Below, piece after piece: positions 1 through 64,000 of a stretch of DNA of 64,000 bases (within the stretch, counting starts at the first letter, position 1; each line of letters opens with the position of its first letter). This DNA comes from Kiritimatiellia bacterium. Lineage in GTDB: Bacteria; Verrucomicrobiota; Kiritimatiellia; RFP12; UBA1067. The position numbers were made by a program, and so were the translations under genes. Location of the stretch: assembly GCA_017628025.1 (NCBI GenBank), contig JAGBZX010000033.1, positions 13,280 to 77,279 of the forward strand, written 5' to 3'. The notes beneath the pieces were generated by a model. That model searched no databases, had not been told where the DNA came from, and saw nothing but the letters and a program-made list of their open reading frames with translations.

Positions 1-51
1 AGTTTTTAACAACAACTGGCAGTTTCTGATCGCGAAAAAAAAGGCTTGCTA

Positions 52-92
52 TGAAAACTGAAAAAACGATGAAGGTCCACTTCATCGTTTTC
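52..92 (-). terminator. Rho-independent terminator downstream of the tRNA-Glu/tRNA-Leu pair
   Basis: 12-bp perfect stem aaaacgatgaag/cttcatcgtttt with a 5-nt loop at 63-91. On the minus strand it is followed by a T-run (revcomp of tgaaaactgaaaaaa). Confidence 0.6.
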
Positions 93-132
93 AGCAACAC
101 TCTCAAAAAAACTCGCATTACATCGGAAAAAT

Positions 133-207
133 TGGCAGCCCCTAGGAGAGTCGAACTCCTCTTGCCTGGATGAGAACCAGATGTCCTAGCCGATAGACGA
201 AGGGGCC
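133..207 (-). tRNA. tRNA-Glu (anticodon CTC)
   Basis: Minus-strand read: GGCCCCTTCGTCTATCGGCTAGGACATCTGGTTCTCATCCAGGCAAGAGGAGTTCGACTCTCCTAGGGGCTGCCA. The acceptor stem is 7 bp (GGCCCCT/AGGGGCT). The anticodon stem TCTGG/CCAGG flanks the loop TTCTCAT. The T-loop is TTCGACT and CCA is encoded. The 5-prime half is close to E. coli tRNA-Glu. Confidence 0.85.
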
Positions 208-217
208 ATTCTTTCTT

Positions 218-303
218 TGGTGCACCTGGGGGGACTCGAACCCTCATGCCTCGCGGCACATGAACCTGAATCATGCGTGTCTGCCATTCCACCCCAGGTG
301 CGC
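218..303 (-). tRNA. tRNA-Leu (anticodon CAG), class II with long variable arm
   Basis: Minus-strand read ends CAGGTGC-A-CCA. The anticodon stem CATGA/TCATG flanks the loop TTCAGGT, giving anticodon CAG. The long variable arm is GTGCCGCGAGGCATG and the T-loop is TTCGAGT. The exact 5-prime end (301 vs 303) is ambiguous. Confidence 0.8.
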
Positions 304-352
304 TACAGTTGAGTATTATATCACAATCAAATCTCAAAAAGCAATAAAAAAA

Positions 353-1066
353 CTAGTATGATCGAAAAATCTCTTCTTCTATATCTTCAGTTAATTTCAT
401 TGCCCCTATTCGATTTACATGTGTGATTTCAGGAGGATCAAGTTTTTTACAAGAAACAAACTTATACAAAACACATTCTTCACCCATATCAAGAATGGAC
501 TGTCCCTTCGCCAAAATTCGTCTGGTCACTTCTATTCTAATAGTAGAGACCTTAGCATTAAGCCTAATTGCTAATTGCGCAGCGCCTCGCTTTAACTTAA
601 GCTTACTACCATCTATGGGGCTTCTAGTTCCTTCAGGGAAAATAAGGATATTTCCACCTTCTGAAAGAATCTTCTTTGCCTCGTCTAAAATTAATTCGTC
701 ATTAGGAAGCATTACATTTCTAACTAACGCACCATAAAAAACATTTCGCTTAAGTTCTGTTTTCGCCACTGAATATACATCTGGTATTAACGCTGTTAGA
801 AGAACTACATCTATTAGCGATGGGTGATTAGCAACAATAACGCAACCTCTTGATTTATCTAAAAGCGAATCATCAATAGCAATAAGTCCAATTTTTTCAA
901 AAAGAAAGACCATTGCCCGCCAAGAACACCTTATTACTCTATGTCCGTCGCTACGCTTCTTACAAAAAGGCAAAACAAAGATAGTTATAAATAAACCACC
1001 TAATGCAAATAGCACAAACAATGCTATTGAAAGCGCACTTCTAGTAACTCGTTTTACGAAACCCAT
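353..1066 (-). CDS. Lysophospholipid (1-acyl-glycerol-3-phosphate-type) acyltransferase; terminal gene of the lipid cluster
   Basis: 237 aa with an N-terminal TM helix. The HX4D acyltransferase motif is present (VANHPSLIDVV), and the FPEGTRS motif is typical of the PlsC/LPLAT family. Confidence 0.75.
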   Translation of the reverse strand: MGFVKRVTRSALSIALFVLFALGGLFITIFVLPFCKKRSDGHRVIRCSWRAMVFLFEKIGLIAIDDSLLDKSRGCVIVANHPSLIDVVLLTALIPDVYSVAKTELKRNVFYGALVRNVMLPNDELILDEAKKILSEGGNILIFPEGTRSPIDGSKLKLKRGAAQLAIRLNAKVSTIRIEVTRRILAKGQSILDMGEECVLYKFVSCKKLDPPEITHVNRIGAMKLTEDIEEEIFRSY

Positions 1067-1644
1067 TTAAGAGATATACGCTTACCTTCTAAGAGAAGAA
1101 TTTCCCCTGCAATAAACTTCGCAATATCTTCGAAGTTTATAGGAGATTTTTCATTGTTGCCAGCAGAAACTTGTAACTTCCTACCCGTAGTAGGGCCAAA
1201 ACGAATCGCTGCTCCATAACCAGATTGAGTCTCTTCAGCGTAACACCAAGCAACACTCTCTGTTTCAAATATTGCTTCAATAAGAGAGTTTTCTATAGTC
1301 TCTTCACCAGCAGCTATCGCAGTGTATGAAGCGTGATTTTTAGCATAAACAGAATAAAGCCCAGGAGAAGCATTATATACTGACGAGCTAAATTTCCAAG
1401 GAGACACTGACCCCTCTTCATTATATGCATGAACTATGTCACTAGTGAGTTTGTCCTCGCCATCACGCGAGGCGAAAACTATTTTTATCTCTTCTCCGAC
1501 TGGAGCTACCTTATTAAGAAGAAAAAAGGAAACCTTCTGCAATAGAGAAAAACGCCTTCGTGTCATTGGAGGAACAAAACTTATATCAAGTTCATCACTT
1601 GAAAATTTAACAAAGGACGCACTAACAAATAAAGTTTTTTTCAT
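1054..1644 (-). CDS. Hypothetical protein, cluster-associated (possibly a degenerate KS-N-terminal-like or accessory protein)
   Basis: 196-aa ORF packed tightly between the acyltransferase and the KS gene, with 4-nt overlaps on both sides. No catalytic motif is recognised. Confidence 0.45.
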   Translation of the reverse strand: MKKTLFVSASFVKFSSDELDISFVPPMTRRRFSLLQKVSFFLLNKVAPVGEEIKIVFASRDGEDKLTSDIVHAYNEEGSVSPWKFSSSVYNASPGLYSVYAKNHASYTAIAAGEETIENSLIEAIFETESVAWCYAEETQSGYGAAIRFGPTTGRKLQVSAGNNEKSPINFEDIAKFIAGEILLLEGKRISLKWVS

Positions 1645-2861
1645 ACACGCTTGAATAAAAGTGAAGTATTTACACCACCAAAAGCAAAATTATTAGAACA
1701 GATATATTCTGTTTCAAATGTTCTACCTTCTCCCATAATAAAATCATGTCCCATGCACTCCGGATCAGGATTAACAAGATTTAAATTTGGAGCAAACCAA
1801 TTATTTCTCATCATATTGATCGCCATCACTGCCTCAATTGAGCCGCACGCACCAAGAGTATGACCAGTATAATTTTTAATAGTACTCAACGGTATATTTG
1901 TTCCATATATTTGTGCTGTCGCCTTTGATTCGGCAACATCGCCAATATCTGTAGCTGTTCCATGCGCATTTATATATCCTATCGCTTCAGGGCTAAGCTT
2001 TGCATCATCTAGTGCATATTTCATCGCCAACGCCATCGTCTCGTAATTGGGCTGTGTCACGTGCCTGCCATCAGTATTGGTACCAAACCCAACAACTTCA
2101 GCCAAAATATTAGCTCCTCTAGATATTGCCCTTTCTCGCTCTTCTAAAATTAAGGTAGCCGCTCCCTCTCCTATTACTAAACCATCGCGATCTTTATCAA
2201 AAGCTCTCGGCGTTGCTTCTGGTAAAGAATTCTGCGTGCTTGTTGCAAATAATGTATCAAAAACTGCAGCTTGTGTAGGACTAAATTCCTCTGCTCCACC
2301 AGCTATCATAACATCCTGCTTGCCATACTTTATTAATTCATATGCATTACCTATAGCAAGCGACCCCGAAGTACACGCCGTTCCTGTAGGAACTATACGA
2401 CCAGTAGTTCCAAAATGAACGGAGAGATTAACGCACGTAGTTTGAGGCATCATCTTAATATACGTCGAACTAGTGACATTTTTAACCTCTTTTGAATAAA
2501 TAATAGTATAAAAATCGGCAACAGCACCAACACTTCCAGATGATGACCCATACGCAACGCCCGCACGACCATTCTTTAAAACTTCGTCCCCTTCTAGCCC
2601 TGCCGCTTTTATCGCCTGCTCCGTTGCGTCAAGTGCCATAATAGAAACCGGGCCCATCGTCCGCGTCACTTTGCGATTATACTTATCATTCTTTACATAA
2701 TTTGCCGGTGCATATAGACGAGTTTGAAGCCCCTTATACTCCGAAAGCTCTTCTGATACTTTTACGCAATTCTTTAAGTCTTTTAATCGTTCAAAAGCGC
2801 TTTCAAATGAATGACCTAAAGAGCTAATAATACCAGCGCCCGTAACAACAACTCTTCTCAT
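1641..2861 (-). CDS. Beta-ketoacyl-ACP synthase (KAS I/II-like, Cys-His-His triad)
   Basis: Active-site Cys in GTACTSGS; catalytic His in NAHGTAT and YTGHTLGACG. The start is probably MRRVVVTGAG (2861), right after the FabG-like stop. The ORF itself extends to 2879. Confidence 0.8.
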   Translation of the reverse strand: MRRVVVTGAGIISSLGHSFESAFERLKDLKNCVKVSEELSEYKGLQTRLYAPANYVKNDKYNRKVTRTMGPVSIMALDATEQAIKAAGLEGDEVLKNGRAGVAYGSSSGSVGAVADFYTIIYSKEVKNVTSSTYIKMMPQTTCVNLSVHFGTTGRIVPTGTACTSGSLAIGNAYELIKYGKQDVMIAGGAEEFSPTQAAVFDTLFATSTQNSLPEATPRAFDKDRDGLVIGEGAATLILEERERAISRGANILAEVVGFGTNTDGRHVTQPNYETMALAMKYALDDAKLSPEAIGYINAHGTATDIGDVAESKATAQIYGTNIPLSTIKNYTGHTLGACGSIEAVMAINMMRNNWFAPNLNLVNPDPECMGHDFIMGEGRTFETEYICSNNFAFGGVNTSLLFKRV

Positions 2862-2862
2862 A

Positions 2863-3537
2863 TTAGAACATCCCCCCATTTATGGAAATTACCTGACGCG
2901 TCAGATAACCTGCCTCCTCAGATACTAAGTATGACACTAGTGCGGCAACCTCTTCTGATTTACCAAATCTTCTCATAGGTATAGCTTTTTTTACTTCTTC
3001 TACTGGCATATCTTTAATCATATCAGTTTCAATTACACCAGGAGCAACAGCATTTACTGTTATGCCACGTTTTGCCAGTTCCACAGCTAATGCCTTAACC
3101 GCGCCGATTACTCCTGCTTTTGCCGCAGAGTAATTTACCTGTCCCCTATTGCCTACAACTCCAGAGATAGAAGAAAGAGCTATTATCCTCCCTTTTATCC
3201 TTGATGATATCATTGGCATTATTATCGGCTTAAGAACATTATAAAAGCCATCCAAATCGGTTCTTAAAACATTATCCCACTGTTCGTCTTCAAGTGCAGG
3301 AAATGGATTATCTGACGCTATTCCCGCATTAAGCACTACCCCATAATATGGACCATTTGCAGCAATATCAGCGTCTATAACACGCCTACATTCCTCTCGA
3401 TTTGCAATATCGAACTTTAAATCTGTTCCTTCAGACTTAAATGAATGCGTAACTACTTCATAGCCTTCGTCTTTTAGGCGTTGAGCGATTGCCTTGCCAA
3501 TTCCACGACTTGCCCCGGTTACTAATATTCGCTTCAT
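2863..3537 (-). CDS. 3-oxoacyl-ACP reductase (SDR family, FabG-like)
   Basis: 224 aa. The Rossmann motif is VTGASRGIGKAIA. NAG is present, along with a Ser-Tyr-Lys catalytic pattern (SAAKAG). Confidence 0.85.
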   Translation of the reverse strand: MKRILVTGASRGIGKAIAQRLKDEGYEVVTHSFKSEGTDLKFDIANREECRRVIDADIAANGPYYGVVLNAGIASDNPFPALEDEQWDNVLRTDLDGFYNVLKPIIMPMISSRIKGRIIALSSISGVVGNRGQVNYSAAKAGVIGAVKALAVELAKRGITVNAVAPGVIETDMIKDMPVEEVKKAIPMRRFGKSEEVAALVSYLVSEEAGYLTRQVISINGGMF

Positions 3538-5099
3538 ACATTTGCCCCTTCCTTGAAATTTTGCACGTCTTCACTTTCTGGCTCAAAAGCATTAAGCCGC
3601 CCCTCCGCTACGACATTATCTAAACTATCGGTGATTTTAACATCAAATGACGCAAATGAGCCATCAGTGAAGTCTAATTTAACGTCAACTCTGTAGCGCC
3701 TAGCATTTTCAATCTTTTCTATATAAGTTTTTATGGAACGAGTTCCAAGAACAAAGCCTATCCTGGGCCCTAAACGCATATTTCTTCGCTTAAGTCCTAC
3801 TAAAGCAGCCATAGTTTGCGCCATATACTCTAAAGCAAAAACACTTGGAACTCCGCAAAGTGATTCATCAAAGAACGGTGAATCTTTCGTGATTTCTACA
3901 AATGCCGTAAGCGACTCTTCTGTAAGACTTGAAGGATCTATTGCCGAAAGAAGAACCATTGGCGGATCATGTGGCAAAATATCACAGGGACGCGCAGGAC
4001 CTATAATTATACTTGCGTTACTACCACCAAATGCAAATGAGTTAGACAACACTGGCCCAGGATGAAATACATCATCAACCTTTGCCAAACGCAATTTCGG
4101 CAGTTCAGCATCAACGTTGCCCGCAAGAGGATGGGGTAATGCCTTATTACCATTTATTAGCATAAGATAACAAAGCGCCGTCTCTAATGCTCCAGCTGCA
4201 CCTAAGCCATGTCCTATCATGGGCTTCGATGACGAACAAAGCGGCCCATCTCCAAATACACGCCAAACAGCCATCGACTCCATTCTGTCATTTTGAATAG
4301 TCCCTGTGCCGTGCAAATTAAGATAAACTTTATCCTTTGAGTCCAACGAAGCATCAGCTAAAGCTAAACGCATTGAAGCCTCCGCTCCATTCCCTTCCGG
4401 ATGAGGCGCAGTAAGGTGATATGCGTCAGAACTTTCTCCTATGCCTAGCAATGCTATTGCACCTCTATTTTTTTCTAACGTAAAAAAAGCAGCTCCTTCT
4501 CCTAAGTTAATACCTTCGCGCCCTTCACCCATCGGGGTAGTCAAATTGCGATTAACAACCTCTAACGCATCAAAGCCATTTACAACTACCCTTGAAAAGC
4601 TATCTGCTCCGCCAGCAACAACTGCGTCACAAACTCCGGAATTTATAAGTTTTCTAGCAGTTGCAAAAACCTTCACGCTTGATGAGCATGCTGTTGATAC
4701 AGATAGAGCAGGACCTGATAAATTTAAATATTCTCTCAAGAAAATCGCAGGTGTTGCCATATCAATCTTATCTTGAGCCTTAGTATACTCCTCCATAGTT
4801 GAATTACTAGTACCGACAACAACACCGATACGATTAGCACCGTAAACTTCTTTAAGTTTTTCAACTTCTAAAGTCATATCTTTTACTGCCGCTGCTATCA
4901 ATTGAGCGACTCTAGACGGAAAAGTTTGATCTTTTACATCACATGAGCCAAAGAGTGTGGTCTGTTCTGCCGGCAAAACACCAGAAAGAACTTTCATACC
5001 TGAAACATCACCTACTTGAGCGCGCTTCCATACGGTAGTGGCATCATTACCTAGAGCACACACGATGCCCATCGCAGTTAGCCCGATATACTCACCCAT
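3534..5099 (-). CDS. Beta-ketoacyl synthase fused to a C-terminal hot-dog fold (FabA/FabZ-like dehydratase) domain
   Basis: 521 aa. The KS part carries the motifs TACSSSV (Cys), LHGTGT and IGHGLGAAG (His). The last ~130 aa form a hot-dog-like domain. Confidence 0.75.
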   Translation of the reverse strand: MGEYIGLTAMGIVCALGNDATTVWKRAQVGDVSGMKVLSGVLPAEQTTLFGSCDVKDQTFPSRVAQLIAAAVKDMTLEVEKLKEVYGANRIGVVVGTSNSTMEEYTKAQDKIDMATPAIFLREYLNLSGPALSVSTACSSSVKVFATARKLINSGVCDAVVAGGADSFSRVVVNGFDALEVVNRNLTTPMGEGREGINLGEGAAFFTLEKNRGAIALLGIGESSDAYHLTAPHPEGNGAEASMRLALADASLDSKDKVYLNLHGTGTIQNDRMESMAVWRVFGDGPLCSSSKPMIGHGLGAAGALETALCYLMLINGNKALPHPLAGNVDAELPKLRLAKVDDVFHPGPVLSNSFAFGGSNASIIIGPARPCDILPHDPPMVLLSAIDPSSLTEESLTAFVEITKDSPFFDESLCGVPSVFALEYMAQTMAALVGLKRRNMRLGPRIGFVLGTRSIKTYIEKIENARRYRVDVKLDFTDGSFASFDVKITDSLDNVVAEGRLNAFEPESEDVQNFKEGANV

Positions 5100-8037
5100 T
5101 TTCTTTACCTTTCGTATGCCATTGATACCACTGATCTGGATATACTTTTACTAATCTTTCTAGCTCACTTACATAAACTTCTGCCATATTCTCATATGGC
5201 AAACGCTTTACATAGACTCGATAAGAATCCTTTTCCTTAAGCGCCGCTACAAAATAAACATTACGCTCAAGATGTTTTGCAAATCTAAAAGCTCCTTCAG
5301 GGAATGAACGCTTTGAACCTAAAAACTCATACTCTTTACTTCTACCATTTCCGCGATCGCCCGCTATTAAAACAACCCCACCCTCATCAACTATAGATAA
5401 ACCTAAAAACAACTCAGCTATACCAAAGCCTTCTGTTGGATGTACCTCTATCATGGTGCGCTTTGAATGGCGATCTTTAAAAGCCCTAAAGGTTGCTGTT
5501 CTTGAAAGTGACATAAAAACATGAAATTTAACCTTACACTCCCCATAAGCGGCTATTGCTTCTGTATTACCTAGATGAGAAGAGATAACTACCGCACCTT
5601 TCTCTTTTTCAATATCTTCTAAAAAAGTACGAGTATCATCATTTTCTTCAAACACGATTTTCGGCTGTCCCTTCCCCATTGATAAAACAGCTATTTTATC
5701 TGCGAGAGAAAGCGCGAAGTTAATCATTTTTTGACGAGAGAAGGACGCCTTTCTTGCAACAGGATCAAATATCCAAACGACGTTTGCAACAACACGAGCT
5801 ATAAAATCAAATAATCCCTTACCAAATATACTATAGAGCATCCATGCAATCTCCATCCCTAATGGCGTTGATGCCCGCTCAGTCTTATCGACTTTAGGTT
5901 TAAAAATCGCCCACGCAACTAAATACGAAACAGGCAATCCCACTGCAAAAGCAGTACCAAAAGAGCGTATTATTGGAAAAGAGACAAAAGAAAGAGCCCC
6001 GAACCCAACCAAACTAGTTAAAAACGAACACGTGACACTCTTTAACGCACCACGAAAATCAGATGATAAAAAAATCGTATAATCAAGAGCCATGCCTACT
6101 ATCATAAATGAAGCTAGTACATGAAAAAAATTGACATTGCCATGTGTTAATTGTTCAAAGGCAAAAACTGAACAAACGGCAAAAATTGAAGGTGTTAAAA
6201 TTAATGCAACTCGCTTACGGTAACTAATTCCCAACAAGAAAAACAACAACACAAAAGAAAGAGTTAACAAATGTGCCGCTCGCTTCTCATGTGTATTTAT
6301 GAGGCTAGCAATCATTTCCCGTGGTGCATAAATCGAGACACCTTTAGTAGCTGATGTAATATTTTTAGCATCTTCTATTGAGACATTAGGGACTATACTC
6401 ATTACTGAATTAGAGCCATCTGTGAACAAAAACCGTTGTGCAATTTGCGGAGGAATATCTTTTTCTTTTATTTCCTTAGGCTGAAGCGTATGGGGCAACT
6501 CAAAAAAACCTATTGATTTCAATAGCGTCGCACCTTCTTGAGATGAACAATCTTTTATAATTACATAATTTGATATTCTTTTCTTAAAAGAAGGCAAAAA
6601 CTTAGATAGACACACAGAGGTTTTGAAAACTTGTTCTTCTCTTTGAAGAACCTCTTCAAGCGTCCCTCCAGAAACAACTGCCATACCAGCACTTTTATTT
6701 ATTTGACTTAATTCTGCAATCATCCTTTCAGATTGCATCAACTTCTTAGATGGCTTATGTAAATCTTCTGCCCCAGTATGGAAATTTGAAAAAATCAATC
6801 CAAAACTAGAAAACAACGCTATAACAGGAACAATAAAACTAGTCGCTAAAGAACCTTCTAATTTAATCATCCATTTTGGAGGATTATGTGTCTTAACTTT
6901 TTCCGAGCGTAATACTCCACAAGAAAGAAGTGTTAAACTAAAAATAAGGCTCGAGAAAAGACCAGCCGTTAAAAAAATAGCCGTTTGAACTAACGCAGAC
7001 AAACTGGAAAAAGCCAAAGGCAATAGGCTTACGATTGTAGTCAAAAATGACTTTATAAGATTCTTCTTAACAATCACCTCATTGCCTTTTATTGCTAACA
7101 ATGCATGGAAAGAATAGTCCACTGCTAATCCTATAAGTGTTGTACCAAAAACCAAAGCCATTAAATGAATTGAATCAAAAAAGAGGCAAACAGCCGCAAA
7201 GCCTACTGAGGCAGAAACAGCAAGATTGAGTAAAATGGCTAGGATAGATTTTAATGAGGAAATAACCCTTAACGCCAATATAACAATAAAAGCAAGCGAA
7301 AATAAAGAAAGTAAAGTTATCTCTCTTTCGCACTTTGAAGAAGTTTCTAAAGTGTGTAAACTTACACCAGAAATTGAAAGCGTTGCATCTTTAGATGAAT
7401 TATTAAGCCTATCACACGAAAGAAGAATTGGATTCAAGATATTGGGCAGTTTCTTAATATCAAAGACCGATGCTTTTGGTAATGAAAATGAAATTAACAC
7501 ATGATAAAGCCCATCTGCTTTAGCACAAAGAAAATCATCTTTTAATTTCCAACTACCAAACCCTCGTGGAAGAGTTTTTACGAATCTATCAATAAAGCCT
7601 AATGAATCATCTTTTTGAAAAACAAGCTTGTACGAAGAAAACAAATCTCGCCTAACTTGATTTACTAAATTACTAGTTAAATAAAGCTCTTTATCCTTTG
7701 GAGAAAGAAATCCACCTCCCGCTTGAGAGTAAAAACTAATTATTTCTTTAAACTCTAGATTAGATGTCTTAAAAACAATGTTTTCGATTACATTAGTATC
7801 AAGTTGCGAAACGAAATTCTCGGCCAATTCTTGAGCCGCCTCAAATGTTTTGGACGATGAAATTACTTGCACTCGAGACGAGACAGCATTTTTTATTGGA
7901 TCTGGAAGCGATAAGCCATTAGCCCCGGCAAGACGCTCTAAAGACGTTTCAAAGCGCCTCTCTTTTGCTAAATAAACCGCTGCTGCCAATGCAAAAGCAG
8001 CAATCACAAAGAAAACTAAACTTATCAAACGCTTCAT
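5092..8037 (-). CDS. MMPL/RND-family membrane exporter fused to a C-terminal LpxL/HtrB-like lipid acyltransferase domain
   Basis: 981 aa. The N-terminal ~700 aa contains many TM segments and an MMPL-like GLAVDYSFH motif. The C-terminal ~250 aa carries an HX4D-type motif (SSHLGNTE) and ends QWYQWH, like LpxL-family acyltransferases. Confidence 0.65.
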   Translation of the reverse strand: MKRLISLVFFVIAAFALAAAVYLAKERRFETSLERLAGANGLSLPDPIKNAVSSRVQVISSSKTFEAAQELAENFVSQLDTNVIENIVFKTSNLEFKEIISFYSQAGGGFLSPKDKELYLTSNLVNQVRRDLFSSYKLVFQKDDSLGFIDRFVKTLPRGFGSWKLKDDFLCAKADGLYHVLISFSLPKASVFDIKKLPNILNPILLSCDRLNNSSKDATLSISGVSLHTLETSSKCEREITLLSLFSLAFIVILALRVISSLKSILAILLNLAVSASVGFAAVCLFFDSIHLMALVFGTTLIGLAVDYSFHALLAIKGNEVIVKKNLIKSFLTTIVSLLPLAFSSLSALVQTAIFLTAGLFSSLIFSLTLLSCGVLRSEKVKTHNPPKWMIKLEGSLATSFIVPVIALFSSFGLIFSNFHTGAEDLHKPSKKLMQSERMIAELSQINKSAGMAVVSGGTLEEVLQREEQVFKTSVCLSKFLPSFKKRISNYVIIKDCSSQEGATLLKSIGFFELPHTLQPKEIKEKDIPPQIAQRFLFTDGSNSVMSIVPNVSIEDAKNITSATKGVSIYAPREMIASLINTHEKRAAHLLTLSFVLLFFLLGISYRKRVALILTPSIFAVCSVFAFEQLTHGNVNFFHVLASFMIVGMALDYTIFLSSDFRGALKSVTCSFLTSLVGFGALSFVSFPIIRSFGTAFAVGLPVSYLVAWAIFKPKVDKTERASTPLGMEIAWMLYSIFGKGLFDFIARVVANVVWIFDPVARKASFSRQKMINFALSLADKIAVLSMGKGQPKIVFEENDDTRTFLEDIEKEKGAVVISSHLGNTEAIAAYGECKVKFHVFMSLSRTATFRAFKDRHSKRTMIEVHPTEGFGIAELFLGLSIVDEGGVVLIAGDRGNGRSKEYEFLGSKRSFPEGAFRFAKHLERNVYFVAALKEKDSYRVYVKRLPYENMAEVYVSELERLVKVYPDQWYQWHTKGKENG

Positions 8038-8645
8038 TTACTACCTTTCGCAGGCAAAGAAGCAAAAACTTCTTTAAAAGTATAATGAGCTTTCTCTCCA
8101 GACGAAAAATAAAAAACAACCTCATTTAATGTCGCACTTCCCGTAAGTTCTAAGAATTTTATCAGTTGGCGCATATCCCGTCTTTTAGGCTCTAGCCTTA
8201 CACGCCATTGATTAGTACTTAAATTAGATGCTTCAATCTTGAAAAGCTTTTCAAATCTGACATCCTTACCTGATGCAAATTCATCAATTGCTTTTGTAAT
8301 TTCTTCATAATGCGGCATTTCCGATGATGGAACAACACGCTCACCATCTTCGCCAAAAAAACGCATTTCCTTCCCTTTCATTGAAATACCAGACACGAAA
8401 GGCTTTTGCATTTGCCAAAAAATACCTTGTCCTTTGAAGCATTTAACAATACCTGACGAAGAGATTCTAATAGGCGTTCCTTCAATTGTCTTTTCCATAG
8501 TCCATGTAGCAGAAGAATCTAGAGCTCTGCGAAGAGCCAACTCAAAATGCTCTCGACTATTCGCAAAAGACTGTATGACAGACAAAAAGAAAGATATCAT
8601 CACAAGCGTGAACTTAATGAACAATCTAGAAGCCTTAAAAGTTAG
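8034..8645 (-). CDS. LolA-like outer-membrane lipoprotein carrier family protein (cluster-associated)
   Basis: The N-terminal signal peptide is MLTFKASRLFIKFTLVMISFFLSVIQSFA. Size (~200 aa) and position match LolA-like genes of polyene lipid clusters. The ORF extends to 8681; 8645 is the more plausible start. Confidence 0.55.
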   Translation of the reverse strand, partial: LTFKASRLFIKFTLVMISFFLSVIQSFANSREHFELALRRALDSSATWTMEKTIEGTPIRISSSGIVKCFKGQGIFWQMQKPFVSGISMKGKEMRFFGEDGERVVPSSEMPHYEEITKAIDEFASGKDVRFEKLFKIEASNLSTNQWRVRLEPKRRDMRQLIKFLELTGSATLNEVVFYFSSGEKAHYTFKEVFASLPAKGSK

Positions 8646-9954
8646 CATAACGAAATTCTCCAGATGTACAAATTTCATCACTACACTTTATTGAGAAAGA
8701 AAACTTACCTTCATCCTTTCTTGATATCTCTAGCTTTAGTGACTCACGAGGCTGAATTGGACGTTGAAATTTAAGCCTTGCTATTTCGCCAGAGAAAATT
8801 GGCATATGCCAAGAGCGACGTATACAACGCTCAACATAGTCTAGCTGAACAACGCCTGGAAGTATTTTAAATGAATTAAAATGACCTTCAAAGTAAAATG
8901 CATCAGGTATAAATGTAATATTAGATGTATAAGATGAATCTAGTAATGTTTCGTTTTCTGATACAGGCTCTTGATAGCGCGACTTAAGAATAGGTGCAAT
9001 TGTTGAGTGTGGCAGTTTACCTTGCTCATTATAATCAAACTGATTAACAAAACGAATCCTTCGCGGGAAAGCATATGACTTAATCGTTTTTAGTTTTTTC
9101 AACTCCGTTATTATAGCAGAGTAAGAAGATGATTTTAATTTAGCCTTCCCTAGTGCATTAAGCTTAACTAAAGCTCTTATTCTAGGCACTGCCTCATCTG
9201 AAGCGATTGCATGCGCCTTAGCAACAAGAGGATGTTCTTCTAAAGAATCTTCTATCTCAGACAAAGAAACATAACGTTCAAGTATTTTTACTTTTCGATC
9301 AATTCTTCCTAGAAGCAAAAACGTATTAGGCGATGTAAACTTTGCGGCATCTCCCATTTTAAAAGGCCTTGTTACTGAAAATTCTGAATCTACCTCTATA
9401 ACACCTTCGTTATTTGCTTTTGCTTGAACACCATCGAACACACGCCAGTGTTCACCATTGGATCTGCGCCGCCATGCAACAGACCCCGTTTCTGTGCTTC
9501 CGAAAATCTCTGTAACTGCAATCCCCACTTCGTTCTGTATTCTAAAGGCTAACTCTTCTTTAAGAAGGCTGCCTGATGTAACAATACCAACCAGAATATT
9601 TTTAAGAAGCTTAAATTCTTCTCTTTGAATAGCTTTCTCTAGAAACGAAGGCGTAGTTACTAGTAGAATTTTCTCCTTGTTTTGTGAAGCAAACAAAAGT
9701 TCTTCTACTGAAAGTATCGTCTCTTCATGAACTAAACATCCTGCAAATAAGGGCACCCTTACTTTCCATAATGCTCCATACATATGCTCAGAACGAATTG
9801 TCGTAACAACATAAGGCTTAGTATCAAACAAGTCTGGTAGCGACTTAACAAGCATAGATGCATCAGCATCAAGGGAGATTGCGCTTTTAAGTATCGTTTT
9901 TGAAACACCAGTAGAGCCTGATGTAGAAAACGCAACACTCATTACTTCGCCCAC
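8635..9954 (-). CDS. Adenylate-forming (AMP-binding, acyl-CoA/ACP ligase-like) enzyme fused to a C-terminal FabZ/FabA-like dehydratase
   Basis: 439 aa. The N-terminus has TSGSTGVSKT (AMP-binding core motif) and GSTETG. The C-terminus has FYFEGHF, the hot-dog dehydratase His motif. Confidence 0.65.
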   Translation of the reverse strand: MGEVMSVAFSTSGSTGVSKTILKSAISLDADASMLVKSLPDLFDTKPYVVTTIRSEHMYGALWKVRVPLFAGCLVHEETILSVEELLFASQNKEKILLVTTPSFLEKAIQREEFKLLKNILVGIVTSGSLLKEELAFRIQNEVGIAVTEIFGSTETGSVAWRRRSNGEHWRVFDGVQAKANNEGVIEVDSEFSVTRPFKMGDAAKFTSPNTFLLLGRIDRKVKILERYVSLSEIEDSLEEHPLVAKAHAIASDEAVPRIRALVKLNALGKAKLKSSSYSAIITELKKLKTIKSYAFPRRIRFVNQFDYNEQGKLPHSTIAPILKSRYQEPVSENETLLDSSYTSNITFIPDAFYFEGHFNSFKILPGVVQLDYVERCIRRSWHMPIFSGEIARLKFQRPIQPRESLKLEISRKDEGKFSFSIKCSDEICTSGEFRYANF

Positions 9955-10343
9955 GGCTTAACACCTTTCACCTTACATCTACAAAGCCATTCTCCCGCAA
10001 ACATCATAGCAAACAAAATGTATGCGATTGCACCATTGTAAATAGCCCAAATTTCAAGAGGAGCTATTACTGTTGCCAGAGTTACTAAAAAATGCAAAAA
10101 AAGAAACACAACCCACACACGATTTACTTTGCGACAATATTGCAAACCCTTCTCGTCTAGTATTTCACCACGCTTTCTAGCAATCTTCTCCACAATGGGC
10201 GTTTTAAAGGAAGAAATAAAAAAAATAAAAAACGCAACCCCTGTCACTATCGCAGGATAAAGGCGAAAATAAACATTGCCACGTAGGAAATACACTAACC
10301 AAACAAGTGCAATGGCAGATAACACTTTAAATACGGCCATCAT
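9942..10343 (-). CDS. Small integral membrane protein (cluster-associated, 4 TM)
   Basis: 133 aa, hydrophobic throughout. It occupies the position right after the two ACP genes. Confidence 0.55.
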   Translation of the reverse strand: MMAVFKVLSAIALVWLVYFLRGNVYFRLYPAIVTGVAFFIFFISSFKTPIVEKIARKRGEILDEKGLQYCRKVNRVWVVFLFLHFLVTLATVIAPLEIWAIYNGAIAYILFAMMFAGEWLCRCKVKGVKPWAK

Positions 10344-10354
10344 CGCCGCGATTT

Positions 10355-10612
10355 TTAGCGACCTTGTTCTACCAAGAGTTTTTCAACAACATCGACTATA
10401 TCACCTAAAGTGCGAATCTGCTTAAAATCTTCTGCTTTGACTTTTAAGCCTGTCATCTGTTGTAAACGAACGACCATATCAACAGCATCAATACTGTCTA
10501 AATCTAAATCTTCAAAAAGCTTAGCTTCCGGGACAAGCTTTTCTGATGCTATTTCAAAATCTGAAACTAAAATCTCTTTAATTTTATTTTCTATTTCTTC
10601 TCTTTTCATCAT
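10355..10612 (-). CDS. Acyl carrier protein
   Basis: ~85 aa. The phosphopantetheine attachment motif is DLDSIDAVD. The likely start is MMKREE (10612); the ORF extends to 10645. Confidence 0.8.
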   Translation of the reverse strand: MMKREEIENKIKEILVSDFEIASEKLVPEAKLFEDLDLDSIDAVDMVVRLQQMTGLKVKAEDFKQIRTLGDIVDVVEKLLVEQGR

Positions 10613-10613
10613 T

Positions 10614-10892
10614 TTACTCCAAGTTAATCCCAGCGTTTTCAGCAATAAATGTTGCTAATGAAGCTACACTACGGAAATGCTCTCTATTTTCATCAGCATT
10701 AGTTTTAAATTTTACGGCGTATTTTTTCTTAATTGCCGCGCCAATTTCAAGTGCGTCAATACTGTCTAATCCTACTCCATCGTCACCGAAGAGAGGCGCA
10801 TTAGCATCTATCGCATCAGCAGTAAGCCCTTCAACCTCAACAGAATTAATAATTAAGTTTTTTATCTCGTTCTCAAATTCAACCCTATTCAT
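10614..10892 (-). CDS. Acyl carrier protein
   Basis: 92 aa with a GLDSIDALE motif. It is the first gene of the minus-strand cluster. Confidence 0.8.
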   Translation of the reverse strand: MNRVEFENEIKNLIINSVEVEGLTADAIDANAPLFGDDGVGLDSIDALEIGAAIKKKYAVKFKTNADENREHFRSVASLATFIAENAGINLE

Positions 10893-10929
10893 TATTCTTT
10901 TCCTTTAAATCCTTGTATTTAACTCTACT

Positions 10930-10980
10930 TCTAGAGATTTTATATACGTTTTCGCATCTAAACAACAAAACTTATGTTTC
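10930..10980 (-). promoter_or_regulatory. Putative promoter region of the ACP-led lipid cluster
   Basis: 122-bp AT-rich intergenic region. On the minus strand it contains TTGTTT-N15-TATAAA-like elements, with the RBS AAAGGAAAAG 5 nt before the ACP ATG. Confidence 0.3.
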
Positions 10981-11014
10981 AACGTATTTTATCATATTAT
11001 ACGCATTCATTCAA

Positions 11015-11830
11015 TCAAAGTGTTATATTATCTATTAATCGAGTCTTGCCGGAATATGCCGCTATAAGAACGACATCTCCCTTTTTAGGGTTGGCAACTT
11101 TCTCTAAAGTATCGGCATTTACCGCTTCAATATAATCGACTTTTAGCCCTGACGCTTTTAGCCTCGATGTAAGATGCGAAAACTTTATTGCTTTACTTTT
11201 AAGCAATCGCAACGAACGCGAAATTTCAAGCGCATTTTCTTTCTCTATTTCAGAAAGATATGTATTTCGGCTAGACATTGCTAGCCCAGATTTCTCGCGA
11301 ACAATTGGAGCGACAACAATTTTCACAGGAAAATTCATATCACGAACCATCCTCTTTATAATTGCTGCTTGCTGATAATCCTTTCGACCAAACACCGCCA
11401 CATCTGCTTGAGATATATTAAAGAGCTTTGTAACCACCGTGCAAACGCCTCTAAAATGCCCTGGGCGGCGTGCCCCACACAATCCTACCGAGAGCCTTGT
11501 CTCATCAACATAAACGGAATGATCTTTCTCATACACGTCTTTTGCACTAGGGATATATACCGCAGTCGCTCCTGCTTGGCGGCATTTAGCTAAATCTGCC
11601 TTTTCGTCTCTTGGATATTTTTCAAAATCTTCACCAGGACAAAACTGTGTAGGATTTACAAAGATGCTAACTATAATCTCGTCAGCTTTTAATGTTTTAG
11701 CCTTCTTTATAAGAGATAAATGACCATCATGCAAATAACCCATAGTAGGAACTAATGCAATCTTGGAGCCTTGACGCTTTTTACTTAATACCCATTTCTG
11801 AAGCGCCGCGGAATTTTTGAAAATATTCAT
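11015..11830 (-). CDS. panC: Pantoate--beta-alanine ligase
   Basis: 271 aa. The HIGH-like motif is PTMGYLHDGHLSL. Length and family match are as expected for PanC. Confidence 0.9.
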   Translation of the reverse strand: MNIFKNSAALQKWVLSKKRQGSKIALVPTMGYLHDGHLSLIKKAKTLKADEIIVSIFVNPTQFCPGEDFEKYPRDEKADLAKCRQAGATAVYIPSAKDVYEKDHSVYVDETRLSVGLCGARRPGHFRGVCTVVTKLFNISQADVAVFGRKDYQQAAIIKRMVRDMNFPVKIVVAPIVREKSGLAMSSRNTYLSEIEKENALEISRSLRLLKSKAIKFSHLTSRLKASGLKVDYIEAVNADTLEKVANPKKGDVVLIAAYSGKTRLIDNITL

Positions 11831-12681
11831 TTTCTAATTGATTTTAATAATTCTATTTCTTCTTTGTAACCTTGTAAGTCACAAGGTGTTTCAAGATAAA
11901 ATGGCAAATGGCTTAATCGAGGTGAATTAATTATACGCTCAAATGCTTCTAGTCCTATAAAACCCTTGCCGATTTTTTGATGCCTATCTTTGTGGGCCCC
12001 AAGACTATTCATTGAATCATTGAGATGTATTGCTTTAATACGATTTCGTCCTAACTCTTGTTCAAACGAATCAAGTACCCCATCTAAATTATTTACAATA
12101 TCATTGCCCCCGTCCCAAACATGGCAAGTGTCTAAACAGATAGCCAATTTAACTTCAGGACATTCGCTTTCAACTGCATTAATTATACTACTTAACTCCT
12201 TTGGAGAAGCTCCCAATTCACTACCTTTACCAGCCATTGTTTCTAGTAAAATAGTTGTAGATGGAACCTTACCAAACTTTTTTAGAATTCTTATTAACAT
12301 TGAAGCCACAAGTTCCATGCCCTTCTCTGCGCCCTGACCAACATGTGAACCTGGATGAAAATTATACATTGCTCCTGGTGTAAGTTCTAGCCTCTGCAAA
12401 TCATCAAACATCACAGTCTCAGCAAAATCCCTTACCCTTTGCTCTTGACCAGCACCATTAAGAGTATAAGGCGCATGCGCTAGAATTGGGCCTATGTTAT
12501 TACTAGAAGCATATTCCAGAAACATCTCAACATCACTCTTGTCAATAGGCTTAGCCGCCCCGCCTCGTGGATTTCGAGTAAAGAACTGAAACACATTTGC
12601 ACCTATTGACACAGCTGTCTGTGCCATAGCCATGTATCCTCCTGACGACGATACATGACACCCTATTTTGAATTCTGCCAT
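11827..12681 (-). CDS. nfo: Deoxyribonuclease IV (endonuclease IV, AP endonuclease family 2)
   Basis: 284 aa with a TIM-barrel AP-endonuclease signature (GCHVSSSGG...FTRNPRGG...HAPY). The Nfo-like N-terminus is conserved. Confidence 0.8.
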   Translation of the reverse strand: MAEFKIGCHVSSSGGYMAMAQTAVSIGANVFQFFTRNPRGGAAKPIDKSDVEMFLEYASSNNIGPILAHAPYTLNGAGQEQRVRDFAETVMFDDLQRLELTPGAMYNFHPGSHVGQGAEKGMELVASMLIRILKKFGKVPSTTILLETMAGKGSELGASPKELSSIINAVESECPEVKLAICLDTCHVWDGGNDIVNNLDGVLDSFEQELGRNRIKAIHLNDSMNSLGAHKDRHQKIGKGFIGLEAFERIINSPRLSHLPFYLETPCDLQGYKEEIELLKSIRK

Positions 12682-12684
12682 TTT

Positions 12685-14949
12685 TTAAAGTTTAGAACGT
12701 TGAATTTTACCTGAGACTGTCTTTGGTAACTCGTCACGGAAAACAACTATGCGCGGATACTTATAAGGCGCAGTATGAGACTTAACATACTGTTGAATCT
12801 CTTCTTTAAGTTTTTCTGTACCCTCAACACCCTTAACAAGCTTTATCGTAGCTTTTACTACTTGACCACGGACGGGGTCAGGCGCTGCCGATACACCGCA
12901 CTCTACTACGTAAGGAAGCTCCATTATGACATTTTCAATTTCAAATGGACCAATCCTATAGCCCGAGCTCTTTATTACATCATCAGCCCTACCAACATAA
13001 TGATAGTAATTATCTTCATCCTTCCACGCTAAATCGCATGTATGATACATTCCGCCGCGCCACATCTCAGAAGTCTTCTCTTCATCTTTATAGTAGCCAA
13101 TGAACACTCCTGGGCGAGGATCCTCACGAGGCGTACGGATGACTATTTCGCCATGTTCGCCAGGCGCAACACTATTACCATTTTCATCTACTAGATCAAC
13201 ACCATAATCTGGCACTGGCTTACCCATTGAACCAGGCTTAAGCGCATCACCAAAAAGATTACCTAACGCACAGGTAGTCTCTGTTTGACCAAAGCCTTCA
13301 TATATCTTCAAGCCTGTAGCTCTTTCAAATTGAACAAAGACTTCGGGATTAAGAGCTTCTCCAGCTGTAGTAACGTGGTGAACCGACGAAAAATCATACT
13401 TTGTAATGTCTTCTTTTATGAGCATCCGATACATCGTTGGAGGCGCACAGAATGTCGTAATAGAATACTTTGCAAACATCGGAAGCACCTTATCTGCATG
13501 AAAACGATCAAAGTCATAAACAAAAATCGCCCCTTCACAAAGCCATTGCCCGTAAAGCTTACCCCACATTGCCTTCGCCCAGCCTGTTTCAGAAATGGTA
13601 AAATGCAAACCATCTCGCTCAACCTGATGCCAATATTTGGCTGTTACATAATGACCAAATGGGTACTTATATGAGTGAAGCGCCATCTTGGGATACCCAG
13701 TAGTGCCGCTTGTGAAGAACATAAGCATCGGGTCTGCACCACCAGGAGCGTCGTTAGATCTATTATACTGACAATCAAACGACAAATACTCTTCATCAAA
13801 ATTACGCCAAGTATCTACCTTGCCATTAACCGTCATTTTTATAATGCTTTGCGTAAGGCCTAACTCAACTAATGCCTCATCAGCAAATTTTGTAACTTCA
13901 CCATCTGCGGTGCAGACAAGAGCTTTTACATCTGCAGCCTTTATACGGTAAGTAAAATCATGCGTCAATAGCTGGCTTGTCGCAGGAATAACAACTGCGC
14001 CAATTTTGTGAAGAGCTAGAATTACTGGCCAGAATTGGTAATGGCGCTTCATCACCAGCATCACTTTGTCGCCTCGTTTAATGCCAAGCGAAATAAAATA
14101 ATTAGCAGCTCGAGATGACGCCTGAGAAATATCAGAAAAAGTAAACCTGCGTTCTGTCATGTTATCAGAGACATGTATCATCGCAAGTTTTGTTGGATAC
14201 TCTGAAGCAATTCTATCAATGATATCAAAGGCAAAATTAAAGCGCTCTAGATTGCGATACTTGATATGTTGCAAACATCCACGCTCATCCTCAAGAACAT
14301 CAATATAATCCTCAGCAATAAGATGCTCAGAATCTCTGCGCATAGGCTCGATTTCAAGGCCAAGACGTTGATTTTGTTCGTCTTCTGCCATAATCATCGC
14401 TAGAAACCTACACTTGCGCCCTCCAATCGCCAACATGCCATGAGGCGTAGAACTTTGATAAAAAGCGCTATCGCCTTCATTAAGAATTTCGACATGATCG
14501 CCAATGCGCAACTTCATTGAGCCTTCAAGAACAAGATTGAACTCTTGCCCTGCATGCGTTGTCGTATGAATAGGACGATTTTGAAGGCGTTCATCATACT
14601 GATAAGTTACATAATATGGCGTAGCAAGTCTATTTTTAAACATAGCAGCCATATTTTGGAGCGTAATACCATTTTCGTCAGTAGTTACTAACCCCTGGCC
14701 CTTACGGGTAATCATATAGCCAGATAACTTAGCGCTATGCCCTTCTAGAAGTGCCGTCACATCAACACCTAGAGCTACTGCACATCTATGAAGCACCGTA
14801 AAAGGAGGATCAACTAGACCTGCCTCTAATTTCTCGTATTGGGACGGCTCAATACCAGCCAGCTCTGCCATTTTTGAAATATCAAAGCCAACAATTTCAC
14901 GCATCTCTCGAATGCGCACGCCCATTTCTTTTAGATTCGTCTCTTTCAT
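12685..14949 (-). CDS. Fusion protein: XRE-family HTH + cupin domain + AMP-forming acyl-CoA synthetase (acetyl/medium-chain type)
   Basis: 754 aa. The N-terminal HTH is GVRIREMREIVGFDISKMAELAGI, followed by a cupin fold. The C-terminal ~530 aa is an AMP-binding enzyme (FTSGTTGYPK, GFGQTET, GYYKD, SGKIQR). Confidence 0.75.
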   Translation of the reverse strand: MKETNLKEMGVRIREMREIVGFDISKMAELAGIEPSQYEKLEAGLVDPPFTVLHRCAVALGVDVTALLEGHSAKLSGYMITRKGQGLVTTDENGITLQNMAAMFKNRLATPYYVTYQYDERLQNRPIHTTTHAGQEFNLVLEGSMKLRIGDHVEILNEGDSAFYQSSTPHGMLAIGGRKCRFLAMIMAEDEQNQRLGLEIEPMRRDSEHLIAEDYIDVLEDERGCLQHIKYRNLERFNFAFDIIDRIASEYPTKLAMIHVSDNMTERRFTFSDISQASSRAANYFISLGIKRGDKVMLVMKRHYQFWPVILALHKIGAVVIPATSQLLTHDFTYRIKAADVKALVCTADGEVTKFADEALVELGLTQSIIKMTVNGKVDTWRNFDEEYLSFDCQYNRSNDAPGGADPMLMFFTSGTTGYPKMALHSYKYPFGHYVTAKYWHQVERDGLHFTISETGWAKAMWGKLYGQWLCEGAIFVYDFDRFHADKVLPMFAKYSITTFCAPPTMYRMLIKEDITKYDFSSVHHVTTAGEALNPEVFVQFERATGLKIYEGFGQTETTCALGNLFGDALKPGSMGKPVPDYGVDLVDENGNSVAPGEHGEIVIRTPREDPRPGVFIGYYKDEEKTSEMWRGGMYHTCDLAWKDEDNYYHYVGRADDVIKSSGYRIGPFEIENVIMELPYVVECGVSAAPDPVRGQVVKATIKLVKGVEGTEKLKEEIQQYVKSHTAPYKYPRIVVFRDELPKTVSGKIQRSKL

Positions 14950-14999
14950 TTCAAGAAATTATATCATTTAATCAATCACCTAGCAAACTTAGATATAAA

Positions 15000-15800
15000 T
15001 TATTTTTTTGGCATTGCTTCTGGTGGACATGATGGAAGCCTACCATGTTGAAGCAAATCGTTAACTATCATCCTAACTTCAGTATCAAAGTCACCCTTAA
15101 CAATCCATCTAAGATAATTCGGTTCAAGCTTAAAAAGCTTACGTAAGCTTTCGCCCTTCTTTTTACCAAAATTAACAGTAAGTTCGCCATCTTTCCAACG
15201 CAACAAACCATTACGGTCAACATTTAATGGATCTCGCGGTACTAAAAACTCATCCATCTGAGCCGATGTGCGCGGCAATTCTTCATAACGCTCAAGTTGC
15301 GCACGCAACACATCAAGAGTTGCGCGTGTATCAGCCTCTGCACCATGTGCCCCCTCGTGGTCACGCCCGAGATAGAATTTTACAGCAGCGCTTAAATCAC
15401 GCCTCTCCATACGATGATAGATACGCTGAACATCAATGTGTCGCCTCTGTGAAGAACAAAAAGCCTTGCCTACTCTAGCAAACTCTTCTTCCAAGCATGG
15501 GATATCAAATCTATCGGCATTAAATCCCGAAAGATCACAGCCATCAAAAAACTCAAAAATCTCATCGGCCTTATCAGCAAATGTCGGGCAATCTTTTACG
15601 ATTTCATCACTAATGCCGTGAATTGCAGTAGTCTGCTCTGGTATATGCACACCAGGATTAAGAAGCCAGCAACGGCTTTCCTCCGTGCCATCAGGCATAA
15701 CCTTTATAACCGCCAATTCAATTATACGATCTTGGCGCGGCGAGGTGCCTGTTGATTCAATATCAAAAACAATTAAAGGTCTATCAAGGTTAATTTTCAT
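15000..15800 (-). CDS. DEDDh 3-prime-5-prime exonuclease (DnaQ-like) with C-terminal extension
   Basis: Motifs FDIESTG, HNAxFD-like and HGAEADTRA (Exo I/II/III). Confidence 0.7.
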   Translation of the reverse strand: MKINLDRPLIVFDIESTGTSPRQDRIIELAVIKVMPDGTEESRCWLLNPGVHIPEQTTAIHGISDEIVKDCPTFADKADEIFEFFDGCDLSGFNADRFDIPCLEEEFARVGKAFCSSQRRHIDVQRIYHRMERRDLSAAVKFYLGRDHEGAHGAEADTRATLDVLRAQLERYEELPRTSAQMDEFLVPRDPLNVDRNGLLRWKDGELTVNFGKKKGESLRKLFKLEPNYLRWIVKGDFDTEVRMIVNDLLQHGRLPSCPPEAMPKK

Positions 15801-16315
15801 TTTTTAATCGGGTTATTAAATTGGCAAACAACATCAAATAAAGCTTCTGCAAGGTTTGGATCAACCTCAAAAATATTGTCGTTTTCAGAATACGTCCTAT
15901 TGTTGATATTTGCTTTTACACCTAAAAAGCGCGACATATTTTTCTTTTTAGTTCTTTTAAAGAGTTTCTCTCTATCGAGGAGTCCGCGATTAACTAAATC
16001 TTGGAATAGAGCATTAAGATGCTTAACATCAACATATTGCTCTGAATTTTCGACATCATGCCAATTTTCTGCTTCGTGATTTTTCGCAAAGTCATTAGAA
16101 ACCTGCTCACTAGTCCCTTTAAGAACCTTAACATATCCAGTGCCACTTAAATAAACACTAATACGACGAATAGGACTAGACTTAAGGTTATAATAGTGAA
16201 TGTGGACCCAATTTAGACTACTGTCTTCAACTGTTATATATGGATCCACCCAAAACGGTCCGCATCCAGAAAGAACAAACGCAACTATACCAAGTATTAG
16301 AGTTTTTGCGAACAT
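15797..16315 (-). CDS. Putative lipoprotein, unknown function
   Basis: The signal peptide carries a lipobox-like LSGC. 172 aa with no recognisable domain. Confidence 0.5.
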   Translation of the reverse strand: MFAKTLILGIVAFVLSGCGPFWVDPYITVEDSSLNWVHIHYYNLKSSPIRRISVYLSGTGYVKVLKGTSEQVSNDFAKNHEAENWHDVENSEQYVDVKHLNALFQDLVNRGLLDREKLFKRTKKKNMSRFLGVKANINNRTYSENDNIFEVDPNLAEALFDVVCQFNNPIKK

Positions 16316-17058
16316 ATCAACCCCGTTCCATATAAGGTGAGATTTTTATCGATTATAAAATCTATATCTAAACCTTCAAGCACTCTTTGTGCATAACCAC
16401 CAGTGGCAACTAATTTTAGTTTTTGTTTAAAATTAGATTCAAGCGTAGAGACTATTTCTTTAACCATACCACGATAACCGACAGTAACACCAAAAAGCAT
16501 GGCCTCTTGAGTAGAGCGACCAATTTTAGGCTCCTTAAAACGCTTTAATTTTAATTTAGGAAGTTTTGCCGTACGCTCATATAAATAATCACTCATTAGC
16601 GGAAACCCTGGAGCAATTACCCCTCCTCTCCAAATGCCATCATTAGTGACAACTGCAGCTGTAAGAGCTGTCCCGAAATCCATAATGACAACACCAGTGC
16701 CATAGCGATCTACCGCAGCAGCAGCGTCAGCTAACCTATCTGCACCAATCGTTTCTGGTTTAGGATAATCTAATTTTGGAGATTTTAGATTTTGCCAAGA
16801 AACAACATGAAAAGGAAGTTTTCGTTTCTTAGCATGACGCTGCCACTTCTTGTCTTTTTCTGGAACAACGCTAACATACGCCACCCCATTAAGGTAGCCT
16901 TTAGAGAAACTTGAAACTAATTTATCAAACTCAAGCGTTGCATCCTTGAACGAGCCATCGCAATGTGTAACCCGCGTCACTTTACCGCCAGCCCACAACC
17001 CGATAGCCGTCGAAGTATTACCAACATCAACGGCAATAAAATTCAAACCGCACTCCAT
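16297..17058 (-). CDS. coaX: Type III pantothenate kinase
   Basis: 253 aa. Motifs FIAVDVGNTST and DFGTALT are typical of CoaX/Bvg accessory factor family. Confidence 0.85.
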   Translation of the reverse strand: MECGLNFIAVDVGNTSTAIGLWAGGKVTRVTHCDGSFKDATLEFDKLVSSFSKGYLNGVAYVSVVPEKDKKWQRHAKKRKLPFHVVSWQNLKSPKLDYPKPETIGADRLADAAAAVDRYGTGVVIMDFGTALTAAVVTNDGIWRGGVIAPGFPLMSDYLYERTAKLPKLKLKRFKEPKIGRSTQEAMLFGVTVGYRGMVKEIVSTLESNFKQKLKLVATGGYAQRVLEGLDIDFIIDKNLTLYGTGLICSQKL

Positions 17059-17921
17059 TCAAGCGAAAGGTCTACGCTACCAGCACTATGCGTTAGACAA
17101 CCAAGCGAAATAGCTGTAACGCCAGTAGAAGCAATTTCACGAACTTTGTCTAGCGTTATGCCACCTGAAGCTTCTGTTTTAGAAATGCCCTTGCACATCT
17201 TTACGCATTTCTTCATATCCTTAACGCTCATATTATCGAGCATTATCCATTCTGGAGCAGCTTTCAACGCCGAAGCACATTCTCTAAGGCTCTCCACTTC
17301 AACCTCAATCTCAAGACGAGGAAATTTTTTGCGAGCCGCTGCAACTGCTTGATCAAGTTGATCAGGATCGCCATCGCGCCAAAGACGACGATGATTGTCC
17401 TTCATCAAAACTCTATCATACATACCGAAACGATGATTTGTACCACCACCGCATAATACAGCATATTTTTCAAAAACTCTTAAGCCAGGCGTCGTCTTAC
17501 GCGTATCTAAAATAAGAGTACCGTACTTCTTAACAGCATCTACAAACTTCTTAGTAAGAGTTGCTGTTGCACACATACGCTGCATGAAATTAAGCGCAGT
17601 ACGCTCCGCCATAAGAATCGAACGAGCCTTACCGCTAAATTCTAGAATCTTTTCACCTGGTTGAACAACTGAACCATCAGGCTTAAGAATCTTTACCTTG
17701 ATTGTTTTATCAATAGCTTTAAATACAGCCTTCGCCACTGTAGCACCTGCAACAACACACGATGAGCCTTTAGGATAAATCTCGCCGATAGCAGTCTGAT
17801 CGGCAGGCACTAGCGCTTCGCTCGTAGCGTCGCACATACGACGCCCCGGAGCGCAAAGATCTTCTTCAATTGCACGCTCAATAGCCTGACGTGCTAAACG
17901 AGAATTCATTACATCTTTCAT
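17043..17921 (-). CDS. nadC: Nicotinate-nucleotide pyrophosphorylase (quinolinate phosphoribosyltransferase)
   Basis: 292 aa. The QPRTase family pattern is present (LDTRKTTPGLR, MLDNM). Confidence 0.85.
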   Translation of the reverse strand: MKDVMNSRLARQAIERAIEEDLCAPGRRMCDATSEALVPADQTAIGEIYPKGSSCVVAGATVAKAVFKAIDKTIKVKILKPDGSVVQPGEKILEFSGKARSILMAERTALNFMQRMCATATLTKKFVDAVKKYGTLILDTRKTTPGLRVFEKYAVLCGGGTNHRFGMYDRVLMKDNHRRLWRDGDPDQLDQAVAAARKKFPRLEIEVEVESLRECASALKAAPEWIMLDNMSVKDMKKCVKMCKGISKTEASGGITLDKVREIASTGVTAISLGCLTHSAGSVDLSLEWSAV

Positions 17922-17937
17922 CGCAGGCTACTCCGCA

Positions 17938-18147
17938 TTAGGCGGGCATAAGAAATTCCCAATGGCGGTAAAGGGTATAAGTAAGAATACCCACTACAGC
18001 AAGAGCTACACACCCGAATACAAGAGCATATGTAGAACTTTTTTTGCCAATTGTACCTGCTGCTGGCTTTGCAGGTGCTGTATCTAATTTGAGCCTATCA
18101 GCGATTGCTGCGCCACCTTGCGATTTAACTGTTTTCTTGAGCTTCAT
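17938..18147 (-). CDS. Small membrane protein
   Basis: 69 aa with a single C-terminal TM helix. Confidence 0.4.
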   Translation of the reverse strand: MKLKKTVKSQGGAAIADRLKLDTAPAKPAAGTIGKKSSTYALVFGCVALAVVGILTYTLYRHWEFLMPA

Positions 18148-18381
18148 TTGACACTCCCAATACTTGCATTATTTCTTTGCATTATATCATAAAACAAAAG
18201 ATTTTTGGGAATAAAAATAAACTTATTTTTATTAGCAAATAGTTTAATTCATACACTACAATTTCTCAATCCGCGCCCTAAACTCGACTCACAGTTCTCC
18301 TGCGATCTAAGTAGTAGTGAAATTCTAAAAAAATGCCACAAATATCTTGTGACTTAAAATTTAGTAAAAAAATATCGGGAT

Positions 18382-18458
18382 TGGTCGGAGCGGTGGGATT
18401 TGAACCCACGGCCTTTTGCTCCCGAAGCAAACGCGCTACCAGACTGCGCTACGCTCCG
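18382..18458 (-). tRNA. tRNA-Pro (anticodon CGG)
   Basis: Minus-strand read: CGGAGCGTAGCGCAGTCTGGTAGCGCGTTTGCTTCGGGAGCAAAAGGCCGTGGGTTCAAATCCCACCGCTCCGACCA. The acceptor stem is 7 bp. The anticodon loop TTCGGGA gives CGG. The T-loop is TTCAAAT and CCA is encoded. Confidence 0.85.
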
Positions 18459-18565
18459 AAACTTTTTGATAGTATATCACACGCTGTTATCAAAGTCAAA
18501 TAAAGAGATATTTCACGAAAAGTTGAACATCAAGACTTCTTGCCCTTCGCTCGGTTTCAATAATT

Positions 18566-19951
18566 TTATTCGACTTCAATAAATGCAAATGATGATGGAA
18601 CTAACGTAAGCTCAATGAATCCATCTGCAGTTACTTCAAGCGGATACTCAGTATAAATGCGCCAATCATCCGTTAAGTGACAACGATAATGCTCTGCCTC
18701 AGGAAGATTAAGGCGAATAGTGATGTCATTACGAACATTATTATCGTCTGTGTAACGCGCTATATAAAGAGCGGTTTTACCACTATTTGAACGCGCAGCA
18801 ACAGCATAAAGATCCTTATGTTTTTTACCATTAGACACCATCTCGCACTTTATCTGCTCTGGATAATCCTTAAGCATTCTCCCCCAGGCATAAAATGGAT
18901 AATACCCTCTCATAGGCTGATGAGTAACCGAATCAAAAAGCATATTCATCCCACCATGAGTGCGAACATCATAATACATCGCCATATCAATTGGTGAGTT
19001 TTGACATTCAATCATCATGGCCGCAGCGAAAGCGGCCGCCTTCTGATTAAAAAAACTACTTTCAACTTGCCTCGAATAGCGCCATTCACCGCCTCGCCAG
19101 CCCTTTACATAATTCCACTCATTATAAATCGACTCTGTCTTTTCGTAGCCATGCATATCAAGATGCGCGCGCACCTCACGACCATACCGCGACGATTCTC
19201 TCACATCTGAACAATAGCAGTGCCACGAATAAAAATCTAAAGGAATGTTTTCTTTTGCACAAGCCGGAATAAAGAAATCCTTCCACTTAAAGGGATGTGC
19301 CATAGCCGGCCCTCCTATCTTGAGATTAGGAAAGCGCGCTTTCAAATGCTTGATCGTCACTTTAAAAAACTCAAAGAACTCCTCTTTAGTCCCAGTCCAT
19401 GTCTTTTTATCTAAATCTGGCTCATTCCAAATTTCCCAATACTTTACATCCCACTTCTTTCCATTTGCCCATCCCTCTGTATAGTGAGCTATAATATGCT
19501 CACATATTCGCGCCCACTTCGCATAATCTTTAGGGGGATTTACATGATATGTCTTATCCCAAGGCTCAATGGATTGACCAAGCCTAAAAAACGGCTTCGT
19601 TCCAGCTTTGAACATCCAATCTAGCGCCCTATCAGTATGAGTAAAGTCGTAATTCTCGCTCTTAGTTTCATCAGCATCAAAATCAGGGAATATAGCTGAA
19701 ATATCTATAACATACGGCCCGCCATATGTCCAACTATGATTCATATCATGAGTGCGCGCAAACGGTATATTAGCAGCCTTATAAGCCTTACCTTGTGCAC
19801 TATTAGGATTGCACGGCCCGCAATTAACAGCATTGTGAGGCTTAATCACACCTAATATAACTGATGGATCAATTGAAACTACCCAGTCTGCAGCAAAGCT
19901 AGATAACGACATGATAATCGAAAACAAAAATAGAGCTCTAGTGTTCTTCAT
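18566..19951 (-). CDS. Secreted glycoside hydrolase, clan GH-A (GH39/GH5-like)
   Basis: 461 aa with a signal peptide. The WEIWNEPDL motif matches the NEP catalytic acid/base. Confidence 0.55.
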   Translation of the reverse strand: MKNTRALFLFSIIMSLSSFAADWVVSIDPSVILGVIKPHNAVNCGPCNPNSAQGKAYKAANIPFARTHDMNHSWTYGGPYVIDISAIFPDFDADETKSENYDFTHTDRALDWMFKAGTKPFFRLGQSIEPWDKTYHVNPPKDYAKWARICEHIIAHYTEGWANGKKWDVKYWEIWNEPDLDKKTWTGTKEEFFEFFKVTIKHLKARFPNLKIGGPAMAHPFKWKDFFIPACAKENIPLDFYSWHCYCSDVRESSRYGREVRAHLDMHGYEKTESIYNEWNYVKGWRGGEWRYSRQVESSFFNQKAAAFAAAMMIECQNSPIDMAMYYDVRTHGGMNMLFDSVTHQPMRGYYPFYAWGRMLKDYPEQIKCEMVSNGKKHKDLYAVAARSNSGKTALYIARYTDDNNVRNDITIRLNLPEAEHYRCHLTDDWRIYTEYPLEVTADGFIELTLVPSSFAFIEVE

Positions 19952-19996
19952 TTATGTTCCTTTTTTTCGTTGAATCTTGCTATCTCAAAAAAAGAC

Positions 19997-21415
19997 TTAT
20001 TTCTCGTTTGAAAAACAAGACTTTAAGACTTTGCCAATGTGGTCATTTTCATAGAATCCAGCAAATTTCTCTTGCATAACGCCTTTGGCAGTAGTCATTG
20101 CAGGAAGCGAAGAGTGAGTGTCGCTACCCCAAGCCACACCTGCTTTTTGCATTAATATCATAGAACAAGCATTGCCTAAACTATAGCGAAGAGGCTCTAA
20201 ATAGTTTTTTGTTTCTTCTACCTTATCGCGATACTTTTTCATATCAGCATCAAAGGCTTTTTTAATTGATTTAATATCGCTTTCTGTAAGACGGACTAAA
20301 TTAGTAGGTGATTCTGCTTCAATTGAATAACCAAATGCTTCACCAATTAAAGGACCAACATCTTCAAATTTCACATCGCCCTTCTTTTGAGCATAAAGCT
20401 GGGCTACTTGCCCATGGAATCTATCTATCGACATTGTTTGCTGTGCTAATCTCTCTAGGCGAAGGCGATTTCCACCTGCAGTAAAGCCCATTGTCATAGA
20501 GCCTGTCTCATGATCACCAGTTACTACAATCAGCGTCTCATCTGGATGCTTTTCTGCAAATTTAAGAGCAATTTTTACAGATTCATCTAATGCTAGAATA
20601 TTGTGCAAAACGGTAGCTGCTTCGTTGCCATGGCAACCCCAGTCAATGAGACCAGCTTCACACATAATAAAGAAACCCTTGTCATTATCAAGTAGTTCAA
20701 CTGCCTTCTCAACCAAGCGCGGCATGCGCGGACACCTATCATTATAACGCCAATCAAGCGCATGTGGCAAGGTACTTTGATTAAAATTCATTATCACCTT
20801 ACCCTCACCCGGTTTAAGCTTCTCAAATGCTTCCTTGCTCCTAACGACTTTGTAGCCGTTTGATATTGCTGCTTGTATGGCTTGCTCTTCCTTCTCACCT
20901 TTCATACCAAAACCGCCACCAGCAAAATAATCAAAATTAGAGGCGAAAAGATCGTCAATTATGTTTTTAAGTTGCGAGCGCGATTTACGGTGAGCATAAA
21001 AGCTTGCTGGCGTAGCATGGGTAATCATCACTGTAGAAAGAATACCAACCTTTAGCCCATTTAGCTTTGCTACCTCAGCACACGAAAGCGCTTTCTCGCC
21101 ATTTTCATCTACACCCAAACGGCCATTTCGCGTTTTTACGCCACAAGCTATCGCAGTGCCAGAAGCAGCAGAGTCAGTAACAAGATTGTTAGCCGATCTA
21201 GTGCGTGCCATACCAGTTATTGGCAACATATTCATCGCCAATGGTCCATTACCTTGAACGATAGAGAACTCATTAGCCATCATGCGCTGTGGGACGCTCA
21301 TTCCATCGCCAATAAAAAGAAACACATATTTGGGCTTTTTTGCCTCTCCTGCAAAAGCAGTAACAACAAAAGAAGCCCCTAATACTAACGATAAGACTAA
21401 ATTACGCATATACAT
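19997..21415 (-). CDS. Alkaline phosphatase (PhoA family), secreted
   Basis: Signal peptide present. Motifs are DGMS (phospho-Ser region), TDSAASGTA and GDHETG. Confidence 0.8.
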   Translation of the reverse strand: MYMRNLVLSLVLGASFVVTAFAGEAKKPKYVFLFIGDGMSVPQRMMANEFSIVQGNGPLAMNMLPITGMARTRSANNLVTDSAASGTAIACGVKTRNGRLGVDENGEKALSCAEVAKLNGLKVGILSTVMITHATPASFYAHRKSRSQLKNIIDDLFASNFDYFAGGGFGMKGEKEEQAIQAAISNGYKVVRSKEAFEKLKPGEGKVIMNFNQSTLPHALDWRYNDRCPRMPRLVEKAVELLDNDKGFFIMCEAGLIDWGCHGNEAATVLHNILALDESVKIALKFAEKHPDETLIVVTGDHETGSMTMGFTAGGNRLRLERLAQQTMSIDRFHGQVAQLYAQKKGDVKFEDVGPLIGEAFGYSIEAESPTNLVRLTESDIKSIKKAFDADMKKYRDKVEETKNYLEPLRYSLGNACSMILMQKAGVAWGSDTHSSLPAMTTAKGVMQEKFAGFYENDHIGKVLKSCFSNEK

Positions 21416-21458
21416 GACAAAACTGAACTATCAACTTAACAATCTTTCGAGCACAAAA

Positions 21459-24774
<3,316 letters not shown>

Positions 24775-24779
24775 CTCCT

Positions 24780-25280
24780 TTATCTTTTAAAAATGAAAAA
24801 TTTACGAATGAAAAAATTAATAAAAAAAGACGCCAGAACTTCAACGACTAACGCAAAGGAAGTACTAGCTCCCATTGAATCAATCAAAAACTTCATAATT
24901 CCAAGCGCTACTAAAGTTGCAGATGCTGAACAAGAAAAGAATAAAACAAGCTCCTTTAGCCAAGAATATTTACCAGGTTTGAACACAAATTTTCTATTCA
25001 TTAGCCAACAGAAAATATTTGCAATTATAAAACCAAAAGCTGTGTTAATAGATGCCAACATACCTCTAGTTGCATACCATGGTTCATCGCCTGTAAAATT
25101 AGCTTCAGGCAACCCTAGATACACTACTGCGAAATCTCCAGAGGCCAAGCACTTAAAGACTAGGCTAGAGGCCACATAGAAAATTATAGCTTGAATAAGT
25201 GTTGCTAGAACACCTATAACGCCGTATTTGACGAATTGCCAAAACGGGCTAGCGTCTAAGGAAAGTATCTTGCGGATCAA
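24780..25280 (-). CDS. GtrA-family membrane protein (polysaccharide synthesis associated)
   Basis: 166 aa, 4 TM. The N-terminus QFVKYGVIGVLATLIQ is typical of GtrA-like proteins. Confidence 0.6.
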   Translation of the reverse strand: MIRKILSLDASPFWQFVKYGVIGVLATLIQAIIFYVASSLVFKCLASGDFAVVYLGLPEANFTGDEPWYATRGMLASINTAFGFIIANIFCWLMNRKFVFKPGKYSWLKELVLFFSCSASATLVALGIMKFLIDSMGASTSFALVVEVLASFFINFFIRKFFIFKR

Positions 25281-26731
25281 TTAATCCCCAGCTTGTCTAT
25301 GTCAACAGCACCAATTTCAAGCGGTGACGTTGTGCGCCACGCACCCCTTGTGAAATCAGGAATGTCAACCGACTTTGAACGAGCACGAACTGACTTTTCG
25401 CTAAGTTCACACAAGCAGCACCAGCTAGCTAAATCATAAACGTTCTGGTCAAGTGGCATACCATTTTGCAAGCAGTACGCCACACGAAGTAGCATCATAA
25501 AGTCCATGCCTCCGTGACCGCCCATTTTCTTGGCTAATTCGCCAGCTTGCTGATAAAGCGGGTGCTTGTATTTCTGACGAATCTCTGCAACTTGTTCATC
25601 GCTGAAGAAACGATGAAGCCCTTCACCAGGCTTTGACTCCCAACCTAAACGAACTGGGCAACCATTTCTAACATGACCTAGAGGAGAGCAGAAATTGATG
25701 CCTTCAAAAATACCCTTCGTGCCAGTAATGCGATTAATACGCGAGTACGGGCGAGGCGACGAAACATCGTGCTGAACCATTATAGAGCGACCAAGATGCG
25801 TCTTAATAAGCATCGTATTCATATCGCCCATCTCAACTTTTTGTTTATGCTTCCAATTCGATTCTGGATAAGCAGCCTTAGCGTATGCCTCAAAATTAGC
25901 CTGATTACTCTCTAATGAAACGAGGTAATCAAATTTGTCACCACGATTGATATTCATCATCATAGCAACGGGGCCTAAACCGTGAGTTGGATACTGGTTG
26001 CCTTTATGGGCGATATTATGTCTTAAACGCCAGAAATTCCAATAAGCCCAAGTATCTTTCTTCCAATCACCGTAATTGTGAGAGCGAAGATCATGTATGT
26101 AAGCGCCTTCTGCGTGAACTATATCACCTAAAAGACCAAGCTTAACGAGATTCATGGCAAGCATCTCTGCTTCGCCATAGCAGCAGTTTTCAAGCTGCAT
26201 ACAATGACGACGAAGCTTTTCTGACGTCTCAACAAGCTCCCAGCATTCATCTACTGTAAAAGCACTAGGAACTTCAATCAAAACGTGCTTACCAGCCTTC
26301 ATAACATAAAGCGCTATCGGCACATGAAGCTCCCAAGGAGTAGAATTCATTACAACATCAACTTCTGGGTCGTCGCAGAGTTTCTTCCACGCCTCGGGGC
26401 TACCAGTATAAACTTTAGGAGCGCGAGTCTGAGAAGAGCGTTCACACTGCGAGCGTCTTTCATCAATCTTCTGCAATGCTCTTTGAATATTATCGGCCTC
26501 AAGATCACAAATCGCAGTAATTTCACAACCAGGAATCGCTGCAAAAGCAAACCCTGCCCCACCGCGGCAAAGCCCGATAATACCAATACGGAGTTTCTTA
26601 AATGGCTTATCGGCATAAGTAGCCATAAGACCACCTTCACCAAAACCAAAGCCCTTCGTGCCTGTGCAACCAACTGCAAACGCAGCAGCACCCATCCAAG
26701 CCGTACCTTTAAGAAACTCACGTCTATTCAT
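25277..26731 (-). CDS. Gfo/Idh/MocA-family NAD-dependent oxidoreductase with twin-arginine signal (GH109-like putative alpha-N-acetylgalactosaminidase)
   Basis: The TAT signal is MNRREFLKGTAWMGAAAFAVG, followed by a Rossmann GIIGLCRGG motif. This architecture is typical of GH109. Confidence 0.6.
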   Translation of the reverse strand: MNRREFLKGTAWMGAAAFAVGCTGTKGFGFGEGGLMATYADKPFKKLRIGIIGLCRGGAGFAFAAIPGCEITAICDLEADNIQRALQKIDERRSQCERSSQTRAPKVYTGSPEAWKKLCDDPEVDVVMNSTPWELHVPIALYVMKAGKHVLIEVPSAFTVDECWELVETSEKLRRHCMQLENCCYGEAEMLAMNLVKLGLLGDIVHAEGAYIHDLRSHNYGDWKKDTWAYWNFWRLRHNIAHKGNQYPTHGLGPVAMMMNINRGDKFDYLVSLESNQANFEAYAKAAYPESNWKHKQKVEMGDMNTMLIKTHLGRSIMVQHDVSSPRPYSRINRITGTKGIFEGINFCSPLGHVRNGCPVRLGWESKPGEGLHRFFSDEQVAEIRQKYKHPLYQQAGELAKKMGGHGGMDFMMLLRVAYCLQNGMPLDQNVYDLASWCCLCELSEKSVRARSKSVDIPDFTRGAWRTTSPLEIGAVDIDKLGIN

Positions 26732-26778
26732 TAGTTAAATCTCCTCGTTTTAGAGATATCTGTCAGTCAAATTACTTC

Positions 26779-28188
26779 TTAGACGCCGCCACGGCCACGG
26801 AGAGTGCCGTGAGAAAGGAAGCCCTCATACTTACGCACAAGAAGATGGCTTTCCATTATGCGAAGCGTATCAAGCGCAACACCCACGATAATCAAAAGCG
26901 AGGTACCACCAAAGAACGAGGCGATATCCCAAGGGATGTTCATCCAGCCCATAAGAAGGTTAGGAATAAGCGCAACAACAAGAAGACCCGTACCACCAAT
27001 CAAAGTGATCTTTGTCATCATGTCATCAAGAAATTCTGCTGTCGCACGACCTGGACGAATACCAGGAATATACGAGCCACCCTTCTTGAGGTTCTCAGAA
27101 ATATCAATAGCATTAAACTGAGTAGCAACCCAGAAGAACGCAAAGAACATAATCAAAAGAGCATAAATTACGATGTGAAGAGTCGTTGGATTAGCAAGAT
27201 CATCAGCAAATCTATTGAGCATACCGCTAAAGCCTGTTGAAGTTGGATCTGTTACCCTCTTGAGAAGCGCAGCTGGTATCTGAATAAGAGGCTGAGCAAA
27301 AATGATAGGCATAACACCAGTATAGTTAACTCGTAATGGCATGAATGTTTGCTGCATACCATATGTATTGCCACCACCAACGCTACGACGCGTAGAATTA
27401 ATAGCAACCTTGCGCACGCCCTGAACGAGCATCACAGTACCCATAACAACGACTACAAAGAAGCCAAGGACGATTGGAAGCTCTGCCAAAGGAGCTGTCG
27501 CCTGAACACCATCAAGACCAAAATAACGCTGCCATGCGCTAAGAAGCGCCTGAGGTAAGCGCGAAGTAATATTAATCATAATGATAAGCGAAGCACCGTT
27601 ACCGATACCGAACGTAGTAATTTGATCAGCAATCCAAATGACGAAAAGTGACGCTGTCGTCATGCCAATAACAGTCATAAGATGGAAACCTAAACCAGGA
27701 TTACTGACGGCTTGAAGCAACTCGCCGTTGTAAGAAAGCCCCATTCCTAGACCTGGCATAGAGACAACAGTCGCAATACCCCAAGACTGAACAATACAAA
27801 GAACAATCGTGAGATAACGTGTTACTTGAGCAAGCTGCTGCCTACCAGTTTCGCCATCTTTTTTCATTTTCTCTAGCGCAGGAATTACAGAGCCCAAAAG
27901 CTGAATTACAATCGACGCAGAGATGTATGGCCAAATCGAGAGGAAGCCTATCGCACATTGACCAAGAGCACCACCAGTAAACACATCAAATAAATCCATC
28001 AAACTGCCGCCGCCCTGAGAAGCTGCACGCATATCTGCTATAGATTTAGAAAGTGCAGCCCAATCAACACCCGGAGTTGGAATTTGAGAGATTAAGCGGC
28101 ACACAAACACTAGCCCTAGGGTAATAAAGATTTTCTTACGCAGCTCAGGTATGCGAAACGCATTCGAGAAACCCTTCATCATCGACAT
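26779..28188 (-). CDS. secY: Preprotein translocase subunit SecY
   Basis: 469 aa, 10 TM. Carries the canonical GIGNGASLIIM motif. It is NOT flanked by rplO/adk/map. Confidence 0.85.
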   Translation of the reverse strand: MSMMKGFSNAFRIPELRKKIFITLGLVFVCRLISQIPTPGVDWAALSKSIADMRAASQGGGSLMDLFDVFTGGALGQCAIGFLSIWPYISASIVIQLLGSVIPALEKMKKDGETGRQQLAQVTRYLTIVLCIVQSWGIATVVSMPGLGMGLSYNGELLQAVSNPGLGFHLMTVIGMTTASLFVIWIADQITTFGIGNGASLIIMINITSRLPQALLSAWQRYFGLDGVQATAPLAELPIVLGFFVVVVMGTVMLVQGVRKVAINSTRRSVGGGNTYGMQQTFMPLRVNYTGVMPIIFAQPLIQIPAALLKRVTDPTSTGFSGMLNRFADDLANPTTLHIVIYALLIMFFAFFWVATQFNAIDISENLKKGGSYIPGIRPGRATAEFLDDMMTKITLIGGTGLLVVALIPNLLMGWMNIPWDIASFFGGTSLLIIVGVALDTLRIMESHLLVRKYEGFLSHGTLRGRGGV

Positions 28189-28275
28189 ATAACTATTCTC
28201 CTCGTCTATTACTATGGTTTTAAAAAATTTCTCAGTATTATAGCAAAAAATATCACGGATAGCAAGAAAACCCAG

Positions 28276-29118
28276 CTATTGGGCAAAAAACTTTAGCAGT
28301 AATTCTGTTTCATCTAAATCGACTCCATGAGGATGATGACCATACATACCTCGTTTTATTACTTTTATAGAGCCACCGGCTTTTTTAAAGCGATCAATAA
28401 AAACCAAAGCGTTCAGTTCTGGCTTAACCGTTTGATCTTGCGCTCCGTAAAGAAGTAAAACTGGTATCTTAGCTAGAGCTATCTTTTCTGCATTATTGAT
28501 TGGCATTCTTTCATCTTCTATCCATTTTCCGCTTTCAGGTGCCATTAACGCCCATGGGCCGATTTTCATAGCAGCCTTCGTAGGCGCGTCATTTGGAGCA
28601 AATGAGTCAAAACTTAAAAGCGGAGCGTCTAAATAAATACTTTTTATACACTCTGGGTATTTAGACGCATAGCGAATTGAAAAGAATCCACCCCAGCTCA
28701 TTCCAATAAGATTTACCTTTGGAGCAAAACCAAGAGCATCAACTAGATATCGCTGAAATTGAGCGGCAATCTCAACGCCCTCGTCATTCATTCTTGTTTC
28801 AAAAAGTTCTATTGTTGCATGGTGATAACCGATTTTTAATGCCTCAGGCACTCCCGTGCGCTTTACATAGGCCTCTGCCCACTGCATAGTCCAAGTCCAA
28901 GGCTTATCTTTAAGCACCTTGTCTTTAGGCTCTACGACCCACGCAACCTTCCCCTTAAACAAAAACTTTATTCGATTAAAGCCATACCATTGATCCTGCG
29001 AAAGCACCTTGCATGTGGCGGCAATCTTATTTGATATCGAGACACTCTCATATGTAGATGCCTCCAATAAACCGGCACAAATTAGGCAAGCTGCTAAGAA
29101 TAGTATTTTTTTCAACAT
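28276..29118 (-). CDS. Secreted alpha/beta-hydrolase (esterase; acetyl-xylan-esterase/dienelactone-hydrolase-like)
   Basis: Signal peptide present. The nucleophile elbow is GMSWGG, and the region has a conserved catalytic His. Confidence 0.6.
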   Translation of the reverse strand: MLKKILFLAACLICAGLLEASTYESVSISNKIAATCKVLSQDQWYGFNRIKFLFKGKVAWVVEPKDKVLKDKPWTWTMQWAEAYVKRTGVPEALKIGYHHATIELFETRMNDEGVEIAAQFQRYLVDALGFAPKVNLIGMSWGGFFSIRYASKYPECIKSIYLDAPLLSFDSFAPNDAPTKAAMKIGPWALMAPESGKWIEDERMPINNAEKIALAKIPVLLLYGAQDQTVKPELNALVFIDRFKKAGGSIKVIKRGMYGHHPHGVDLDETELLLKFFAQ

Positions 29119-29130
29119 CTCTCAAGCCTT

Positions 29131-29973
29131 TTATGAGTTAATTTTTATCTCCGCATAGCGCCCACGCTCTACACCGCGGGTATACTTAGTTGAGCCTTTC
29201 CCAAAAAGTATCGCATAAAATGGTGTAGAGCGGCGAATGCCTACAATCTTTTCAAGAAGCTCTGGCACCTCATTTTGAACTAACTTTAAAAATCCACACC
29301 AACAAGTGGAAATACCGTTTGCGTTAGCAAGATGCTCAAAATTAGAACATGCAATCACCACATCTTCTAAGGGAGTAGCTACTCCTGTCTTTGTCTCATC
29401 GCAAGAAACGATAAGCATACCCGTGGCACCTCTAAAAAACATATCCCCTGTGCCATTTCTGAGTTTAATTGCAGGAGCGGCCAACCAACGCGGTAGAAGT
29501 TTTGAACCGTCACGATGTTCCTCTAATACTTTTATAAAGGATTTCCTAAATTTATTCATCGCATTACGATCGGGATAACAATTAAATGTTAAACCACGAG
29601 CATTACATCCAGTAGGAGAATTAGCCAGTAGTTTCAACAGTTTTTCTATTAATGCCCTATCAACATCTTCATCCTTAAACGAGCGCATTGAACGCCTTAC
29701 TTTCATCCAATTTTCCATTTGCTGCGCAGTTGGAATATCGGCACTCTCTACCTCTAGCGCTTCTTCGGGACGAATTCCATCAAATGTAACAGCGCCACTA
29801 GGACAAATCGCAAAGCAATGCTGGCAGAGCATACAATTCTGAGGTTGCTTCATAACTGGCGTTTGATCTTTACCCACGCCAAGCGCACCAAACGCGCAGT
29901 CTTTAACACAAATACCACACTTTAAGCACTTATTTTTGTCAACTTCAAAAAGCATTTCTTTTGAGTCTTGCAT
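29131..29973 (-). CDS. Fusion of 2x[4Fe-4S] ferredoxin domain and nitroreductase-family domain
   Basis: Two CxxCxxCxxxCP motifs (CLKCGICVKDCA, CMLCQHCFAICP) are followed by a nitroreductase-like C-terminal domain. Confidence 0.6.
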   Translation of the reverse strand: MQDSKEMLFEVDKNKCLKCGICVKDCAFGALGVGKDQTPVMKQPQNCMLCQHCFAICPSGAVTFDGIRPEEALEVESADIPTAQQMENWMKVRRSMRSFKDEDVDRALIEKLLKLLANSPTGCNARGLTFNCYPDRNAMNKFRKSFIKVLEEHRDGSKLLPRWLAAPAIKLRNGTGDMFFRGATGMLIVSCDETKTGVATPLEDVVIACSNFEHLANANGISTCWCGFLKLVQNEVPELLEKIVGIRRSTPFYAILFGKGSTKYTRGVERGRYAEIKINS

Positions 29974-29982
29974 TTTTATGCC

Positions 29983-31137
29983 TCACTTTTTAATATTTTT
30001 TAATCGGTCAACTATTATAGCAATGGCACCATCGCCCGTAAGATTACAAGCCGTCCCCATCCCATCAAGCGCCATGTAAATAGCAATCATAAGAGCATAA
30101 CGCTCTGGCGAAAAGCCAAGGGCAACTTCTGCTATTGAAGCACACGCTAAAACAACGCCCCCTGGAACGCCTGGTGAAGCAACAGCAACTATGCTAACCA
30201 TTATTATATATTCAACAAAAGCTCCTATTGAAAGAGGCTCGCCAGCTAGAATAATTAGACCAGCAGCATAAACAACCATATTTGCCATACTACCAGATAG
30301 ATGAATATTAGCGCAAAGCGGGACTACGAGATCTGCTGTTTCTTGAGAAACTCCATTTTCCTTAGTTTGCCTTAATGTGACAGGAATTGTTGCTGCCGAG
30401 GAGCAACATCCGCAACCGGTAAAATAAGCTGGCAACATCGTCCAAAGTGCTTTTAATGGGTTGCGCCGAGAAACAATTCCTGCTACTGTATATTGTATTA
30501 AAAGAACAAAAATCGTAATTATAATAGCTAGCAGCATAATCATGACACAAGAGCCACCAATAATCTTAAGTCGCCCGCTTGCTGTAAGATTTGCAATTAC
30601 AGAAAGAATATAGAACGGCAGTAGCGGCACTACAACTTTCTCAATCGTGCGCGAGACAATCTTTTTCATCTCATCGAAAATCTTAGGCAATATTTCCGAT
30701 TTTGTCGCAACCATGCCAAGTCCAAACATAAACGAGACAACGAGAGAAGTTGTCACATCCATTACTGGTGGTATCGCCAAAGAAAAATAAGCTGGGAACT
30801 CTTTTGCCACGATATTCTCTGATAAGCCACCTCCAAGAATCACTGGAAATACAGACTTAGAGACTAGAAAGGCGAACGCCCCAGAGAAGAAAGTTGAAAT
30901 ATATGCAATAATTGTTGTTAAAATCAAAAGCCTTCCAGCAGACCTTCCCGAGTCAACTATTGCAGGCGTCACAAGTCCTACAATGATAAAAGGAACAACA
31001 AATTTTATAACTTGAGAAAATATAGCTGTAAAGGAGTTTAGCATTCTTAATACTGGTGACGGCGCAAAAACACCTATCATAGCACCAAGAATCATAGCTA
31101 CAAACAACTTAAAAAGCAACGAATCTTTTAATTTCAT
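29983..31137 (-). CDS. Dicarboxylate/amino-acid:cation symporter (DAACS/GltP family)
   Basis: 384 aa polytopic membrane protein with the DAACS family pattern (re-entrant loop region around ..GLDGM..). Confidence 0.6.
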   Translation of the reverse strand: MKLKDSLLFKLFVAMILGAMIGVFAPSPVLRMLNSFTAIFSQVIKFVVPFIIVGLVTPAIVDSGRSAGRLLILTTIIAYISTFFSGAFAFLVSKSVFPVILGGGLSENIVAKEFPAYFSLAIPPVMDVTTSLVVSFMFGLGMVATKSEILPKIFDEMKKIVSRTIEKVVVPLLPFYILSVIANLTASGRLKIIGGSCVMIMLLAIIITIFVLLIQYTVAGIVSRRNPLKALWTMLPAYFTGCGCCSSAATIPVTLRQTKENGVSQETADLVVPLCANIHLSGSMANMVVYAAGLIILAGEPLSIGAFVEYIIMVSIVAVASPGVPGGVVLACASIAEVALGFSPERYALMIAIYMALDGMGTACNLTGDGAIAIIVDRLKNIKK

Positions 31138-31179
31138 TGTTTACTCACCTTGCCTAGATTACTGAAGCAATCAAATTTA

Positions 31180-32241
31180 TCAACTATTTTTGGTCTTATA
31201 AACCTCATTACTCCATTCATATTCTTTAGCGTTATCAGTTTCATAGACAGTATCAACTATGTAACGAAGAACACGAGCAGAGTTAAAAAGCAGATGATAT
31301 CTTTTTCTGCCAGCAGAAGCTATTTTTCTACGCTTTTCTGGATTTGCGGCATAATAAAGAACTTTTTCTGCCAAATCTTTTGGGCCATCAAAAAAAACAG
31401 CCTCCTCGCCATCCTTAAAAAATTCTTGATATCCGCTTTTATTGGAAATAAAAGTAAAAATCCCTCGACCCATTAAATGAGCAAGTCGATCTGAAGAATA
31501 CCACTTCCAGCCTTCTCTGCGATTTAATGACAGTGACATGGAACTAGAAAGCAGGGCCTCTTCATAATCGCTTCCCGAGATAGCAGGCCTGCCACAAGTA
31601 CCAAAAAGACCAAATCGAATTTTATTAGATAAGTTCTTATCAAGCTCTCTAACTAATGATATACGCTCATCTCCTGATCCATCGTGACCAGCAAAAAATA
31701 AATCATACTTAAAATCTTCTCGCGGAGAAACATTCTCCCATTCCATTGTTTCATCACACATATTTGGAAGAAAACCGACAATATTCTTCCCTGTCGTCCA
31801 TTCCTGCAGTTTTTCGCCAGCCGTAGTTATAAAAATCGCATCACACGAATACATCCTCTCTCGAATTTGATTTACAGTATGCTCTTGCCATATGGGATCT
31901 ACATTTATATGAACAAGTTTAACCTGAGGCAGCAATGAGTGAATTTTTTCGAGAGTTGAATTACGAAGATAATCACAATGTCCAATAAGCACTAAATCAG
32001 GTCTAAAATTTAGACAAGTTTTGATAAATCTCTTATTCATCATCTTTGCGCCTATATTGCGCAAAAAACCAAGCGGTGCAAGATAGCGAGTAATATCACG
32101 CTCTGAAAATGACATTACACGATAATTATTACGAACGCCGCCACACATAAAACGATATCCTTGACCTTCACGACCTGCACCATAGCGGCGAATCTGAAAA
32201 TTATCAACAACCAATAATCGCAATTGATGTTTACTATCCAT
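31180..32241 (-). CDS. Putative glycosyltransferase (GT1-like, CgeB/DUF3880-like)
   Basis: 353 aa. The C-terminal region EEAVFFDGPKDLAEKV..RKRYHLLFNSARVL resembles the GT-B C-terminal fold. Confidence 0.45.
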   Translation of the reverse strand: MDSKHQLRLLVVDNFQIRRYGAGREGQGYRFMCGGVRNNYRVMSFSERDITRYLAPLGFLRNIGAKMMNKRFIKTCLNFRPDLVLIGHCDYLRNSTLEKIHSLLPQVKLVHINVDPIWQEHTVNQIRERMYSCDAIFITTAGEKLQEWTTGKNIVGFLPNMCDETMEWENVSPREDFKYDLFFAGHDGSGDERISLVRELDKNLSNKIRFGLFGTCGRPAISGSDYEEALLSSSMSLSLNRREGWKWYSSDRLAHLMGRGIFTFISNKSGYQEFFKDGEEAVFFDGPKDLAEKVLYYAANPEKRRKIASAGRKRYHLLFNSARVLRYIVDTVYETDNAKEYEWSNEVYKTKNS

Positions 32242-32447
32242 TTACATTCCCTTTAATAACACTACCATCACATAGAGGGATGAATACCTTTCTTTTTTTT
32301 AGTGAATGGTATCACATTCTGCCGTTTTCGTCAATCCTAAGAATTTCGTTATTTGCAATAAATTACCAACCCCCTAACTTTTTGGCGCATTATATAAAAG
32401 ACGTGTTGCTTTAGATATCTAGCTAATGAGTCACTACTTTTTCTTTT

Positions 32448-32583
32448 TACGCAACTCTCACAGCATTTTTTTAGCAAATCTTACTGATTTTCACGCAACT
32501 CGCACTGCATTTTTTAAGCAAATCTTACTGCTTTTTTCACGCAACTCGCACTGCTTTTTTTAAGCAAATCTCACTGCGGTTTA
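32448..32583. repeat. Three tandem ~45-bp direct repeats (each made of two ~22-bp half-units GCAAnTCnnACTGC + T6-7)
   Basis: Units at 32448-32491, 32492-32537 and 32538-32583 share cacgcaactcgcactgc-T(6-7)-aagcaaatcttactgc-T(4-6). Seen directly in the sequence. Confidence 0.8.
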
Positions 32584-32643
32584 TTGCATTGCAAGAAAAT
32601 TTGAATACCTACTCTTCCGATATCTTGATGACGAATTGTAGGA

Positions 32644-33396
32644 TTACACTGAAATTTTCAAACAAATATGTATATCTTCTCTTCCGATATCGCGCAATGC
32701 TCGTGCCATTGTCTTTTCTGCTAAAGTTGGGTCATTGCAATCATCAGAAAGATGTGCTAAAAATATTTTTTTTAATTCTTTTGAGGCAAACCTCTTAACA
32801 AGTTCTGCTGCCTCCTCATTAGAAAGATGCCCCCTTGGTCCACAAATCCGTTTTATAAGCGACATCTGCCTTCCACTGGCAAATAGCATTTCTAAATCAT
32901 GATTAGACTCAAGCGTAGCTAGATGAGCCTTATTAAACATCTGCCCAATTGAATCTAATGGTGTGCCAATATCTGTCCCATGAAAATATGTTATACCCGA
33001 TGCAGTAATAAGAAACCCTACTGGATCGGGAGTGTCGTGAGGAATACTAAAAGGACAAATATTAAAGGAACCGAAATCAAACTCTTGGGAATTTTCAAAT
33101 ATTATAAAAGAACTAATATCTAAATGCAATTTTTTTGCAATAACCTCAGCCGTAAGAGCATTTGCAAAAACAGGAACATCAAATTTATTCAAAAAAGTAG
33201 CTAGACCAGAAATATGATCTGTATGGTCATGAGTAATCAACACACCCTTAATACACGACGGATCAAAATTCCTACTCTCAAAAGACTCCAATATTAATTT
33301 ACGAGTCACGCCACAATCAATGAGCAATGCCTCCTGTCCATGCGTAACAACGGTGGCATTGCCCTTTGACGAGCTTGCTATAGTGAAAAAATCCAA
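32644..33396 (-). CDS. MBL-fold metallo-hydrolase
   Basis: The HxHxDH motif is ITHDHTDHISG. 250 aa. Confidence 0.75.
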   Translation of the reverse strand: MDFFTIASSSKGNATVVTHGQEALLIDCGVTRKLILESFESRNFDPSCIKGVLITHDHTDHISGLATFLNKFDVPVFANALTAEVIAKKLHLDISSFIIFENSQEFDFGSFNICPFSIPHDTPDPVGFLITASGITYFHGTDIGTPLDSIGQMFNKAHLATLESNHDLEMLFASGRQMSLIKRICGPRGHLSNEEAAELVKRFASKELKKIFLAHLSDDCNDPTLAEKTMARALRDIGREDIHICLKISV

Positions 33397-34722
33397 TTAA
33401 CCTCTCTCAAATGCTCTACGAGCTATGTCTGTTCGGCTAAAAGCCCCTTCAAATGAAACCTGCCCAACCCGCTCGTATGCCCTATCAACTGCTTCTCTAA
33501 GCGTTGAACCGCATCCTGTAACACTAAACACACGGCCACCAGAAGTAAGGATATCTCCATCTACCTCTTTAGTGCCACAATGAAAGACTACCGTATTATC
33601 AACTTTTTGCTCAAGCCCACGAACCTTCTTGCCCTTTTGATAATCGCCAGGATAGCCAGCAGAAGCAATAATAACAGTCGCTGCAGAGTCAGTAGATACC
33701 TCTATTTCATCTCCATTAAGACAACCTCGCGCAGCATTAAGTAATAACTTTGCAAACGAACCTTTAAGTCGAGGCAAAACAGCTTCTGTTTCAGGATCAC
33801 CAAAACGAGCATTAAATTCTACAACATTAATTTTATCACCACTAGCTGCTAAATGATTCTTAACCTTACTATTGGGAGAAAGTCCATCTGGATTTTCATT
33901 AATCATAAGCCCTGCATAAAGTATGCCACGATAAACTATACCTCGCGCAGAAAGCTCACGCACCACCGGAAGAATGACTTTTTGCTTAATTTCTGGCAGC
34001 ATATCATCTGTAACTATTGGCGCTGGACTATAAGCTCCCATGCCGCCAGTATTTGGCCCCTTGTCGCCATCAAAAACTCGTTTGTGATCCTGAGAAGACG
34101 GCAACAAGAAAGCCCTTTCTCCATCGACCACCGCAAGTATCGAGCACTCCTCACCATGAAGAAATTCTTCTATAAGAACAGTAGCTCCTGCAGAACCAAA
34201 CTTGTTACCAGAGAGCATATCATCGATAGCATTAGTCGCCTCCTCTAAAGTCTCGGCAACTATAACGCCTTTGCCAGCTGCTAGACCATCAGCCTTAATA
34301 ACAACTGGCAAACCATACTCTGGAAGCTGTGCCTTTGCCTTTTCAGGGTCATCAAAAACCTCTGCTTTGCCAGTGGGAACTCCTGCAGCTTTCATAATCT
34401 CCTTAGCAAAGCTCTTAGATCCCTCTATGCGGGCGCCATCTGCAACAGGCCCAAACACATCAAAGCCATTTTTCTGTAATTCATCTGAAAGCCCCTTTAC
34501 TAAAGGTGCCTCTGGGCCAACTACTACCAAATCTGGTTTTTCAGCTAGTGCCCAAGCCGTAATTCCTTCAATATCGTCAGCTTTCAGATTAACGATTTTA
34601 GAAAGCTCTGCCATACCTGCATTACCAGGGGCACTATAGATTTCATGGTTCTCTTGGTCTTGAGAAAGCCTCCAAACAATTGCGTGCTCACGGCCGCCGC
34701 CACCAACTACAAGTATTTTCAT
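33397..34722 (-). CDS. purD: Phosphoribosylamine--glycine ligase
   Basis: 441 aa. The N-terminus is MKILVVGGGGREHAI, followed by an ATP-grasp domain. Confidence 0.9.
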   Translation of the reverse strand: MKILVVGGGGREHAIVWRLSQDQENHEIYSAPGNAGMAELSKIVNLKADDIEGITAWALAEKPDLVVVGPEAPLVKGLSDELQKNGFDVFGPVADGARIEGSKSFAKEIMKAAGVPTGKAEVFDDPEKAKAQLPEYGLPVVIKADGLAAGKGVIVAETLEEATNAIDDMLSGNKFGSAGATVLIEEFLHGEECSILAVVDGERAFLLPSSQDHKRVFDGDKGPNTGGMGAYSPAPIVTDDMLPEIKQKVILPVVRELSARGIVYRGILYAGLMINENPDGLSPNSKVKNHLAASGDKINVVEFNARFGDPETEAVLPRLKGSFAKLLLNAARGCLNGDEIEVSTDSAATVIIASAGYPGDYQKGKKVRGLEQKVDNTVVFHCGTKEVDGDILTSGGRVFSVTGCGSTLREAVDRAYERVGQVSFEGAFSRTDIARRAFERG

Positions 34723-34723
34723 T

Positions 34724-35269
34724 TTACTTCCCCACAGGTACTATAAGTTTTTGCCCAATCTTAAGCTTATCTGATTTAAGATTATTCAACTTCTTAATAA
34801 GTGCAACATTTGTATCTAGCGCTTTGGCTATGACAAAAAGTGTGTCGCCCGAAACCACTTCATACTCGCGCGTCTCACCTTTGTATTGAAAAGAAGGAGC
34901 TGTGGCTTTATGATTACTTTCAACTCGAGTTTCTGCTTGAACCTTTACAATTTTTCTAGACAACTCTGAAACTATTTCTGAACGCATATTTGACATCTCG
35001 TCTTTAAGACGAGCTACAGCATACTTAACAGCTTCTAACTCTTTCCTCAAATCTTCAATTTCGCTTTTTGCCGAATTCGAAGAACGCACTCTAGACTCTA
35101 AATCACTAAAATTCTGTCTTAAAACATCAATTTCTCCTGAAACACGTTGCATCTCAGCATATGCTTGTTGCTTGAGAAATGCATCTCGAGCCGTATTAGC
35201 AGAGCAAAAAGTCGTTGCTACTAAACTTGAAAAAAATAATATACTTTTAAGTTTCATCTTGTCCCTCAA
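34724..35269 (-). CDS. Secreted coiled-coil protein with C-terminal LysM peptidoglycan-binding domain
   Basis: Signal peptide, heptad-like coiled coil, and C-terminal LysM (YEVVSGDTLFVIAKAL...IGQKLIVP). Confidence 0.65.
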   Translation of the reverse strand: MRDKMKLKSILFFSSLVATTFCSANTARDAFLKQQAYAEMQRVSGEIDVLRQNFSDLESRVRSSNSAKSEIEDLRKELEAVKYAVARLKDEMSNMRSEIVSELSRKIVKVQAETRVESNHKATAPSFQYKGETREYEVVSGDTLFVIAKALDTNVALIKKLNNLKSDKLKIGQKLIVPVGK

Positions 35270-35272
35270 TTT

Positions 35273-35545
35273 TCAAAACATTAAGAAAATGGCCCAAAAG
35301 GTTATAAGTATTGCTGAAAAAACCAAGAATCTTGACTGCCGTCTAGATCTAGCGTCTTGTTCAAGAGTCCGGCTGCACATCTTAAGCCCACCACCAGCTA
35401 AATAATGGAATAGCCTCCATTTATGACGCGCCTCAGGCGAAACGGCAAGATACGACTCCTCTTCAAGATTAACACTCCATGGCTCAGAGGAACGCGTATA
35501 CGAATGACTATCGCACTTAAAATTGGTATGATACTTACGAGTCAT
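35273..35545 (-). CDS. Hypothetical small protein
   Basis: 90-aa ORF that fits exactly between the two LysM genes. No similarity recognised. Confidence 0.35.
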   Translation of the reverse strand: MTRKYHTNFKCDSHSYTRSSEPWSVNLEEESYLAVSPEARHKWRLFHYLAGGGLKMCSRTLEQDARSRRQSRFLVFSAILITFWAIFLMF

Positions 35546-36456
35546 GGAAGTTTTATCTCCATGCCAGCTTTAAGCTTGCCATCAATTGAAATAACCGCCC
35601 TATTAGCTTGTTGTATTTGTCTCCAATACGAAGCCTTGCCATAAAAGCGGCGCGCTATAGATATCAATGTCTCGCCTTCTTTAACTACATATACTTCAGG
35701 CTTCTCTATTTGAGGAGTTTTAACTTCTGTTTTAGCAGGCTCATTAACTTTTTTCTTTTCCACCTGTGGGAGAGGAGCTTTTTCATCTTCTTCGAGGCTT
35801 TCTTTCAATTTCTTAACTTCCTCTGAAGATACGACAGATGGAGGAGAAGAAAGAGCATCTTCTAATAAAGCCTCATCAGTAAGCGCGATTTTTGGTGCTT
35901 TTGTATTTTCTTCATCTGAAGCACCAATCGAAGAAACCATCTTCTTAAGCCTTTCATACTCTGCGCGAAGATCTTCTAAATCCTTACGTGAAGTAGCTAA
36001 TTCTTTACTTAACTTATCATTCTTTTCTGTTAGTTTAGCTATCGCTTCATTAGTTGACGCCTCTAGTTCTTTTTGCGCTTCAACAGCCTCAAACCTCTCC
36101 TCAAGAAGTTTATTGCACCTCTCTAGACGAACGGCCGCTATCTTAGCCTTTTCTCCATCTGGACTCATTCGCAAAAATTCCCTATATTCAAGAATAGCGC
36201 CTAAATAATCTTTTTTAGCCTCCTCTTTTAGACACGCTAGTTGAAAACGCGCAGCCGTATTAAGTGGATTAATATTAATGCAACGCTCAAGCCCTTCTAT
36301 CGCTTTTTCTAGATTTCCTGCTTGATAATAAGTCATAGCCTCTCGATACTTCGCGTCCTCTCTGCCTGTTGAACGCTTAGAAGCATCTGAAGAATTATCG
36401 CAGGCAGCCACTCCAAAACAAATTACTAAAAACGCGATAGTTCTATTAATCTTCAT
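35542..36456 (-). CDS. Lipoprotein with TPR repeats, coiled coil and C-terminal LysM domain
   Basis: The likely start is MKINRTIAFLVICFGVAAC (lipobox). TPR-like motifs and a C-terminal LysM (YVVKEGETLISIARRFYG) are present. The ORF extends to 36561. Confidence 0.6.
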   Translation of the reverse strand: MKINRTIAFLVICFGVAACDNSSDASKRSTGREDAKYREAMTYYQAGNLEKAIEGLERCININPLNTAARFQLACLKEEAKKDYLGAILEYREFLRMSPDGEKAKIAAVRLERCNKLLEERFEAVEAQKELEASTNEAIAKLTEKNDKLSKELATSRKDLEDLRAEYERLKKMVSSIGASDEENTKAPKIALTDEALLEDALSSPPSVVSSEEVKKLKESLEEDEKAPLPQVEKKKVNEPAKTEVKTPQIEKPEVYVVKEGETLISIARRFYGKASYWRQIQQANRAVISIDGKLKAGMEIKLP

Positions 36457-37399
36457 CGTCTTCTTCCTCCATTTCCTCATCATCTTCTTCATCCTCATCG
36501 TCGTCGTCATCATCAAACTCGTCTGGCGTATCATCAATTTCGAAATCTTCGTCGTCATCACCTACTGCCGCTCCAACAGCTGGAGCTTCTAGATGAGAAA
36601 GTAAATCTTCTTGTTCTTCGATCGGACTTTCTACTTCTTCTTGAGCTGTTTCTTCCTGTGCTTGCTCGTTTTCCTGATTTTCTAATTGTTCCTGAGCTGC
36701 CTTCTCTTCAAGCTCCTCACTAGCAGCCTTTTCTAGCTCAGTCTTCTCAACCTTTTTGTATTGAGCCGCTTTCGCTCTAGGATTGGAACGCTGTAACGTT
36801 GGATCTAATTCGTTTAACTGCTGAAGATTAGCTAATCCAAAATGCTCAAGGAACAAAGGAGTCGTACCATAAAGGAATGGATGACCAGGAAGTTCAGATT
36901 TACCAACTAATCTAATAAGTTGCAAATCCATTAATGTTTTAATGTTTGCAGAAACATCTACGCCACGAATCGCCTCTATTTCACTTTTCGCAATTGGTTG
37001 GCGATAAGCAATTATAGCTAACGTCTCTAAAGAAGCCCTACCTAGTCTACTAGGACGATCAATTTTGAGCATAGCTCTAACATACCTACCACATGAAGGA
37101 ATCGTCTGCAAACGATAGGCGCCGCCCGTGCATACCAACTTAAAGCCAGATTGAGCCACCTCTAGCGCCTTTTCAAGCCCACGAAGAGCGCTCTCTATTT
37201 CTTTAGAAGTGCAAGTGCGATAAACCTCCATAACTTCAGCATTCTCGCCTTGCTCACATTCAACAGCCTTAACAGCCTGCCGAATATCAGCAGCAGTTAA
37301 TGGGACTTCACTTGCAAAAAGTAATGCACCTACAATTTCTTGAAGGCTACCAGGCAAAGGCATTTTCAATTCATCACTCATAATCGTCAGGTATTTCAA
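36446..37399 (-). CDS. scpB: Segregation and condensation protein B with poly-acidic C-terminal tail
   Basis: Winged-helix ScpB family N-terminal 200 aa, plus a long D/E-rich tail. Confidence 0.8.
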   Translation of the reverse strand: MKYLTIMSDELKMPLPGSLQEIVGALLFASEVPLTAADIRQAVKAVECEQGENAEVMEVYRTCTSKEIESALRGLEKALEVAQSGFKLVCTGGAYRLQTIPSCGRYVRAMLKIDRPSRLGRASLETLAIIAYRQPIAKSEIEAIRGVDVSANIKTLMDLQLIRLVGKSELPGHPFLYGTTPLFLEHFGLANLQQLNELDPTLQRSNPRAKAAQYKKVEKTELEKAASEELEEKAAQEQLENQENEQAQEETAQEEVESPIEEQEDLLSHLEAPAVGAAVGDDDEDFEIDDTPDEFDDDDDDEDEEDDEEMEEEDDED

Positions 37400-38177
37400 G
37401 CGGAGCGTCTTGTGGCGCTTCCTTTGACTGTAATATCGTTATCTCATGAAACGGAGCATTTTGATAAACTATTACTCTATGCTGGCGCAAGAGTTCCAAG
37501 AGTGCTAAAAATGTAACTATAATTTCACCCTTTGGCGAATTCTCCGGATCAAAAAGCACAAAAAACGAAAGTTGGCCCTCATTACGAATACGCTCAAGAA
37601 TTGTATCCATCTTCTCGGGCACTGAAAAACGAGCGCCCTTTAGCTCTTCGTGTGGTATTTCGTTGGCTCGCGCTAACGCTTCTTGAAAAGCACTTAAAAG
37701 ATCATACAAATCTAACGAGGAAAGCGCATTAAGAGCATCGGCTTGAGTTTTTTCAAATTTAGGTCTGCCGCCGCCATAATCAAAACAATTTTGACGCTCC
37801 GCCTCCATTCGCTCAAAGCGAATAGCTGCGTCACGGAATTTTTTGTATTCAATTAACTGCCTAACTAAATCAAGTCTTGGGTCAACCCATTGCTCATCAA
37901 CATCGTTACTAGCCGTGCGGCGGTCAACAGGCAATAGCATCCTTGATTTAATAACCATCAATGTAGCAGCCATTACTATAAACTCACCTGCTATATCAAG
38001 GTTTAGCTCACGCGCAGCCTCAATAAACTTCATATACTCTGAAGTTATGTGGCCTACTGGAATATCGTATATATCAAGCTCTTCGCGCCTTATTAAGTAC
38101 AACAACAAATCAAGCGGCCCCTCGAAAACATCAAGGTTAACTTTGTAATCATCTGCAAAGAGCTGCTGTTGCGCCAT
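37374..38177 (-). CDS. scpA: Segregation and condensation protein A
   Basis: 267 aa. The N-terminus FEGPLDLLLYLIRREELDIYDIPV is typical of the ScpA kleisin. Confidence 0.85.
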   Translation of the reverse strand: MAQQQLFADDYKVNLDVFEGPLDLLLYLIRREELDIYDIPVGHITSEYMKFIEAARELNLDIAGEFIVMAATLMVIKSRMLLPVDRRTASNDVDEQWVDPRLDLVRQLIEYKKFRDAAIRFERMEAERQNCFDYGGGRPKFEKTQADALNALSSLDLYDLLSAFQEALARANEIPHEELKGARFSVPEKMDTILERIRNEGQLSFFVLFDPENSPKGEIIVTFLALLELLRQHRVIVYQNAPFHEITILQSKEAPQDAPLEIPDDYE

Positions 38178-38194
38178 AACTTAAACCTAGGCCA

Positions 38195-39943
38195 TCAACC
38201 TTCAAGCTTCGCTTCAATTTCTTTCTTGATTGAAGCAAACTCTGGTGACGCAGATGGTTTATCGTTCCAGTCAATAAATCTCTGCTGCAAATCGAAGAAG
38301 AACTTTCTGACTTCATCCTTGTCATTGAAAACACGCTCTAGAAGAAGCACTTTCTCAACAAGGTCAAACATAACTCTCTGACGTTCTGCTGGAGTAGAAG
38401 CGTCCGTTTCCGAAAAGGCGTTCTGTTGGAGATACACCATATCAAGAAACTCTGCTTTCATGTAGATAATAAAGTCTTCAATGCTCGTACCTTCCTCACC
38501 GACGACCTTCATCATCTGACCAACTTCACTTCCGCGGCGAAGGATTGAACGCGCCTTTTCTACGCGTGGCTGCTCAATAACGCTATTATAATGGCTCCAA
38601 CTATCAAGAGGATCAATTGCTGGATAGCGTCTGGCGTCAGAGCGCGCACGCGAAAGGCCATGAAAGCCTCCGACCACCTTAAGTGTTGCCTGGGTAACTG
38701 GCTCATCGAAGTTACCACCAGCAGGCGAGACTGTGCCACCAATTGTTAGCGAGCCAATTGAGCCATCTAAAAGACGCACTCTACCTGCGCGTTCATAAAA
38801 CGCTGCTATGCGAGACTCTAGATACGCAGGGAACGCTTCATCTCCAGGAATTTCTTCAAGTCGTCCAGAAAGCTCACGCATAGCCTGCGCCCAACGCGAA
38901 GTCGAGTCTGCTAAAACCAAAACATTTAAGCCCTGCTGACGATAATATTCAGCTAAAGTGACTGCAGTATAAACTGAAGCTTCACGGCTAGCAACTGGCA
39001 TTGACGATGTATTACAAATAATTATAGTTCTCTCCATCAATGACTTGCCGGTACGCGGGTCGTTTAGTACTGGAAATTCTTTAAGAGTTTCTACCACTTC
39101 GCCAGCTCGTTCACCGCAAGCAGCCGAAATAACAACGTCAACCTTTGCATATCTAGCAGTCGTTTGCTGTAACACTGTCTTGCCTGCGCCAAATGGGCCT
39201 GGAATACAATATGTGCCACCAACAGCTACAGGGAAAAACGTGTCAATCGTTCTCACTGTTGTTTCTAGAGTCTCTGTAGGTGCAAGTCGCTCACTATAGC
39301 ACTTAATAGGCACTTTAACTGGCCAACGCTGCATCATTTTAACTTCTTGAGTTAAATTACCATTCTCAAGAACGGCGATAACTTCCTCAACTGTATATTG
39401 GCCATCTGCTACAATGCTTTTTATCTTCCACGCACCCTTCAAAGCAAATGGTGCCATAATTTTATGACCAGGCATCGTCACGCCATCAAATATGCCTTCT
39501 ACAACCCAACCGATGACACTACCAGCACGAACAGTGTCACCAACCTTGGCTGTTACATGAAAATCCCATTTCGTAGTACGAGAAAGACCATTTAAATACA
39601 TGCCGCGTTGCAAGAAATACCCTGCATCACGAGAAATCTTGCTCGCTTGCTCTGCCAAAAGTTCCAGAGGATTTTGAAGACCATCATACACTTGCCCTAA
39701 CATACCTGGGCCTAATTCTGCAGCAAGCATTTCGCCAGAAAACTCAACTTCATCGCCAATCATCAAATCACCAGTTGCGTCAAAAACCTGCATATCACAC
39801 TTTTCACCTCTGACGCGAACGATTTCAGCCATCAACTTTTTATCAGCGCACGAAATATAACCGACCTCGTTTTGGGCAACAGCACCATCAAAAGCTACCG
39901 TCACCATATTACCGTTAACTAGTGAGATTTTACCTTTTGTCAT
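38195..39943 (-). CDS. atpA: V-type (A/V) ATPase catalytic subunit A
   Basis: Carries the Walker A motif GPFGAGKTV, an N-terminal beta-barrel and the non-homologous insert typical of A subunits. The probable start is MTKGKISLVNG (39943); the ORF extends to 40027. Confidence 0.8.
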   Translation of the reverse strand: MTKGKISLVNGNMVTVAFDGAVAQNEVGYISCADKKLMAEIVRVRGEKCDMQVFDATGDLMIGDEVEFSGEMLAAELGPGMLGQVYDGLQNPLELLAEQASKISRDAGYFLQRGMYLNGLSRTTKWDFHVTAKVGDTVRAGSVIGWVVEGIFDGVTMPGHKIMAPFALKGAWKIKSIVADGQYTVEEVIAVLENGNLTQEVKMMQRWPVKVPIKCYSERLAPTETLETTVRTIDTFFPVAVGGTYCIPGPFGAGKTVLQQTTARYAKVDVVISAACGERAGEVVETLKEFPVLNDPRTGKSLMERTIIICNTSSMPVASREASVYTAVTLAEYYRQQGLNVLVLADSTSRWAQAMRELSGRLEEIPGDEAFPAYLESRIAAFYERAGRVRLLDGSIGSLTIGGTVSPAGGNFDEPVTQATLKVVGGFHGLSRARSDARRYPAIDPLDSWSHYNSVIEQPRVEKARSILRRGSEVGQMMKVVGEEGTSIEDFIIYMKAEFLDMVYLQQNAFSETDASTPAERQRVMFDLVEKVLLLERVFNDKDEVRKFFFDLQQRFIDWNDKPSASPEFASIKKEIEAKLEG

Positions 39944-39959
39944 AAGAACCACCACACCT

Positions 39960-40445
39960 TCATTTAACTTGAACAGAAAGTCCTGATATTTCGCTACCGA
40001 TAATCGAGTCGAATTTCGAGATACCAACAGCAGAAGAAATTAGAGAATGACGAAGGGCAATTTCAAGACGAACAGAATATGCCGCTAGAGCCCCAATACC
40101 TAAAGGAGAAGAAAGTTCAACCAATTCCTCAGCGGCATCCCACCAAACTCTATCAAGAAGCATCTGCCTCTTCATAATGTCTTTTTCGTTATAGCATGAA
40201 ATTACACGATTTTTCCAATAAATACTACACCCATCTACTGGACGACTATCGCGCTCACCTGCTCTACAACTTGCTAGAGCATTTTTAAGTTGTGCATCTA
40301 AGTCGCGCCAAGAATTTTCTAACAACTTATTGACACTAGCAAGAGTTTCTTCTCCGCAAATTTCTGCAAATTCCTCACTACTAAGAGGAGCTGGCTGTCC
40401 GAAATAAAGCGATGGCAGCGATGCTACTGTGTAATCAATGCTCAT
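39960..40445 (-). CDS. Hypothetical protein between V-ATPase E and A (positional equivalent of the uncharacterised gene in Chlamydia/Treponema-type V-ATPase operons)
   Basis: 161 aa with no recognisable motif. It is translationally coupled, with a 4-nt overlap with the upstream E gene. Confidence 0.5.
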   Translation of the reverse strand: MSIDYTVASLPSLYFGQPAPLSSEEFAEICGEETLASVNKLLENSWRDLDAQLKNALASCRAGERDSRPVDGCSIYWKNRVISCYNEKDIMKRQMLLDRVWWDAAEELVELSSPLGIGALAAYSVRLEIALRHSLISSAVGISKFDSIIGSEISGLSVQVK

Positions 40446-41011
40446 TTCATGAGAGCGGCTAAATCTGGCCTAAGACGCTTTGCAAGCTCACCTGAAATAG
40501 TCTGAGCAGTAAAATCATGCTCAATACGACCGCCATCAAGTTTCACCGAAAAGCCAGAAAGAGATGTTTCATCAACAACTACGGTGAAGTTTTTTAACGA
40601 AGCCAACTGTGCCTGAAGAGCTTGGGCTATTTCTTTATTACAAACAATTTCACCAGACTTTGCTACGCCTTCAACTGCTGCACAAACGAGTTTAGCGGCA
40701 TTTTCAGGAGAAGCTAGAGATAAGTCTACATTTTTTGAAAGAAGATTTTCAAGCAATGCTGTTACAGACTGCTCTACATTAGCAATCATGTCACGCGCCG
40801 CCTGACGAAGTGTTTCCGTAGCTCCTAGCATATAACGCTCAGCGTCACGCTGGGCAGCAGCCTTTTCATCAGAAGCTTCAGCCTTAGCATCAGCGACGAT
40901 TTTAGCCGCTTCTTTTTGTGCCGCATCAATTATATCTGCAGCCTGTGCACGGGCCTTTTCGACACCTTCTTTGTTAATTTTTTCAAGCAAGCTTTGAATA
41001 TCTTCACTCAT
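40442..41011 (-). CDS. atpE: V-type ATPase subunit E
   Basis: 189 aa. The N-terminus is Ala/Lys/Glu-rich and helical (AQKEAAKIVADAKAEASDEKAAAQRDAERY), typical of V-ATPase peripheral stalk subunit E. Confidence 0.7.
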   Translation of the reverse strand: MSEDIQSLLEKINKEGVEKARAQAADIIDAAQKEAAKIVADAKAEASDEKAAAQRDAERYMLGATETLRQAARDMIANVEQSVTALLENLLSKNVDLSLASPENAAKLVCAAVEGVAKSGEIVCNKEIAQALQAQLASLKNFTVVVDETSLSGFSVKLDGGRIEHDFTAQTISGELAKRLRPDLAALMK

Positions 41012-41039
41012 AGACGTAAAATCCCCTTGTATTAGTAGT

Positions 41040-41068
41040 ATTATATCTAATTTCTAATATAAAATCAA
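41040..41068 (-). promoter_or_regulatory. Predicted sigma70-type promoter of the V-ATPase E gene
   Basis: The minus strand reads TTGATT-N17-TATAAT, about 29 nt upstream of the atpE ATG, with the RBS AAGGGG. Confidence 0.45.
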
Positions 41069-41128
41069 ATAAATCTTCTACATTTACCGTGCCAATTTAG
41101 CAAAAAATCTTCTACCTAAGGCAGAAAA

Positions 41129-43930
41129 TCAATGAATAAAAGGTGCAGTAAGAGAATCTTTACAGTTCTTTATGCCCTGAACGGGACCTTCGTATACAAG
41201 ATGTCCACCGTTCGTCCCTCCCCCTGGGCCTAAGTCAATCATCCAATCAGCCGCGGATATAACATCAATATTATGTTCAATTACAACAATTGTATTGCCT
41301 TGATCTCTCAACTCAAGGAGTATTTTCATTAATTTAGCTACATCATCAAAATGCAACCCCGTAGTCGGCTCATCTAAAAGATATAATGTTTTACCAGTTG
41401 ATTTCCGCGAAAGCTCATGCGCTAGCTTTATGCGCTGGGCTTCCCCGCCAGAAAGAGTTGTGGCGCTTTGTCCAAGAGAAATGTACCCTAATCCAACATT
41501 GCTCAAAAGCTCTAGACGGCGTTTTAACGAAGGCACTTTTGAGAAGAATGAACACGCCTTGCTCACGCTCATTTCTAAAACATCTGCAATATTCGCCCCA
41601 TTATAAAGAACCTCTAGCGTTTCTGAATTAAAACGCTTACCTCCACACTGCTCACATGTAACATACACATCAGGCAAGAAACTCATCTCTATCTTACGAA
41701 CACCATCACCACCACAAACCTCACATCTACCACCCTTTACATTAAAGGAAAATCTACCTGCCGTATATCCCCGCGCTTTTGCAGCTTGCGTCTTAGCAAA
41801 CAAATCTCTTATCTCAGAGAAAAAACCAGTATATGTTGCGGGATTTGAGCGCGGAGTGCGACCTATAGGAGACTGATCAATTTCTACTACCTTGTCTATA
41901 AGCTCTATTCCTGTTAGCTTCTTAAATGGCTCAGGTTTTTCTTTCGAACCGTAAAACTGTTGCATTAGCGCCCGTTTTAATGTTTCGTCTATAAGGGTGG
42001 ATTTACCTGAACCAGAAACTCCTGTAACTACCGTAAAAGAACCAGTCGGAATTCTAACTGTTACATTTTTTAAATTATGTCCCGTTGCTCCTGTAAGGGT
42101 TATGAAACTATTTTTCTGCGGTTTAAATGTCCCTATTCTTCGCTGCGAAACGGTTTTTACCCCAGTTAAATAATGAGCAGTCAAAGTGTTTGATTTTAAA
42201 AGCCCATCAAAAGGCCCCTGATAAACGACTTCTCCTCCTTCTACTCCTGCACCTGGACCTAAATCTACAATATAATCAGATGACTTCATCATCTCTTCGT
42301 CATGCTCTACTACAACAAGAGTATTGCCGCGATCTCTTAGCCCTTTTAATGTGTTAATAAGACGCTCGTTATCTCTAGGGTGAAGACCTATCGTAGGCTC
42401 ATCAAGAACATATAATACTCCTGTTAATGAAGAACCTATTTGTGTAGCTAGACGAATACGCTGCATTTCTCCACCAGAAAGAGTCGCGCTAGGTCTATCC
42501 AACGTTAAATAATCTAGCCCAACATCTGCTAAAAACTTAAGCCTCCTTGAAATTTCTGCATGAATATCATGTAACCCCGAAAGGTCAGGCTTTTCTGGAT
42601 GAGTATCAACTGATGCAAAAAACTTTAAAGCGTTTTCCACGCTCATAGCCATAACTTCCACAATAGTTTTACCGCAAAAAACAGCAGAACGCGAAAATTC
42701 ATTTAATCGCGCGCCATTACATTCTGGGCAAGTGCTATAACTACGATACGCCTCGTATTTTTCACGAGTCTTGTCATCTTCTGCTTCTTCAAGTCGCTTC
42801 TCTAATATTGCCAGCACGCCTTCAAATGGTCTATCAACATTACGCCAAGGCAAATGCAAATCATCTTTAAAGCCATGCATCAAAGAACGGCGAAATTGCG
42901 CAGGCAATTTTTCGTACGGTGTGGAAAGCGAGACTTTATACTGACGAGCAATCTGTTCAAGAAGGTGATTGTAATACATTATTGCATTGTGTCCTGCTCG
43001 ACGCCACGGATGAATGCATTCACGCAATGGTAATGACTTATCGGGGACAACTAAATCCTCGTCGAAATAATATATCTGCCCTAATCCTGCACACTTTTGA
43101 CACGCACCAAAAGGAGAGTTAAAAGAAAATGATCTAGGCTTTAACTCTTCAAAGCTCAGCGAACAATCTATACATGCATTAAGCTCGCTAAACAACATTA
43201 CATCCGTTTGATCATCAGCATTAAGAACACTTATTACCCCATGTCCTTCTTTAAGCGCTAACTCAACAGAATCAGTAAGCCTTGTTCTATCACATGGCAA
43301 AACAAGACGATCAACTACAATTTCTATACTATGGCGGCGCTTTTTGTCTAATTCTTTTACATCATCAATTTGTTGAATCTCACCATCTACACGCACTCGT
43401 GAAAAACCATTTCTGCGAGCATATGAAAATACGTCCTCGTGCGCGCCCTTCTGACCTTTTACAATAGGAGAAAGCAGCAATACTCGTTTTTTGCCTTCGC
43501 TTACTGAGGCTAGAAGAGCATCTACAATTTCCTCGGCTGATTGACGCGTCACTTTTTTACCGCACTTTGGACATATGGCAGTTGCAACACTTCCATATAA
43601 AATTCTTAAATAATCGTGTATCTCAGTAACCGTAGCTACGATAGATCTAGGATTGCCTGCTGACGTATGCTGTTCTATAGAAATGGCAGGCGATAGCCCC
43701 TCTATCCTTTCAACATCAGGCTTGCCTAAACGATCAAGAAATTGTCTAGCGTACGTTGATAATGACTCAACATAGCGACGCTGACCTTCCGCATAAAGAG
43801 TGTCAAAGGCCAGCGACGATTTGCCACTGCCCGAAAGCCCTGTTACTACAGTAAGCGAATTGCGAGGAATTCGCACACTTACACCTTTTAAGTTATGTGT
43901 GCGAGCATTGATAATATTTATGTCAGACAT
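41129..43930 (-). CDS. uvrA: Excinuclease ABC subunit A
   Basis: 933 aa with two ABC ATPase modules (GLSGSGKSSLA, GVSGSGKSTL), zinc-finger Cys clusters and an LSGGE signature. Confidence 0.9.
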   Translation of the reverse strand: MSDINIINARTHNLKGVSVRIPRNSLTVVTGLSGSGKSSLAFDTLYAEGQRRYVESLSTYARQFLDRLGKPDVERIEGLSPAISIEQHTSAGNPRSIVATVTEIHDYLRILYGSVATAICPKCGKKVTRQSAEEIVDALLASVSEGKKRVLLLSPIVKGQKGAHEDVFSYARRNGFSRVRVDGEIQQIDDVKELDKKRRHSIEIVVDRLVLPCDRTRLTDSVELALKEGHGVISVLNADDQTDVMLFSELNACIDCSLSFEELKPRSFSFNSPFGACQKCAGLGQIYYFDEDLVVPDKSLPLRECIHPWRRAGHNAIMYYNHLLEQIARQYKVSLSTPYEKLPAQFRRSLMHGFKDDLHLPWRNVDRPFEGVLAILEKRLEEAEDDKTREKYEAYRSYSTCPECNGARLNEFSRSAVFCGKTIVEVMAMSVENALKFFASVDTHPEKPDLSGLHDIHAEISRRLKFLADVGLDYLTLDRPSATLSGGEMQRIRLATQIGSSLTGVLYVLDEPTIGLHPRDNERLINTLKGLRDRGNTLVVVEHDEEMMKSSDYIVDLGPGAGVEGGEVVYQGPFDGLLKSNTLTAHYLTGVKTVSQRRIGTFKPQKNSFITLTGATGHNLKNVTVRIPTGSFTVVTGVSGSGKSTLIDETLKRALMQQFYGSKEKPEPFKKLTGIELIDKVVEIDQSPIGRTPRSNPATYTGFFSEIRDLFAKTQAAKARGYTAGRFSFNVKGGRCEVCGGDGVRKIEMSFLPDVYVTCEQCGGKRFNSETLEVLYNGANIADVLEMSVSKACSFFSKVPSLKRRLELLSNVGLGYISLGQSATTLSGGEAQRIKLAHELSRKSTGKTLYLLDEPTTGLHFDDVAKLMKILLELRDQGNTIVVIEHNIDVISAADWMIDLGPGGGTNGGHLVYEGPVQGIKNCKDSLTAPFIH

Positions 43931-43933
43931 ACA

Positions 43934-44575
43934 TTAAAATTGTACAAAGCGCAGAGCATTCTCATCTGTGAGTTTCTCTAATTCTTCTGGGCTTGTATTT
44001 CGTATCTCAGCAGTCTTAATGAGAATTTCTCTTATTGTTGGAAGTCCTTCTTGATTTTCAACTGTACGGTCAGTCTCAAAAACAAGCATGTGATTAGGTA
44101 TCTTCGCAACTAATTTGCGATAATTAACTGCATGATCATTCATCACCTGCGGACCTACGGAAATAAATCCATTAAGCTTTTCAATTTCCGGCAGTAGCCC
44201 GTCAGAGCGGGAAAAACCATGAAACAAAAAAGCAGGCGGCCTAGGAAACATTGTAGCCATACCTTTAATATTTTCAATAATTTTTCCCCAACACTTTACA
44301 CCATGCAATGTCACTGGACGCTTGAAATACGTAGCAATCATAAGCATATCCTCAAATACGGATCTAGCTTTATTGGATATTTCTTTATTGCGTAAGCGAT
44401 CAAAGCCAATTTCCCCAACCCATGCCGAAGGATTGTTCTCTATTTTCTCTGCAATCTCATTTGCGACATAGCAATCAGGGTCTTGCCAAGGGTGATACCC
44501 GAAAAAATCACGGTCAGCAAGATACTCCACAACGGACGGATCATTACCGGGAACATGTGCGTGCATATCCGTCAT
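43934..44575 (-). CDS. TatD-family metal-dependent hydrolase (short form)
   Basis: 213 aa with the TatD-like His/Asp pattern (MHAHVP..., GEIGFD, LHG, FETD). Confidence 0.55.
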   Translation of the reverse strand: MTDMHAHVPGNDPSVVEYLADRDFFGYHPWQDPDCYVANEIAEKIENNPSAWVGEIGFDRLRNKEISNKARSVFEDMLMIATYFKRPVTLHGVKCWGKIIENIKGMATMFPRPPAFLFHGFSRSDGLLPEIEKLNGFISVGPQVMNDHAVNYRKLVAKIPNHMLVFETDRTVENQEGLPTIREILIKTAEIRNTSPEELEKLTDENALRFVQF

Positions 44576-44592
44576 CTAATAGCTCCTATATT

Positions 44593-45372
44593 TCAAACCT
44601 CAAATGAACCATTGAAAACTTTTTTCACAGGTCCCGTAAGAGTAATATTTTTAAATTCGCCATTAGAGTATTGGCCATCTACAACAAGAAGATAGCCTTT
44701 GACTGTAGTTACCTTAACAGGAAATTGCATTGAGTAGGAAGCTACTCCCACAATAGCAGCCGCCACGGAACCTGTGCCACAAGCACCAGACTCTGCCTCT
44801 ACACCACGCTCATATGTGCGAATAGACAGCCTATCTGGAGCGTGATACGCAACAAAATCAACATTCGTGCCACTAGGCGCAAACTCTGGCGAAAGGCGAA
44901 TTTTCCGTCCTTCCGTCTCAACATCTATTTTAGCAGGACTTTCTACTGGCACAATCTTATGAGGAACACCTGCAACTACAAAATCTCCCTTTAGATCTTT
45001 TGGCGTAGGCATACAAATTTTAACTTTTGTCTCATCAATAATTTCTGCCTCTATGAGACCGGCCTGAGTTTCAAAACTCATACACCTTGAATCTACCGCT
45101 CCAATCAAGCGAGCAAAAAGCGCTACACACCTTGCCCCATTGCCACAAAGCTCAGCTTCTGTCCCGTCAGGATTAAAGAAACGCATTTTAAAATCAGCTT
45201 TATCTGACTTCTGTACGAGTATTACCCCTTCCGCACCGATGCCTGTACGCCTTTCGCAAAGCGAAGAAATAAGAATATAATCATCAGCTGGAAAATCACC
45301 TTTGCGGTCATCAATCATTATGAAATCGTTGCCCGCACCATGCATTTTTACAAATTGAGTCATTCCCACCAC
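44593..45372 (-). CDS. dapF: Diaminopimelate epimerase
   Basis: 259 aa. Two catalytic Cys motifs: NPDGTEAELCGNGARC and ESGACGTGSVA. Confidence 0.85.
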   Translation of the reverse strand: MVGMTQFVKMHGAGNDFIMIDDRKGDFPADDYILISSLCERRTGIGAEGVILVQKSDKADFKMRFFNPDGTEAELCGNGARCVALFARLIGAVDSRCMSFETQAGLIEAEIIDETKVKICMPTPKDLKGDFVVAGVPHKIVPVESPAKIDVETEGRKIRLSPEFAPSGTNVDFVAYHAPDRLSIRTYERGVEAESGACGTGSVAAAIVGVASYSMQFPVKVTTVKGYLLVVDGQYSNGEFKNITLTGPVKKVFNGSFEV

Positions 45373-47432
45373 CTTCTTTCTCCAGGGAGTTTAGATTGGC
45401 CATTTAGCCTTACTAAATCTGCTAGTATATCAAATGCCGTTGAAAGCACAACATCCTTTGAGTCTTTCTTTTTACGACGCTTACGAGAGGGAGGCTCTTC
45501 CTTATTATCGTCGTCTTGATGAAGTTTCTCATCTGCTAGCATCATCTCTTTGCGGGTGGCGTAATCAAGAGGAACCTCCTTGCGTTGTGCAACCTTGCGA
45601 ATCTCTTCAATATTACGCAAATGTCTTTGATACTTATCATTTTCAGCAAGCCTCTTTTCTGCATTTCTTGAAAGCTCTTTTGCGTAAGTATAAAGGTTCC
45701 AACTAAGCGAATATCTTGCAGGCTCAATCTTAGTAAAAGGCAACGCGTTAGGAAGTTTATCCTCTCCAATTTCTAAAGCATCTAGGGGCGAAGGCAACTT
45801 AATATCAGCAGGCATTCCTTCAATCTGCGTAGACTCACCATTAATCCTATAAAACCGCGCGGTGGTAAGTTTCATAGAACCAAACGTTTCTGGCCCCATA
45901 CGCATCACCGTTTGAACAGTTCCCTTACCGTGAGTACGCGCATCTCCAAGGACTATTGCTCTACCTGTATCATGCAGGTGAGCAGCTACAATTTCACTAG
46001 CGCTAGCACTAGCACGATCTGTTAGAACAACGATAGGTTTAAAAAACGCTACAGGATTACCATAAGGGATAGATAATGCGCGCGTAGAATTTACCGCGTC
46101 GCTTACTTGAACTACGGGGCCAGAGTGGACAAAAAGCGCAGAAAGCATCACTGCTTCCATTAAACTACCACCACCATTACCGCGTAAATCAAGCAACAGC
46201 CCCCCTACGTCTTCAGCATTGAATTCGGCGATATATTTAGCCACATCAAAGGCACAAGACCTATAACCCTTCTCGCCAGGGCGCTTATCCATGGAGCCAT
46301 AGAAGCTTGGCAGATAAACGTACCCTAAGTTATTTGTAACACCATTTAAGACAACCTTCTCTACATGACCTGTCGCTGCCATGTCGTCAAGTTTAATCTC
46401 ATCGCGAACGATATCAACTAACTGCCTCTTCGCCCCTGTTACATCACCTCGAGGAACTATCTCTAGTGTCACAACCGTACCCTTAGGGCCACGTATCTTT
46501 TTTATAGTTTTGCGCATCGGTTGCCATGTAATATCTTCTAATTGAGCATCCTTGCTTTTACGCACACCGACGATCTTGTCACCCTCTTTAATTCTTCCGT
46601 CACGATCAAGTGGACCTCCATGAACAATTTCAACTATCTTCAGGGCCCCTTCATCTAATTGTAACACTGCGCCCACTCCGCAAAGGGTAAGATTCATATC
46701 TATATCAAAATCTTCTTTAAGCGTCGGAGACATATAATCTGTGTGCGGATCATATGCCCTACAGACAGAACTAAGATAAGTTTGTAAAACTTGTTCGTCG
46801 TCTGGATCTTTCATTACCTGACTATATTGATGGTATCGTTTTACAAGGTTTGTTCTAGCCGTTGCTAGAGCATCAGCAAAAGAAAATATATTCGTTGTTT
46901 TGTTAGCCTCTAATTCAGCAGAAACTATTTGAGCTAGCAACTCATTAGTAAGACGTTTGCGCCAATGATCTTCAGCCGCCGCTTTATCAGCTGGCCATTG
47001 AGCTTGCTTTCGATCAATTAAATAGTTTTCCTTTTTAGTAAAATCTACTTCAGCGTTAATAAGAAAATTCGTCGCATAGAACATACGCTCTGTAAGGCGC
47101 TCTATATATGTATTATAGACGAGATAGGCAAAGCGCACGTCACCTTTTTTAAGTTCATCGTCTAGTAAAAACTTGCGGCCTACAAAGCTATCTATATCGC
47201 TTTTTAAGAATACAGAACGATCGTAATCGTAAGTTGTAATCACATTCGTCCACGCTTGCGCGCTTATAACATCATCAACTCTCTGAGTTAGCACATGATA
47301 TTTTGGTAGCATGTTAACCATGCGCTTAGCAATCTCGCCATAATAATCTTTTGGCGCAAGATCGGCAAACGTATATAAACTACTTGCAACAAAGAAACAT
47401 AGAGATGTTAGAAATATTTTAAACGTCTTCAC
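45360..47432 (-). CDS. prc: Carboxyl-terminal processing (tail-specific) protease, S41 family
   Basis: 690 aa with a signal peptide and PDZ domain. The S41 catalytic region is SASASEI. Confidence 0.75.
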   Translation of the reverse strand: MKTFKIFLTSLCFFVASSLYTFADLAPKDYYGEIAKRMVNMLPKYHVLTQRVDDVISAQAWTNVITTYDYDRSVFLKSDIDSFVGRKFLLDDELKKGDVRFAYLVYNTYIERLTERMFYATNFLINAEVDFTKKENYLIDRKQAQWPADKAAAEDHWRKRLTNELLAQIVSAELEANKTTNIFSFADALATARTNLVKRYHQYSQVMKDPDDEQVLQTYLSSVCRAYDPHTDYMSPTLKEDFDIDMNLTLCGVGAVLQLDEGALKIVEIVHGGPLDRDGRIKEGDKIVGVRKSKDAQLEDITWQPMRKTIKKIRGPKGTVVTLEIVPRGDVTGAKRQLVDIVRDEIKLDDMAATGHVEKVVLNGVTNNLGYVYLPSFYGSMDKRPGEKGYRSCAFDVAKYIAEFNAEDVGGLLLDLRGNGGGSLMEAVMLSALFVHSGPVVQVSDAVNSTRALSIPYGNPVAFFKPIVVLTDRASASASEIVAAHLHDTGRAIVLGDARTHGKGTVQTVMRMGPETFGSMKLTTARFYRINGESTQIEGMPADIKLPSPLDALEIGEDKLPNALPFTKIEPARYSLSWNLYTYAKELSRNAEKRLAENDKYQRHLRNIEEIRKVAQRKEVPLDYATRKEMMLADEKLHQDDDNKEEPPSRKRRKKKDSKDVVLSTAFDILADLVRLNGQSKLPGERRWWE

Positions 47433-48106
47433 TTTGAATTCTCCAATAAGCTTATCACTCTCTCCAGTTCCACTGGATCAATAATAACGCGTTGAGTACT
47501 GAAGCAACCTTTTAACTCATTAGAATTTAAAATCACTACCCCTTGCAACTCTGCAACATGAGCATCAAATGTATCAGAAGCAAAAGCCAACACTGGCGTC
47601 ACTTTGCCCTTCCAGCCTGATTTTTCTAATTCCTGACGAACAAATTGCGCCTCACGACGCGTCTGCTTCAATGGAGGCCGCGACGGCAACCTACCACCGA
47701 CAAGAATGTGACCATCTTCTATAGAAACGCGCTCAGACCAAAACTTTGTTTCTATAGAAAAGACACCAGCTGGCCCTACCACAACATGATCAATATGATG
47801 ACCCATTGCATCAAAATCATTAAAGATATGATAATGCGGTGGCAATCCTTCCAAGATGCCAGCAACCTTTTCCTCTCCGCGCGCGCCCTTATAGAAGCGT
47901 TCTACATGACGCAATCCCTTAAGTAGCATAAACCACAAAAAAAGAAGCGCTAGCAAAGACAAAATCGCGCCAATTGCAGAACTCAGCAGTATCGCAATAG
48001 CGATAAAAAAGCCCAAAAGAAAAACGGTAAGAAACAATGGCCAAAGGCCAAAAATCACACCTCTTACACGAGCCCACTCTCCAGGTATGCCATGGACTGT
48101 AGCCAT
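47429..48106 (-). CDS. NERD (nuclease-related domain) protein with N-terminal double TM anchor
   Basis: The NERD-like core is GARGEEKV...HIFNDF...DHVVVGPAGVFSIETK. Two hydrophobic helices sit at the N-terminus. Confidence 0.55.
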   Translation of the reverse strand: MATVHGIPGEWARVRGVIFGLWPLFLTVFLLGFFIAIAILLSSAIGAILSLLALLFLWFMLLKGLRHVERFYKGARGEEKVAGILEGLPPHYHIFNDFDAMGHHIDHVVVGPAGVFSIETKFWSERVSIEDGHILVGGRLPSRPPLKQTRREAQFVRQELEKSGWKGKVTPVLAFASDTFDAHVAELQGVVILNSNELKGCFSTQRVIIDPVELERVISLLENSK

Positions 48107-49890
48107 TAACTAGTCTCCTTTAATTTAAGATGCGCCTCAACTGCTGCCACAATAGAATCAACATCTAATTTATATTTCTTCTCTAGCTCCGGTATGCTAC
48201 CATGTTCTATAAATACATCTGGCCAGCCAAATTTTAAATCAGCTCCTATGGTTTCTCCAAAACCGCCCAATACACAACCATTTTCAATTGAAACAATAAG
48301 CGCACCATCAGCACGCTGCTTTGCTAGTAGCTCAAAGTCAAATGGCTTTAAGTATCTAGCACAAACGCTCGTGCCGCCAACTCGGGAAGATACTTGGCAT
48401 GCTTTATCATACCAATCAGCAGTTGCCCATATTGCCACTTTGCTCTGAGTTATTTCTTTTAGAGGAAAATTTGCTGGGCACAATCCACGAGGATAACGAA
48501 TAAGCGTTGGACCATTTCTCTTTAATGCTTCATCTATAAGAAGTTCCAAATCAGCAGCATCACGCGGCTGACATATAACTAAATTCGGCAAGCACTTTAA
48601 CATCGCATAATCATAAAGCCCTTGATGAGTCTTGCCATCGGCGCCAACAACTCCTGCTCGATCTACCGTAATAATTACAGGCAACGAGGAAATTGCCACA
48701 TCGTGCATTACTTGGTCTATTGCGCGTTGCAAAAAAGTCGAGTATATACTTACGACTGGGCGCATTCCTCGCGATGCTAACCCTGCCGCCATTGCTATCA
48801 TGTGACCTTCTGCTATGCCAACATCAAAAAATCTAGATGGGTAAGCCTTCGAAAATTTAGCAAGCCCCGTCCCGTCAGTCATTCCTGCAGTAAGCGCTAC
48901 GATTCTCGAATCAACATCTGCCTTGTCGCATATTATTCGCCCAAAGACAGTCGACCACGTCTGGCCATCGGTTCTAGATATTAAACTTCCTGTTGAAAAA
49001 TCTTCAGAAAGGTTAAACGCATCTACTCCGTGCCATTTTGTCGGGTTTGTCTCAGCAGGAGCAAAACCATAACCCTTCTTAGTGACAACATGAACAATTA
49101 CTCCACGCTTATCCTCTTTGGCGACAGTAAAAGCAGAAACAAGCGCATTTATATCATGCCCATCGACAGGGCCAATATAACGTAAGCCGAACTCTTCAAA
49201 ATATCTATTGCCTAAAAAAAGTGACTTTATTCTACTTTCTATTCGGTGATAAATATTTCGCAAAAATGTAAGACGCATCGCGTGCCCCACATTCTCTGCT
49301 GCAGCTTTGACGCGGTTATACTTTACACCGGAAATAAGCCTGCCTAAAAATCTCGATGAAGCACCTATTGATTTCGATATACTCATCTCATTATCATTTA
49401 AAATAACAATTGAGCGAGTAGATAAAGATAGATACGAGTTAAGAGCTTCAAAACTCATGCCATTAGCAAGGGCTCCATCACCTACTACTGCCACAACACT
49501 TTCCGCGCCATCTAATCTATCACGCGCGCACGCCATGCCAAACGATACTGACAAGGCAGCCCCAGCATGCCCTGCTACGGCCGCATCTGCAGCAGACTCA
49601 TTAGGAGTAGGAAACGGCGCAATACCATTATGCTTTCTAAGCGTATCAAACACTTCCGCGCGACCAGTAAGAAGCTTCCACGCATAAGCTTGGTGACCAA
49701 CGTCCCACACTATTCTATCTGATATTGGGTCAAAAACCTCATTAAGAGCTACTGCTATCTCAACTGCGCCAAGTGATGAAGCAAGATGCCCTCCATTTTT
49801 CGCAACCGTTGAAATGATCTGTCGCCTAAGTTCATTACTTTTTTGAACTAGATCGAGATTGTTTTTCTCTTCACTCTTTGCCATTGTCAT
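48106..49890 (-). CDS. dxs: 1-deoxy-D-xylulose-5-phosphate synthase
   Basis: 594 aa with a TPP-binding GDG motif (VVGDGALANG). The DXS N-terminus is ...GGHLASSLGAVE. Confidence 0.85.
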   Translation of the reverse strand: MTMAKSEEKNNLDLVQKSNELRRQIISTVAKNGGHLASSLGAVEIAVALNEVFDPISDRIVWDVGHQAYAWKLLTGRAEVFDTLRKHNGIAPFPTPNESAADAAVAGHAGAALSVSFGMACARDRLDGAESVVAVVGDGALANGMSFEALNSYLSLSTRSIVILNDNEMSISKSIGASSRFLGRLISGVKYNRVKAAAENVGHAMRLTFLRNIYHRIESRIKSLFLGNRYFEEFGLRYIGPVDGHDINALVSAFTVAKEDKRGVIVHVVTKKGYGFAPAETNPTKWHGVDAFNLSEDFSTGSLISRTDGQTWSTVFGRIICDKADVDSRIVALTAGMTDGTGLAKFSKAYPSRFFDVGIAEGHMIAMAAGLASRGMRPVVSIYSTFLQRAIDQVMHDVAISSLPVIITVDRAGVVGADGKTHQGLYDYAMLKCLPNLVICQPRDAADLELLIDEALKRNGPTLIRYPRGLCPANFPLKEITQSKVAIWATADWYDKACQVSSRVGGTSVCARYLKPFDFELLAKQRADGALIVSIENGCVLGGFGETIGADLKFGWPDVFIEHGSIPELEKKYKLDVDSIVAAVEAHLKLKETS

Positions 49891-51358
49891 CCTTTCTTAA
49901 AAGAATCATCAATGTCGTAGAGTTTTGACCAAAATTTGGCATTTTGGAAACAAGGCTATAATTCTTTTTAAGCTCTTCAAAGAATCTTATCTGTTTTGCA
50001 ATTGGAGTTTCTACACATGTCGGCGCAGTAATTGCAAATGTATAACCACTTAAAGCCGCAACCTTGCAAGGCGATGCTCTTAAGTATTCGAGTATTTTCT
50101 TGTCATTTAGTCCTGGAGTGTTTTCCTTCTCGCCCCAATAAGAAAACGGACCCATTTCAAAGCCTTTTGGAACTTCTCTATTTGACTCAATAGCAAGATA
50201 TAAATCTTGAGTTAAAAGCATTTTTCCATTTGGATCTAATTTTTCTATTTCGCTGGCCGCTTTTCGAAGCGTCAACACATCAGGCGCGTCTTTACGGACA
50301 ACCCAAAAACGATCTTGCCCAGCGGTCATAAACGACTCTAAAAGAGGAGAGCCAAAACTTAACGCCCATGTCATACCAAGAGTAAGTAAAACAATTGGAA
50401 ATTTAACTGTAGAGATACGTACCGCAGCGTAAATAGCTATCAGCGACATTATCGGCACCTGGTAATCATCATATGGGAAAGGCGCTAAAAACTGCACTAA
50501 CGCAACAGCAACAAAAGACACAAGTAGCACAGTTAGTACACTTTTATTCTTTGAATTTGGAAATGCAAAAGACAACCCTAACAACACCCAAATTGGTAAA
50601 TACCAACGAACAATACGGCTAAGGCTACCAATAAAAAGCATTAAATCGAACGAGCCACGAGAAGCATGATAAAAATGAGCTAAAACGAAACGTTGACGAG
50701 CTGTTTCATCAATAAGATATGGTGAATATGTCAAAAGTGCCATAAGTATGCAACCTAGGGCAAACGAAAAAGCTAATGCTCCCCTACGTTCTTTATTAAT
50801 AATAAGATAAAGGAAAAGCATGATAGGTACTAAAACTAATGTTATGCGCGTTGCTGCAGCTAGAACAAGAGCGCAGCCCGAGAAGAAGACAAATATAGAT
50901 GATTTTTTCGAATCTAAAAACGAAAATAGATATAACCCTGCTACAAGAAAGAGAGATGAAAGAGCATATGTCTTTGGTATCGCTAAATAATAAACATGAT
51001 AAAGATTTGAGCCTAAAAGGATAAAAACTAATATAGCTGCGATGTTTTTTTCTTTTTCCGGTGCTAAACGATATGCTAGGTGTGACGCAAAAAGCAAGGA
51101 TAATAAACCTAAAAAAACAGTAAAAACTCTCGCGCCAATAATACCGTAGTTATCCCAAATCGAAGAGAAAAAAGAATAGACAATCGGCATTACTGGGCCT
51201 TGTGTAAAGAAGAAGTCGCGATAGAGCATCTCCCCTTTAGACACCAATTTAGCTGCATACAAATACCAACCCTCGTCTTGATTTAATGAACCTAGAATTA
51301 CGGCGGCTACCGCCAATATGACGAAAGCTGCTAAGGCGAGGTATTTGTAGATTTTCAT
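49871..51358 (-). CDS. Polytopic membrane glycosyltransferase, GT39/ArnT (PMT_2) family
   Basis: 495 aa with ~11 TM. The N-terminal periplasmic loop motif DEGWY.. resembles the DE motif of ArnT/PMT. Confidence 0.55.
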   Translation of the reverse strand: MKIYKYLALAAFVILAVAAVILGSLNQDEGWYLYAAKLVSKGEMLYRDFFFTQGPVMPIVYSFFSSIWDNYGIIGARVFTVFLGLLSLLFASHLAYRLAPEKEKNIAAILVFILLGSNLYHVYYLAIPKTYALSSLFLVAGLYLFSFLDSKKSSIFVFFSGCALVLAAATRITLVLVPIMLFLYLIINKERRGALAFSFALGCILMALLTYSPYLIDETARQRFVLAHFYHASRGSFDLMLFIGSLSRIVRWYLPIWVLLGLSFAFPNSKNKSVLTVLLVSFVAVALVQFLAPFPYDDYQVPIMSLIAIYAAVRISTVKFPIVLLTLGMTWALSFGSPLLESFMTAGQDRFWVVRKDAPDVLTLRKAASEIEKLDPNGKMLLTQDLYLAIESNREVPKGFEMGPFSYWGEKENTPGLNDKKILEYLRASPCKVAALSGYTFAITAPTCVETPIAKQIRFFEELKKNYSLVSKMPNFGQNSTTLMILLRKDDNGKE

Positions 51359-51900
51359 CTTGTAGAGCCGTTGGCCTTAGATATTTTCTTCAGCTTAGCA
51401 GCCTTAGCAAGGCGCTCCATGGCGCTAAAATGATCTATATACAAAACACCATTTAAATGATCAGTTTCATGCTGAATGGCTCTTGCTAAAAAACCACGCG
51501 CTGTGATAATTTGTGGCTTGTTATTTTCGTCAATATACGAACAAGTAACCTGTTCTGCACGGACAACCTCACCATTCATATTTGGAAACGAGAGGCAACC
51601 TTCTTTATCTATCACGCTACCGCTACGCTGAATTATCTCTGGATTCCACATTTTAAGCGGCATTTTTACTGGCGCATTAAACATCTCGTCAAATTCGTCA
51701 TCGCAACCCTCTGGGATGTCAATAACACAAAGGCTTTCCAGCCTACCTACCTGCTGAGCCGCCAATCCAACGCCCTTGGCCTTATGCATAGTTTCAAGCA
51801 TATCGTCTGCTAATTGGCGTTGAGAAGAATCAACTTCATTAACCTTCTTTGATTTTTCTCTAAGAACCTTTTGACCGTATTTTGTAATTTCCAAAACCAT
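51355..51900 (-). CDS. def: Peptide deformylase
   Basis: Motifs GVGLAAQQVG, EGCLS and QHETDHLNG (HExxH). Confidence 0.9.
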   Translation of the reverse strand: MVLEITKYGQKVLREKSKKVNEVDSSQRQLADDMLETMHKAKGVGLAAQQVGRLESLCVIDIPEGCDDEFDEMFNAPVKMPLKMWNPEIIQRSGSVIDKEGCLSFPNMNGEVVRAEQVTCSYIDENNKPQIITARGFLARAIQHETDHLNGVLYIDHFSAMERLAKAAKLKKISKANGSTR

Positions 51901-51925
51901 ATCGCCCCCAGACGATCAAAGCTCT

Positions 51926-52357
51926 TTACACACCAGTAGAACCAAAACCACCGTCTCCACGGTCTGTTTCTTCAACATCACTTACGCAAAAAACCTCTGC
52001 CTGCGTAACTGTTGCTATTACAAATTGGGCGATTTTATCGCCTTTTGAAACTACAAAGTCTTGGTCACCAAAATTGGCTAGTATTACGCCAATTTCACCT
52101 CTATAACCGCTATCTACAGTACCAGGAGTATTTAATACCGTTACTCCATGCTTCAATGCTAGCCCCGAACGAGGGCGAACCTGAATTTCAGTACCCAGGG
52201 GAAGATTTGCCACTAACCCTGTATGCACTAAGGCTCTGCCGCCCGGAGGTATGACTAAGTCATCTACCGAACGAACATCCATACCTGCGTCAGATTCGTG
52301 CGCATAGGACGGCAGAACCGCATCTGGATGGATTAATTTGAAACCAAATTTAATCAC
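51926..52357 (-). CDS. dut: dUTP diphosphatase
   Basis: 143 aa. The five dUTPase motifs are recognisable (..AGMDVRS.., RSGLALKHG, GTVDSGYRGEI). Confidence 0.85.
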   Translation of the reverse strand: MIKFGFKLIHPDAVLPSYAHESDAGMDVRSVDDLVIPPGGRALVHTGLVANLPLGTEIQVRPRSGLALKHGVTVLNTPGTVDSGYRGEIGVILANFGDQDFVVSKGDKIAQFVIATVTQAEVFCVSDVEETDRGDGGFGSTGV

Positions 52358-54066
52358 TCTTCAATCTCCGTATCGCTAGACTGCTCAACTGTCATAGTGG
52401 CAGCTACTGGCTCAAAACCAATTTTATCAAGAGTCGTCTTCTGCCACTTGTCTGAAACCTGCCTACGCTGAAGCATCTGAACATCAGATGCAATCTGCGA
52501 GCGAAGCATCATTGCCTTAGCCGCGTCACCACGAACACGGTCAACACAGACAACGAGAAGACCACGATTTAAACCTGTTGAAACGAAAGGTGAAATACCA
52601 TCCTTCGAAAGCTTAATGGCATTTTGCATAACAACGTTCTGGTCATCAAACGTGCCAGGCTGAACGTCACTTACAGAGAAGGTGATATTCGTTGAAACGT
52701 TACCACTAGCAAGAACTGCCTTAATCCCCTTCTGTGCTATAGCTTCAACGGAAGCTTTGAATGCGTTCTTTTTCGCGTCACGGAGAGCGCGATTTTTAAT
52801 CTTATCCTTTGCCTCTTCAAATGATGGCGTGTGAGCAGGAGAAAGCTCTGCACGCTCAACAAGCCAAACTGCTTTCTCTGCGCTTACGATACCATAACGA
52901 AGATCCTCAACTTCTGGATCAAGTTCAGCTATAACTTCAGCAGCGTTCTTCGCGCCAGGCAAAACCTGCGAAAGGCGCTTAACGAAGCCTTCTTGCCATG
53001 CGCCATTAAGAGCGAAGTAATCACTTGTAACTACCTTAAGAGAATCGGCCTTTGCTATTTCATCCAACATAGAAACGCCCTTTTTGGCCGGAGCAGAATA
53101 GACTCTATGGAGCAAATTCGTCTCAAAATACTCAATAGCAGCAATTTGGCGAAGTTCCTTCTCGATTTCGCCTTTAACTTCTTCAAAAGCCTTAACCTTT
53201 TCTACGCCGTTAGTGTCGGTAGTAGTATATTTATCAATCATAACATCGTAACGATCGTGCATTTCATCTTCAGTAACGACCATACGAGCTAAAAGTTCAG
53301 GATCTTTCGCATCAAAGCGAATATAGCGAACTTTCATACGCTCAGGAAGAGCAAGTGACTTTACATTTTCATCATACCACTTTTTAAGACCTGCTTCATC
53401 AAGCTTAACAGCATCAGCTGCTTTTTTATCTTGAGTAAAGCGAGCAATACGAACTGTAATAGTGTCAGTCATATCTTCAACTGCCTGATCCAACTCCGCC
53501 GGTGACGCCCAGCTAGCGACATCTGAAACTGTAGAAGCTAAACGCATAAGAGTAGCACGGCGCTTGAAGTACTCTTCAAATCTTTCTGGAGTAAGACCAA
53601 TACCTGCAAGCGTTGACTTATAAAGCTTAAAGCTAAAGCCGCCATTTGCCTGGAAGTTTCTATCAGAACGAATAATTTGAGCAACTTCATCATCAGTAGC
53701 AATTAAACCGTTTTCCTTTGCTACTTGAAGGGCCGCAATCATCTCCCATGTTTGACGATTTACTTCTGTAAAACTGCGGTCTGTGTCACGATTCATACCA
53801 AAGCCACGAACATCCTCTGCGACACTCGTGAAATAATCAGAATCTATCTCTTCGCCGCCGAGTTTGCCAGCACCAGACTTTCTCTGTTCATCGCCACCAC
53901 GTATTATAGAATCATCAAGGCAGAAAAAGAGTGAAATCGCAATTGCGAACGCGCCCCACACCCACTTGTTCCTGATCAACTTATTGAACTGCAGAATAAC
54001 CATTGCTTTCCTTTGCTTTATTTTTATTTTTCCGTCTCGAGTAGTCGAGCCTTTAATGTAACTCAA
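52354..54066 (-). CDS. Periplasmic chaperone / peptidyl-prolyl isomerase (PpiD/SurA-like)
   Basis: 570 aa with an N-terminal TM anchor and SurA_N-like and PPIase-like regions. Confidence 0.5.
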   Translation of the reverse strand: MSYIKGSTTRDGKIKIKQRKAMVILQFNKLIRNKWVWGAFAIAISLFFCLDDSIIRGGDEQRKSGAGKLGGEEIDSDYFTSVAEDVRGFGMNRDTDRSFTEVNRQTWEMIAALQVAKENGLIATDDEVAQIIRSDRNFQANGGFSFKLYKSTLAGIGLTPERFEEYFKRRATLMRLASTVSDVASWASPAELDQAVEDMTDTITVRIARFTQDKKAADAVKLDEAGLKKWYDENVKSLALPERMKVRYIRFDAKDPELLARMVVTEDEMHDRYDVMIDKYTTTDTNGVEKVKAFEEVKGEIEKELRQIAAIEYFETNLLHRVYSAPAKKGVSMLDEIAKADSLKVVTSDYFALNGAWQEGFVKRLSQVLPGAKNAAEVIAELDPEVEDLRYGIVSAEKAVWLVERAELSPAHTPSFEEAKDKIKNRALRDAKKNAFKASVEAIAQKGIKAVLASGNVSTNITFSVSDVQPGTFDDQNVVMQNAIKLSKDGISPFVSTGLNRGLLVVCVDRVRGDAAKAMMLRSQIASDVQMLQRRQVSDKWQKTTLDKIGFEPVAATMTVEQSSDTEIEE

Positions 54067-55142
54067 AAATCAAAATTATCGTCAGAAGAATTTTCCTCTG
54101 TGTTTTCCGTAGTCTCAGAGGCCTTCTCTTCTGAGTTTTCTTCAGCCTGAGCAGTCGTCACGACACTACCAGCGTCAACAGATTCCTGCGACTTTTTAAT
54201 AAGCTCTGCCTTACGATCTTTAGCCGTTGGCGCAGTCTCTCCAGTATTGACTTCATAACGACCTTCAGTAAAAGCACAACTATTGCAAAGAACACCAGAA
54301 GCATCAAATGTCATTATCGCAACTGAAAGATTCTTTCCTAATTGTGGGCGTGAGCGATGAATGCGAACATTTGTCTGAGGCGATATCTTCCAATCAAGAT
54401 ATTTCTCTTCTATTTTAGATGTGCCGGTTTCGTAATTCTTAATCTCAACTAAACCCTGAAAAAGCTTAGACATGTAATCGCCACCGATGCCTGTAATGCA
54501 AGTAAAGAGCATATCTTGAGAAGTACGAAGCCTAATAGCATTCTGAGCTCTAAGCTGAAGAACTTTAAAATGCATGCCTTCTACGGAAAGAGAGCCACTA
54601 GAGCACTTGATGCGAACATCATCTCCGTCACCGGTGAGTTTGCGGCTGTATTTTGATTCGCCAGAAAGACCTGTTACCTTAAAGCCTGTAGACGAAACAA
54701 ACATAAACCCGTCTTGCATGTTTTGCGGCAAACGAAGCTTCAACTCGCCCTGACCTAAGACGATTGTACGAGTTAAATCACCAAGACCTTGAGCTTTTGT
54801 GCCGAAGCTTGAATTTCCATAAAGCGTAACAAAACACTTTTTACCAAGCTGCATTTCAAACTTTGAAGAAGCAGTTAGCGTACGGAAGAAAGCACCAAGA
54901 GGATAATAGCGATTAACCTCAACTGGCTTCCACTCATTGCTGCCAGGTATCATTACCTCAACACTGCCTAAGACAGATTTGCAGACAGGAAGAGTCGTGA
55001 AATACTTTGGCGGCGGCTGCTGTGGGCGTTGAACCTCTTCGGCCTGAACCGGTGTATTTTCTGCACCGTCAATAGATTCATCGGCGAATATCACCGTTGA
55101 AATGGTTGTTACGGCAACTGCCGCTAAAAGTTTTTTCATAGA
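54063..55142 (-). CDS. Secreted hypothetical protein with acidic C-terminal tail
   Basis: Has the signal peptide MSMKKLLAAVAVTTISTVIFA; no known domain. The ORF extends to 55199. Confidence 0.5.
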   Translation of the reverse strand, partial: SMKKLLAAVAVTTISTVIFADESIDGAENTPVQAEEVQRPQQPPPKYFTTLPVCKSVLGSVEVMIPGSNEWKPVEVNRYYPLGAFFRTLTASSKFEMQLGKKCFVTLYGNSSFGTKAQGLGDLTRTIVLGQGELKLRLPQNMQDGFMFVSSTGFKVTGLSGESKYSRKLTGDGDDVRIKCSSGSLSVEGMHFKVLQLRAQNAIRLRTSQDMLFTCITGIGGDYMSKLFQGLVEIKNYETGTSKIEEKYLDWKISPQTNVRIHRSRPQLGKNLSVAIMTFDASGVLCNSCAFTEGRYEVNTGETAPTAKDRKAELIKKSQESVDAGSVVTTAQAEENSEEKASETTENTEENSSDDNFDF

Positions 55143-55156
55143 CATTCTCCTAGAAA

Positions 55157-56332
55157 TCAAAGCAATGAAGCACCCGCAGATGGGCGAATAAGGCTGCATT
55201 CTGGCTCATCGCCAAATTTCGCTTTGTATTCTTTTTTAATTTGTGTAGAAATCTTATCTGCCGCAGTTGGATCAACTAAAAGACAGCAGCTACCACCAAA
55301 ACCACCGCCCGAAAGACGTGCACCATACACCTCCGGGATGGCTTTGGCAGCATCAACGATCGCATCAAGTTCTTCACATGAATTTTCAAACCAGTTACGG
55401 CTTGACTCATGCGAATCATACATTAACGCACCAAACGATTTAACATCACCCTTTGCCAAAAGCTCAGCTCCTTGAAGCACGCGCTCATCTTCACCGATTG
55501 GATGAACAGCTCTCTTGGCGGTTGTCTCAGGCAAACCACCGCGATAAAGCACCCACTCGGCCATCGTCACATCACGGAGATGTGTGACTGGCTTTCTAAG
55601 GACACCAGCAAAATATTTCGCCGCGTCCTCACACGCTTGACGACGTGAAGCATATGCACCATCTACAAGAGCATGCTTAGCATTAGACTTAACCATCATA
55701 AACGCAACTAATGGCCCAAGAGTAACACTCTCAAACTCATTTGTGCGGAAGTCACTTTTTACTAAACCACCTTCTACGCCATACATTGATGATGCCTGGT
55801 CAAGTAATCCGCAGGGGCACCCAGCATAAGTATGCTCAGCCTTTTGACCGATTTTCGCTAACTCAGTACGGCCATAAGAAGTGCCGTAAAGCTTCTGGAG
55901 AGCTAATGCTGTGGCCATTTCCAAAGATGCTGAAGACGAAAGCCCTGCACCTAGTGGCACATTACCACCTAGAACAGCTTTAAAGCCCTTCATAGCAGTA
56001 GCAGGTTTGCCGTTAAAAAGCCAAGCGAAAGTACCCAATGGATAATTAGCCCATGTGGCACCTTCTTCGATCTTGCTAACTTCTGCTAAAGTGCCGGACC
56101 ATGATTCGTTCATATCAAGAGCGAAAATTTCGACTTTATCATCTTCAGCCAATGACGCGGCGAAAAACGTGCCTTTATCAATGGCCGCAGAAAACACATA
56201 ACCTTCATTATAGTCAGTGTGGTTACCAAGTACCTCGATACGGCCAGGAGCATATGCCACAGCCTCAGGCTTTGAGGCATAAAGCTCATTGAACTTAAGT
56301 ATTACCTTGTCGTAAATTTCTTGATTTACCAT
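55157..56332 (-). CDS. galK: Galactokinase
   Basis: GHMP kinase family. The galactokinase signature is PGRIEVLGNHTDYNEGYV and the ATP motif is PLGAGLSSSASLE. The ORF extends to 56344. Confidence 0.8.
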   Translation of the reverse strand: MVNQEIYDKVILKFNELYASKPEAVAYAPGRIEVLGNHTDYNEGYVFSAAIDKGTFFAASLAEDDKVEIFALDMNESWSGTLAEVSKIEEGATWANYPLGTFAWLFNGKPATAMKGFKAVLGGNVPLGAGLSSSASLEMATALALQKLYGTSYGRTELAKIGQKAEHTYAGCPCGLLDQASSMYGVEGGLVKSDFRTNEFESVTLGPLVAFMMVKSNAKHALVDGAYASRRQACEDAAKYFAGVLRKPVTHLRDVTMAEWVLYRGGLPETTAKRAVHPIGEDERVLQGAELLAKGDVKSFGALMYDSHESSRNWFENSCEELDAIVDAAKAIPEVYGARLSGGGFGGSCCLLVDPTAADKISTQIKKEYKAKFGDEPECSLIRPSAGASLL

Positions 56333-56354
56333 AAAATACCTCAATCAAATTAAC

Positions 56355-57656
56355 TCAATCTTTTTTCTGGCCAAGTCTAGAACCGATAAGCGCATAGAAA
56401 AGAACATATGCCAAAAGCGCAATCGTAAACCAATAGCTGTTTAGAATGCCAATCTTATCGGCAATTAAGCCCTGAACGGGGATAAGGATACCACCAAAAA
56501 CCATCGACATGAATATGCCCGAACCCATTGGGACATACTTGCCAAGACCTTCTGCTGCCATATTAAAAATGCCACCCCACATAACAGAAGTGCAGATACC
56601 ACAAGCAACCATAAACGCCATTGAAAGCGGGAAGCTATAGTTAAATAGAGTAATCATCTTAACTGGTGCAAATATCGCCGCAAGAAGAAGCGAAATGCCG
56701 AGAATCGCAAGGAACGTTGTCTGAGCGCGCGAAGAGACCTTGCCGCCGATAACGCCACCTAAAAGTCTACCACACATCATAAGGAACCAATATGCACCGC
56801 AAACCACGCCAGCGACAGCGGCGCCAACGTAGCCAGGACCTTTCGAAACGATTTCGCCTGCGGCATCCTTGACACAATCTGTCATATAAAGCATACCCAT
56901 CGAAGGAACACCTACTTCAATAACGATATAGAAGAAGATGGCCACAGCACCAAGAGTAAAGTGGGGGAACTTTAAGGTAGATGCAATATCCTTCATTACT
57001 GAGGTGTTGCCTGCAAGGCGAGAAGCCTTCTCTTCTGCCGTTTCCATATGTGGTTCAGGAATCTTAGAGAAAGCTACAATAACAAAAGCGAGCGCGAAAA
57101 TACCCATTGCAATCATAAGTGCTGGAGCTGCCTTAATAAATGCAGTATCTTTAGTAATTTCGCCGATAAGCCAACCGAGAACCGCCGGCGAAAGCGTAGC
57201 GCCGACAGAGTTGAGCGAGCAGCCGAACTGAACGAGCTGATTGCCCTTGTTGCCGCCGCCGCCGAGCGTATTAAGCATCGGATTTACTACGAGATTAAGC
57301 ATGCACATAGAAAAGCCAGCAATAAATGCACCTAGAACATAAATGGCAAATGAGCCAACGTAGCCGGAAACCAGCTGAACAGCGACACCTGCAAAACCAA
57401 CAGCTACAGCAGCAAGAGCTGTAAATTTATAACCCTTACGCTTAAGAATAAGACCGCCAGGGATACCCATAAAGAGGTAAGCAATAAAGTTTGCCGCGTT
57501 ACCAAGCTGTGACAGAGCATTTGACGCATTGAATTGGTTTTTAGCTATAACGCCCATGGGGCTAGCGAAGTTTGTAACGAACGCGATCATAAAAAACAAC
57601 GCGAACATCGTGGCAATTGCAGCAATATTGCTATTGGACTTATTTTGAGATTCCAT
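56355..57656 (-). CDS. MFS transporter, FucP/glucose-galactose (sugar:H+ symporter) type
   Basis: 433 aa, 12 TM. The N-terminus is FucP-like and it sits adjacent to galK. Confidence 0.6.
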   Translation of the reverse strand: MESQNKSNSNIAAIATMFALFFMIAFVTNFASPMGVIAKNQFNASNALSQLGNAANFIAYLFMGIPGGLILKRKGYKFTALAAVAVGFAGVAVQLVSGYVGSFAIYVLGAFIAGFSMCMLNLVVNPMLNTLGGGGNKGNQLVQFGCSLNSVGATLSPAVLGWLIGEITKDTAFIKAAPALMIAMGIFALAFVIVAFSKIPEPHMETAEEKASRLAGNTSVMKDIASTLKFPHFTLGAVAIFFYIVIEVGVPSMGMLYMTDCVKDAAGEIVSKGPGYVGAAVAGVVCGAYWFLMMCGRLLGGVIGGKVSSRAQTTFLAILGISLLLAAIFAPVKMITLFNYSFPLSMAFMVACGICTSVMWGGIFNMAAEGLGKYVPMGSGIFMSMVFGGILIPVQGLIADKIGILNSYWFTIALLAYVLFYALIGSRLGQKKD

Positions 57657-57730
57657 TTATTTTACCCCCTTTTTTTGGTTATCGTAAAGTATAGCAAAAT
57701 CACAGTTCATAGTCAATTATTGAATTGTGG

Positions 57731-57763
57731 TACTCCTAAGCCTATAACCTAGGCTTAGGAGTA
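57731..57763. other. Perfect 13-bp inverted repeat (hairpin) with 7-nt loop between the large surface-protein gene and the MFS gene; possible terminator or regulatory site
   Basis: tactcctaagcct ataacct aggcttaggagta, seen directly in the sequence. There is no immediately adjacent U-tract on either strand. Confidence 0.4.
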
Positions 57764-57798
57764 ATTGGAGAGTATGCCTTAGTATTTTTCTTTCAAAC

Positions 57799-60700
57799 TT
57801 ACCTAATTACCAGCGACATTCCTGCTGGCCAAATAATCTTGCCACCACCTTCTACTACTAAATTTGCATACGAGCCACCCCAGCCATTGCCGTCTTTATG
57901 CTTCTTTGACATAACGCGGAGGGTGTGACCCTGAAGATTAATCTTGCCGCCACGTATATTTAAATCATATACCTTCGTATCAGCAAGTAAATATAACGTG
58001 CCAGAAGACAAGTCAACCGTCGCCTTTGCATATGCCGACTTTGCTGGACCATCTGCCGACATTGGGAATGACGTGCCTGCATTGCTGCCAGGGGCAAAAT
58101 AAATTGTGCCACCACCCTCTTCGCTATTGGCAAACTGGTAGTATTTAGTGCCTGTGCCAGAGTAACGAGTGCCATTATAATAATGAGCTACTGAAATGCC
58201 ACCAGCAAACGATAAAGATGTAGCCTCTGTTTGATAAATCGCAACTCTTCCACCTGCGCCACCATATTCCGAACTCTTGCAATCGGCAGTTATAGATCCG
58301 CTACCAACTAGAGCTGCCGCAGATATAATAATACTACCTCCTGCGCCACCTTTTCCTGTCCCACCATTAGCAGAAATAGTACCATTATTTGTTAAATCGC
58401 CATCTGCAATTATCTTTATTTGACCGCCACCTGCACCTTGAATGTATGGCGAGCCGAATGTCACTGGGTTAAGGATTGAACCATAACAAGAGGAAACTGA
58501 TTGCAAATATCCAATAGCTCCGTGCGAAGGGCTTATCGTTGAATCACCTTGTCCAGAACCTTTCGCTGGTCCATACCCAGCGGCAAATCCTTTTCCATTA
58601 ACATTAATAGAAGCACCTTTTTCAACTGTAAAATCACCTTTGATATAAAGATTAACTCCGCACGATTGAGTATTAGCACTGCGAGGTCCATCGTGAGTAA
58701 TTGTAGCTGTTGGGCGAACAATCGCAAATAAGTTTATTATATTATCTGTAGCAATGCTGTTTAAAATAAGTGTTGCCTTCTCTGATACATCAAGAGCATT
58801 TTTAGTTTCAATTGCTTTATTACATTGCAATGATGCAACATAGTCTGTTCCTCCAATTATCAAACCTCCCAAAGAAACTATTGCTTCATCTGAATTAAGA
58901 ACTACAGAGGCAGAAGACGTCTTTGGGCAAATAGCAACAATAGCATCTTCGCCAGGAACTCCTACAGGAAGCCAATTTTCAGGAGTTGACCAACTTGTAT
59001 CAACGCCACCTACCCACTCTACAGCGCTACCGGAGGTGAAATTCCAATTTATGTTACCACCGCTATCTGTGGCAAAGTCGCCAGCAGCAATCATAAGCCC
59101 TAAACTAGCATTGCTATTACTTACTGCTACGCCACGAACGCGCATAACGCCATTAACCTTAAGTCCCCATTTTTCACCTAAACTAGACGATGTAAGAGTT
59201 ATAAGTTTATTAGCATAATCGCCATTTGCACCATCAATATCAAAAACATCTGCTTCAATCGTTTTACCAGTTGGCATTATGAAGGAGGTAACAGATGAAG
59301 AAAGAACCTTAAGGCGCTTTGCTATTAAGCCATTTGGCAAGGTAACAGTGCCTCCAGACTTGGTAATTAAAATATCTCCGTACTCACCATTACCAAAGTC
59401 AAGCGTCGCATCGCCCTGGCCTTCTATGATAAGTTTCTCGGTATTAGTTCTCGTCATAGCGCCCGCCAAGGATAAGTTATTTGTAACTATTAAATTAACT
59501 GCCGAAAGTTTAATAGACGCTCCTTGTTCTGTTATAAGCGTATTTACCTTAGTTTCCGCAATTATGTTCGGATAATTTGCACACCCAGAGGGTATAATTA
59601 TTACATCTGTTTCTAATGGCAAGCGAACTCCACCATATTGATCAAGCCAATTGTCGGCATTTCTCCAAGAAGTATCTTTAGCTCCAGTCCAAGTAAGGGG
59701 GTCTCCTGGTTTTGCTGGAACAGGAAAGCTCCAATTATTTTCTTTTGAGTAATCATCGCCATTAGAATTATCAGCAATAATAGCAACTCCAGAAGCTTTA
59801 CATTTGAGAACATCTACATAATTAATAGACATTGCTACTCCACTGTTAACCTTAAGCGTCCAAATGCCATCATCTGTAGCAGGTTTTAGTTTAAGAAGAT
59901 TATTTTCTGCACCATTAAGTTCAAGCTTTCCATTTGCTGCAATTGCAATAGTTGAAGAGTTTTTTAACTTAATAGTGGCTCCTTCTGGTGTATTGCAAAC
60001 TAATGAATCTAGAGTTAAGACTGTATTTGCGTCTGTATAAGTATATTCAAAAACGTCACCTGGTTCTGGGCTTATAATAATTCCGCCTACTTTTGTTCCA
60101 TTATTTCGCTTAGCGGTAGAAATGCTCGTTGAATTCTCAATATCCAATCCTCTAGTTAATGTTATAGAGAAATCATTTATCGATACATACGCGCCTCCTT
60201 TGACAATAAGTTTACCGAATGGTTGCTCGGCATCTGTAACGTTAGTTTTAATATATGTATATTTTTTACTTGTTTGGCTTTTGCCATCGATAATTAAGTC
60301 TCCACGACCTGATTCGTGCTTTGCACTTTCAAAATAAATAGTCCCACACGAACCCTTGCCAGTTTGACCGCAGGCAGCTGTTACTTTAGCTGAAAATGGC
60401 ACCTCACTAAATTCTTTTTGTTCTTTCGTATAAATAGCTATTCTGCCTCCACCACCGCCAGGATAAGAAGTGCCTGTGCCACCTACCGTGCTAACTATGC
60501 CTGTGCCAGATAAAGCTCCACCTTTAACAATAATTGAGCCTCCTGCTCCATTGCCACTAGAAGATGCATTAGCAGTAATCGTTCCCATTAATGATATTAA
60601 ACCCTCGGCAGAAAGATAAATTACTCCGCCACCAGCTGCACCACTGCCAGAGCCACCCTCAACTGGATTTCTTATATAACCATATGCATTTAATGTATGA

Positions 60701-61323
60701 TTGGCTGCACCACTACCTTGTGTTCCGACTCCACCATGAGAAGAGCCTCTATAATCATTACCATATGTTTTACCAGGGTAAGGACCTTTCCCGGCAGCAA
60801 ACCCACAACCATTAGCATTTACTACGCCTCCATCCTTAATAGTAATATTACCGCCTGCTTTTAAATTGAGTTTGTAATCTGTTTTACCAATCGCCGCAGT
60901 TCCTGTGTTTGTCGTCGCTAGAGGGGTATGCGTAATCTTGCCTTTTGCGCCAACAACAATATCATTAACTATATCTCCTACGAAATTATCTTTAGTTATC
61001 TGAACATTTAGTTTTAGCGTAACGACTGCACTTGCATCTTCATTGTCACCGATAGTAAGTGATTTTACATTAAACTTAGATGACGCCGTCACCGTATACG
61101 CGGCAGTTCCGGACGGGATAATAACATCGTCATCTACTCCCGGCGCTTCCGTTGCAACAGTTCCGTCAGAAAGCGTCCAGTTCGCCGCCGTTGCGAAAGT
61201 GCCGTCCTTTAACGCTCCTGTTTCTGCATTTTTCAACGCCCATGTGTAGGTATCGGCAAAAACCGGAGAAGCAAAAGAAATTATACCACTAACAAAAGCT
61301 ACCACTAATAATTTAATAGCCAT
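57799..61323 (-). CDS. Large secreted beta-helix repeat surface protein with Pmp-like GG[AVSR]I motifs and W-x-G-x-DTSW-x4-NW motifs
   Basis: 1174 aa with a signal peptide. Two internally duplicated Gly-rich modules (aa ~150-300 and ~880-1050) carry GGVIYL, GGSIIV, GGRIAIY and GGAGGSIII. The NW-containing motif appears three times. Confidence 0.7.
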   Translation of the reverse strand: MAIKLLVVAFVSGIISFASPVFADTYTWALKNAETGALKDGTFATAANWTLSDGTVATEAPGVDDDVIIPSGTAAYTVTASSKFNVKSLTIGDNEDASAVVTLKLNVQITKDNFVGDIVNDIVVGAKGKITHTPLATTNTGTAAIGKTDYKLNLKAGGNITIKDGGVVNANGCGFAAGKGPYPGKTYGNDYRGSSHGGVGTQGSGAANHTLNAYGYIRNPVEGGSGSGAAGGGVIYLSAEGLISLMGTITANASSSGNGAGGSIIVKGGALSGTGIVSTVGGTGTSYPGGGGGRIAIYTKEQKEFSEVPFSAKVTAACGQTGKGSCGTIYFESAKHESGRGDLIIDGKSQTSKKYTYIKTNVTDAEQPFGKLIVKGGAYVSINDFSITLTRGLDIENSTSISTAKRNNGTKVGGIIISPEPGDVFEYTYTDANTVLTLDSLVCNTPEGATIKLKNSSTIAIAANGKLELNGAENNLLKLKPATDDGIWTLKVNSGVAMSINYVDVLKCKASGVAIIADNSNGDDYSKENNWSFPVPAKPGDPLTWTGAKDTSWRNADNWLDQYGGVRLPLETDVIIIPSGCANYPNIIAETKVNTLITEQGASIKLSAVNLIVTNNLSLAGAMTRTNTEKLIIEGQGDATLDFGNGEYGDILITKSGGTVTLPNGLIAKRLKVLSSSVTSFIMPTGKTIEADVFDIDGANGDYANKLITLTSSSLGEKWGLKVNGVMRVRGVAVSNSNASLGLMIAAGDFATDSGGNINWNFTSGSAVEWVGGVDTSWSTPENWLPVGVPGEDAIVAICPKTSSASVVLNSDEAIVSLGGLIIGGTDYVASLQCNKAIETKNALDVSEKATLILNSIATDNIINLFAIVRPTATITHDGPRSANTQSCGVNLYIKGDFTVEKGASINVNGKGFAAGYGPAKGSGQGDSTISPSHGAIGYLQSVSSCYGSILNPVTFGSPYIQGAGGGQIKIIADGDLTNNGTISANGGTGKGGAGGSIIISAAALVGSGSITADCKSSEYGGAGGRVAIYQTEATSLSFAGGISVAHYYNGTRYSGTGTKYYQFANSEEGGGTIYFAPGSNAGTSFPMSADGPAKSAYAKATVDLSSGTLYLLADTKVYDLNIRGGKINLQGHTLRVMSKKHKDGNGWGGSYANLVVEGGGKIIWPAGMSLVIR

Positions 61324-61344
61324 AACAACCCCTTTCCTATTATT

Positions 61345-61382
61345 GAGAGTATTTTAGCAATTACCCCCCCCCCTTGTCAATA
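61345..61382 (-). promoter_or_regulatory. Near-consensus sigma70 promoter (TTGACA-N18-TAAAAT) of the large surface-protein gene with a G10 homopolymeric tract inside the spacer
   Basis: The minus strand reads ttgacaAGGGGGGGGGGtaattgcTAAAAT. The -10 is ~28 nt upstream of the ATG and the RBS is AGGAAAGGGG. The tract shows as C10 at plus 61364-61373. Confidence 0.6.
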
Positions 61383-61470
61383 ATAATATGAACAAAACTT
61401 CGGCAATACCCAACGGCAAAAGCGCACTTTACTTGCGTTTGCTTATGAATAAAGAGGGGGAAAAGAAAAT

Positions 61471-63954
61471 TTATTTAAAATATATCGTCGAAGGCTCCAC
61501 GCCCTCTGCCGACGCTGTAAGGACGACTTCGCCTGGGGCAGTACGCCTTATGACAAGTCCTGCTCTACCGCCAAAAAGCGGATGAGAAGCGACTTCCTTA
61601 AACGAATCATATCCGTGCGGATCAGAGTTTCCTACCGCGACAATCTTCGCATTACCTTCTATCTTAAAGTTTACGCGCCGATTATCACGAGGAACTTTAA
61701 CACCAAATCTGTCTTCTAAAGTAACTTTAATATACAAAAACTCTTCTATGTTCTGAGAGAGGACCTTAGACTCACTTTCTAGAACTACGCGAGCAGGCTG
61801 CATAGCAGTTTTCAAAACTTTCTCCCCTAGGCGCTTACCCGACTCATCTAATGCTACAGCTTTTATCTCGCCTTTTTGCCACTCAACATTATTCCATATT
61901 AAACGATAGCGCGGCATACCACCGTAGTAGCCATAGCGTAACGACGCCTTTTTATTTTTTGTCTTAACGCCTTGAGAGACACCATTAACGAAAAGCTCTG
62001 CCGATGGTGCGCTAGTATAAACATACACTGGCAGTTTCTTCTCTGAGCGGTATTCGAAATTCCAGTGATCAGGAACTATATGCAAAGTAAAAGCATCTTT
62101 ATTCCAGTATGATCTATAAAGATAAGCTCTGTCTTTTGGAAATACTAACAAATCAAAAATGCCATAGTAGGAACTTCTTGAAGCCTTGCCAGGGGGAACG
62201 GGGATTTTCGTATGACTAATATTCCCGTGAGCATAAGGAGTAGGTTCGCCAAGATAATCAATACCAGTCCACACAAACTCTCCGCCCATGTAAGTGTCGA
62301 CTTCGGTTTTCTCAAATTCGCGATCAGGTATATCACTCCACGGTGAGGCATTTCTATCATAGGAATCGACACGAAGTGAGGCAATTGCATAATCTGTTTT
62401 ATTAGTTGGCAACTTATCAGCATAGAAACCATATTCAGAGCACGCTGAGGCTGATTCAGTATAAAGAACTGGCAAATGCGGGTATTTACGGTGCATAATA
62501 CGATACTGAACGCCATAATTCCACCCCGATATATCAAGATTATTGTAGTGACCTAATTCGACAGCCTCAGAAAAACAACTACCAATTCCTACGGGACGAG
62601 TAGTATCAAGCTCACGAATTGCATTTCTAAATCTTGTGCAACGCTCAGCAGTCGTGCCAATAGTTGATGGCATATCCCATATTTCTTGACCGGGAGCAAA
62701 CCCGCCGCCAGGGGGGATTTCATTGCCAATTGACCAAACAAATATCGAAGGATGATTGCGGTCGCGGCGAACAAACTCCTGAAGTTTTGTTTTGACAAAA
62801 TCCTCTAGTACCTCATCACCACGGGCAGTCGTCTGATTCCATTTATCAAAACATTCGTTCCAAACAAATATGCCCATTTCGTCGCACAAATCTAGCGTTT
62901 CTGGAGAAACTGGATTGTGAGCAGTTCTAATAGCATTAGCACCCATATCAAGCATCTTCTCGAGTTTGCGACGCATAACTGAACGGTTGTAGGCAACACC
63001 TAGAATCCCTAAATCAGAATGAAGACACACGCCTTTTAATTGGACACGCTTGCCATTTAAAATAAAACCGCCCGCTGGATCAAACTTAAAAAAGCGAAAT
63101 CCAGTTCGCACCATAACCTCGTCTTCAGCGTCCTGAGCAGAAAGCACTAATTTTACTTTGTAAAGTTTTGCATTTGAACCCAACGACCATAACTGTGGAT
63201 TTTTGACTTTTGCTGAAAATGAAAACTTCTCCTCTGCACACTCATTTAGTTTAAGCTGCTTTTCTAAAGAAAGAACCTCTTTGCCGTCTGGAGCTAGAAG
63301 AATCATTTTAAGTTTCGCACTTGTGTCATCTAGCCTACGACTAATCACAACGCCCTCAACTTTTAATGTTGCATTCGACTCTGAAACATTTTCATGAGAA
63401 ACAAAAACATCTTTGCTACTTATATACACTTCTGCTGTCTCTATTTTCCTCACGCGGCGATACATGCCAGCACCTGGATACCAACGAGAGGAAAGTTTCG
63501 TTGTATCTGCTTTTACCAGTATTGTATTAGTGCCGGCAAAAACATAAGCCGTAGCATCAGCACACATACCAAGATAACCATATTGCTGACGTGCGCACGG
63601 CTGATTATTAACAAAAACCGTCCCATCACACATCACACCATCAAAATCAAAGAATAAACGCCTACCATTAAGAGGTTTATCTATTACGAAGTTTTTGCGA
63701 TAATACCCTACTCCCTTCCAAGGCAACTTACCAGTATTTGGGTCGCCATTAGGCTCAAATGGCCCTTCTATAGCCCAATCGTGCGGCACATCTACTGCTT
63801 TCCAAGTTTTGCCATCGCGAGAAAACTCCCAGCCATCATTGTAACTTTCAACTCGTCTACCAGTCAGAGTAGTGGCGGCAAATAAATCAAAGACAAAAAC
63901 TAAAAAAGCAAGGGCCAATAAAAACTTAGCTCCTAGTTTGATTTTAGAATACAT
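61471..63954 (-). CDS. Glycoside hydrolase family 2 (beta-galactosidase/beta-glucuronidase-like), secreted
   Basis: 827 aa with a signal peptide. The GH2 acid/base region is WSIGNEI. Sugar-binding, Ig-like and TIM-barrel domains are arranged in order. Confidence 0.75.
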   Translation of the reverse strand: MYSKIKLGAKFLLALAFLVFVFDLFAATTLTGRRVESYNDGWEFSRDGKTWKAVDVPHDWAIEGPFEPNGDPNTGKLPWKGVGYYRKNFVIDKPLNGRRLFFDFDGVMCDGTVFVNNQPCARQQYGYLGMCADATAYVFAGTNTILVKADTTKLSSRWYPGAGMYRRVRKIETAEVYISSKDVFVSHENVSESNATLKVEGVVISRRLDDTSAKLKMILLAPDGKEVLSLEKQLKLNECAEEKFSFSAKVKNPQLWSLGSNAKLYKVKLVLSAQDAEDEVMVRTGFRFFKFDPAGGFILNGKRVQLKGVCLHSDLGILGVAYNRSVMRRKLEKMLDMGANAIRTAHNPVSPETLDLCDEMGIFVWNECFDKWNQTTARGDEVLEDFVKTKLQEFVRRDRNHPSIFVWSIGNEIPPGGGFAPGQEIWDMPSTIGTTAERCTRFRNAIRELDTTRPVGIGSCFSEAVELGHYNNLDISGWNYGVQYRIMHRKYPHLPVLYTESASACSEYGFYADKLPTNKTDYAIASLRVDSYDRNASPWSDIPDREFEKTEVDTYMGGEFVWTGIDYLGEPTPYAHGNISHTKIPVPPGKASRSSYYGIFDLLVFPKDRAYLYRSYWNKDAFTLHIVPDHWNFEYRSEKKLPVYVYTSAPSAELFVNGVSQGVKTKNKKASLRYGYYGGMPRYRLIWNNVEWQKGEIKAVALDESGKRLGEKVLKTAMQPARVVLESESKVLSQNIEEFLYIKVTLEDRFGVKVPRDNRRVNFKIEGNAKIVAVGNSDPHGYDSFKEVASHPLFGGRAGLVIRRTAPGEVVLTASAEGVEPSTIYFK

Positions 63955-64000
63955 CTTGAACTCTCTTTTTAAAAACTAAGACTGCTTATCTCGCGGATCA

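Follow-up and report, generated by a model that had tools for sequence, protein, structure and literature searches.

A probable streamlined aryl polyene (APE)-type operon with three protein fusions in a gut Kiritimatiellia bacterium

The operon and its genes

ORF calls on the 64-kb window, by which the whole stretch of DNA analysed is meant, placed eleven open reading frames on the minus strand at 353-10892, and the number, direction and limits given in an earlier note on this DNA proved exact. Adjacent genes overlap or sit at most 11 nt apart, and the eleven genes form one tightly packed operon. The host is a gut Kiritimatiellia bacterium represented by a metagenome-assembled genome. The features are as follows, from upstream to downstream.

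11015-11830: panC, upstream boundary of the operon
10614..10892, minus strand: ACP1, ApeE-type starter acyl carrier protein (ACP), 92 aa, motif GDDGVGLDSIDALEIG; PF00550, 2.8e-6
10355..10645, minus strand: ACP2, ApeF-type extender ACP; NCBIfam PRK05350, 9e-32, 109 bits (cutoff 65)
9942..10343, minus strand: ApeG-like small membrane protein, 133 aa, about 4 hydrophobic helices or segments
8980..9954, minus strand: ApeH-type adenylating (acyl/aryl-ACP synthetase) domain, residues 1-325 of a 439-aa fusion
8638..8952, minus strand: ApeI-type hot-dog dehydratase half, residues 335-439 of the same 439-aa ligase fusion; PF22818 (ApeI-like), 3.4e-6
8034..8681, minus strand: ApeL, putative LolA-like periplasmic carrier, N-terminal signal-like segment with cleavage-like site SFA/NS
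5893..8037, minus strand: putative ApeM-type RND/MMPL exporter domain, residues 1-715 of a 981-aa ORF; HpnN (TIGR03480), 7e-13
5095..5880, minus strand: LpxL/LpxM/PatA-type acyltransferase (LPLAT) domain, residues 720-981 of the exporter protein
3996..5099, minus strand: ApeO-type elongating ketosynthase (KS) domain, residues 1-368 of a 521-aa fusion, active-site STACSSS kept
3537..3980, minus strand: ApeP-type hot-dog dehydratase half, residues 374-521 of the same 521-aa fusion; PF22817 (ApeP-like), 5.8e-13
2863..3537, minus strand: ApeQ-type ketoreductase (KR), FabG-type, 224 aa, with solved-structure matches
1641..2879, minus strand: ApeR-type homodimeric KS, 412 aa, active-site Cys kept; PRK09116, 6.7e-182
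1054..1644, minus strand: ApeC-type half-size chain-length factor (CLF), 196 aa; PF13723 (Ketoacyl-synt_2), 4.7e-28
353..1066, minus strand: ApeD-type PlsC-family lysophospholipid acyltransferase, 237 aa; PF01553, 6e-16
133-301: tRNA-Leu/tRNA-Glu, downstream boundary of the operon

The earlier calls of two ACPs, a ligase-dehydratase, a KS-hot-dog protein, a KR, another KS and a PlsC-type enzyme agree with the Pfam and NCBIfam searches, and that of a membrane protein agrees with its four hydrophobic segments. The top solved match of ACP1 is 9LS6 (E=8.4e-19), which we take to be A. baumannii ApeE (structure of PMC12624758), with the Gly-rich motif and the DSL-type serine aligned. The listed ORF of ACP2 begins with a TTG at 10645; the real start is likely the ATG at 10612, giving 85 aa, and in relatives the protein is 84-88 aa long. 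The ApeG-like protein had no match in the Pfam search; phmmer found homologous ORFs adjoining ACP and ligase genes in APE clusters of Burkholderia, Pasteurellaceae and Melainabacteria. ApeD matches TIGR00530 below cutoff (1.4e-17), and both its family and its adjacency to the CLF gene are as in classical clusters.

In the ApeH domain, the P-loop, GSTE, GD, GRxDxxxK and C-terminal Lys motifs do not vary (alignment A3), the best NCBIfam match is the 4-coumarate ligase model TIGR02372 (1.8e-26), and the AlphaFold2 model (pLDDT 89) retrieves ANL ligases with Foldseek, among them CoA ligases for benzoate and anthranilate as well as 4GS5, a protein of 350 aa. However, the domain covers the AMP-binding profile at positions 170-333 only. 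Relative to other ApeH proteins it is about 115-125 residues shorter at the N-terminus, a difference that may extend to its substrate or activity.

The LolA-like and MMPL assignments combine family scores under threshold with context. ApeL, with one hydrophobic segment at residues 20-38, scores below cutoff against both LolA2_flexi (2.5e-7; 30 bits, cutoff 125) and LolA (9.4e-6), and its relatives match PF19574 (LolA_3) weakly, which lends the earlier LolA-like call weak support. In the exporter, the HpnN match spans only part of the domain and the MMPL match is weak; its profile (A1) finds HpnN 5KHN (1.9e-7), its hydrophobic segments lie in two blocks with long loops between them, as in RND transporters, and it is homologous to exporters from classical APE clusters.

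Relationship to aryl polyene clusters

Among solved and curated proteins, an APE enzyme is the closest match of ApeE, ApeH~ApeI, ApeO, ApeP, ApeQ, ApeR and ApeC. The ApeO domain matches X. doucetiae ApeO (6QSP_A, 7.6e-74) and A. baumannii ApeO (7F28_B, 3e-61), as opposed to only about 1e-36 for the best FabF-type chains, and scores 381 bits with PRK09185 (cutoff 407). ApeR reaches 605 bits with PRK09116 (cutoff 470) and matches the P. phymatum ApeR homologue 4EWG (5.9e-142) and A. baumannii ApeR 7F27 (8.6e-133), compared with 1e-73 for FabF. For ApeQ, the matches to 7CZC, 7CAW and 4IIU range from 1e-79 to 3e-82 against about 1e-48 for ordinary FabG; 7CZC and 7CAW are presumably the A. baumannii ApeQ structures (of PMC8041823). 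The ApeI domain (3ESI, 6.9e-8; 6QSR_A, 2.9e-5) bears the GHF histidine motif with H358 invariant in the alignment, and the ApeP domain (X. doucetiae ApeP 6QSR_B, 4.3e-10) carries the glutamate motif ALEYMAQ and lacks the GHF histidine.

The 196-aa protein called hypothetical in the earlier note is ApeC, as its PF13723 domain and its matches to A. baumannii ApeC (7F28_A, 3.2e-7) and X. doucetiae ApeC (6QSP_B, 2e-5) indicate, and the statement that there is no Cys-less CLF is therefore wrong. The active-site Cys is indeed retained in both KSs, the ApeO domain and ApeR.

FabF-, FabG-, hot-dog, LpxL- and PlsC-like domains and ACPs share superfamilies with enzymes of FAS II and lipid A synthesis, and one might read the locus as a housekeeping or lipid-A-related fatty-acid operon whose fusions are assembly or frameshift artefacts of the metagenome bin. 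We reject this reading as next to inconceivable: FabD, FabH, FabI and a homodimeric FabZ are all absent from the operon, the fabF model gives 337 (ApeR) and 181 bits where its cutoff is 494, the KSs are much closer to ApeO and ApeR than to FabF/FabB, APE structures are the top matches of the KS, CLF, KR, ACP and dehydratase proteins, and fused ORFs of this kind are found again in independently assembled relatives (57-79% identity) and across many sequence clusters. The fused domains themselves match ApeI, ApeP, ApeM and the ApeJ-type acyltransferase. Both comparisons, of the KSs and of the fused domains, run against the refuting outcome named in the earlier note, KSs of housekeeping FabF/FabB type and fusion proteins unrelated to APE families.

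The earlier placement in the APE/flexirubin/xanthomonadin family, with APE-like gene order, is thus upheld by the best matches and by an order, apeE-apeF-apeG-apeH~I-apeL-apeM~(apeJ acyltransferase half)-apeO~P-apeQ-apeR-apeC-apeD, which is that of clusters in Burkholderia, Pasteurellaceae, Fibrobacter and Melainabacteria except for the position of apeC-apeD. The marker genes of the flexirubin and xanthomonadin branches are DarA/DarB (dialkylresorcinol), tyrosine ammonia-lyase, a XanB2-type chorismatase and a halogenase, none of which was found in the cluster or its flanks. Membership in one of these branches instead of the APE branch is very improbable: the similarity of ApeQ to FlxB_rubin_SDR (253 bits, cutoff 340) and of ApeL to LolA2_flexi stays below both cutoffs, and although a 350-aa ligase of Dyadobacter (Bacteroidetes) is among the fold matches of the ApeH domain, the KS, CLF, dehydratase, KR and ACP proteins all match Xenorhabdus/Acinetobacter APE structures best.

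Compared with the apeA-R clusters of E. coli CFT073 and Xenorhabdus doucetiae, the operon shares the tandem ACPs ApeE/ApeF, ApeG, the starter ligase ApeH, the split dehydratase ApeI/ApeP, the ApeO:ApeC pair, ApeR, ApeQ, ApeD, the LpxL-type acyltransferase (C-terminal half of ApeJ), the RND exporter ApeM, ApeL, the lack of an enoyl reductase and the local order E-F-G-H-I ... L-M ... O-P-Q-R (PMC8253772; bioRxiv 10.1101/2020.12.19.423268). It differs in having 11 genes instead of 18, in the fusions H~I, M~J (acyltransferase half) and O~P, in apeC-apeD at the 3' instead of the 5' end, in its N-terminally shorter ligase, and in its host, an anaerobic gut bacterium of the PVC group as opposed to a proteobacterium. 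The A. baumannii cluster is characterised biochemically and structurally (ApeH/ApeP, ApeO-ApeC, ApeR, ApeQ, ApeE/F), and its solved structures are matched by the operon's KS, CLF, KR and ACP proteins. Taken together, we consider it highly probable that the region is one operon for a streamlined APE-type type II polyketide/lipid pathway. The earlier suggestion of a distinct subfamily applies to its architecture, a Kiritimatiellia-type layout, but not to a new biosynthetic class.

Three fusion proteins

The same three fused ORFs occur in independently assembled relatives, and judging by this recurrence they are not assembly artefacts. Thus, all three fusions described earlier as unusual are real, but only two are uncommon. 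The ApeH~ApeI fusion was found across many phyla, as a single reading frame at 74 of 80 GTDB loci retrieved, and is known from the biochemically characterised system of Acinetobacter baumannii (PMC8041823); contrary to the earlier statement that ligase and dehydratase are separate in known clusters, fusion is the usual state in many APE clusters. In A. baumannii, however, ApeO and ApeP are separate proteins (PMC8041823). Their fusion, with a linker of only about 8 residues here, is rare but recurrent, being present in 12 of the 150 closest sequence clusters, and comes about through stop-codon loss.

The third fusion, of exporter and acyltransferase in one 981-aa ORF as reported earlier, was found to be nearly confined to MAGs that bear the label Kiritimatiellia, Verrucomicrobia or Lentisphaerae. 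Its approximately 260 C-terminal residues had no match of their own in the Pfam search; they contain the HX4E motif SHLGNTE (H821/E826), their profile (A2) finds LpxM 5KN7 (4.8e-6) with the catalytic H...E aligned, and the AlphaFold2 model (pLDDT 86) retrieves LpxM (6e-11) and PatA (2e-10) with Foldseek. The domain shares fold and HX4(D/E) motif with the lipid A secondary acyltransferases LpxL/LpxM and mycobacterial PatA, but only about 15% identity, and differs from them in being fused to an RND exporter within a polyketide-lipid operon. Using phmmer, it was found to be homologous to an acyltransferase that classical APE clusters encode as a gene of its own (PF03279, 1.9e-14, in the Aggregatibacter cluster), and it matches the acyltransferase half of ApeJ. 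Lipid A is an unlikely acceptor because ApeJ acylates a GalNAc-phosphoglycerolipid (bioRxiv 10.1101/2020.12.19.423268).

In the classical proteobacterial clusters annotated in this analysis, exporter and acyltransferase are separate ORFs. In clusters of gut Melainabacteria MAGs (loci L035, L039, L040 and L054), an LpxL-type acyltransferase without glycosyltransferase lies downstream of the exporter gene, and in L040 it overlaps the exporter stop by 4 nt, which is likely the pre-fusion arrangement. In contrast to the Kiritimatiellia operon, these clusters have the two genes unfused, a 4HBT thioesterase, a full-length ligase (554 aa) and KS genes elsewhere.

Proposed pathway and product

In the following scheme, domain identities come from sequence and the steps from characterised homologues. 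ApeH is known to load 4-hydroxybenzoate onto ApeE, ApeO:ApeC is a KS:CLF pair and ApeR a second KS (PMC8253772, PMC8358021, PMC12624758); ApeI/ApeP is a heterodimer with a single active site (PMC8041823); ApeD and ApeJ link the chains to an anchor of glycerol-phosphate-GalNAc, and export is the task of ApeM/G/L/N (bioRxiv 10.1101/2020.12.19.423268). By analogy, the ApeH domain would adenylate the starter, a carboxylic acid most likely of the hydroxybenzoate or cinnamate type, and load it onto ACP1. ACP2 would bear malonyl units loaded by the housekeeping FabD, since the cluster contains no acyltransferase for this step. ApeR and the ApeO:ApeC heterodimer would extend the chain, each beta-keto group would be reduced by ApeQ, and dehydration would take place in one active site formed by the ApeI-domain histidine and the ApeP-domain glutamate, as the complementary GHF and ALEYMAQ motifs suggest. 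No enoyl reductase was found in the cluster, and a conjugated polyene would therefore result. ApeD and the LpxL-type domain would join the polyene acyl chain(s) in ester linkage to a lipid anchor on the cytoplasmic side of the membrane, from where the exporter and the LolA-like carrier would convey the product toward the outer membrane.

Compared with the E. coli cluster, ApeA, ApeB (methyltransferase), ApeK (thioesterase), ApeN (LolB-like) and the ApeJ glycosyltransferase half are absent. Neither the cluster, as the earlier note had stated, nor the window contains a methyltransferase or thioesterase, nor a glycosyltransferase or an aromatic-starter gene. Without the glycosyltransferase half, methyltransferase, thioesterase and LolB-like protein, the product would be simpler than the Xenorhabdus APE lipid: its head group should be unmethylated and the GalNAc bridge is probably absent.

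Kiritimatiellia live anaerobically, and a ubiquinone-linked source of 4-hydroxybenzoate may be missing in them. The absent genes, together with the shortened ligase, could also be read as the same machinery making a non-aryl product. The ligase would then load a fatty or other non-aromatic acid, and the cluster would yield only a lipid with a conjugated polyene fatty acyl chain, similar to the C26:5 'cFA' part of the APE lipid of Xenorhabdus, where the same enzymes have been proposed to produce a conjugated fatty acid that lacks an aryl group (bioRxiv 10.1101/2020.12.19.423268). We regard this reading as unlikely, though the most serious of the alternatives. ACP1 keeps the ApeE-specific Gly-rich motif and its ApeE match (8e-19), and the ligase resembles 4-coumarate ligase in its best family model and aryl-acid ligases in its fold. 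Moreover, the missing ammonia-lyase and chorismatase, correctly noted earlier, say little because the E. coli APE cluster also has no starter-supply gene and uses UbiC-derived 4-hydroxybenzoate (PMC8253772).

For the aryl polyene-type pathway preferred here, the fusion of enzymes in single proteins offers hints about how it works. Since ApeI is carried on the ligase and ApeP on the KS, assembly of the dehydratase should join ligase, dehydratase, KS and CLF in one megacomplex, and the acyltransferase-exporter fusion should couple the last acylation to export. The cluster is a compact form of the very common aryl polyene pigment-lipid cluster, and as a kind of system it is not new.

Gene organisation and assignment of the cluster proteins

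The eleven open reading frames (ORFs) occupy positions 353 to 10892 of the minus strand, with transcription running from 10892 to 353. Adjacent genes either overlap by 4-47 nt or are separated by gaps of at most 11 nt, so that the packing is as expected for a single translationally coupled operon. Operon signals are claimed from gene packing alone, since in a promoter and terminator scan of positions 1-11900 the counts were not above those of shuffled sequence (28 vs. 29.7 and 8 vs. 8.8). An earlier note, a reading of the sequence without database searches, had placed the limits of the cluster correctly, as is evident from the neighbouring genes:

353-10892, minus strand: cluster of eleven genes
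11015-11830: panC, upstream of the cluster and followed by further housekeeping genes
downstream of the cluster: tRNA-Leu and tRNA-Glu

The remainder of the 64-kb window consists of ordinary chromosomal housekeeping genes. The 981-aa protein of the cluster is identical to a protein of a Kiritimatiellae metagenome-assembled genome (MAG), and its cluster at a minimum of 90% identity has the member MBO5643280.1. A signature of horizontal transfer is not claimed, as the GC content (0.35-0.42) is only slightly low, mobility genes are absent and the synteny is kept in L006, the corresponding locus of a relative (L numbers denote loci with homologous clusters).

Both dedicated ketosynthase (KS) types of aryl polyene (APE) clusters, ApeO and ApeR, are present. 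In a search of solved structures, the KS half of the 521-aa protein matched ApeO of X. doucetiae (6QSP_A, 7.6e-74) and A. baumannii (7F28_B, 3e-61), whereas the best FabF-type chains reached only about 1e-36. The 412-aa KS matched the ApeR homologues 4EWG (5.9e-142) and 7F27 (8.6e-133) as opposed to 1e-73 for FabF, and scored 605 bits with NCBIfam PRK09116 (cutoff 470). The chain-length factor (CLF) reported missing in the earlier note had been misread: the 196-aa ORF called hypothetical there matches ApeC (PF13723, 4.7e-28; 7F28_A, 3.2e-7; 6QSP_B, 2e-5) and is a half-size CLF of the PF13723 type, which in the APE family is the partner of ApeO and is predicted to pair with it here. The ketoreductase (KR) matched 7CZC, 7CAW and 4IIU at about 1e-80 and FabG at 1e-48, where 7CZC and 7CAW are taken as ApeQ of A. 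baumannii. An enoyl-reductase domain was absent from all eleven cluster proteins in the family scans, and this pattern corresponds by homology to the APE feature of an ApeQ KR unaccompanied by an enoyl reductase. The two acyl carrier protein (ACP) genes are adjacent. ACP1 had its best solved match in 9LS6 (8.4e-19, Gly-rich motif aligned), presumably ApeE of A. baumannii, and ACP2 scored 109 bits with NCBIfam PRK05350 (cutoff 65); they form the tandem of an ApeE starter and an ApeF extender type.

Two hot-dog domains, PF22818 (ApeI; solved matches 6QSR_A and 3ESI) and PF22817 (ApeP; 6QSR_B), are the two halves of the split hot-dog dehydratase (DH). The catalytic-type His motif (GHF) occurs in the ApeI domain only, the Glu motif (ALEYMAQ) in the ApeP domain only. 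This division agrees with the single composite site described for the published enzyme, and by analogy we infer an ApeI/ApeP heterodimer with one such site (PMC8041823). The protein carrying the ligase and ApeI shows 27-32% identity over its whole length to the fused ApeH~I of Aggregatibacter and Melainabacteria clusters (a tilde denotes domains fused in one protein). About 115-125 N-terminal residues of these homologues are missing from the window ligase (8980-9954, minus strand), which begins directly at the P-loop (STSGSTG). All catalytic motifs are conserved in the alignment, the best family match is a 4-coumarate ligase model, and the predicted ANL fold is confident, with fold matches that include aryl-acid ligases as well as 4GS5, a short ligase of 350 residues from Dyadobacter. 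An AasS-like starter ligase ApeH is present, though N-terminally shortened, and is predicted to have loading activity. The small membrane protein was rejected as the lost N-terminus of the ligase, since separate homologues occur in clusters with full-length ligases; it is ApeG-like, and its homologues adjoin ACP and ligase genes in classical clusters.

The exporter shows HpnN-type similarity with a profile match to HpnN (5KHN, 1.9e-7). For both the RND and the LolA-like protein, family scores remained under the curated cutoffs, and the assignment as a dedicated RND/MMPL exporter ApeM and a LolA-like ApeL, which are likely present, also draws on homology to the counterpart genes of classical clusters. 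Pfam yielded nothing significant for the C-terminal domain of the exporter alone and 12 homologues (best Lip_A_acyltrans, 0.039, in one member), so that profile searches against the PDB and fold searches were needed. A profile of 12 homologues of the final ~260 of the 981 residues matched LpxM (5KN7, 4.8e-6), and the H-x4-E motif SHLGNTE (H821/E826) of this LPLAT domain is invariant and aligned to the catalytic motif of LpxM. The AlphaFold model of the domain (pLDDT 86) matched LpxM and PatA at 6e-11 to 3e-9, and phmmer led to the acyltransferase that APE clusters of Burkholderia and Pasteurellaceae encode as a gene of its own, which in Aggregatibacter is a bona fide PF03279 member adjoining a GT2 gene and thus a split ApeJ. 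These matches and the ApeJ-type homology bear out the description of the domain as LpxL-like in the earlier note. By homology and fold model, the extra domain is assigned as the acyltransferase half of ApeJ, the glycosyltransferase half of which is absent from the cluster; this domain and the PlsC-type ApeD are the candidate acyltransferases for lipid anchoring, a partial counterpart of the ApeD and ApeJ pair of the APE family. A weak match to the window protein (E 6e-4) was found in P0063, a 1217-aa Chryseobacterium "MMPL family transporter" with an MMPL/RND and a PlsC-type (PF01553) domain. If located in a flexirubin cluster, it would represent an exporter-acyltransferase fusion with another acyltransferase family.

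Placement within the aryl polyene family

The core features defining APE clusters, namely apeO/R, apeE/F, apeC, apeI/P, apeQ and apeM (bioRxiv 10.1101/2020.12.19.423268), were all found. Based on homology, every cluster protein is assigned to the APE pathway and not to housekeeping fatty-acid synthesis. The fabF model TIGR03150 reached 337 and 181 bits (cutoff 494) and the FabB model 296 bits (cutoff 630) for the KSs, and neither FabD, FabH nor FabI was found in the cluster, which excludes a housekeeping FAS II. The flexirubin models likewise remained under their cutoffs (FlxB 253 bits vs. 340, LolA2_flexi 30 vs. 125, DarB 22 vs. 550), no DarA/DarB or ammonia-lyase was detected in the cluster or its flanks, and the xanthomonadin markers, a XanB2-type chorismatase and a halogenase, were found in none of the 11 cluster and 37 further window proteins, so that neither of these branches is supported by the sequences.

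Compared with the 18-gene APE cluster of E. coli and Xenorhabdus, ApeA, the methyltransferase ApeB, the thioesterase ApeK, the LolB-like ApeN and the glycosyltransferase are absent here (PMC8253772). A 4HBT thioesterase is kept in the more distant loci L002 (Kiritimatiellia-type) and L040 (Melainabacteria), but not in the window cluster. Some related clusters are also reduced: L007 (6464-9243) contains no KR gene between the KS~ApeP and ApeR genes, and the cluster of MAG RUI187 (12931-14915 of L001, which shares its contig with L020) stops at the ApeO-type KS and has no KR, ApeR, ApeC or ApeD.

Several observations concern the surroundings of the cluster. All gene-like ORFs of at least 120 aa in the 64-kb window lie on the minus strand and the GC skew is negative in each 2-kb bin, an extreme co-orientation, presumably with replication. 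A 754-aa protein with an XRE-type HTH, a cupin and a complete AMP-binding acyl-CoA-synthetase module (12685-14949, minus strand) is kept two genes upstream of the cluster in L006 (3110-5371). The ACP-dependent cluster has pantothenate/CoA genes as neighbours (panC, 11015-11830; type III pantothenate kinase, 16297-17058), and in the different genomic context of L001, panB (20092-20868) is located ~6 kb from the homologous cluster, which may be a coincidence.

Distribution and origin of the three fusions

The fusions differ in how widely they occur. An ApeI-like domain was present in 120 of the 120 listed homologues of ligase~ApeI, nearly all of which also contain the AMP-binding domain, and ligase and ApeI share one reading frame in 74 of 80 GTDB loci, a proportion that is biased upward by the fused ligase-DH protein used as query and that shows taxonomic breadth rather than frequency. 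These loci include Burkholderia, Paraburkholderia, Aggregatibacter, Haemophilus, Neisseria, Chromobacterium, Fibrobacter, Treponema and Melainabacteria; the breadth is real, and this fusion, regarded as unusual in the earlier note, is not unusual and has already been characterised.

The exporter~acyltransferase fusion is represented by about 20 full-length sequence clusters and by 11 GTDB loci, nine labelled Kiritimatiellia, Verrucomicrobia or Lentisphaerae and two on contigs binned as Alistipes and Sphaerochaetaceae; in 39 GTDB loci the two parts are separate. In L040, the exporter and acyltransferase genes are adjacent with a 4-nt overlap, a plausible precursor state of the fusion.

KS~ApeP occurred in none of the 31 GTDB loci in which both parts were visible; the two closest relatives, L006 and L007, do have it, as do 12 of the 150 nearest clusters formed at 50% identity. 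There it is scattered among unfused KSs in a neighbour-joining tree of ApeO-type KSs that is star-like, carries no support values and was used only for this scatter. In the unfused L002, the KS and ApeP genes share a frame, with just a stop codon and a single extra codon between them, and the linker in the window protein has about 8 residues; simple loss of a stop codon thus explains this fusion.

Domain welding recurs in the APE family, as public data contain the further fusions KS~CLF, KS~CLF~ApeP, ligase~ApeI~LolA and ApeG~ligase~ApeI. Among the ApeO-type KS matches, P0231, P0240, P0293, P0309, P0325 and P0258 are fusions of this kind, namely KS~CLF with a length of 654-676 aa and, in one case, KS~CLF~ApeP with 811 aa. 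The ligase~ApeI~LolA triple fusion (632-644 aa) is found in L007 (1583-3517, P0071) and in P0076-P0079. Here the hydrophobic, signal-like segment belonging to LolA persists behind the dehydratase and ahead of the LolA domain, and the segment would therefore have to serve as a membrane anchor tying the cytoplasmic enzyme to the periplasmic carrier. The ApeG-like protein, ligase and ApeI share one open frame in L082 (8969-11305), L087 (8909-11332) and L032 (9470-11290), two Fibrobacter-type loci and one Kiritimatiellia locus, a putative fusion at the level of the uninterrupted frame.

A literature search for exporter-acyltransferase or KS-dehydratase fusions returned no description, though one may still be published. 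On APE clusters of Kiritimatiellia, the search gave no more than antiSMASH "arylpolyene" counts of a generic kind and a single remark on the yellow Pontiella F1 strain. Architecturally, the cluster is a compact variant, specific to its lineage, within a very well-known family. The observations of the earlier note were largely correct and its interpretation holds in outline, namely the placement in the APE family, but not with regard to the CLF and the ligase~ApeI fusion.

Proposed pathway, product and implications

According to the roles described for characterised systems (PMC8253772; PMC8358021; PMC12624758; PMC8041823; bioRxiv 10.1101/2020.12.19.423268), ApeH would load a starter acid on ApeE, and the chain would be extended by ApeR and ApeO:ApeC using malonyl-ApeF. 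Every beta-keto group would be reduced by ApeQ and dehydrated by the ApeI/ApeP heterodimer, leaving a conjugated polyene, as there is no enoyl reductase. ApeD and the ApeJ-type acyltransferase would join the chains to a lipid, and ApeM, ApeG and ApeL would export the product. Since the dehydratase halves are located on the ligase and on the KS, formation of the active site would assemble a single complex of ligase, dehydratase, KS and CLF, and the position of the acyltransferase domain after the last membrane segment of the exporter suggests that lipid anchoring may be coupled to export.

APE clusters give a yellow pigment, a conjugated polyene acyl chain capped by an aryl group, and the nature of the starter would bear on whether this holds here. 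The Pfam scan of the 37 further proteins at 11-58 kb, in which all matches were housekeeping, revealed no starter-supply genes (chorismate lyase, ammonia-lyase, chorismatase). That neither cluster nor window holds such a gene, and that the ligase is shortened at its N-terminus, leave room for a non-aryl polyene lipid. The likeness of ACP1 to ApeE and the best family match of the ligase, the 4-coumarate ligase model, favour an aromatic head group, and we consider a non-aryl product the less likely of the two. It is conceivable, though less likely than not, that the cluster makes an undescribed sugar-free polyene lipid, in which the chain, aryl-capped or not, is esterified directly to a (lyso)phospholipid by a membrane-tethered megasynthase. 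This megasynthase would consist of ligase~DH, DH~KS and CLF joined via the composite dehydratase site, and the last acyl transfer would fall to a domain built into the exporter itself. If the sugar-free polyene lipid is indeed the product, synthesis, anchoring and export would be one coupled process.

Genome mining had already recorded APE-type genes in a Kiritimatiellae strain that grows as yellow cultures (PMC7356697), and surveys of gut MAGs regularly give counts of "arylpolyene" clusters (PMC10705383; PMC9769736). With the present cluster, APE-type clusters extend to Kiritimatiellia of the animal gut, after a single previous indication from a marine isolate (PMC7356697). The cluster leaves the known chemistry and logic of the family unchanged. 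The assembly of the APE enzymes, the lipid anchoring and the export are still mostly conjecture. The natural fusions can serve as interaction maps of the pathway: ApeO~ApeP and ApeH~ApeI imply that ligase, dehydratase, KS and CLF may function as one complex, and from ApeM~acyltransferase it would follow that the LpxL-type half of ApeJ acts at the exporter and can do without the glycosyltransferase half. The 11-gene layout would be a natural minimal set for heterologous reconstitution.

Follow-up and report, generated by a model that had tools for sequence, protein, structure and literature searches.

A homopolymer of ten guanines (G10) lies between the -35 and -10 boxes of a predicted promoter upstream of a gene for a giant, probably secreted beta-helix protein in a Kiritimatiellota gut symbiont, and it seems likely to act as a promoter-spacer contingency locus of the porA type, in which slipped-strand changes of tract length would make the expression of this protein phase-variable. 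The locus is part of a 64-kb stretch of DNA, referred to here as the window, and its features are collected in Table 1. A first-pass annotation of the window had proposed the slip-prone spacer tract as a candidate switch for a large secreted protein, and this central proposal is now supported by length polymorphism of the tract and by the conservation of the promoter that contains it. Loci from other assemblies are designated by L numbers.

Table 1. Features of the locus, numbered from the first nucleotide of the window
Feature	Positions	Strand	Basis or remark
GH2 beta-galactosidase gene (context only)	61471..63954	minus	Upstream and co-oriented; profile matches
-35 hexamer TTGACA	61375..61380	minus	TTGAC invariant in eight aligned ortholog upstream regions
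Promoter spacer, 18 nt here (a + G10 + taattgc)	61357..61374	minus	Includes the extended -10 TG
G10 homopolymer (C10 on the plus strand)	61364..61373	minus	Length-variable element
-10 hexamer TAAAAT	61351..61356	minus	TG.TA.AAT columns invariant across orthologs
Short 5' leader	61324..61350	minus	Shine-Dalgarno-like AGGAAAGGGG at 61338-61329
Putatively controlled gene, 1174-aa predicted secreted all-beta (beta-helix) protein of an uncharacterised family	57799..61323	minus	ORF
Predicted signal peptide, residues 1-23, MAIKLLVVAFVSGIISFASPVFA|DTYTW	61255..61323	minus	Only hydrophobic stretch of the protein
Hypervariable allele cassette, ~codon 108 to stop	57800..61000	minus	Comparison with L007:3320-6520 (GCA_045646825.1)

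Read on the minus strand from 61380 to 61321, the window sequence is TTGACA a GGGGGGGGGG taattgc TAAAAT actctcaataataggaaaggggttgtt ATG, and this second reading confirms the geometry described in the first-pass annotation, namely a TTGACA box, an 18-nt spacer with the G10 inside it, and a TAAAAT box. The spacer is composed of an a at 61374, the tract at 61373-61364, and taattgc at 61363-61357, with the tract wholly within it. An extended -10 element, which was absent from that annotation, is formed by the TG at 61359-61358. The distance from the -10 box to the ATG (61323) of the 1174-aa ORF is 27 nt, and transcription is predicted to start near 61344. Within the leader, the sequence 'caataataggaaaggg' is conserved in L005, L006, L010, and L095, and an Rfam search of the intergenic region gave no match. 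The tract is intergenic, as no ORF in the ORF list of the window spans the G10. The only inverted repeat found there is an imperfect one of 11 nt (91% complementary; 61334-61344 and 61382-61392), which brackets the 37-nt promoter core. It is AT-rich, overlaps the ribosome-binding region, and is judged to have arisen by chance.

The tract exceeds what is expected by chance. It is the sole G/C homopolymer of at least 7 nt in the window, where G/C runs of length 4, 5, and 6 number 109, 14, and 4, respectively, none has a length of 7-9, and one has a length of 10; at a G+C content of 41%, a first-order Markov model predicts ~0.013 G/C runs of 10 nt or more over the same DNA. Contingency loci are typified by homopolymers of ~8 nt or more that are outliers in their genome, and the tract, at 10 or 11 G, has this length and is an outlier as judged in the 64 kb. 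The hexamers themselves need to be treated differently. TTGACA at 61380-61375 belongs to the top-scoring promoter-like site within 55000-64000, and the window holds three sites with 11/12 hexamer matches, compared to a mean of 2.5 in Markov simulations; the consensus score was rejected as promoter evidence because such matches come at chance rate in the window. The case for the promoter therefore rests on its position and conservation.

The conservation was assessed with orthologous loci whose proteins share 33-64% identity and which were obtained from exact-protein look-ups and one metagenome protein scan. In that scan only L013-L017 were true relatives, and the remaining matches share just the beta-helix motif GGGGRIAIY. 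A metagenome DNA scan that allowed a variable gap between the tract flanks gave no match, and a genome-collection protein scan returned only an unrelated partial match in a Chitinophagaceae MAG. In the eight ortholog upstream regions that were aligned, invariance is confined to TTGAC, TG.TA.AAT, and parts of the leader, and the remaining upstream DNA is diverged and not alignable. The tract-free orthologs have spacers of either 17 nt (L005, L006/L091, and L015:2204) or 18 nt (L009, L010, L013, L095, and L015:5896), and the spacer of one family promoter (L015:1505) is fixed at 19 nt. Since the boxes and the 17-18-nt spacer are kept while other upstream DNA diverges, the promoter is judged to be real, and it is this footprint that points to a working sigma-70-type, extended -10 promoter. 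The promoter is presumably used in vivo, and we know of no promoter mapping in Kiritimatiellota.

The orthologs also indicate how the tract may have evolved. The closest orthologs of the window gene (L005, L006, and L091) have GAC[AT]AGCGTG in the tract position and keep the same promoter, and other orthologs have interrupted G-rich remnants there (GGGAGGGGGC, GTGGGAGAGTGG, and GGGTGGGGGGTGG), so that a G tract looks to have been repeatedly gained and decayed in one promoter position. A perfect tract is present in a second, divergent lineage, a higher-GC relative whose protein is 56-58% identical and whose upstream DNA is unalignable except for the promoter boxes. The promoter of this lineage is TTGACA-G10-tatgg-TATAAT in L008 and TTGACA-G11-tatgg-TATAAT in L092 and L093, each from a different sample. 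The comparison of orthologous loci, which had been recommended in the first-pass annotation, thus gave both conserved promoter boxes and a second lineage with G10 and G11 at the equivalent spacer position, the tract beginning right after the -35 box. The assembled spacers of the second lineage, measured to the conserved TATAAT, are 15-16 nt and lie outside the range of 17-18 nt; they could represent an OFF state, a shifted -10 box (the overlapping TAATAT, at 17/18 nt), or under-called tracts. The allele of this lineage is mosaic: in the 200-nt stretch that ends in the promoter, identity is 97%, and in the gene body it is 58-90%.

Several other features of the ortholog upstream regions were noted. 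A 273-aa ORF in L015 has another G10 at its stop codon (L015:1412-1421). About 85 nt downstream of this tract, a family-type promoter, TTGACA-GGGTGGGGGGTGGATATGG(19)-TATAAT (L015:1505-1535), precedes a 195-aa ORF, and this relative may have in it a second promoter associated with a tract. Short tandem repeats that differ among orthologs are found just upstream of the -35 box at L009:1480-1570, L013:140-200, L015:1960-2100, and L094:550-700. They are GTCAGTG/GTCAGTA heptamers in L009, CATCACT/CATTACT heptamers in L013, and units of ~45 nt, ttcgaaagtggccgctc.gtcagcgcggcggttttc, in L015 and L094, and may be further variable elements or regulator sites. In addition, near-identical promoter/leader/signal-peptide modules, TTGACG-gggagggggcgtatgtgg-TATAAT ... 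ATGAAACGAGC, are present at L009:1595-1680 and L015:5896-5980, where they precede proteins of 1164 aa and 1550 aa, respectively, which suggests a portable 5' module common to paralogs.

Tract length differs between assemblies of one strain. L001 (ENA ERZ28653769) is aligned to the window over 9202 nt with one substitution and carries G10, as does L012 (Logan SRR12529112), which has no differences over 3084 nt. In L002/L011 (Logan SRR12529145; 6801 nt aligned) and L003 (Logan SRR12529139; 4271 nt aligned), the only difference from the window is an extra tract G, giving G11. Over the 23.4 kb aligned in total, the sequences differ twice in tract length and by one substitution, with no further indels, all of these being differences between assembly consensuses, in which homopolymers of 10-11 nt are error-prone for Illumina sequencing and assembly. 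G11 is also found in L007 (GCA_045646825.1), which belongs to a separate project and to a strain with a different allele. The spacer states seen are accordingly 18 nt (G10) and 19 nt (G11), and G9, with its 17-nt spacer, was absent among the assemblies compared, which show only two lengths. As expected of a contingency locus in clonal genomes, the length differs between near-identical flanks, at the consensus level and with an uncertain independence of the assemblies: reads may be shared among the window MAG, L001, and one of the SRR assemblies, and the independent observations are fewer than the contigs. The length heterogeneity that the first-pass annotation had advised seeking in assemblies is therefore present at the level of consensus sequences, in assemblies that are otherwise identical, and the invariant tract length that it had named as an argument against its proposal was not observed.

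In the contingency-locus reading, slipped-strand mispairing at replication would lead to the gain or loss of one G, and the distance between the -35 and -10 boxes would be 17, 18, or 19 nt for G9, G10, and G11, respectively. The altered spacing would change how the two boxes are aligned, both rotationally and linearly, for RNA polymerase, and the population would become a mix of high, intermediate, and low expressers, showing a heritable, reversible, and graded phase variation. Because the tract-free orthologs are fixed at 17-18 nt, G9 and G10 are predicted to be the expressing state and G11 to be the reduced one. The allele-swapped gene described below would then encode an exposed target, such as a phage receptor, an adhesin, or an antigen, for which stochastic on/off control pays. 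An extended -10 (TGn) element can lessen the dependence of a promoter on its -35 box and spacer, and the effect of the tract on expression may therefore be small.

This property of the promoter also underlies an alternative explanation, in which the tract is unstable but neutral or nearly so, being a mutational by-product of a G-rich spacer, and the gene is expressed through the extended -10 element and/or by read-through from the GH2 gene. TGn precedes the -10 box in every ortholog, and tract-independent expression by read-through is possible because the DNA between the GH2 gene and the promoter (61381-61470) contains no terminator-like site (fold z = -0.06). The fixed 19-nt spacer of L015:1505 and the 15-16 nt of the second lineage also suggest some tolerance of spacer length. 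However, the invariance of TTGAC across orthologs at 17-18 nt implies that selection maintains the -35 box and that it is used, persistence of a neutral tract at 10-11 nt would not be expected in 64 kb where long G/C runs are otherwise absent, and perfect tracts stand at the equivalent position in two divergent lineages. We consider near-neutrality unlikely on these grounds, although it deserves to be kept in view. It is rather improbable, too, that the difference between G10 and G11 is a sequencing or assembly artefact and that the tract is a stable, fixed part of the promoter. To our knowledge, G/C tracts of at least 9 nt are mutable in every bacterium examined, which counts against a stable tract. 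The artefact explanation is favoured by the use of consensus sequences only, by the fact that the differences are all of one nucleotide, and by the steep climb of short-read indel error with homopolymer length, which is general knowledge and also a topic of PMC8808543. Nevertheless, one pipeline (Logan) yielded G10 in one run (SRR12529112) and G11 in two (SRR12529139 and SRR12529145), which argues against an assembler bias. The 23.4 kb of aligned sequence are free of other indels, the unrelated project behind GCA_045646825.1 likewise recovered G11, and the second lineage shows the same pattern of one nucleotide more or less. The libraries are, moreover, reported to be PCR-free and sequenced as NovaSeq 150-nt reads, if the runs are part of the Xie 2021 project, to which we infer from the record names that they belong (PMC8199421).

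Two other explanations do not involve spacer length at all. The G run could be a recognition or structural element, such as a regulator site or non-B DNA, that acts by binding, and the -35-proximal half of the spacer is indeed G-rich in several orthologs even without a homopolymer. This is very unlikely in view of the closest orthologs, in which the non-G-rich GAC[AT]AGCGTG leaves the promoter unchanged; furthermore, no regulator gene is adjacent, and a single run of 10-11 G should not be able to form a stable intramolecular quadruplex. The promoter could also be switched by DNA inversion between the 11-nt imperfect repeats, which are 91% complementary and separated by 37 nt. Such a switch is hardly credible, as known invertons are much longer than this segment, the neighbourhood has no recombinase gene, the arms are AT-rich with the downstream arm being the conserved ribosome-binding region, and a single orientation is found in 9/9 assemblies that cover both tract-bearing lineages.

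Whichever states the proposed contingency locus adopts, the protein that it would control can be described in some detail. A 'Kiritimatiellae bacterium' MAG has the identical protein, annotated as hypothetical, and the locus is also present in ruminant gastrointestinal metagenome assemblies. The predicted signal-peptide cleavage site lies before DTYTW, and at the mature start, ADTYTW, 23 homologs show no variation at A23, T25, T27, and W28 and at least 90% conservation at D24 and Y26. An AlphaFold2 model is confident (pLDDT 85.4) and all-beta. There is an internal duplication, in which residues 87-343 match 836-1074 (E 1e-22) and 365-560 match 589-785, with the C-terminal third of the protein repeating the N-terminal beta-helix module. 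A Foldseek search against the PDB found nothing significant (best E 0.17), as did a PDB sequence-profile search, and searches of Pfam and NCBIfam assigned no family to the 1174-aa protein at E<=0.01. The protein nevertheless belongs to a sizeable family without a Pfam or NCBIfam model, which comprises 421 cluster representatives at E<=1e-30, mostly of 1100-2900 residues and in a few cases far longer. The C-terminus of the family is conserved, ending in W..G....R-COOH, and might be a sorting signal.

The protein had been labelled 'Pmp-like' in the first-pass annotation, and this label fails on every Pmp feature examined (motifs, Pfam/NCBIfam models, and autotransporter barrel): the protein has one GGA[ILV] motif (GGAL), no FxxN, no match to Pfam Chlam_PMP or ChlamPMP_M, and no barrel. 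Membership of the two-partner secretion proteins (TpsA) was also rejected, as the NPNL and NPNGI motifs are absent and the neighbours are GH2, MFS, and galactokinase genes, with only the fold being similar. The absence of any Pfam autotransporter match that would indicate a C-terminal barrel led to the rejection of membership of the autotransporter adhesins, and PEP-CTERM and LPXTG signals are likewise absent from the protein. Taken together, it is a giant secreted beta-helix protein that is probably surface-located or adhesin-like, its exposure being suggested only by the signal peptide and the adhesin-like fold of the model.

The body of this gene behaves as a swapped allele cassette. Relative to L007, nucleotide identity in the cassette falls to 42-73% in 200-nt bins, compared to 98.5-100% in the other bins between 55200 and 64000, except for the transition bin 61001-61200 (95%). 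The breakpoints are near codon 108 and at the stop codon, so that the promoter, the tract, the signal peptide, and the first ~100 codons are common to the window and L007. The two proteins are 58-60% identical, and the L007 allele, at 60% identity to the window allele, is nearer to the alleles of other lineages (P0010, 77%; P0002, 72%). Allele cassettes are present in both tract-bearing lineages. At the level of sequence comparison, this is the pattern left by diversifying selection together with recombinational allele replacement, the usual companion of phase-variable expression. The beta-helix family is a likely target of strong diversifying selection at the cell surface, where its members might be phage receptors or adhesins, for instance.

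Phase variation by homopolymers in promoter spacers is textbook knowledge for a few host-adapted pathogens, whereas the switches known in gut and rumen commensals are mostly DNA inversions. Neisseria opc and fetA have poly-C tracts of a comparable promoter type, and in the vlp surface-protein family of Mycoplasma hyorhinis a poly-A in the promoter spacer sets ON/OFF. The vlp system resembles the present one as a multigene variable family with a common promoter/leader module (here L009:1595 and L015:5896), but its tracts are poly-A and its products lipoproteins, while here the tracts are poly-G, the products are putatively secreted beta-helix proteins, and the tract is intact in some members and lineages only. 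The closest parallel is porA of Neisseria meningitidis, in which a change of one G in the spacer alters the transcript level in a graded manner (PMC3899988). Both systems have a G homopolymer of ~9-11 nt wholly between the -35 and -10 boxes, and recombination also exchanges hypervariable regions of the porA product, a major exposed protein; for the present protein, exposure is only presumed. They differ in that porA encodes a porin of a proteobacterial pathogen, while here a Kiritimatiellota gut symbiont has a 1174-aa beta-helix protein and an extended -10 element, and the likeness is one of sequence. In hifA/hifB of Haemophilus influenzae, the number of TA repeats alters the -35/-10 spacing and switches an adhesin (PMC3899988); that system uses a dinucleotide repeat in a bidirectional promoter, in contrast to the mononucleotide tract and unidirectional promoter described here.

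Within the PVC superphylum, chlamydial pmp genes also combine poly-G with a large beta-helical secreted protein, but their tracts are in coding sequence and act by frameshift, and the present tract is intergenic. In the capsule genes of Akkermansia muciniphila, G8/C10 tracts were proposed as phase-variation sites from one genome (PMC3048395). This organism is likewise a gut PVC commensal; its tracts are intragenic, compared to a promoter-spacer tract with length polymorphism here. The controlled protein also differs from EtpA, HMW1, Hbp, and the Caldicellulosiruptor tapirins in having no sequence-family match, TPS motifs, barrel, PEP-CTERM, or LPXTG. Our literature searches for phase variation in Kiritimatiellae, the rumen, or Lentisphaerae found no precedent, and no paper was found that names both Kiritimatiellae and phase variation. 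The proposed mechanism is a classic one, and the phylum, the habitat, and the controlled protein family are new.

The locus suggests that uncultured rumen symbionts use contingency loci. For metagenomics, it indicates that a difference in homopolymer length between MAGs can have a biological origin and need not be an error, and it offers a concrete case that is cheaply testable because the reads are already public. As a more tentative idea, for which the odds are against us at present, the tract could be one outward sign of a variation system that spans the whole family in gut Kiritimatiellae. In such a system, slip-prone G tracts would repeatedly arise and be lost in the G-rich spacer of a portable promoter/leader/signal-peptide module, giving stochastic control of expression, and gene bodies would be exchanged as cassettes, giving antigenic or receptor variation. 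If so, no simple-sequence contingency-locus system would have been described before it in the phylum or in rumen symbionts, and its driver would probably be phage, protozoal grazing, or host antibody pressure, not pathogenesis.

Downstream of the beta-helix protein gene, an MFS sugar transporter gene and a galactokinase gene follow on the same strand. A second extended -10 promoter match, TTGACT-17-TATACT with TG, is found at 57688-57716 on the minus strand, upstream of the MFS gene, and the downstream sugar-uptake genes therefore probably have their own promoter. The rest of the 64 kb is ordinary chromosome, encoding UvrA, DapF, Dxs, Def, and a SurA-like protein. Of the ORFs of at least 150 aa, 49/50 are on the minus strand, the exception (52831..53292) lying inside a minus-strand ORF, and the GC skew is uniformly negative (-0.11 to -0.20) over the 64 kb, which makes the window an unusually long co-oriented stretch.
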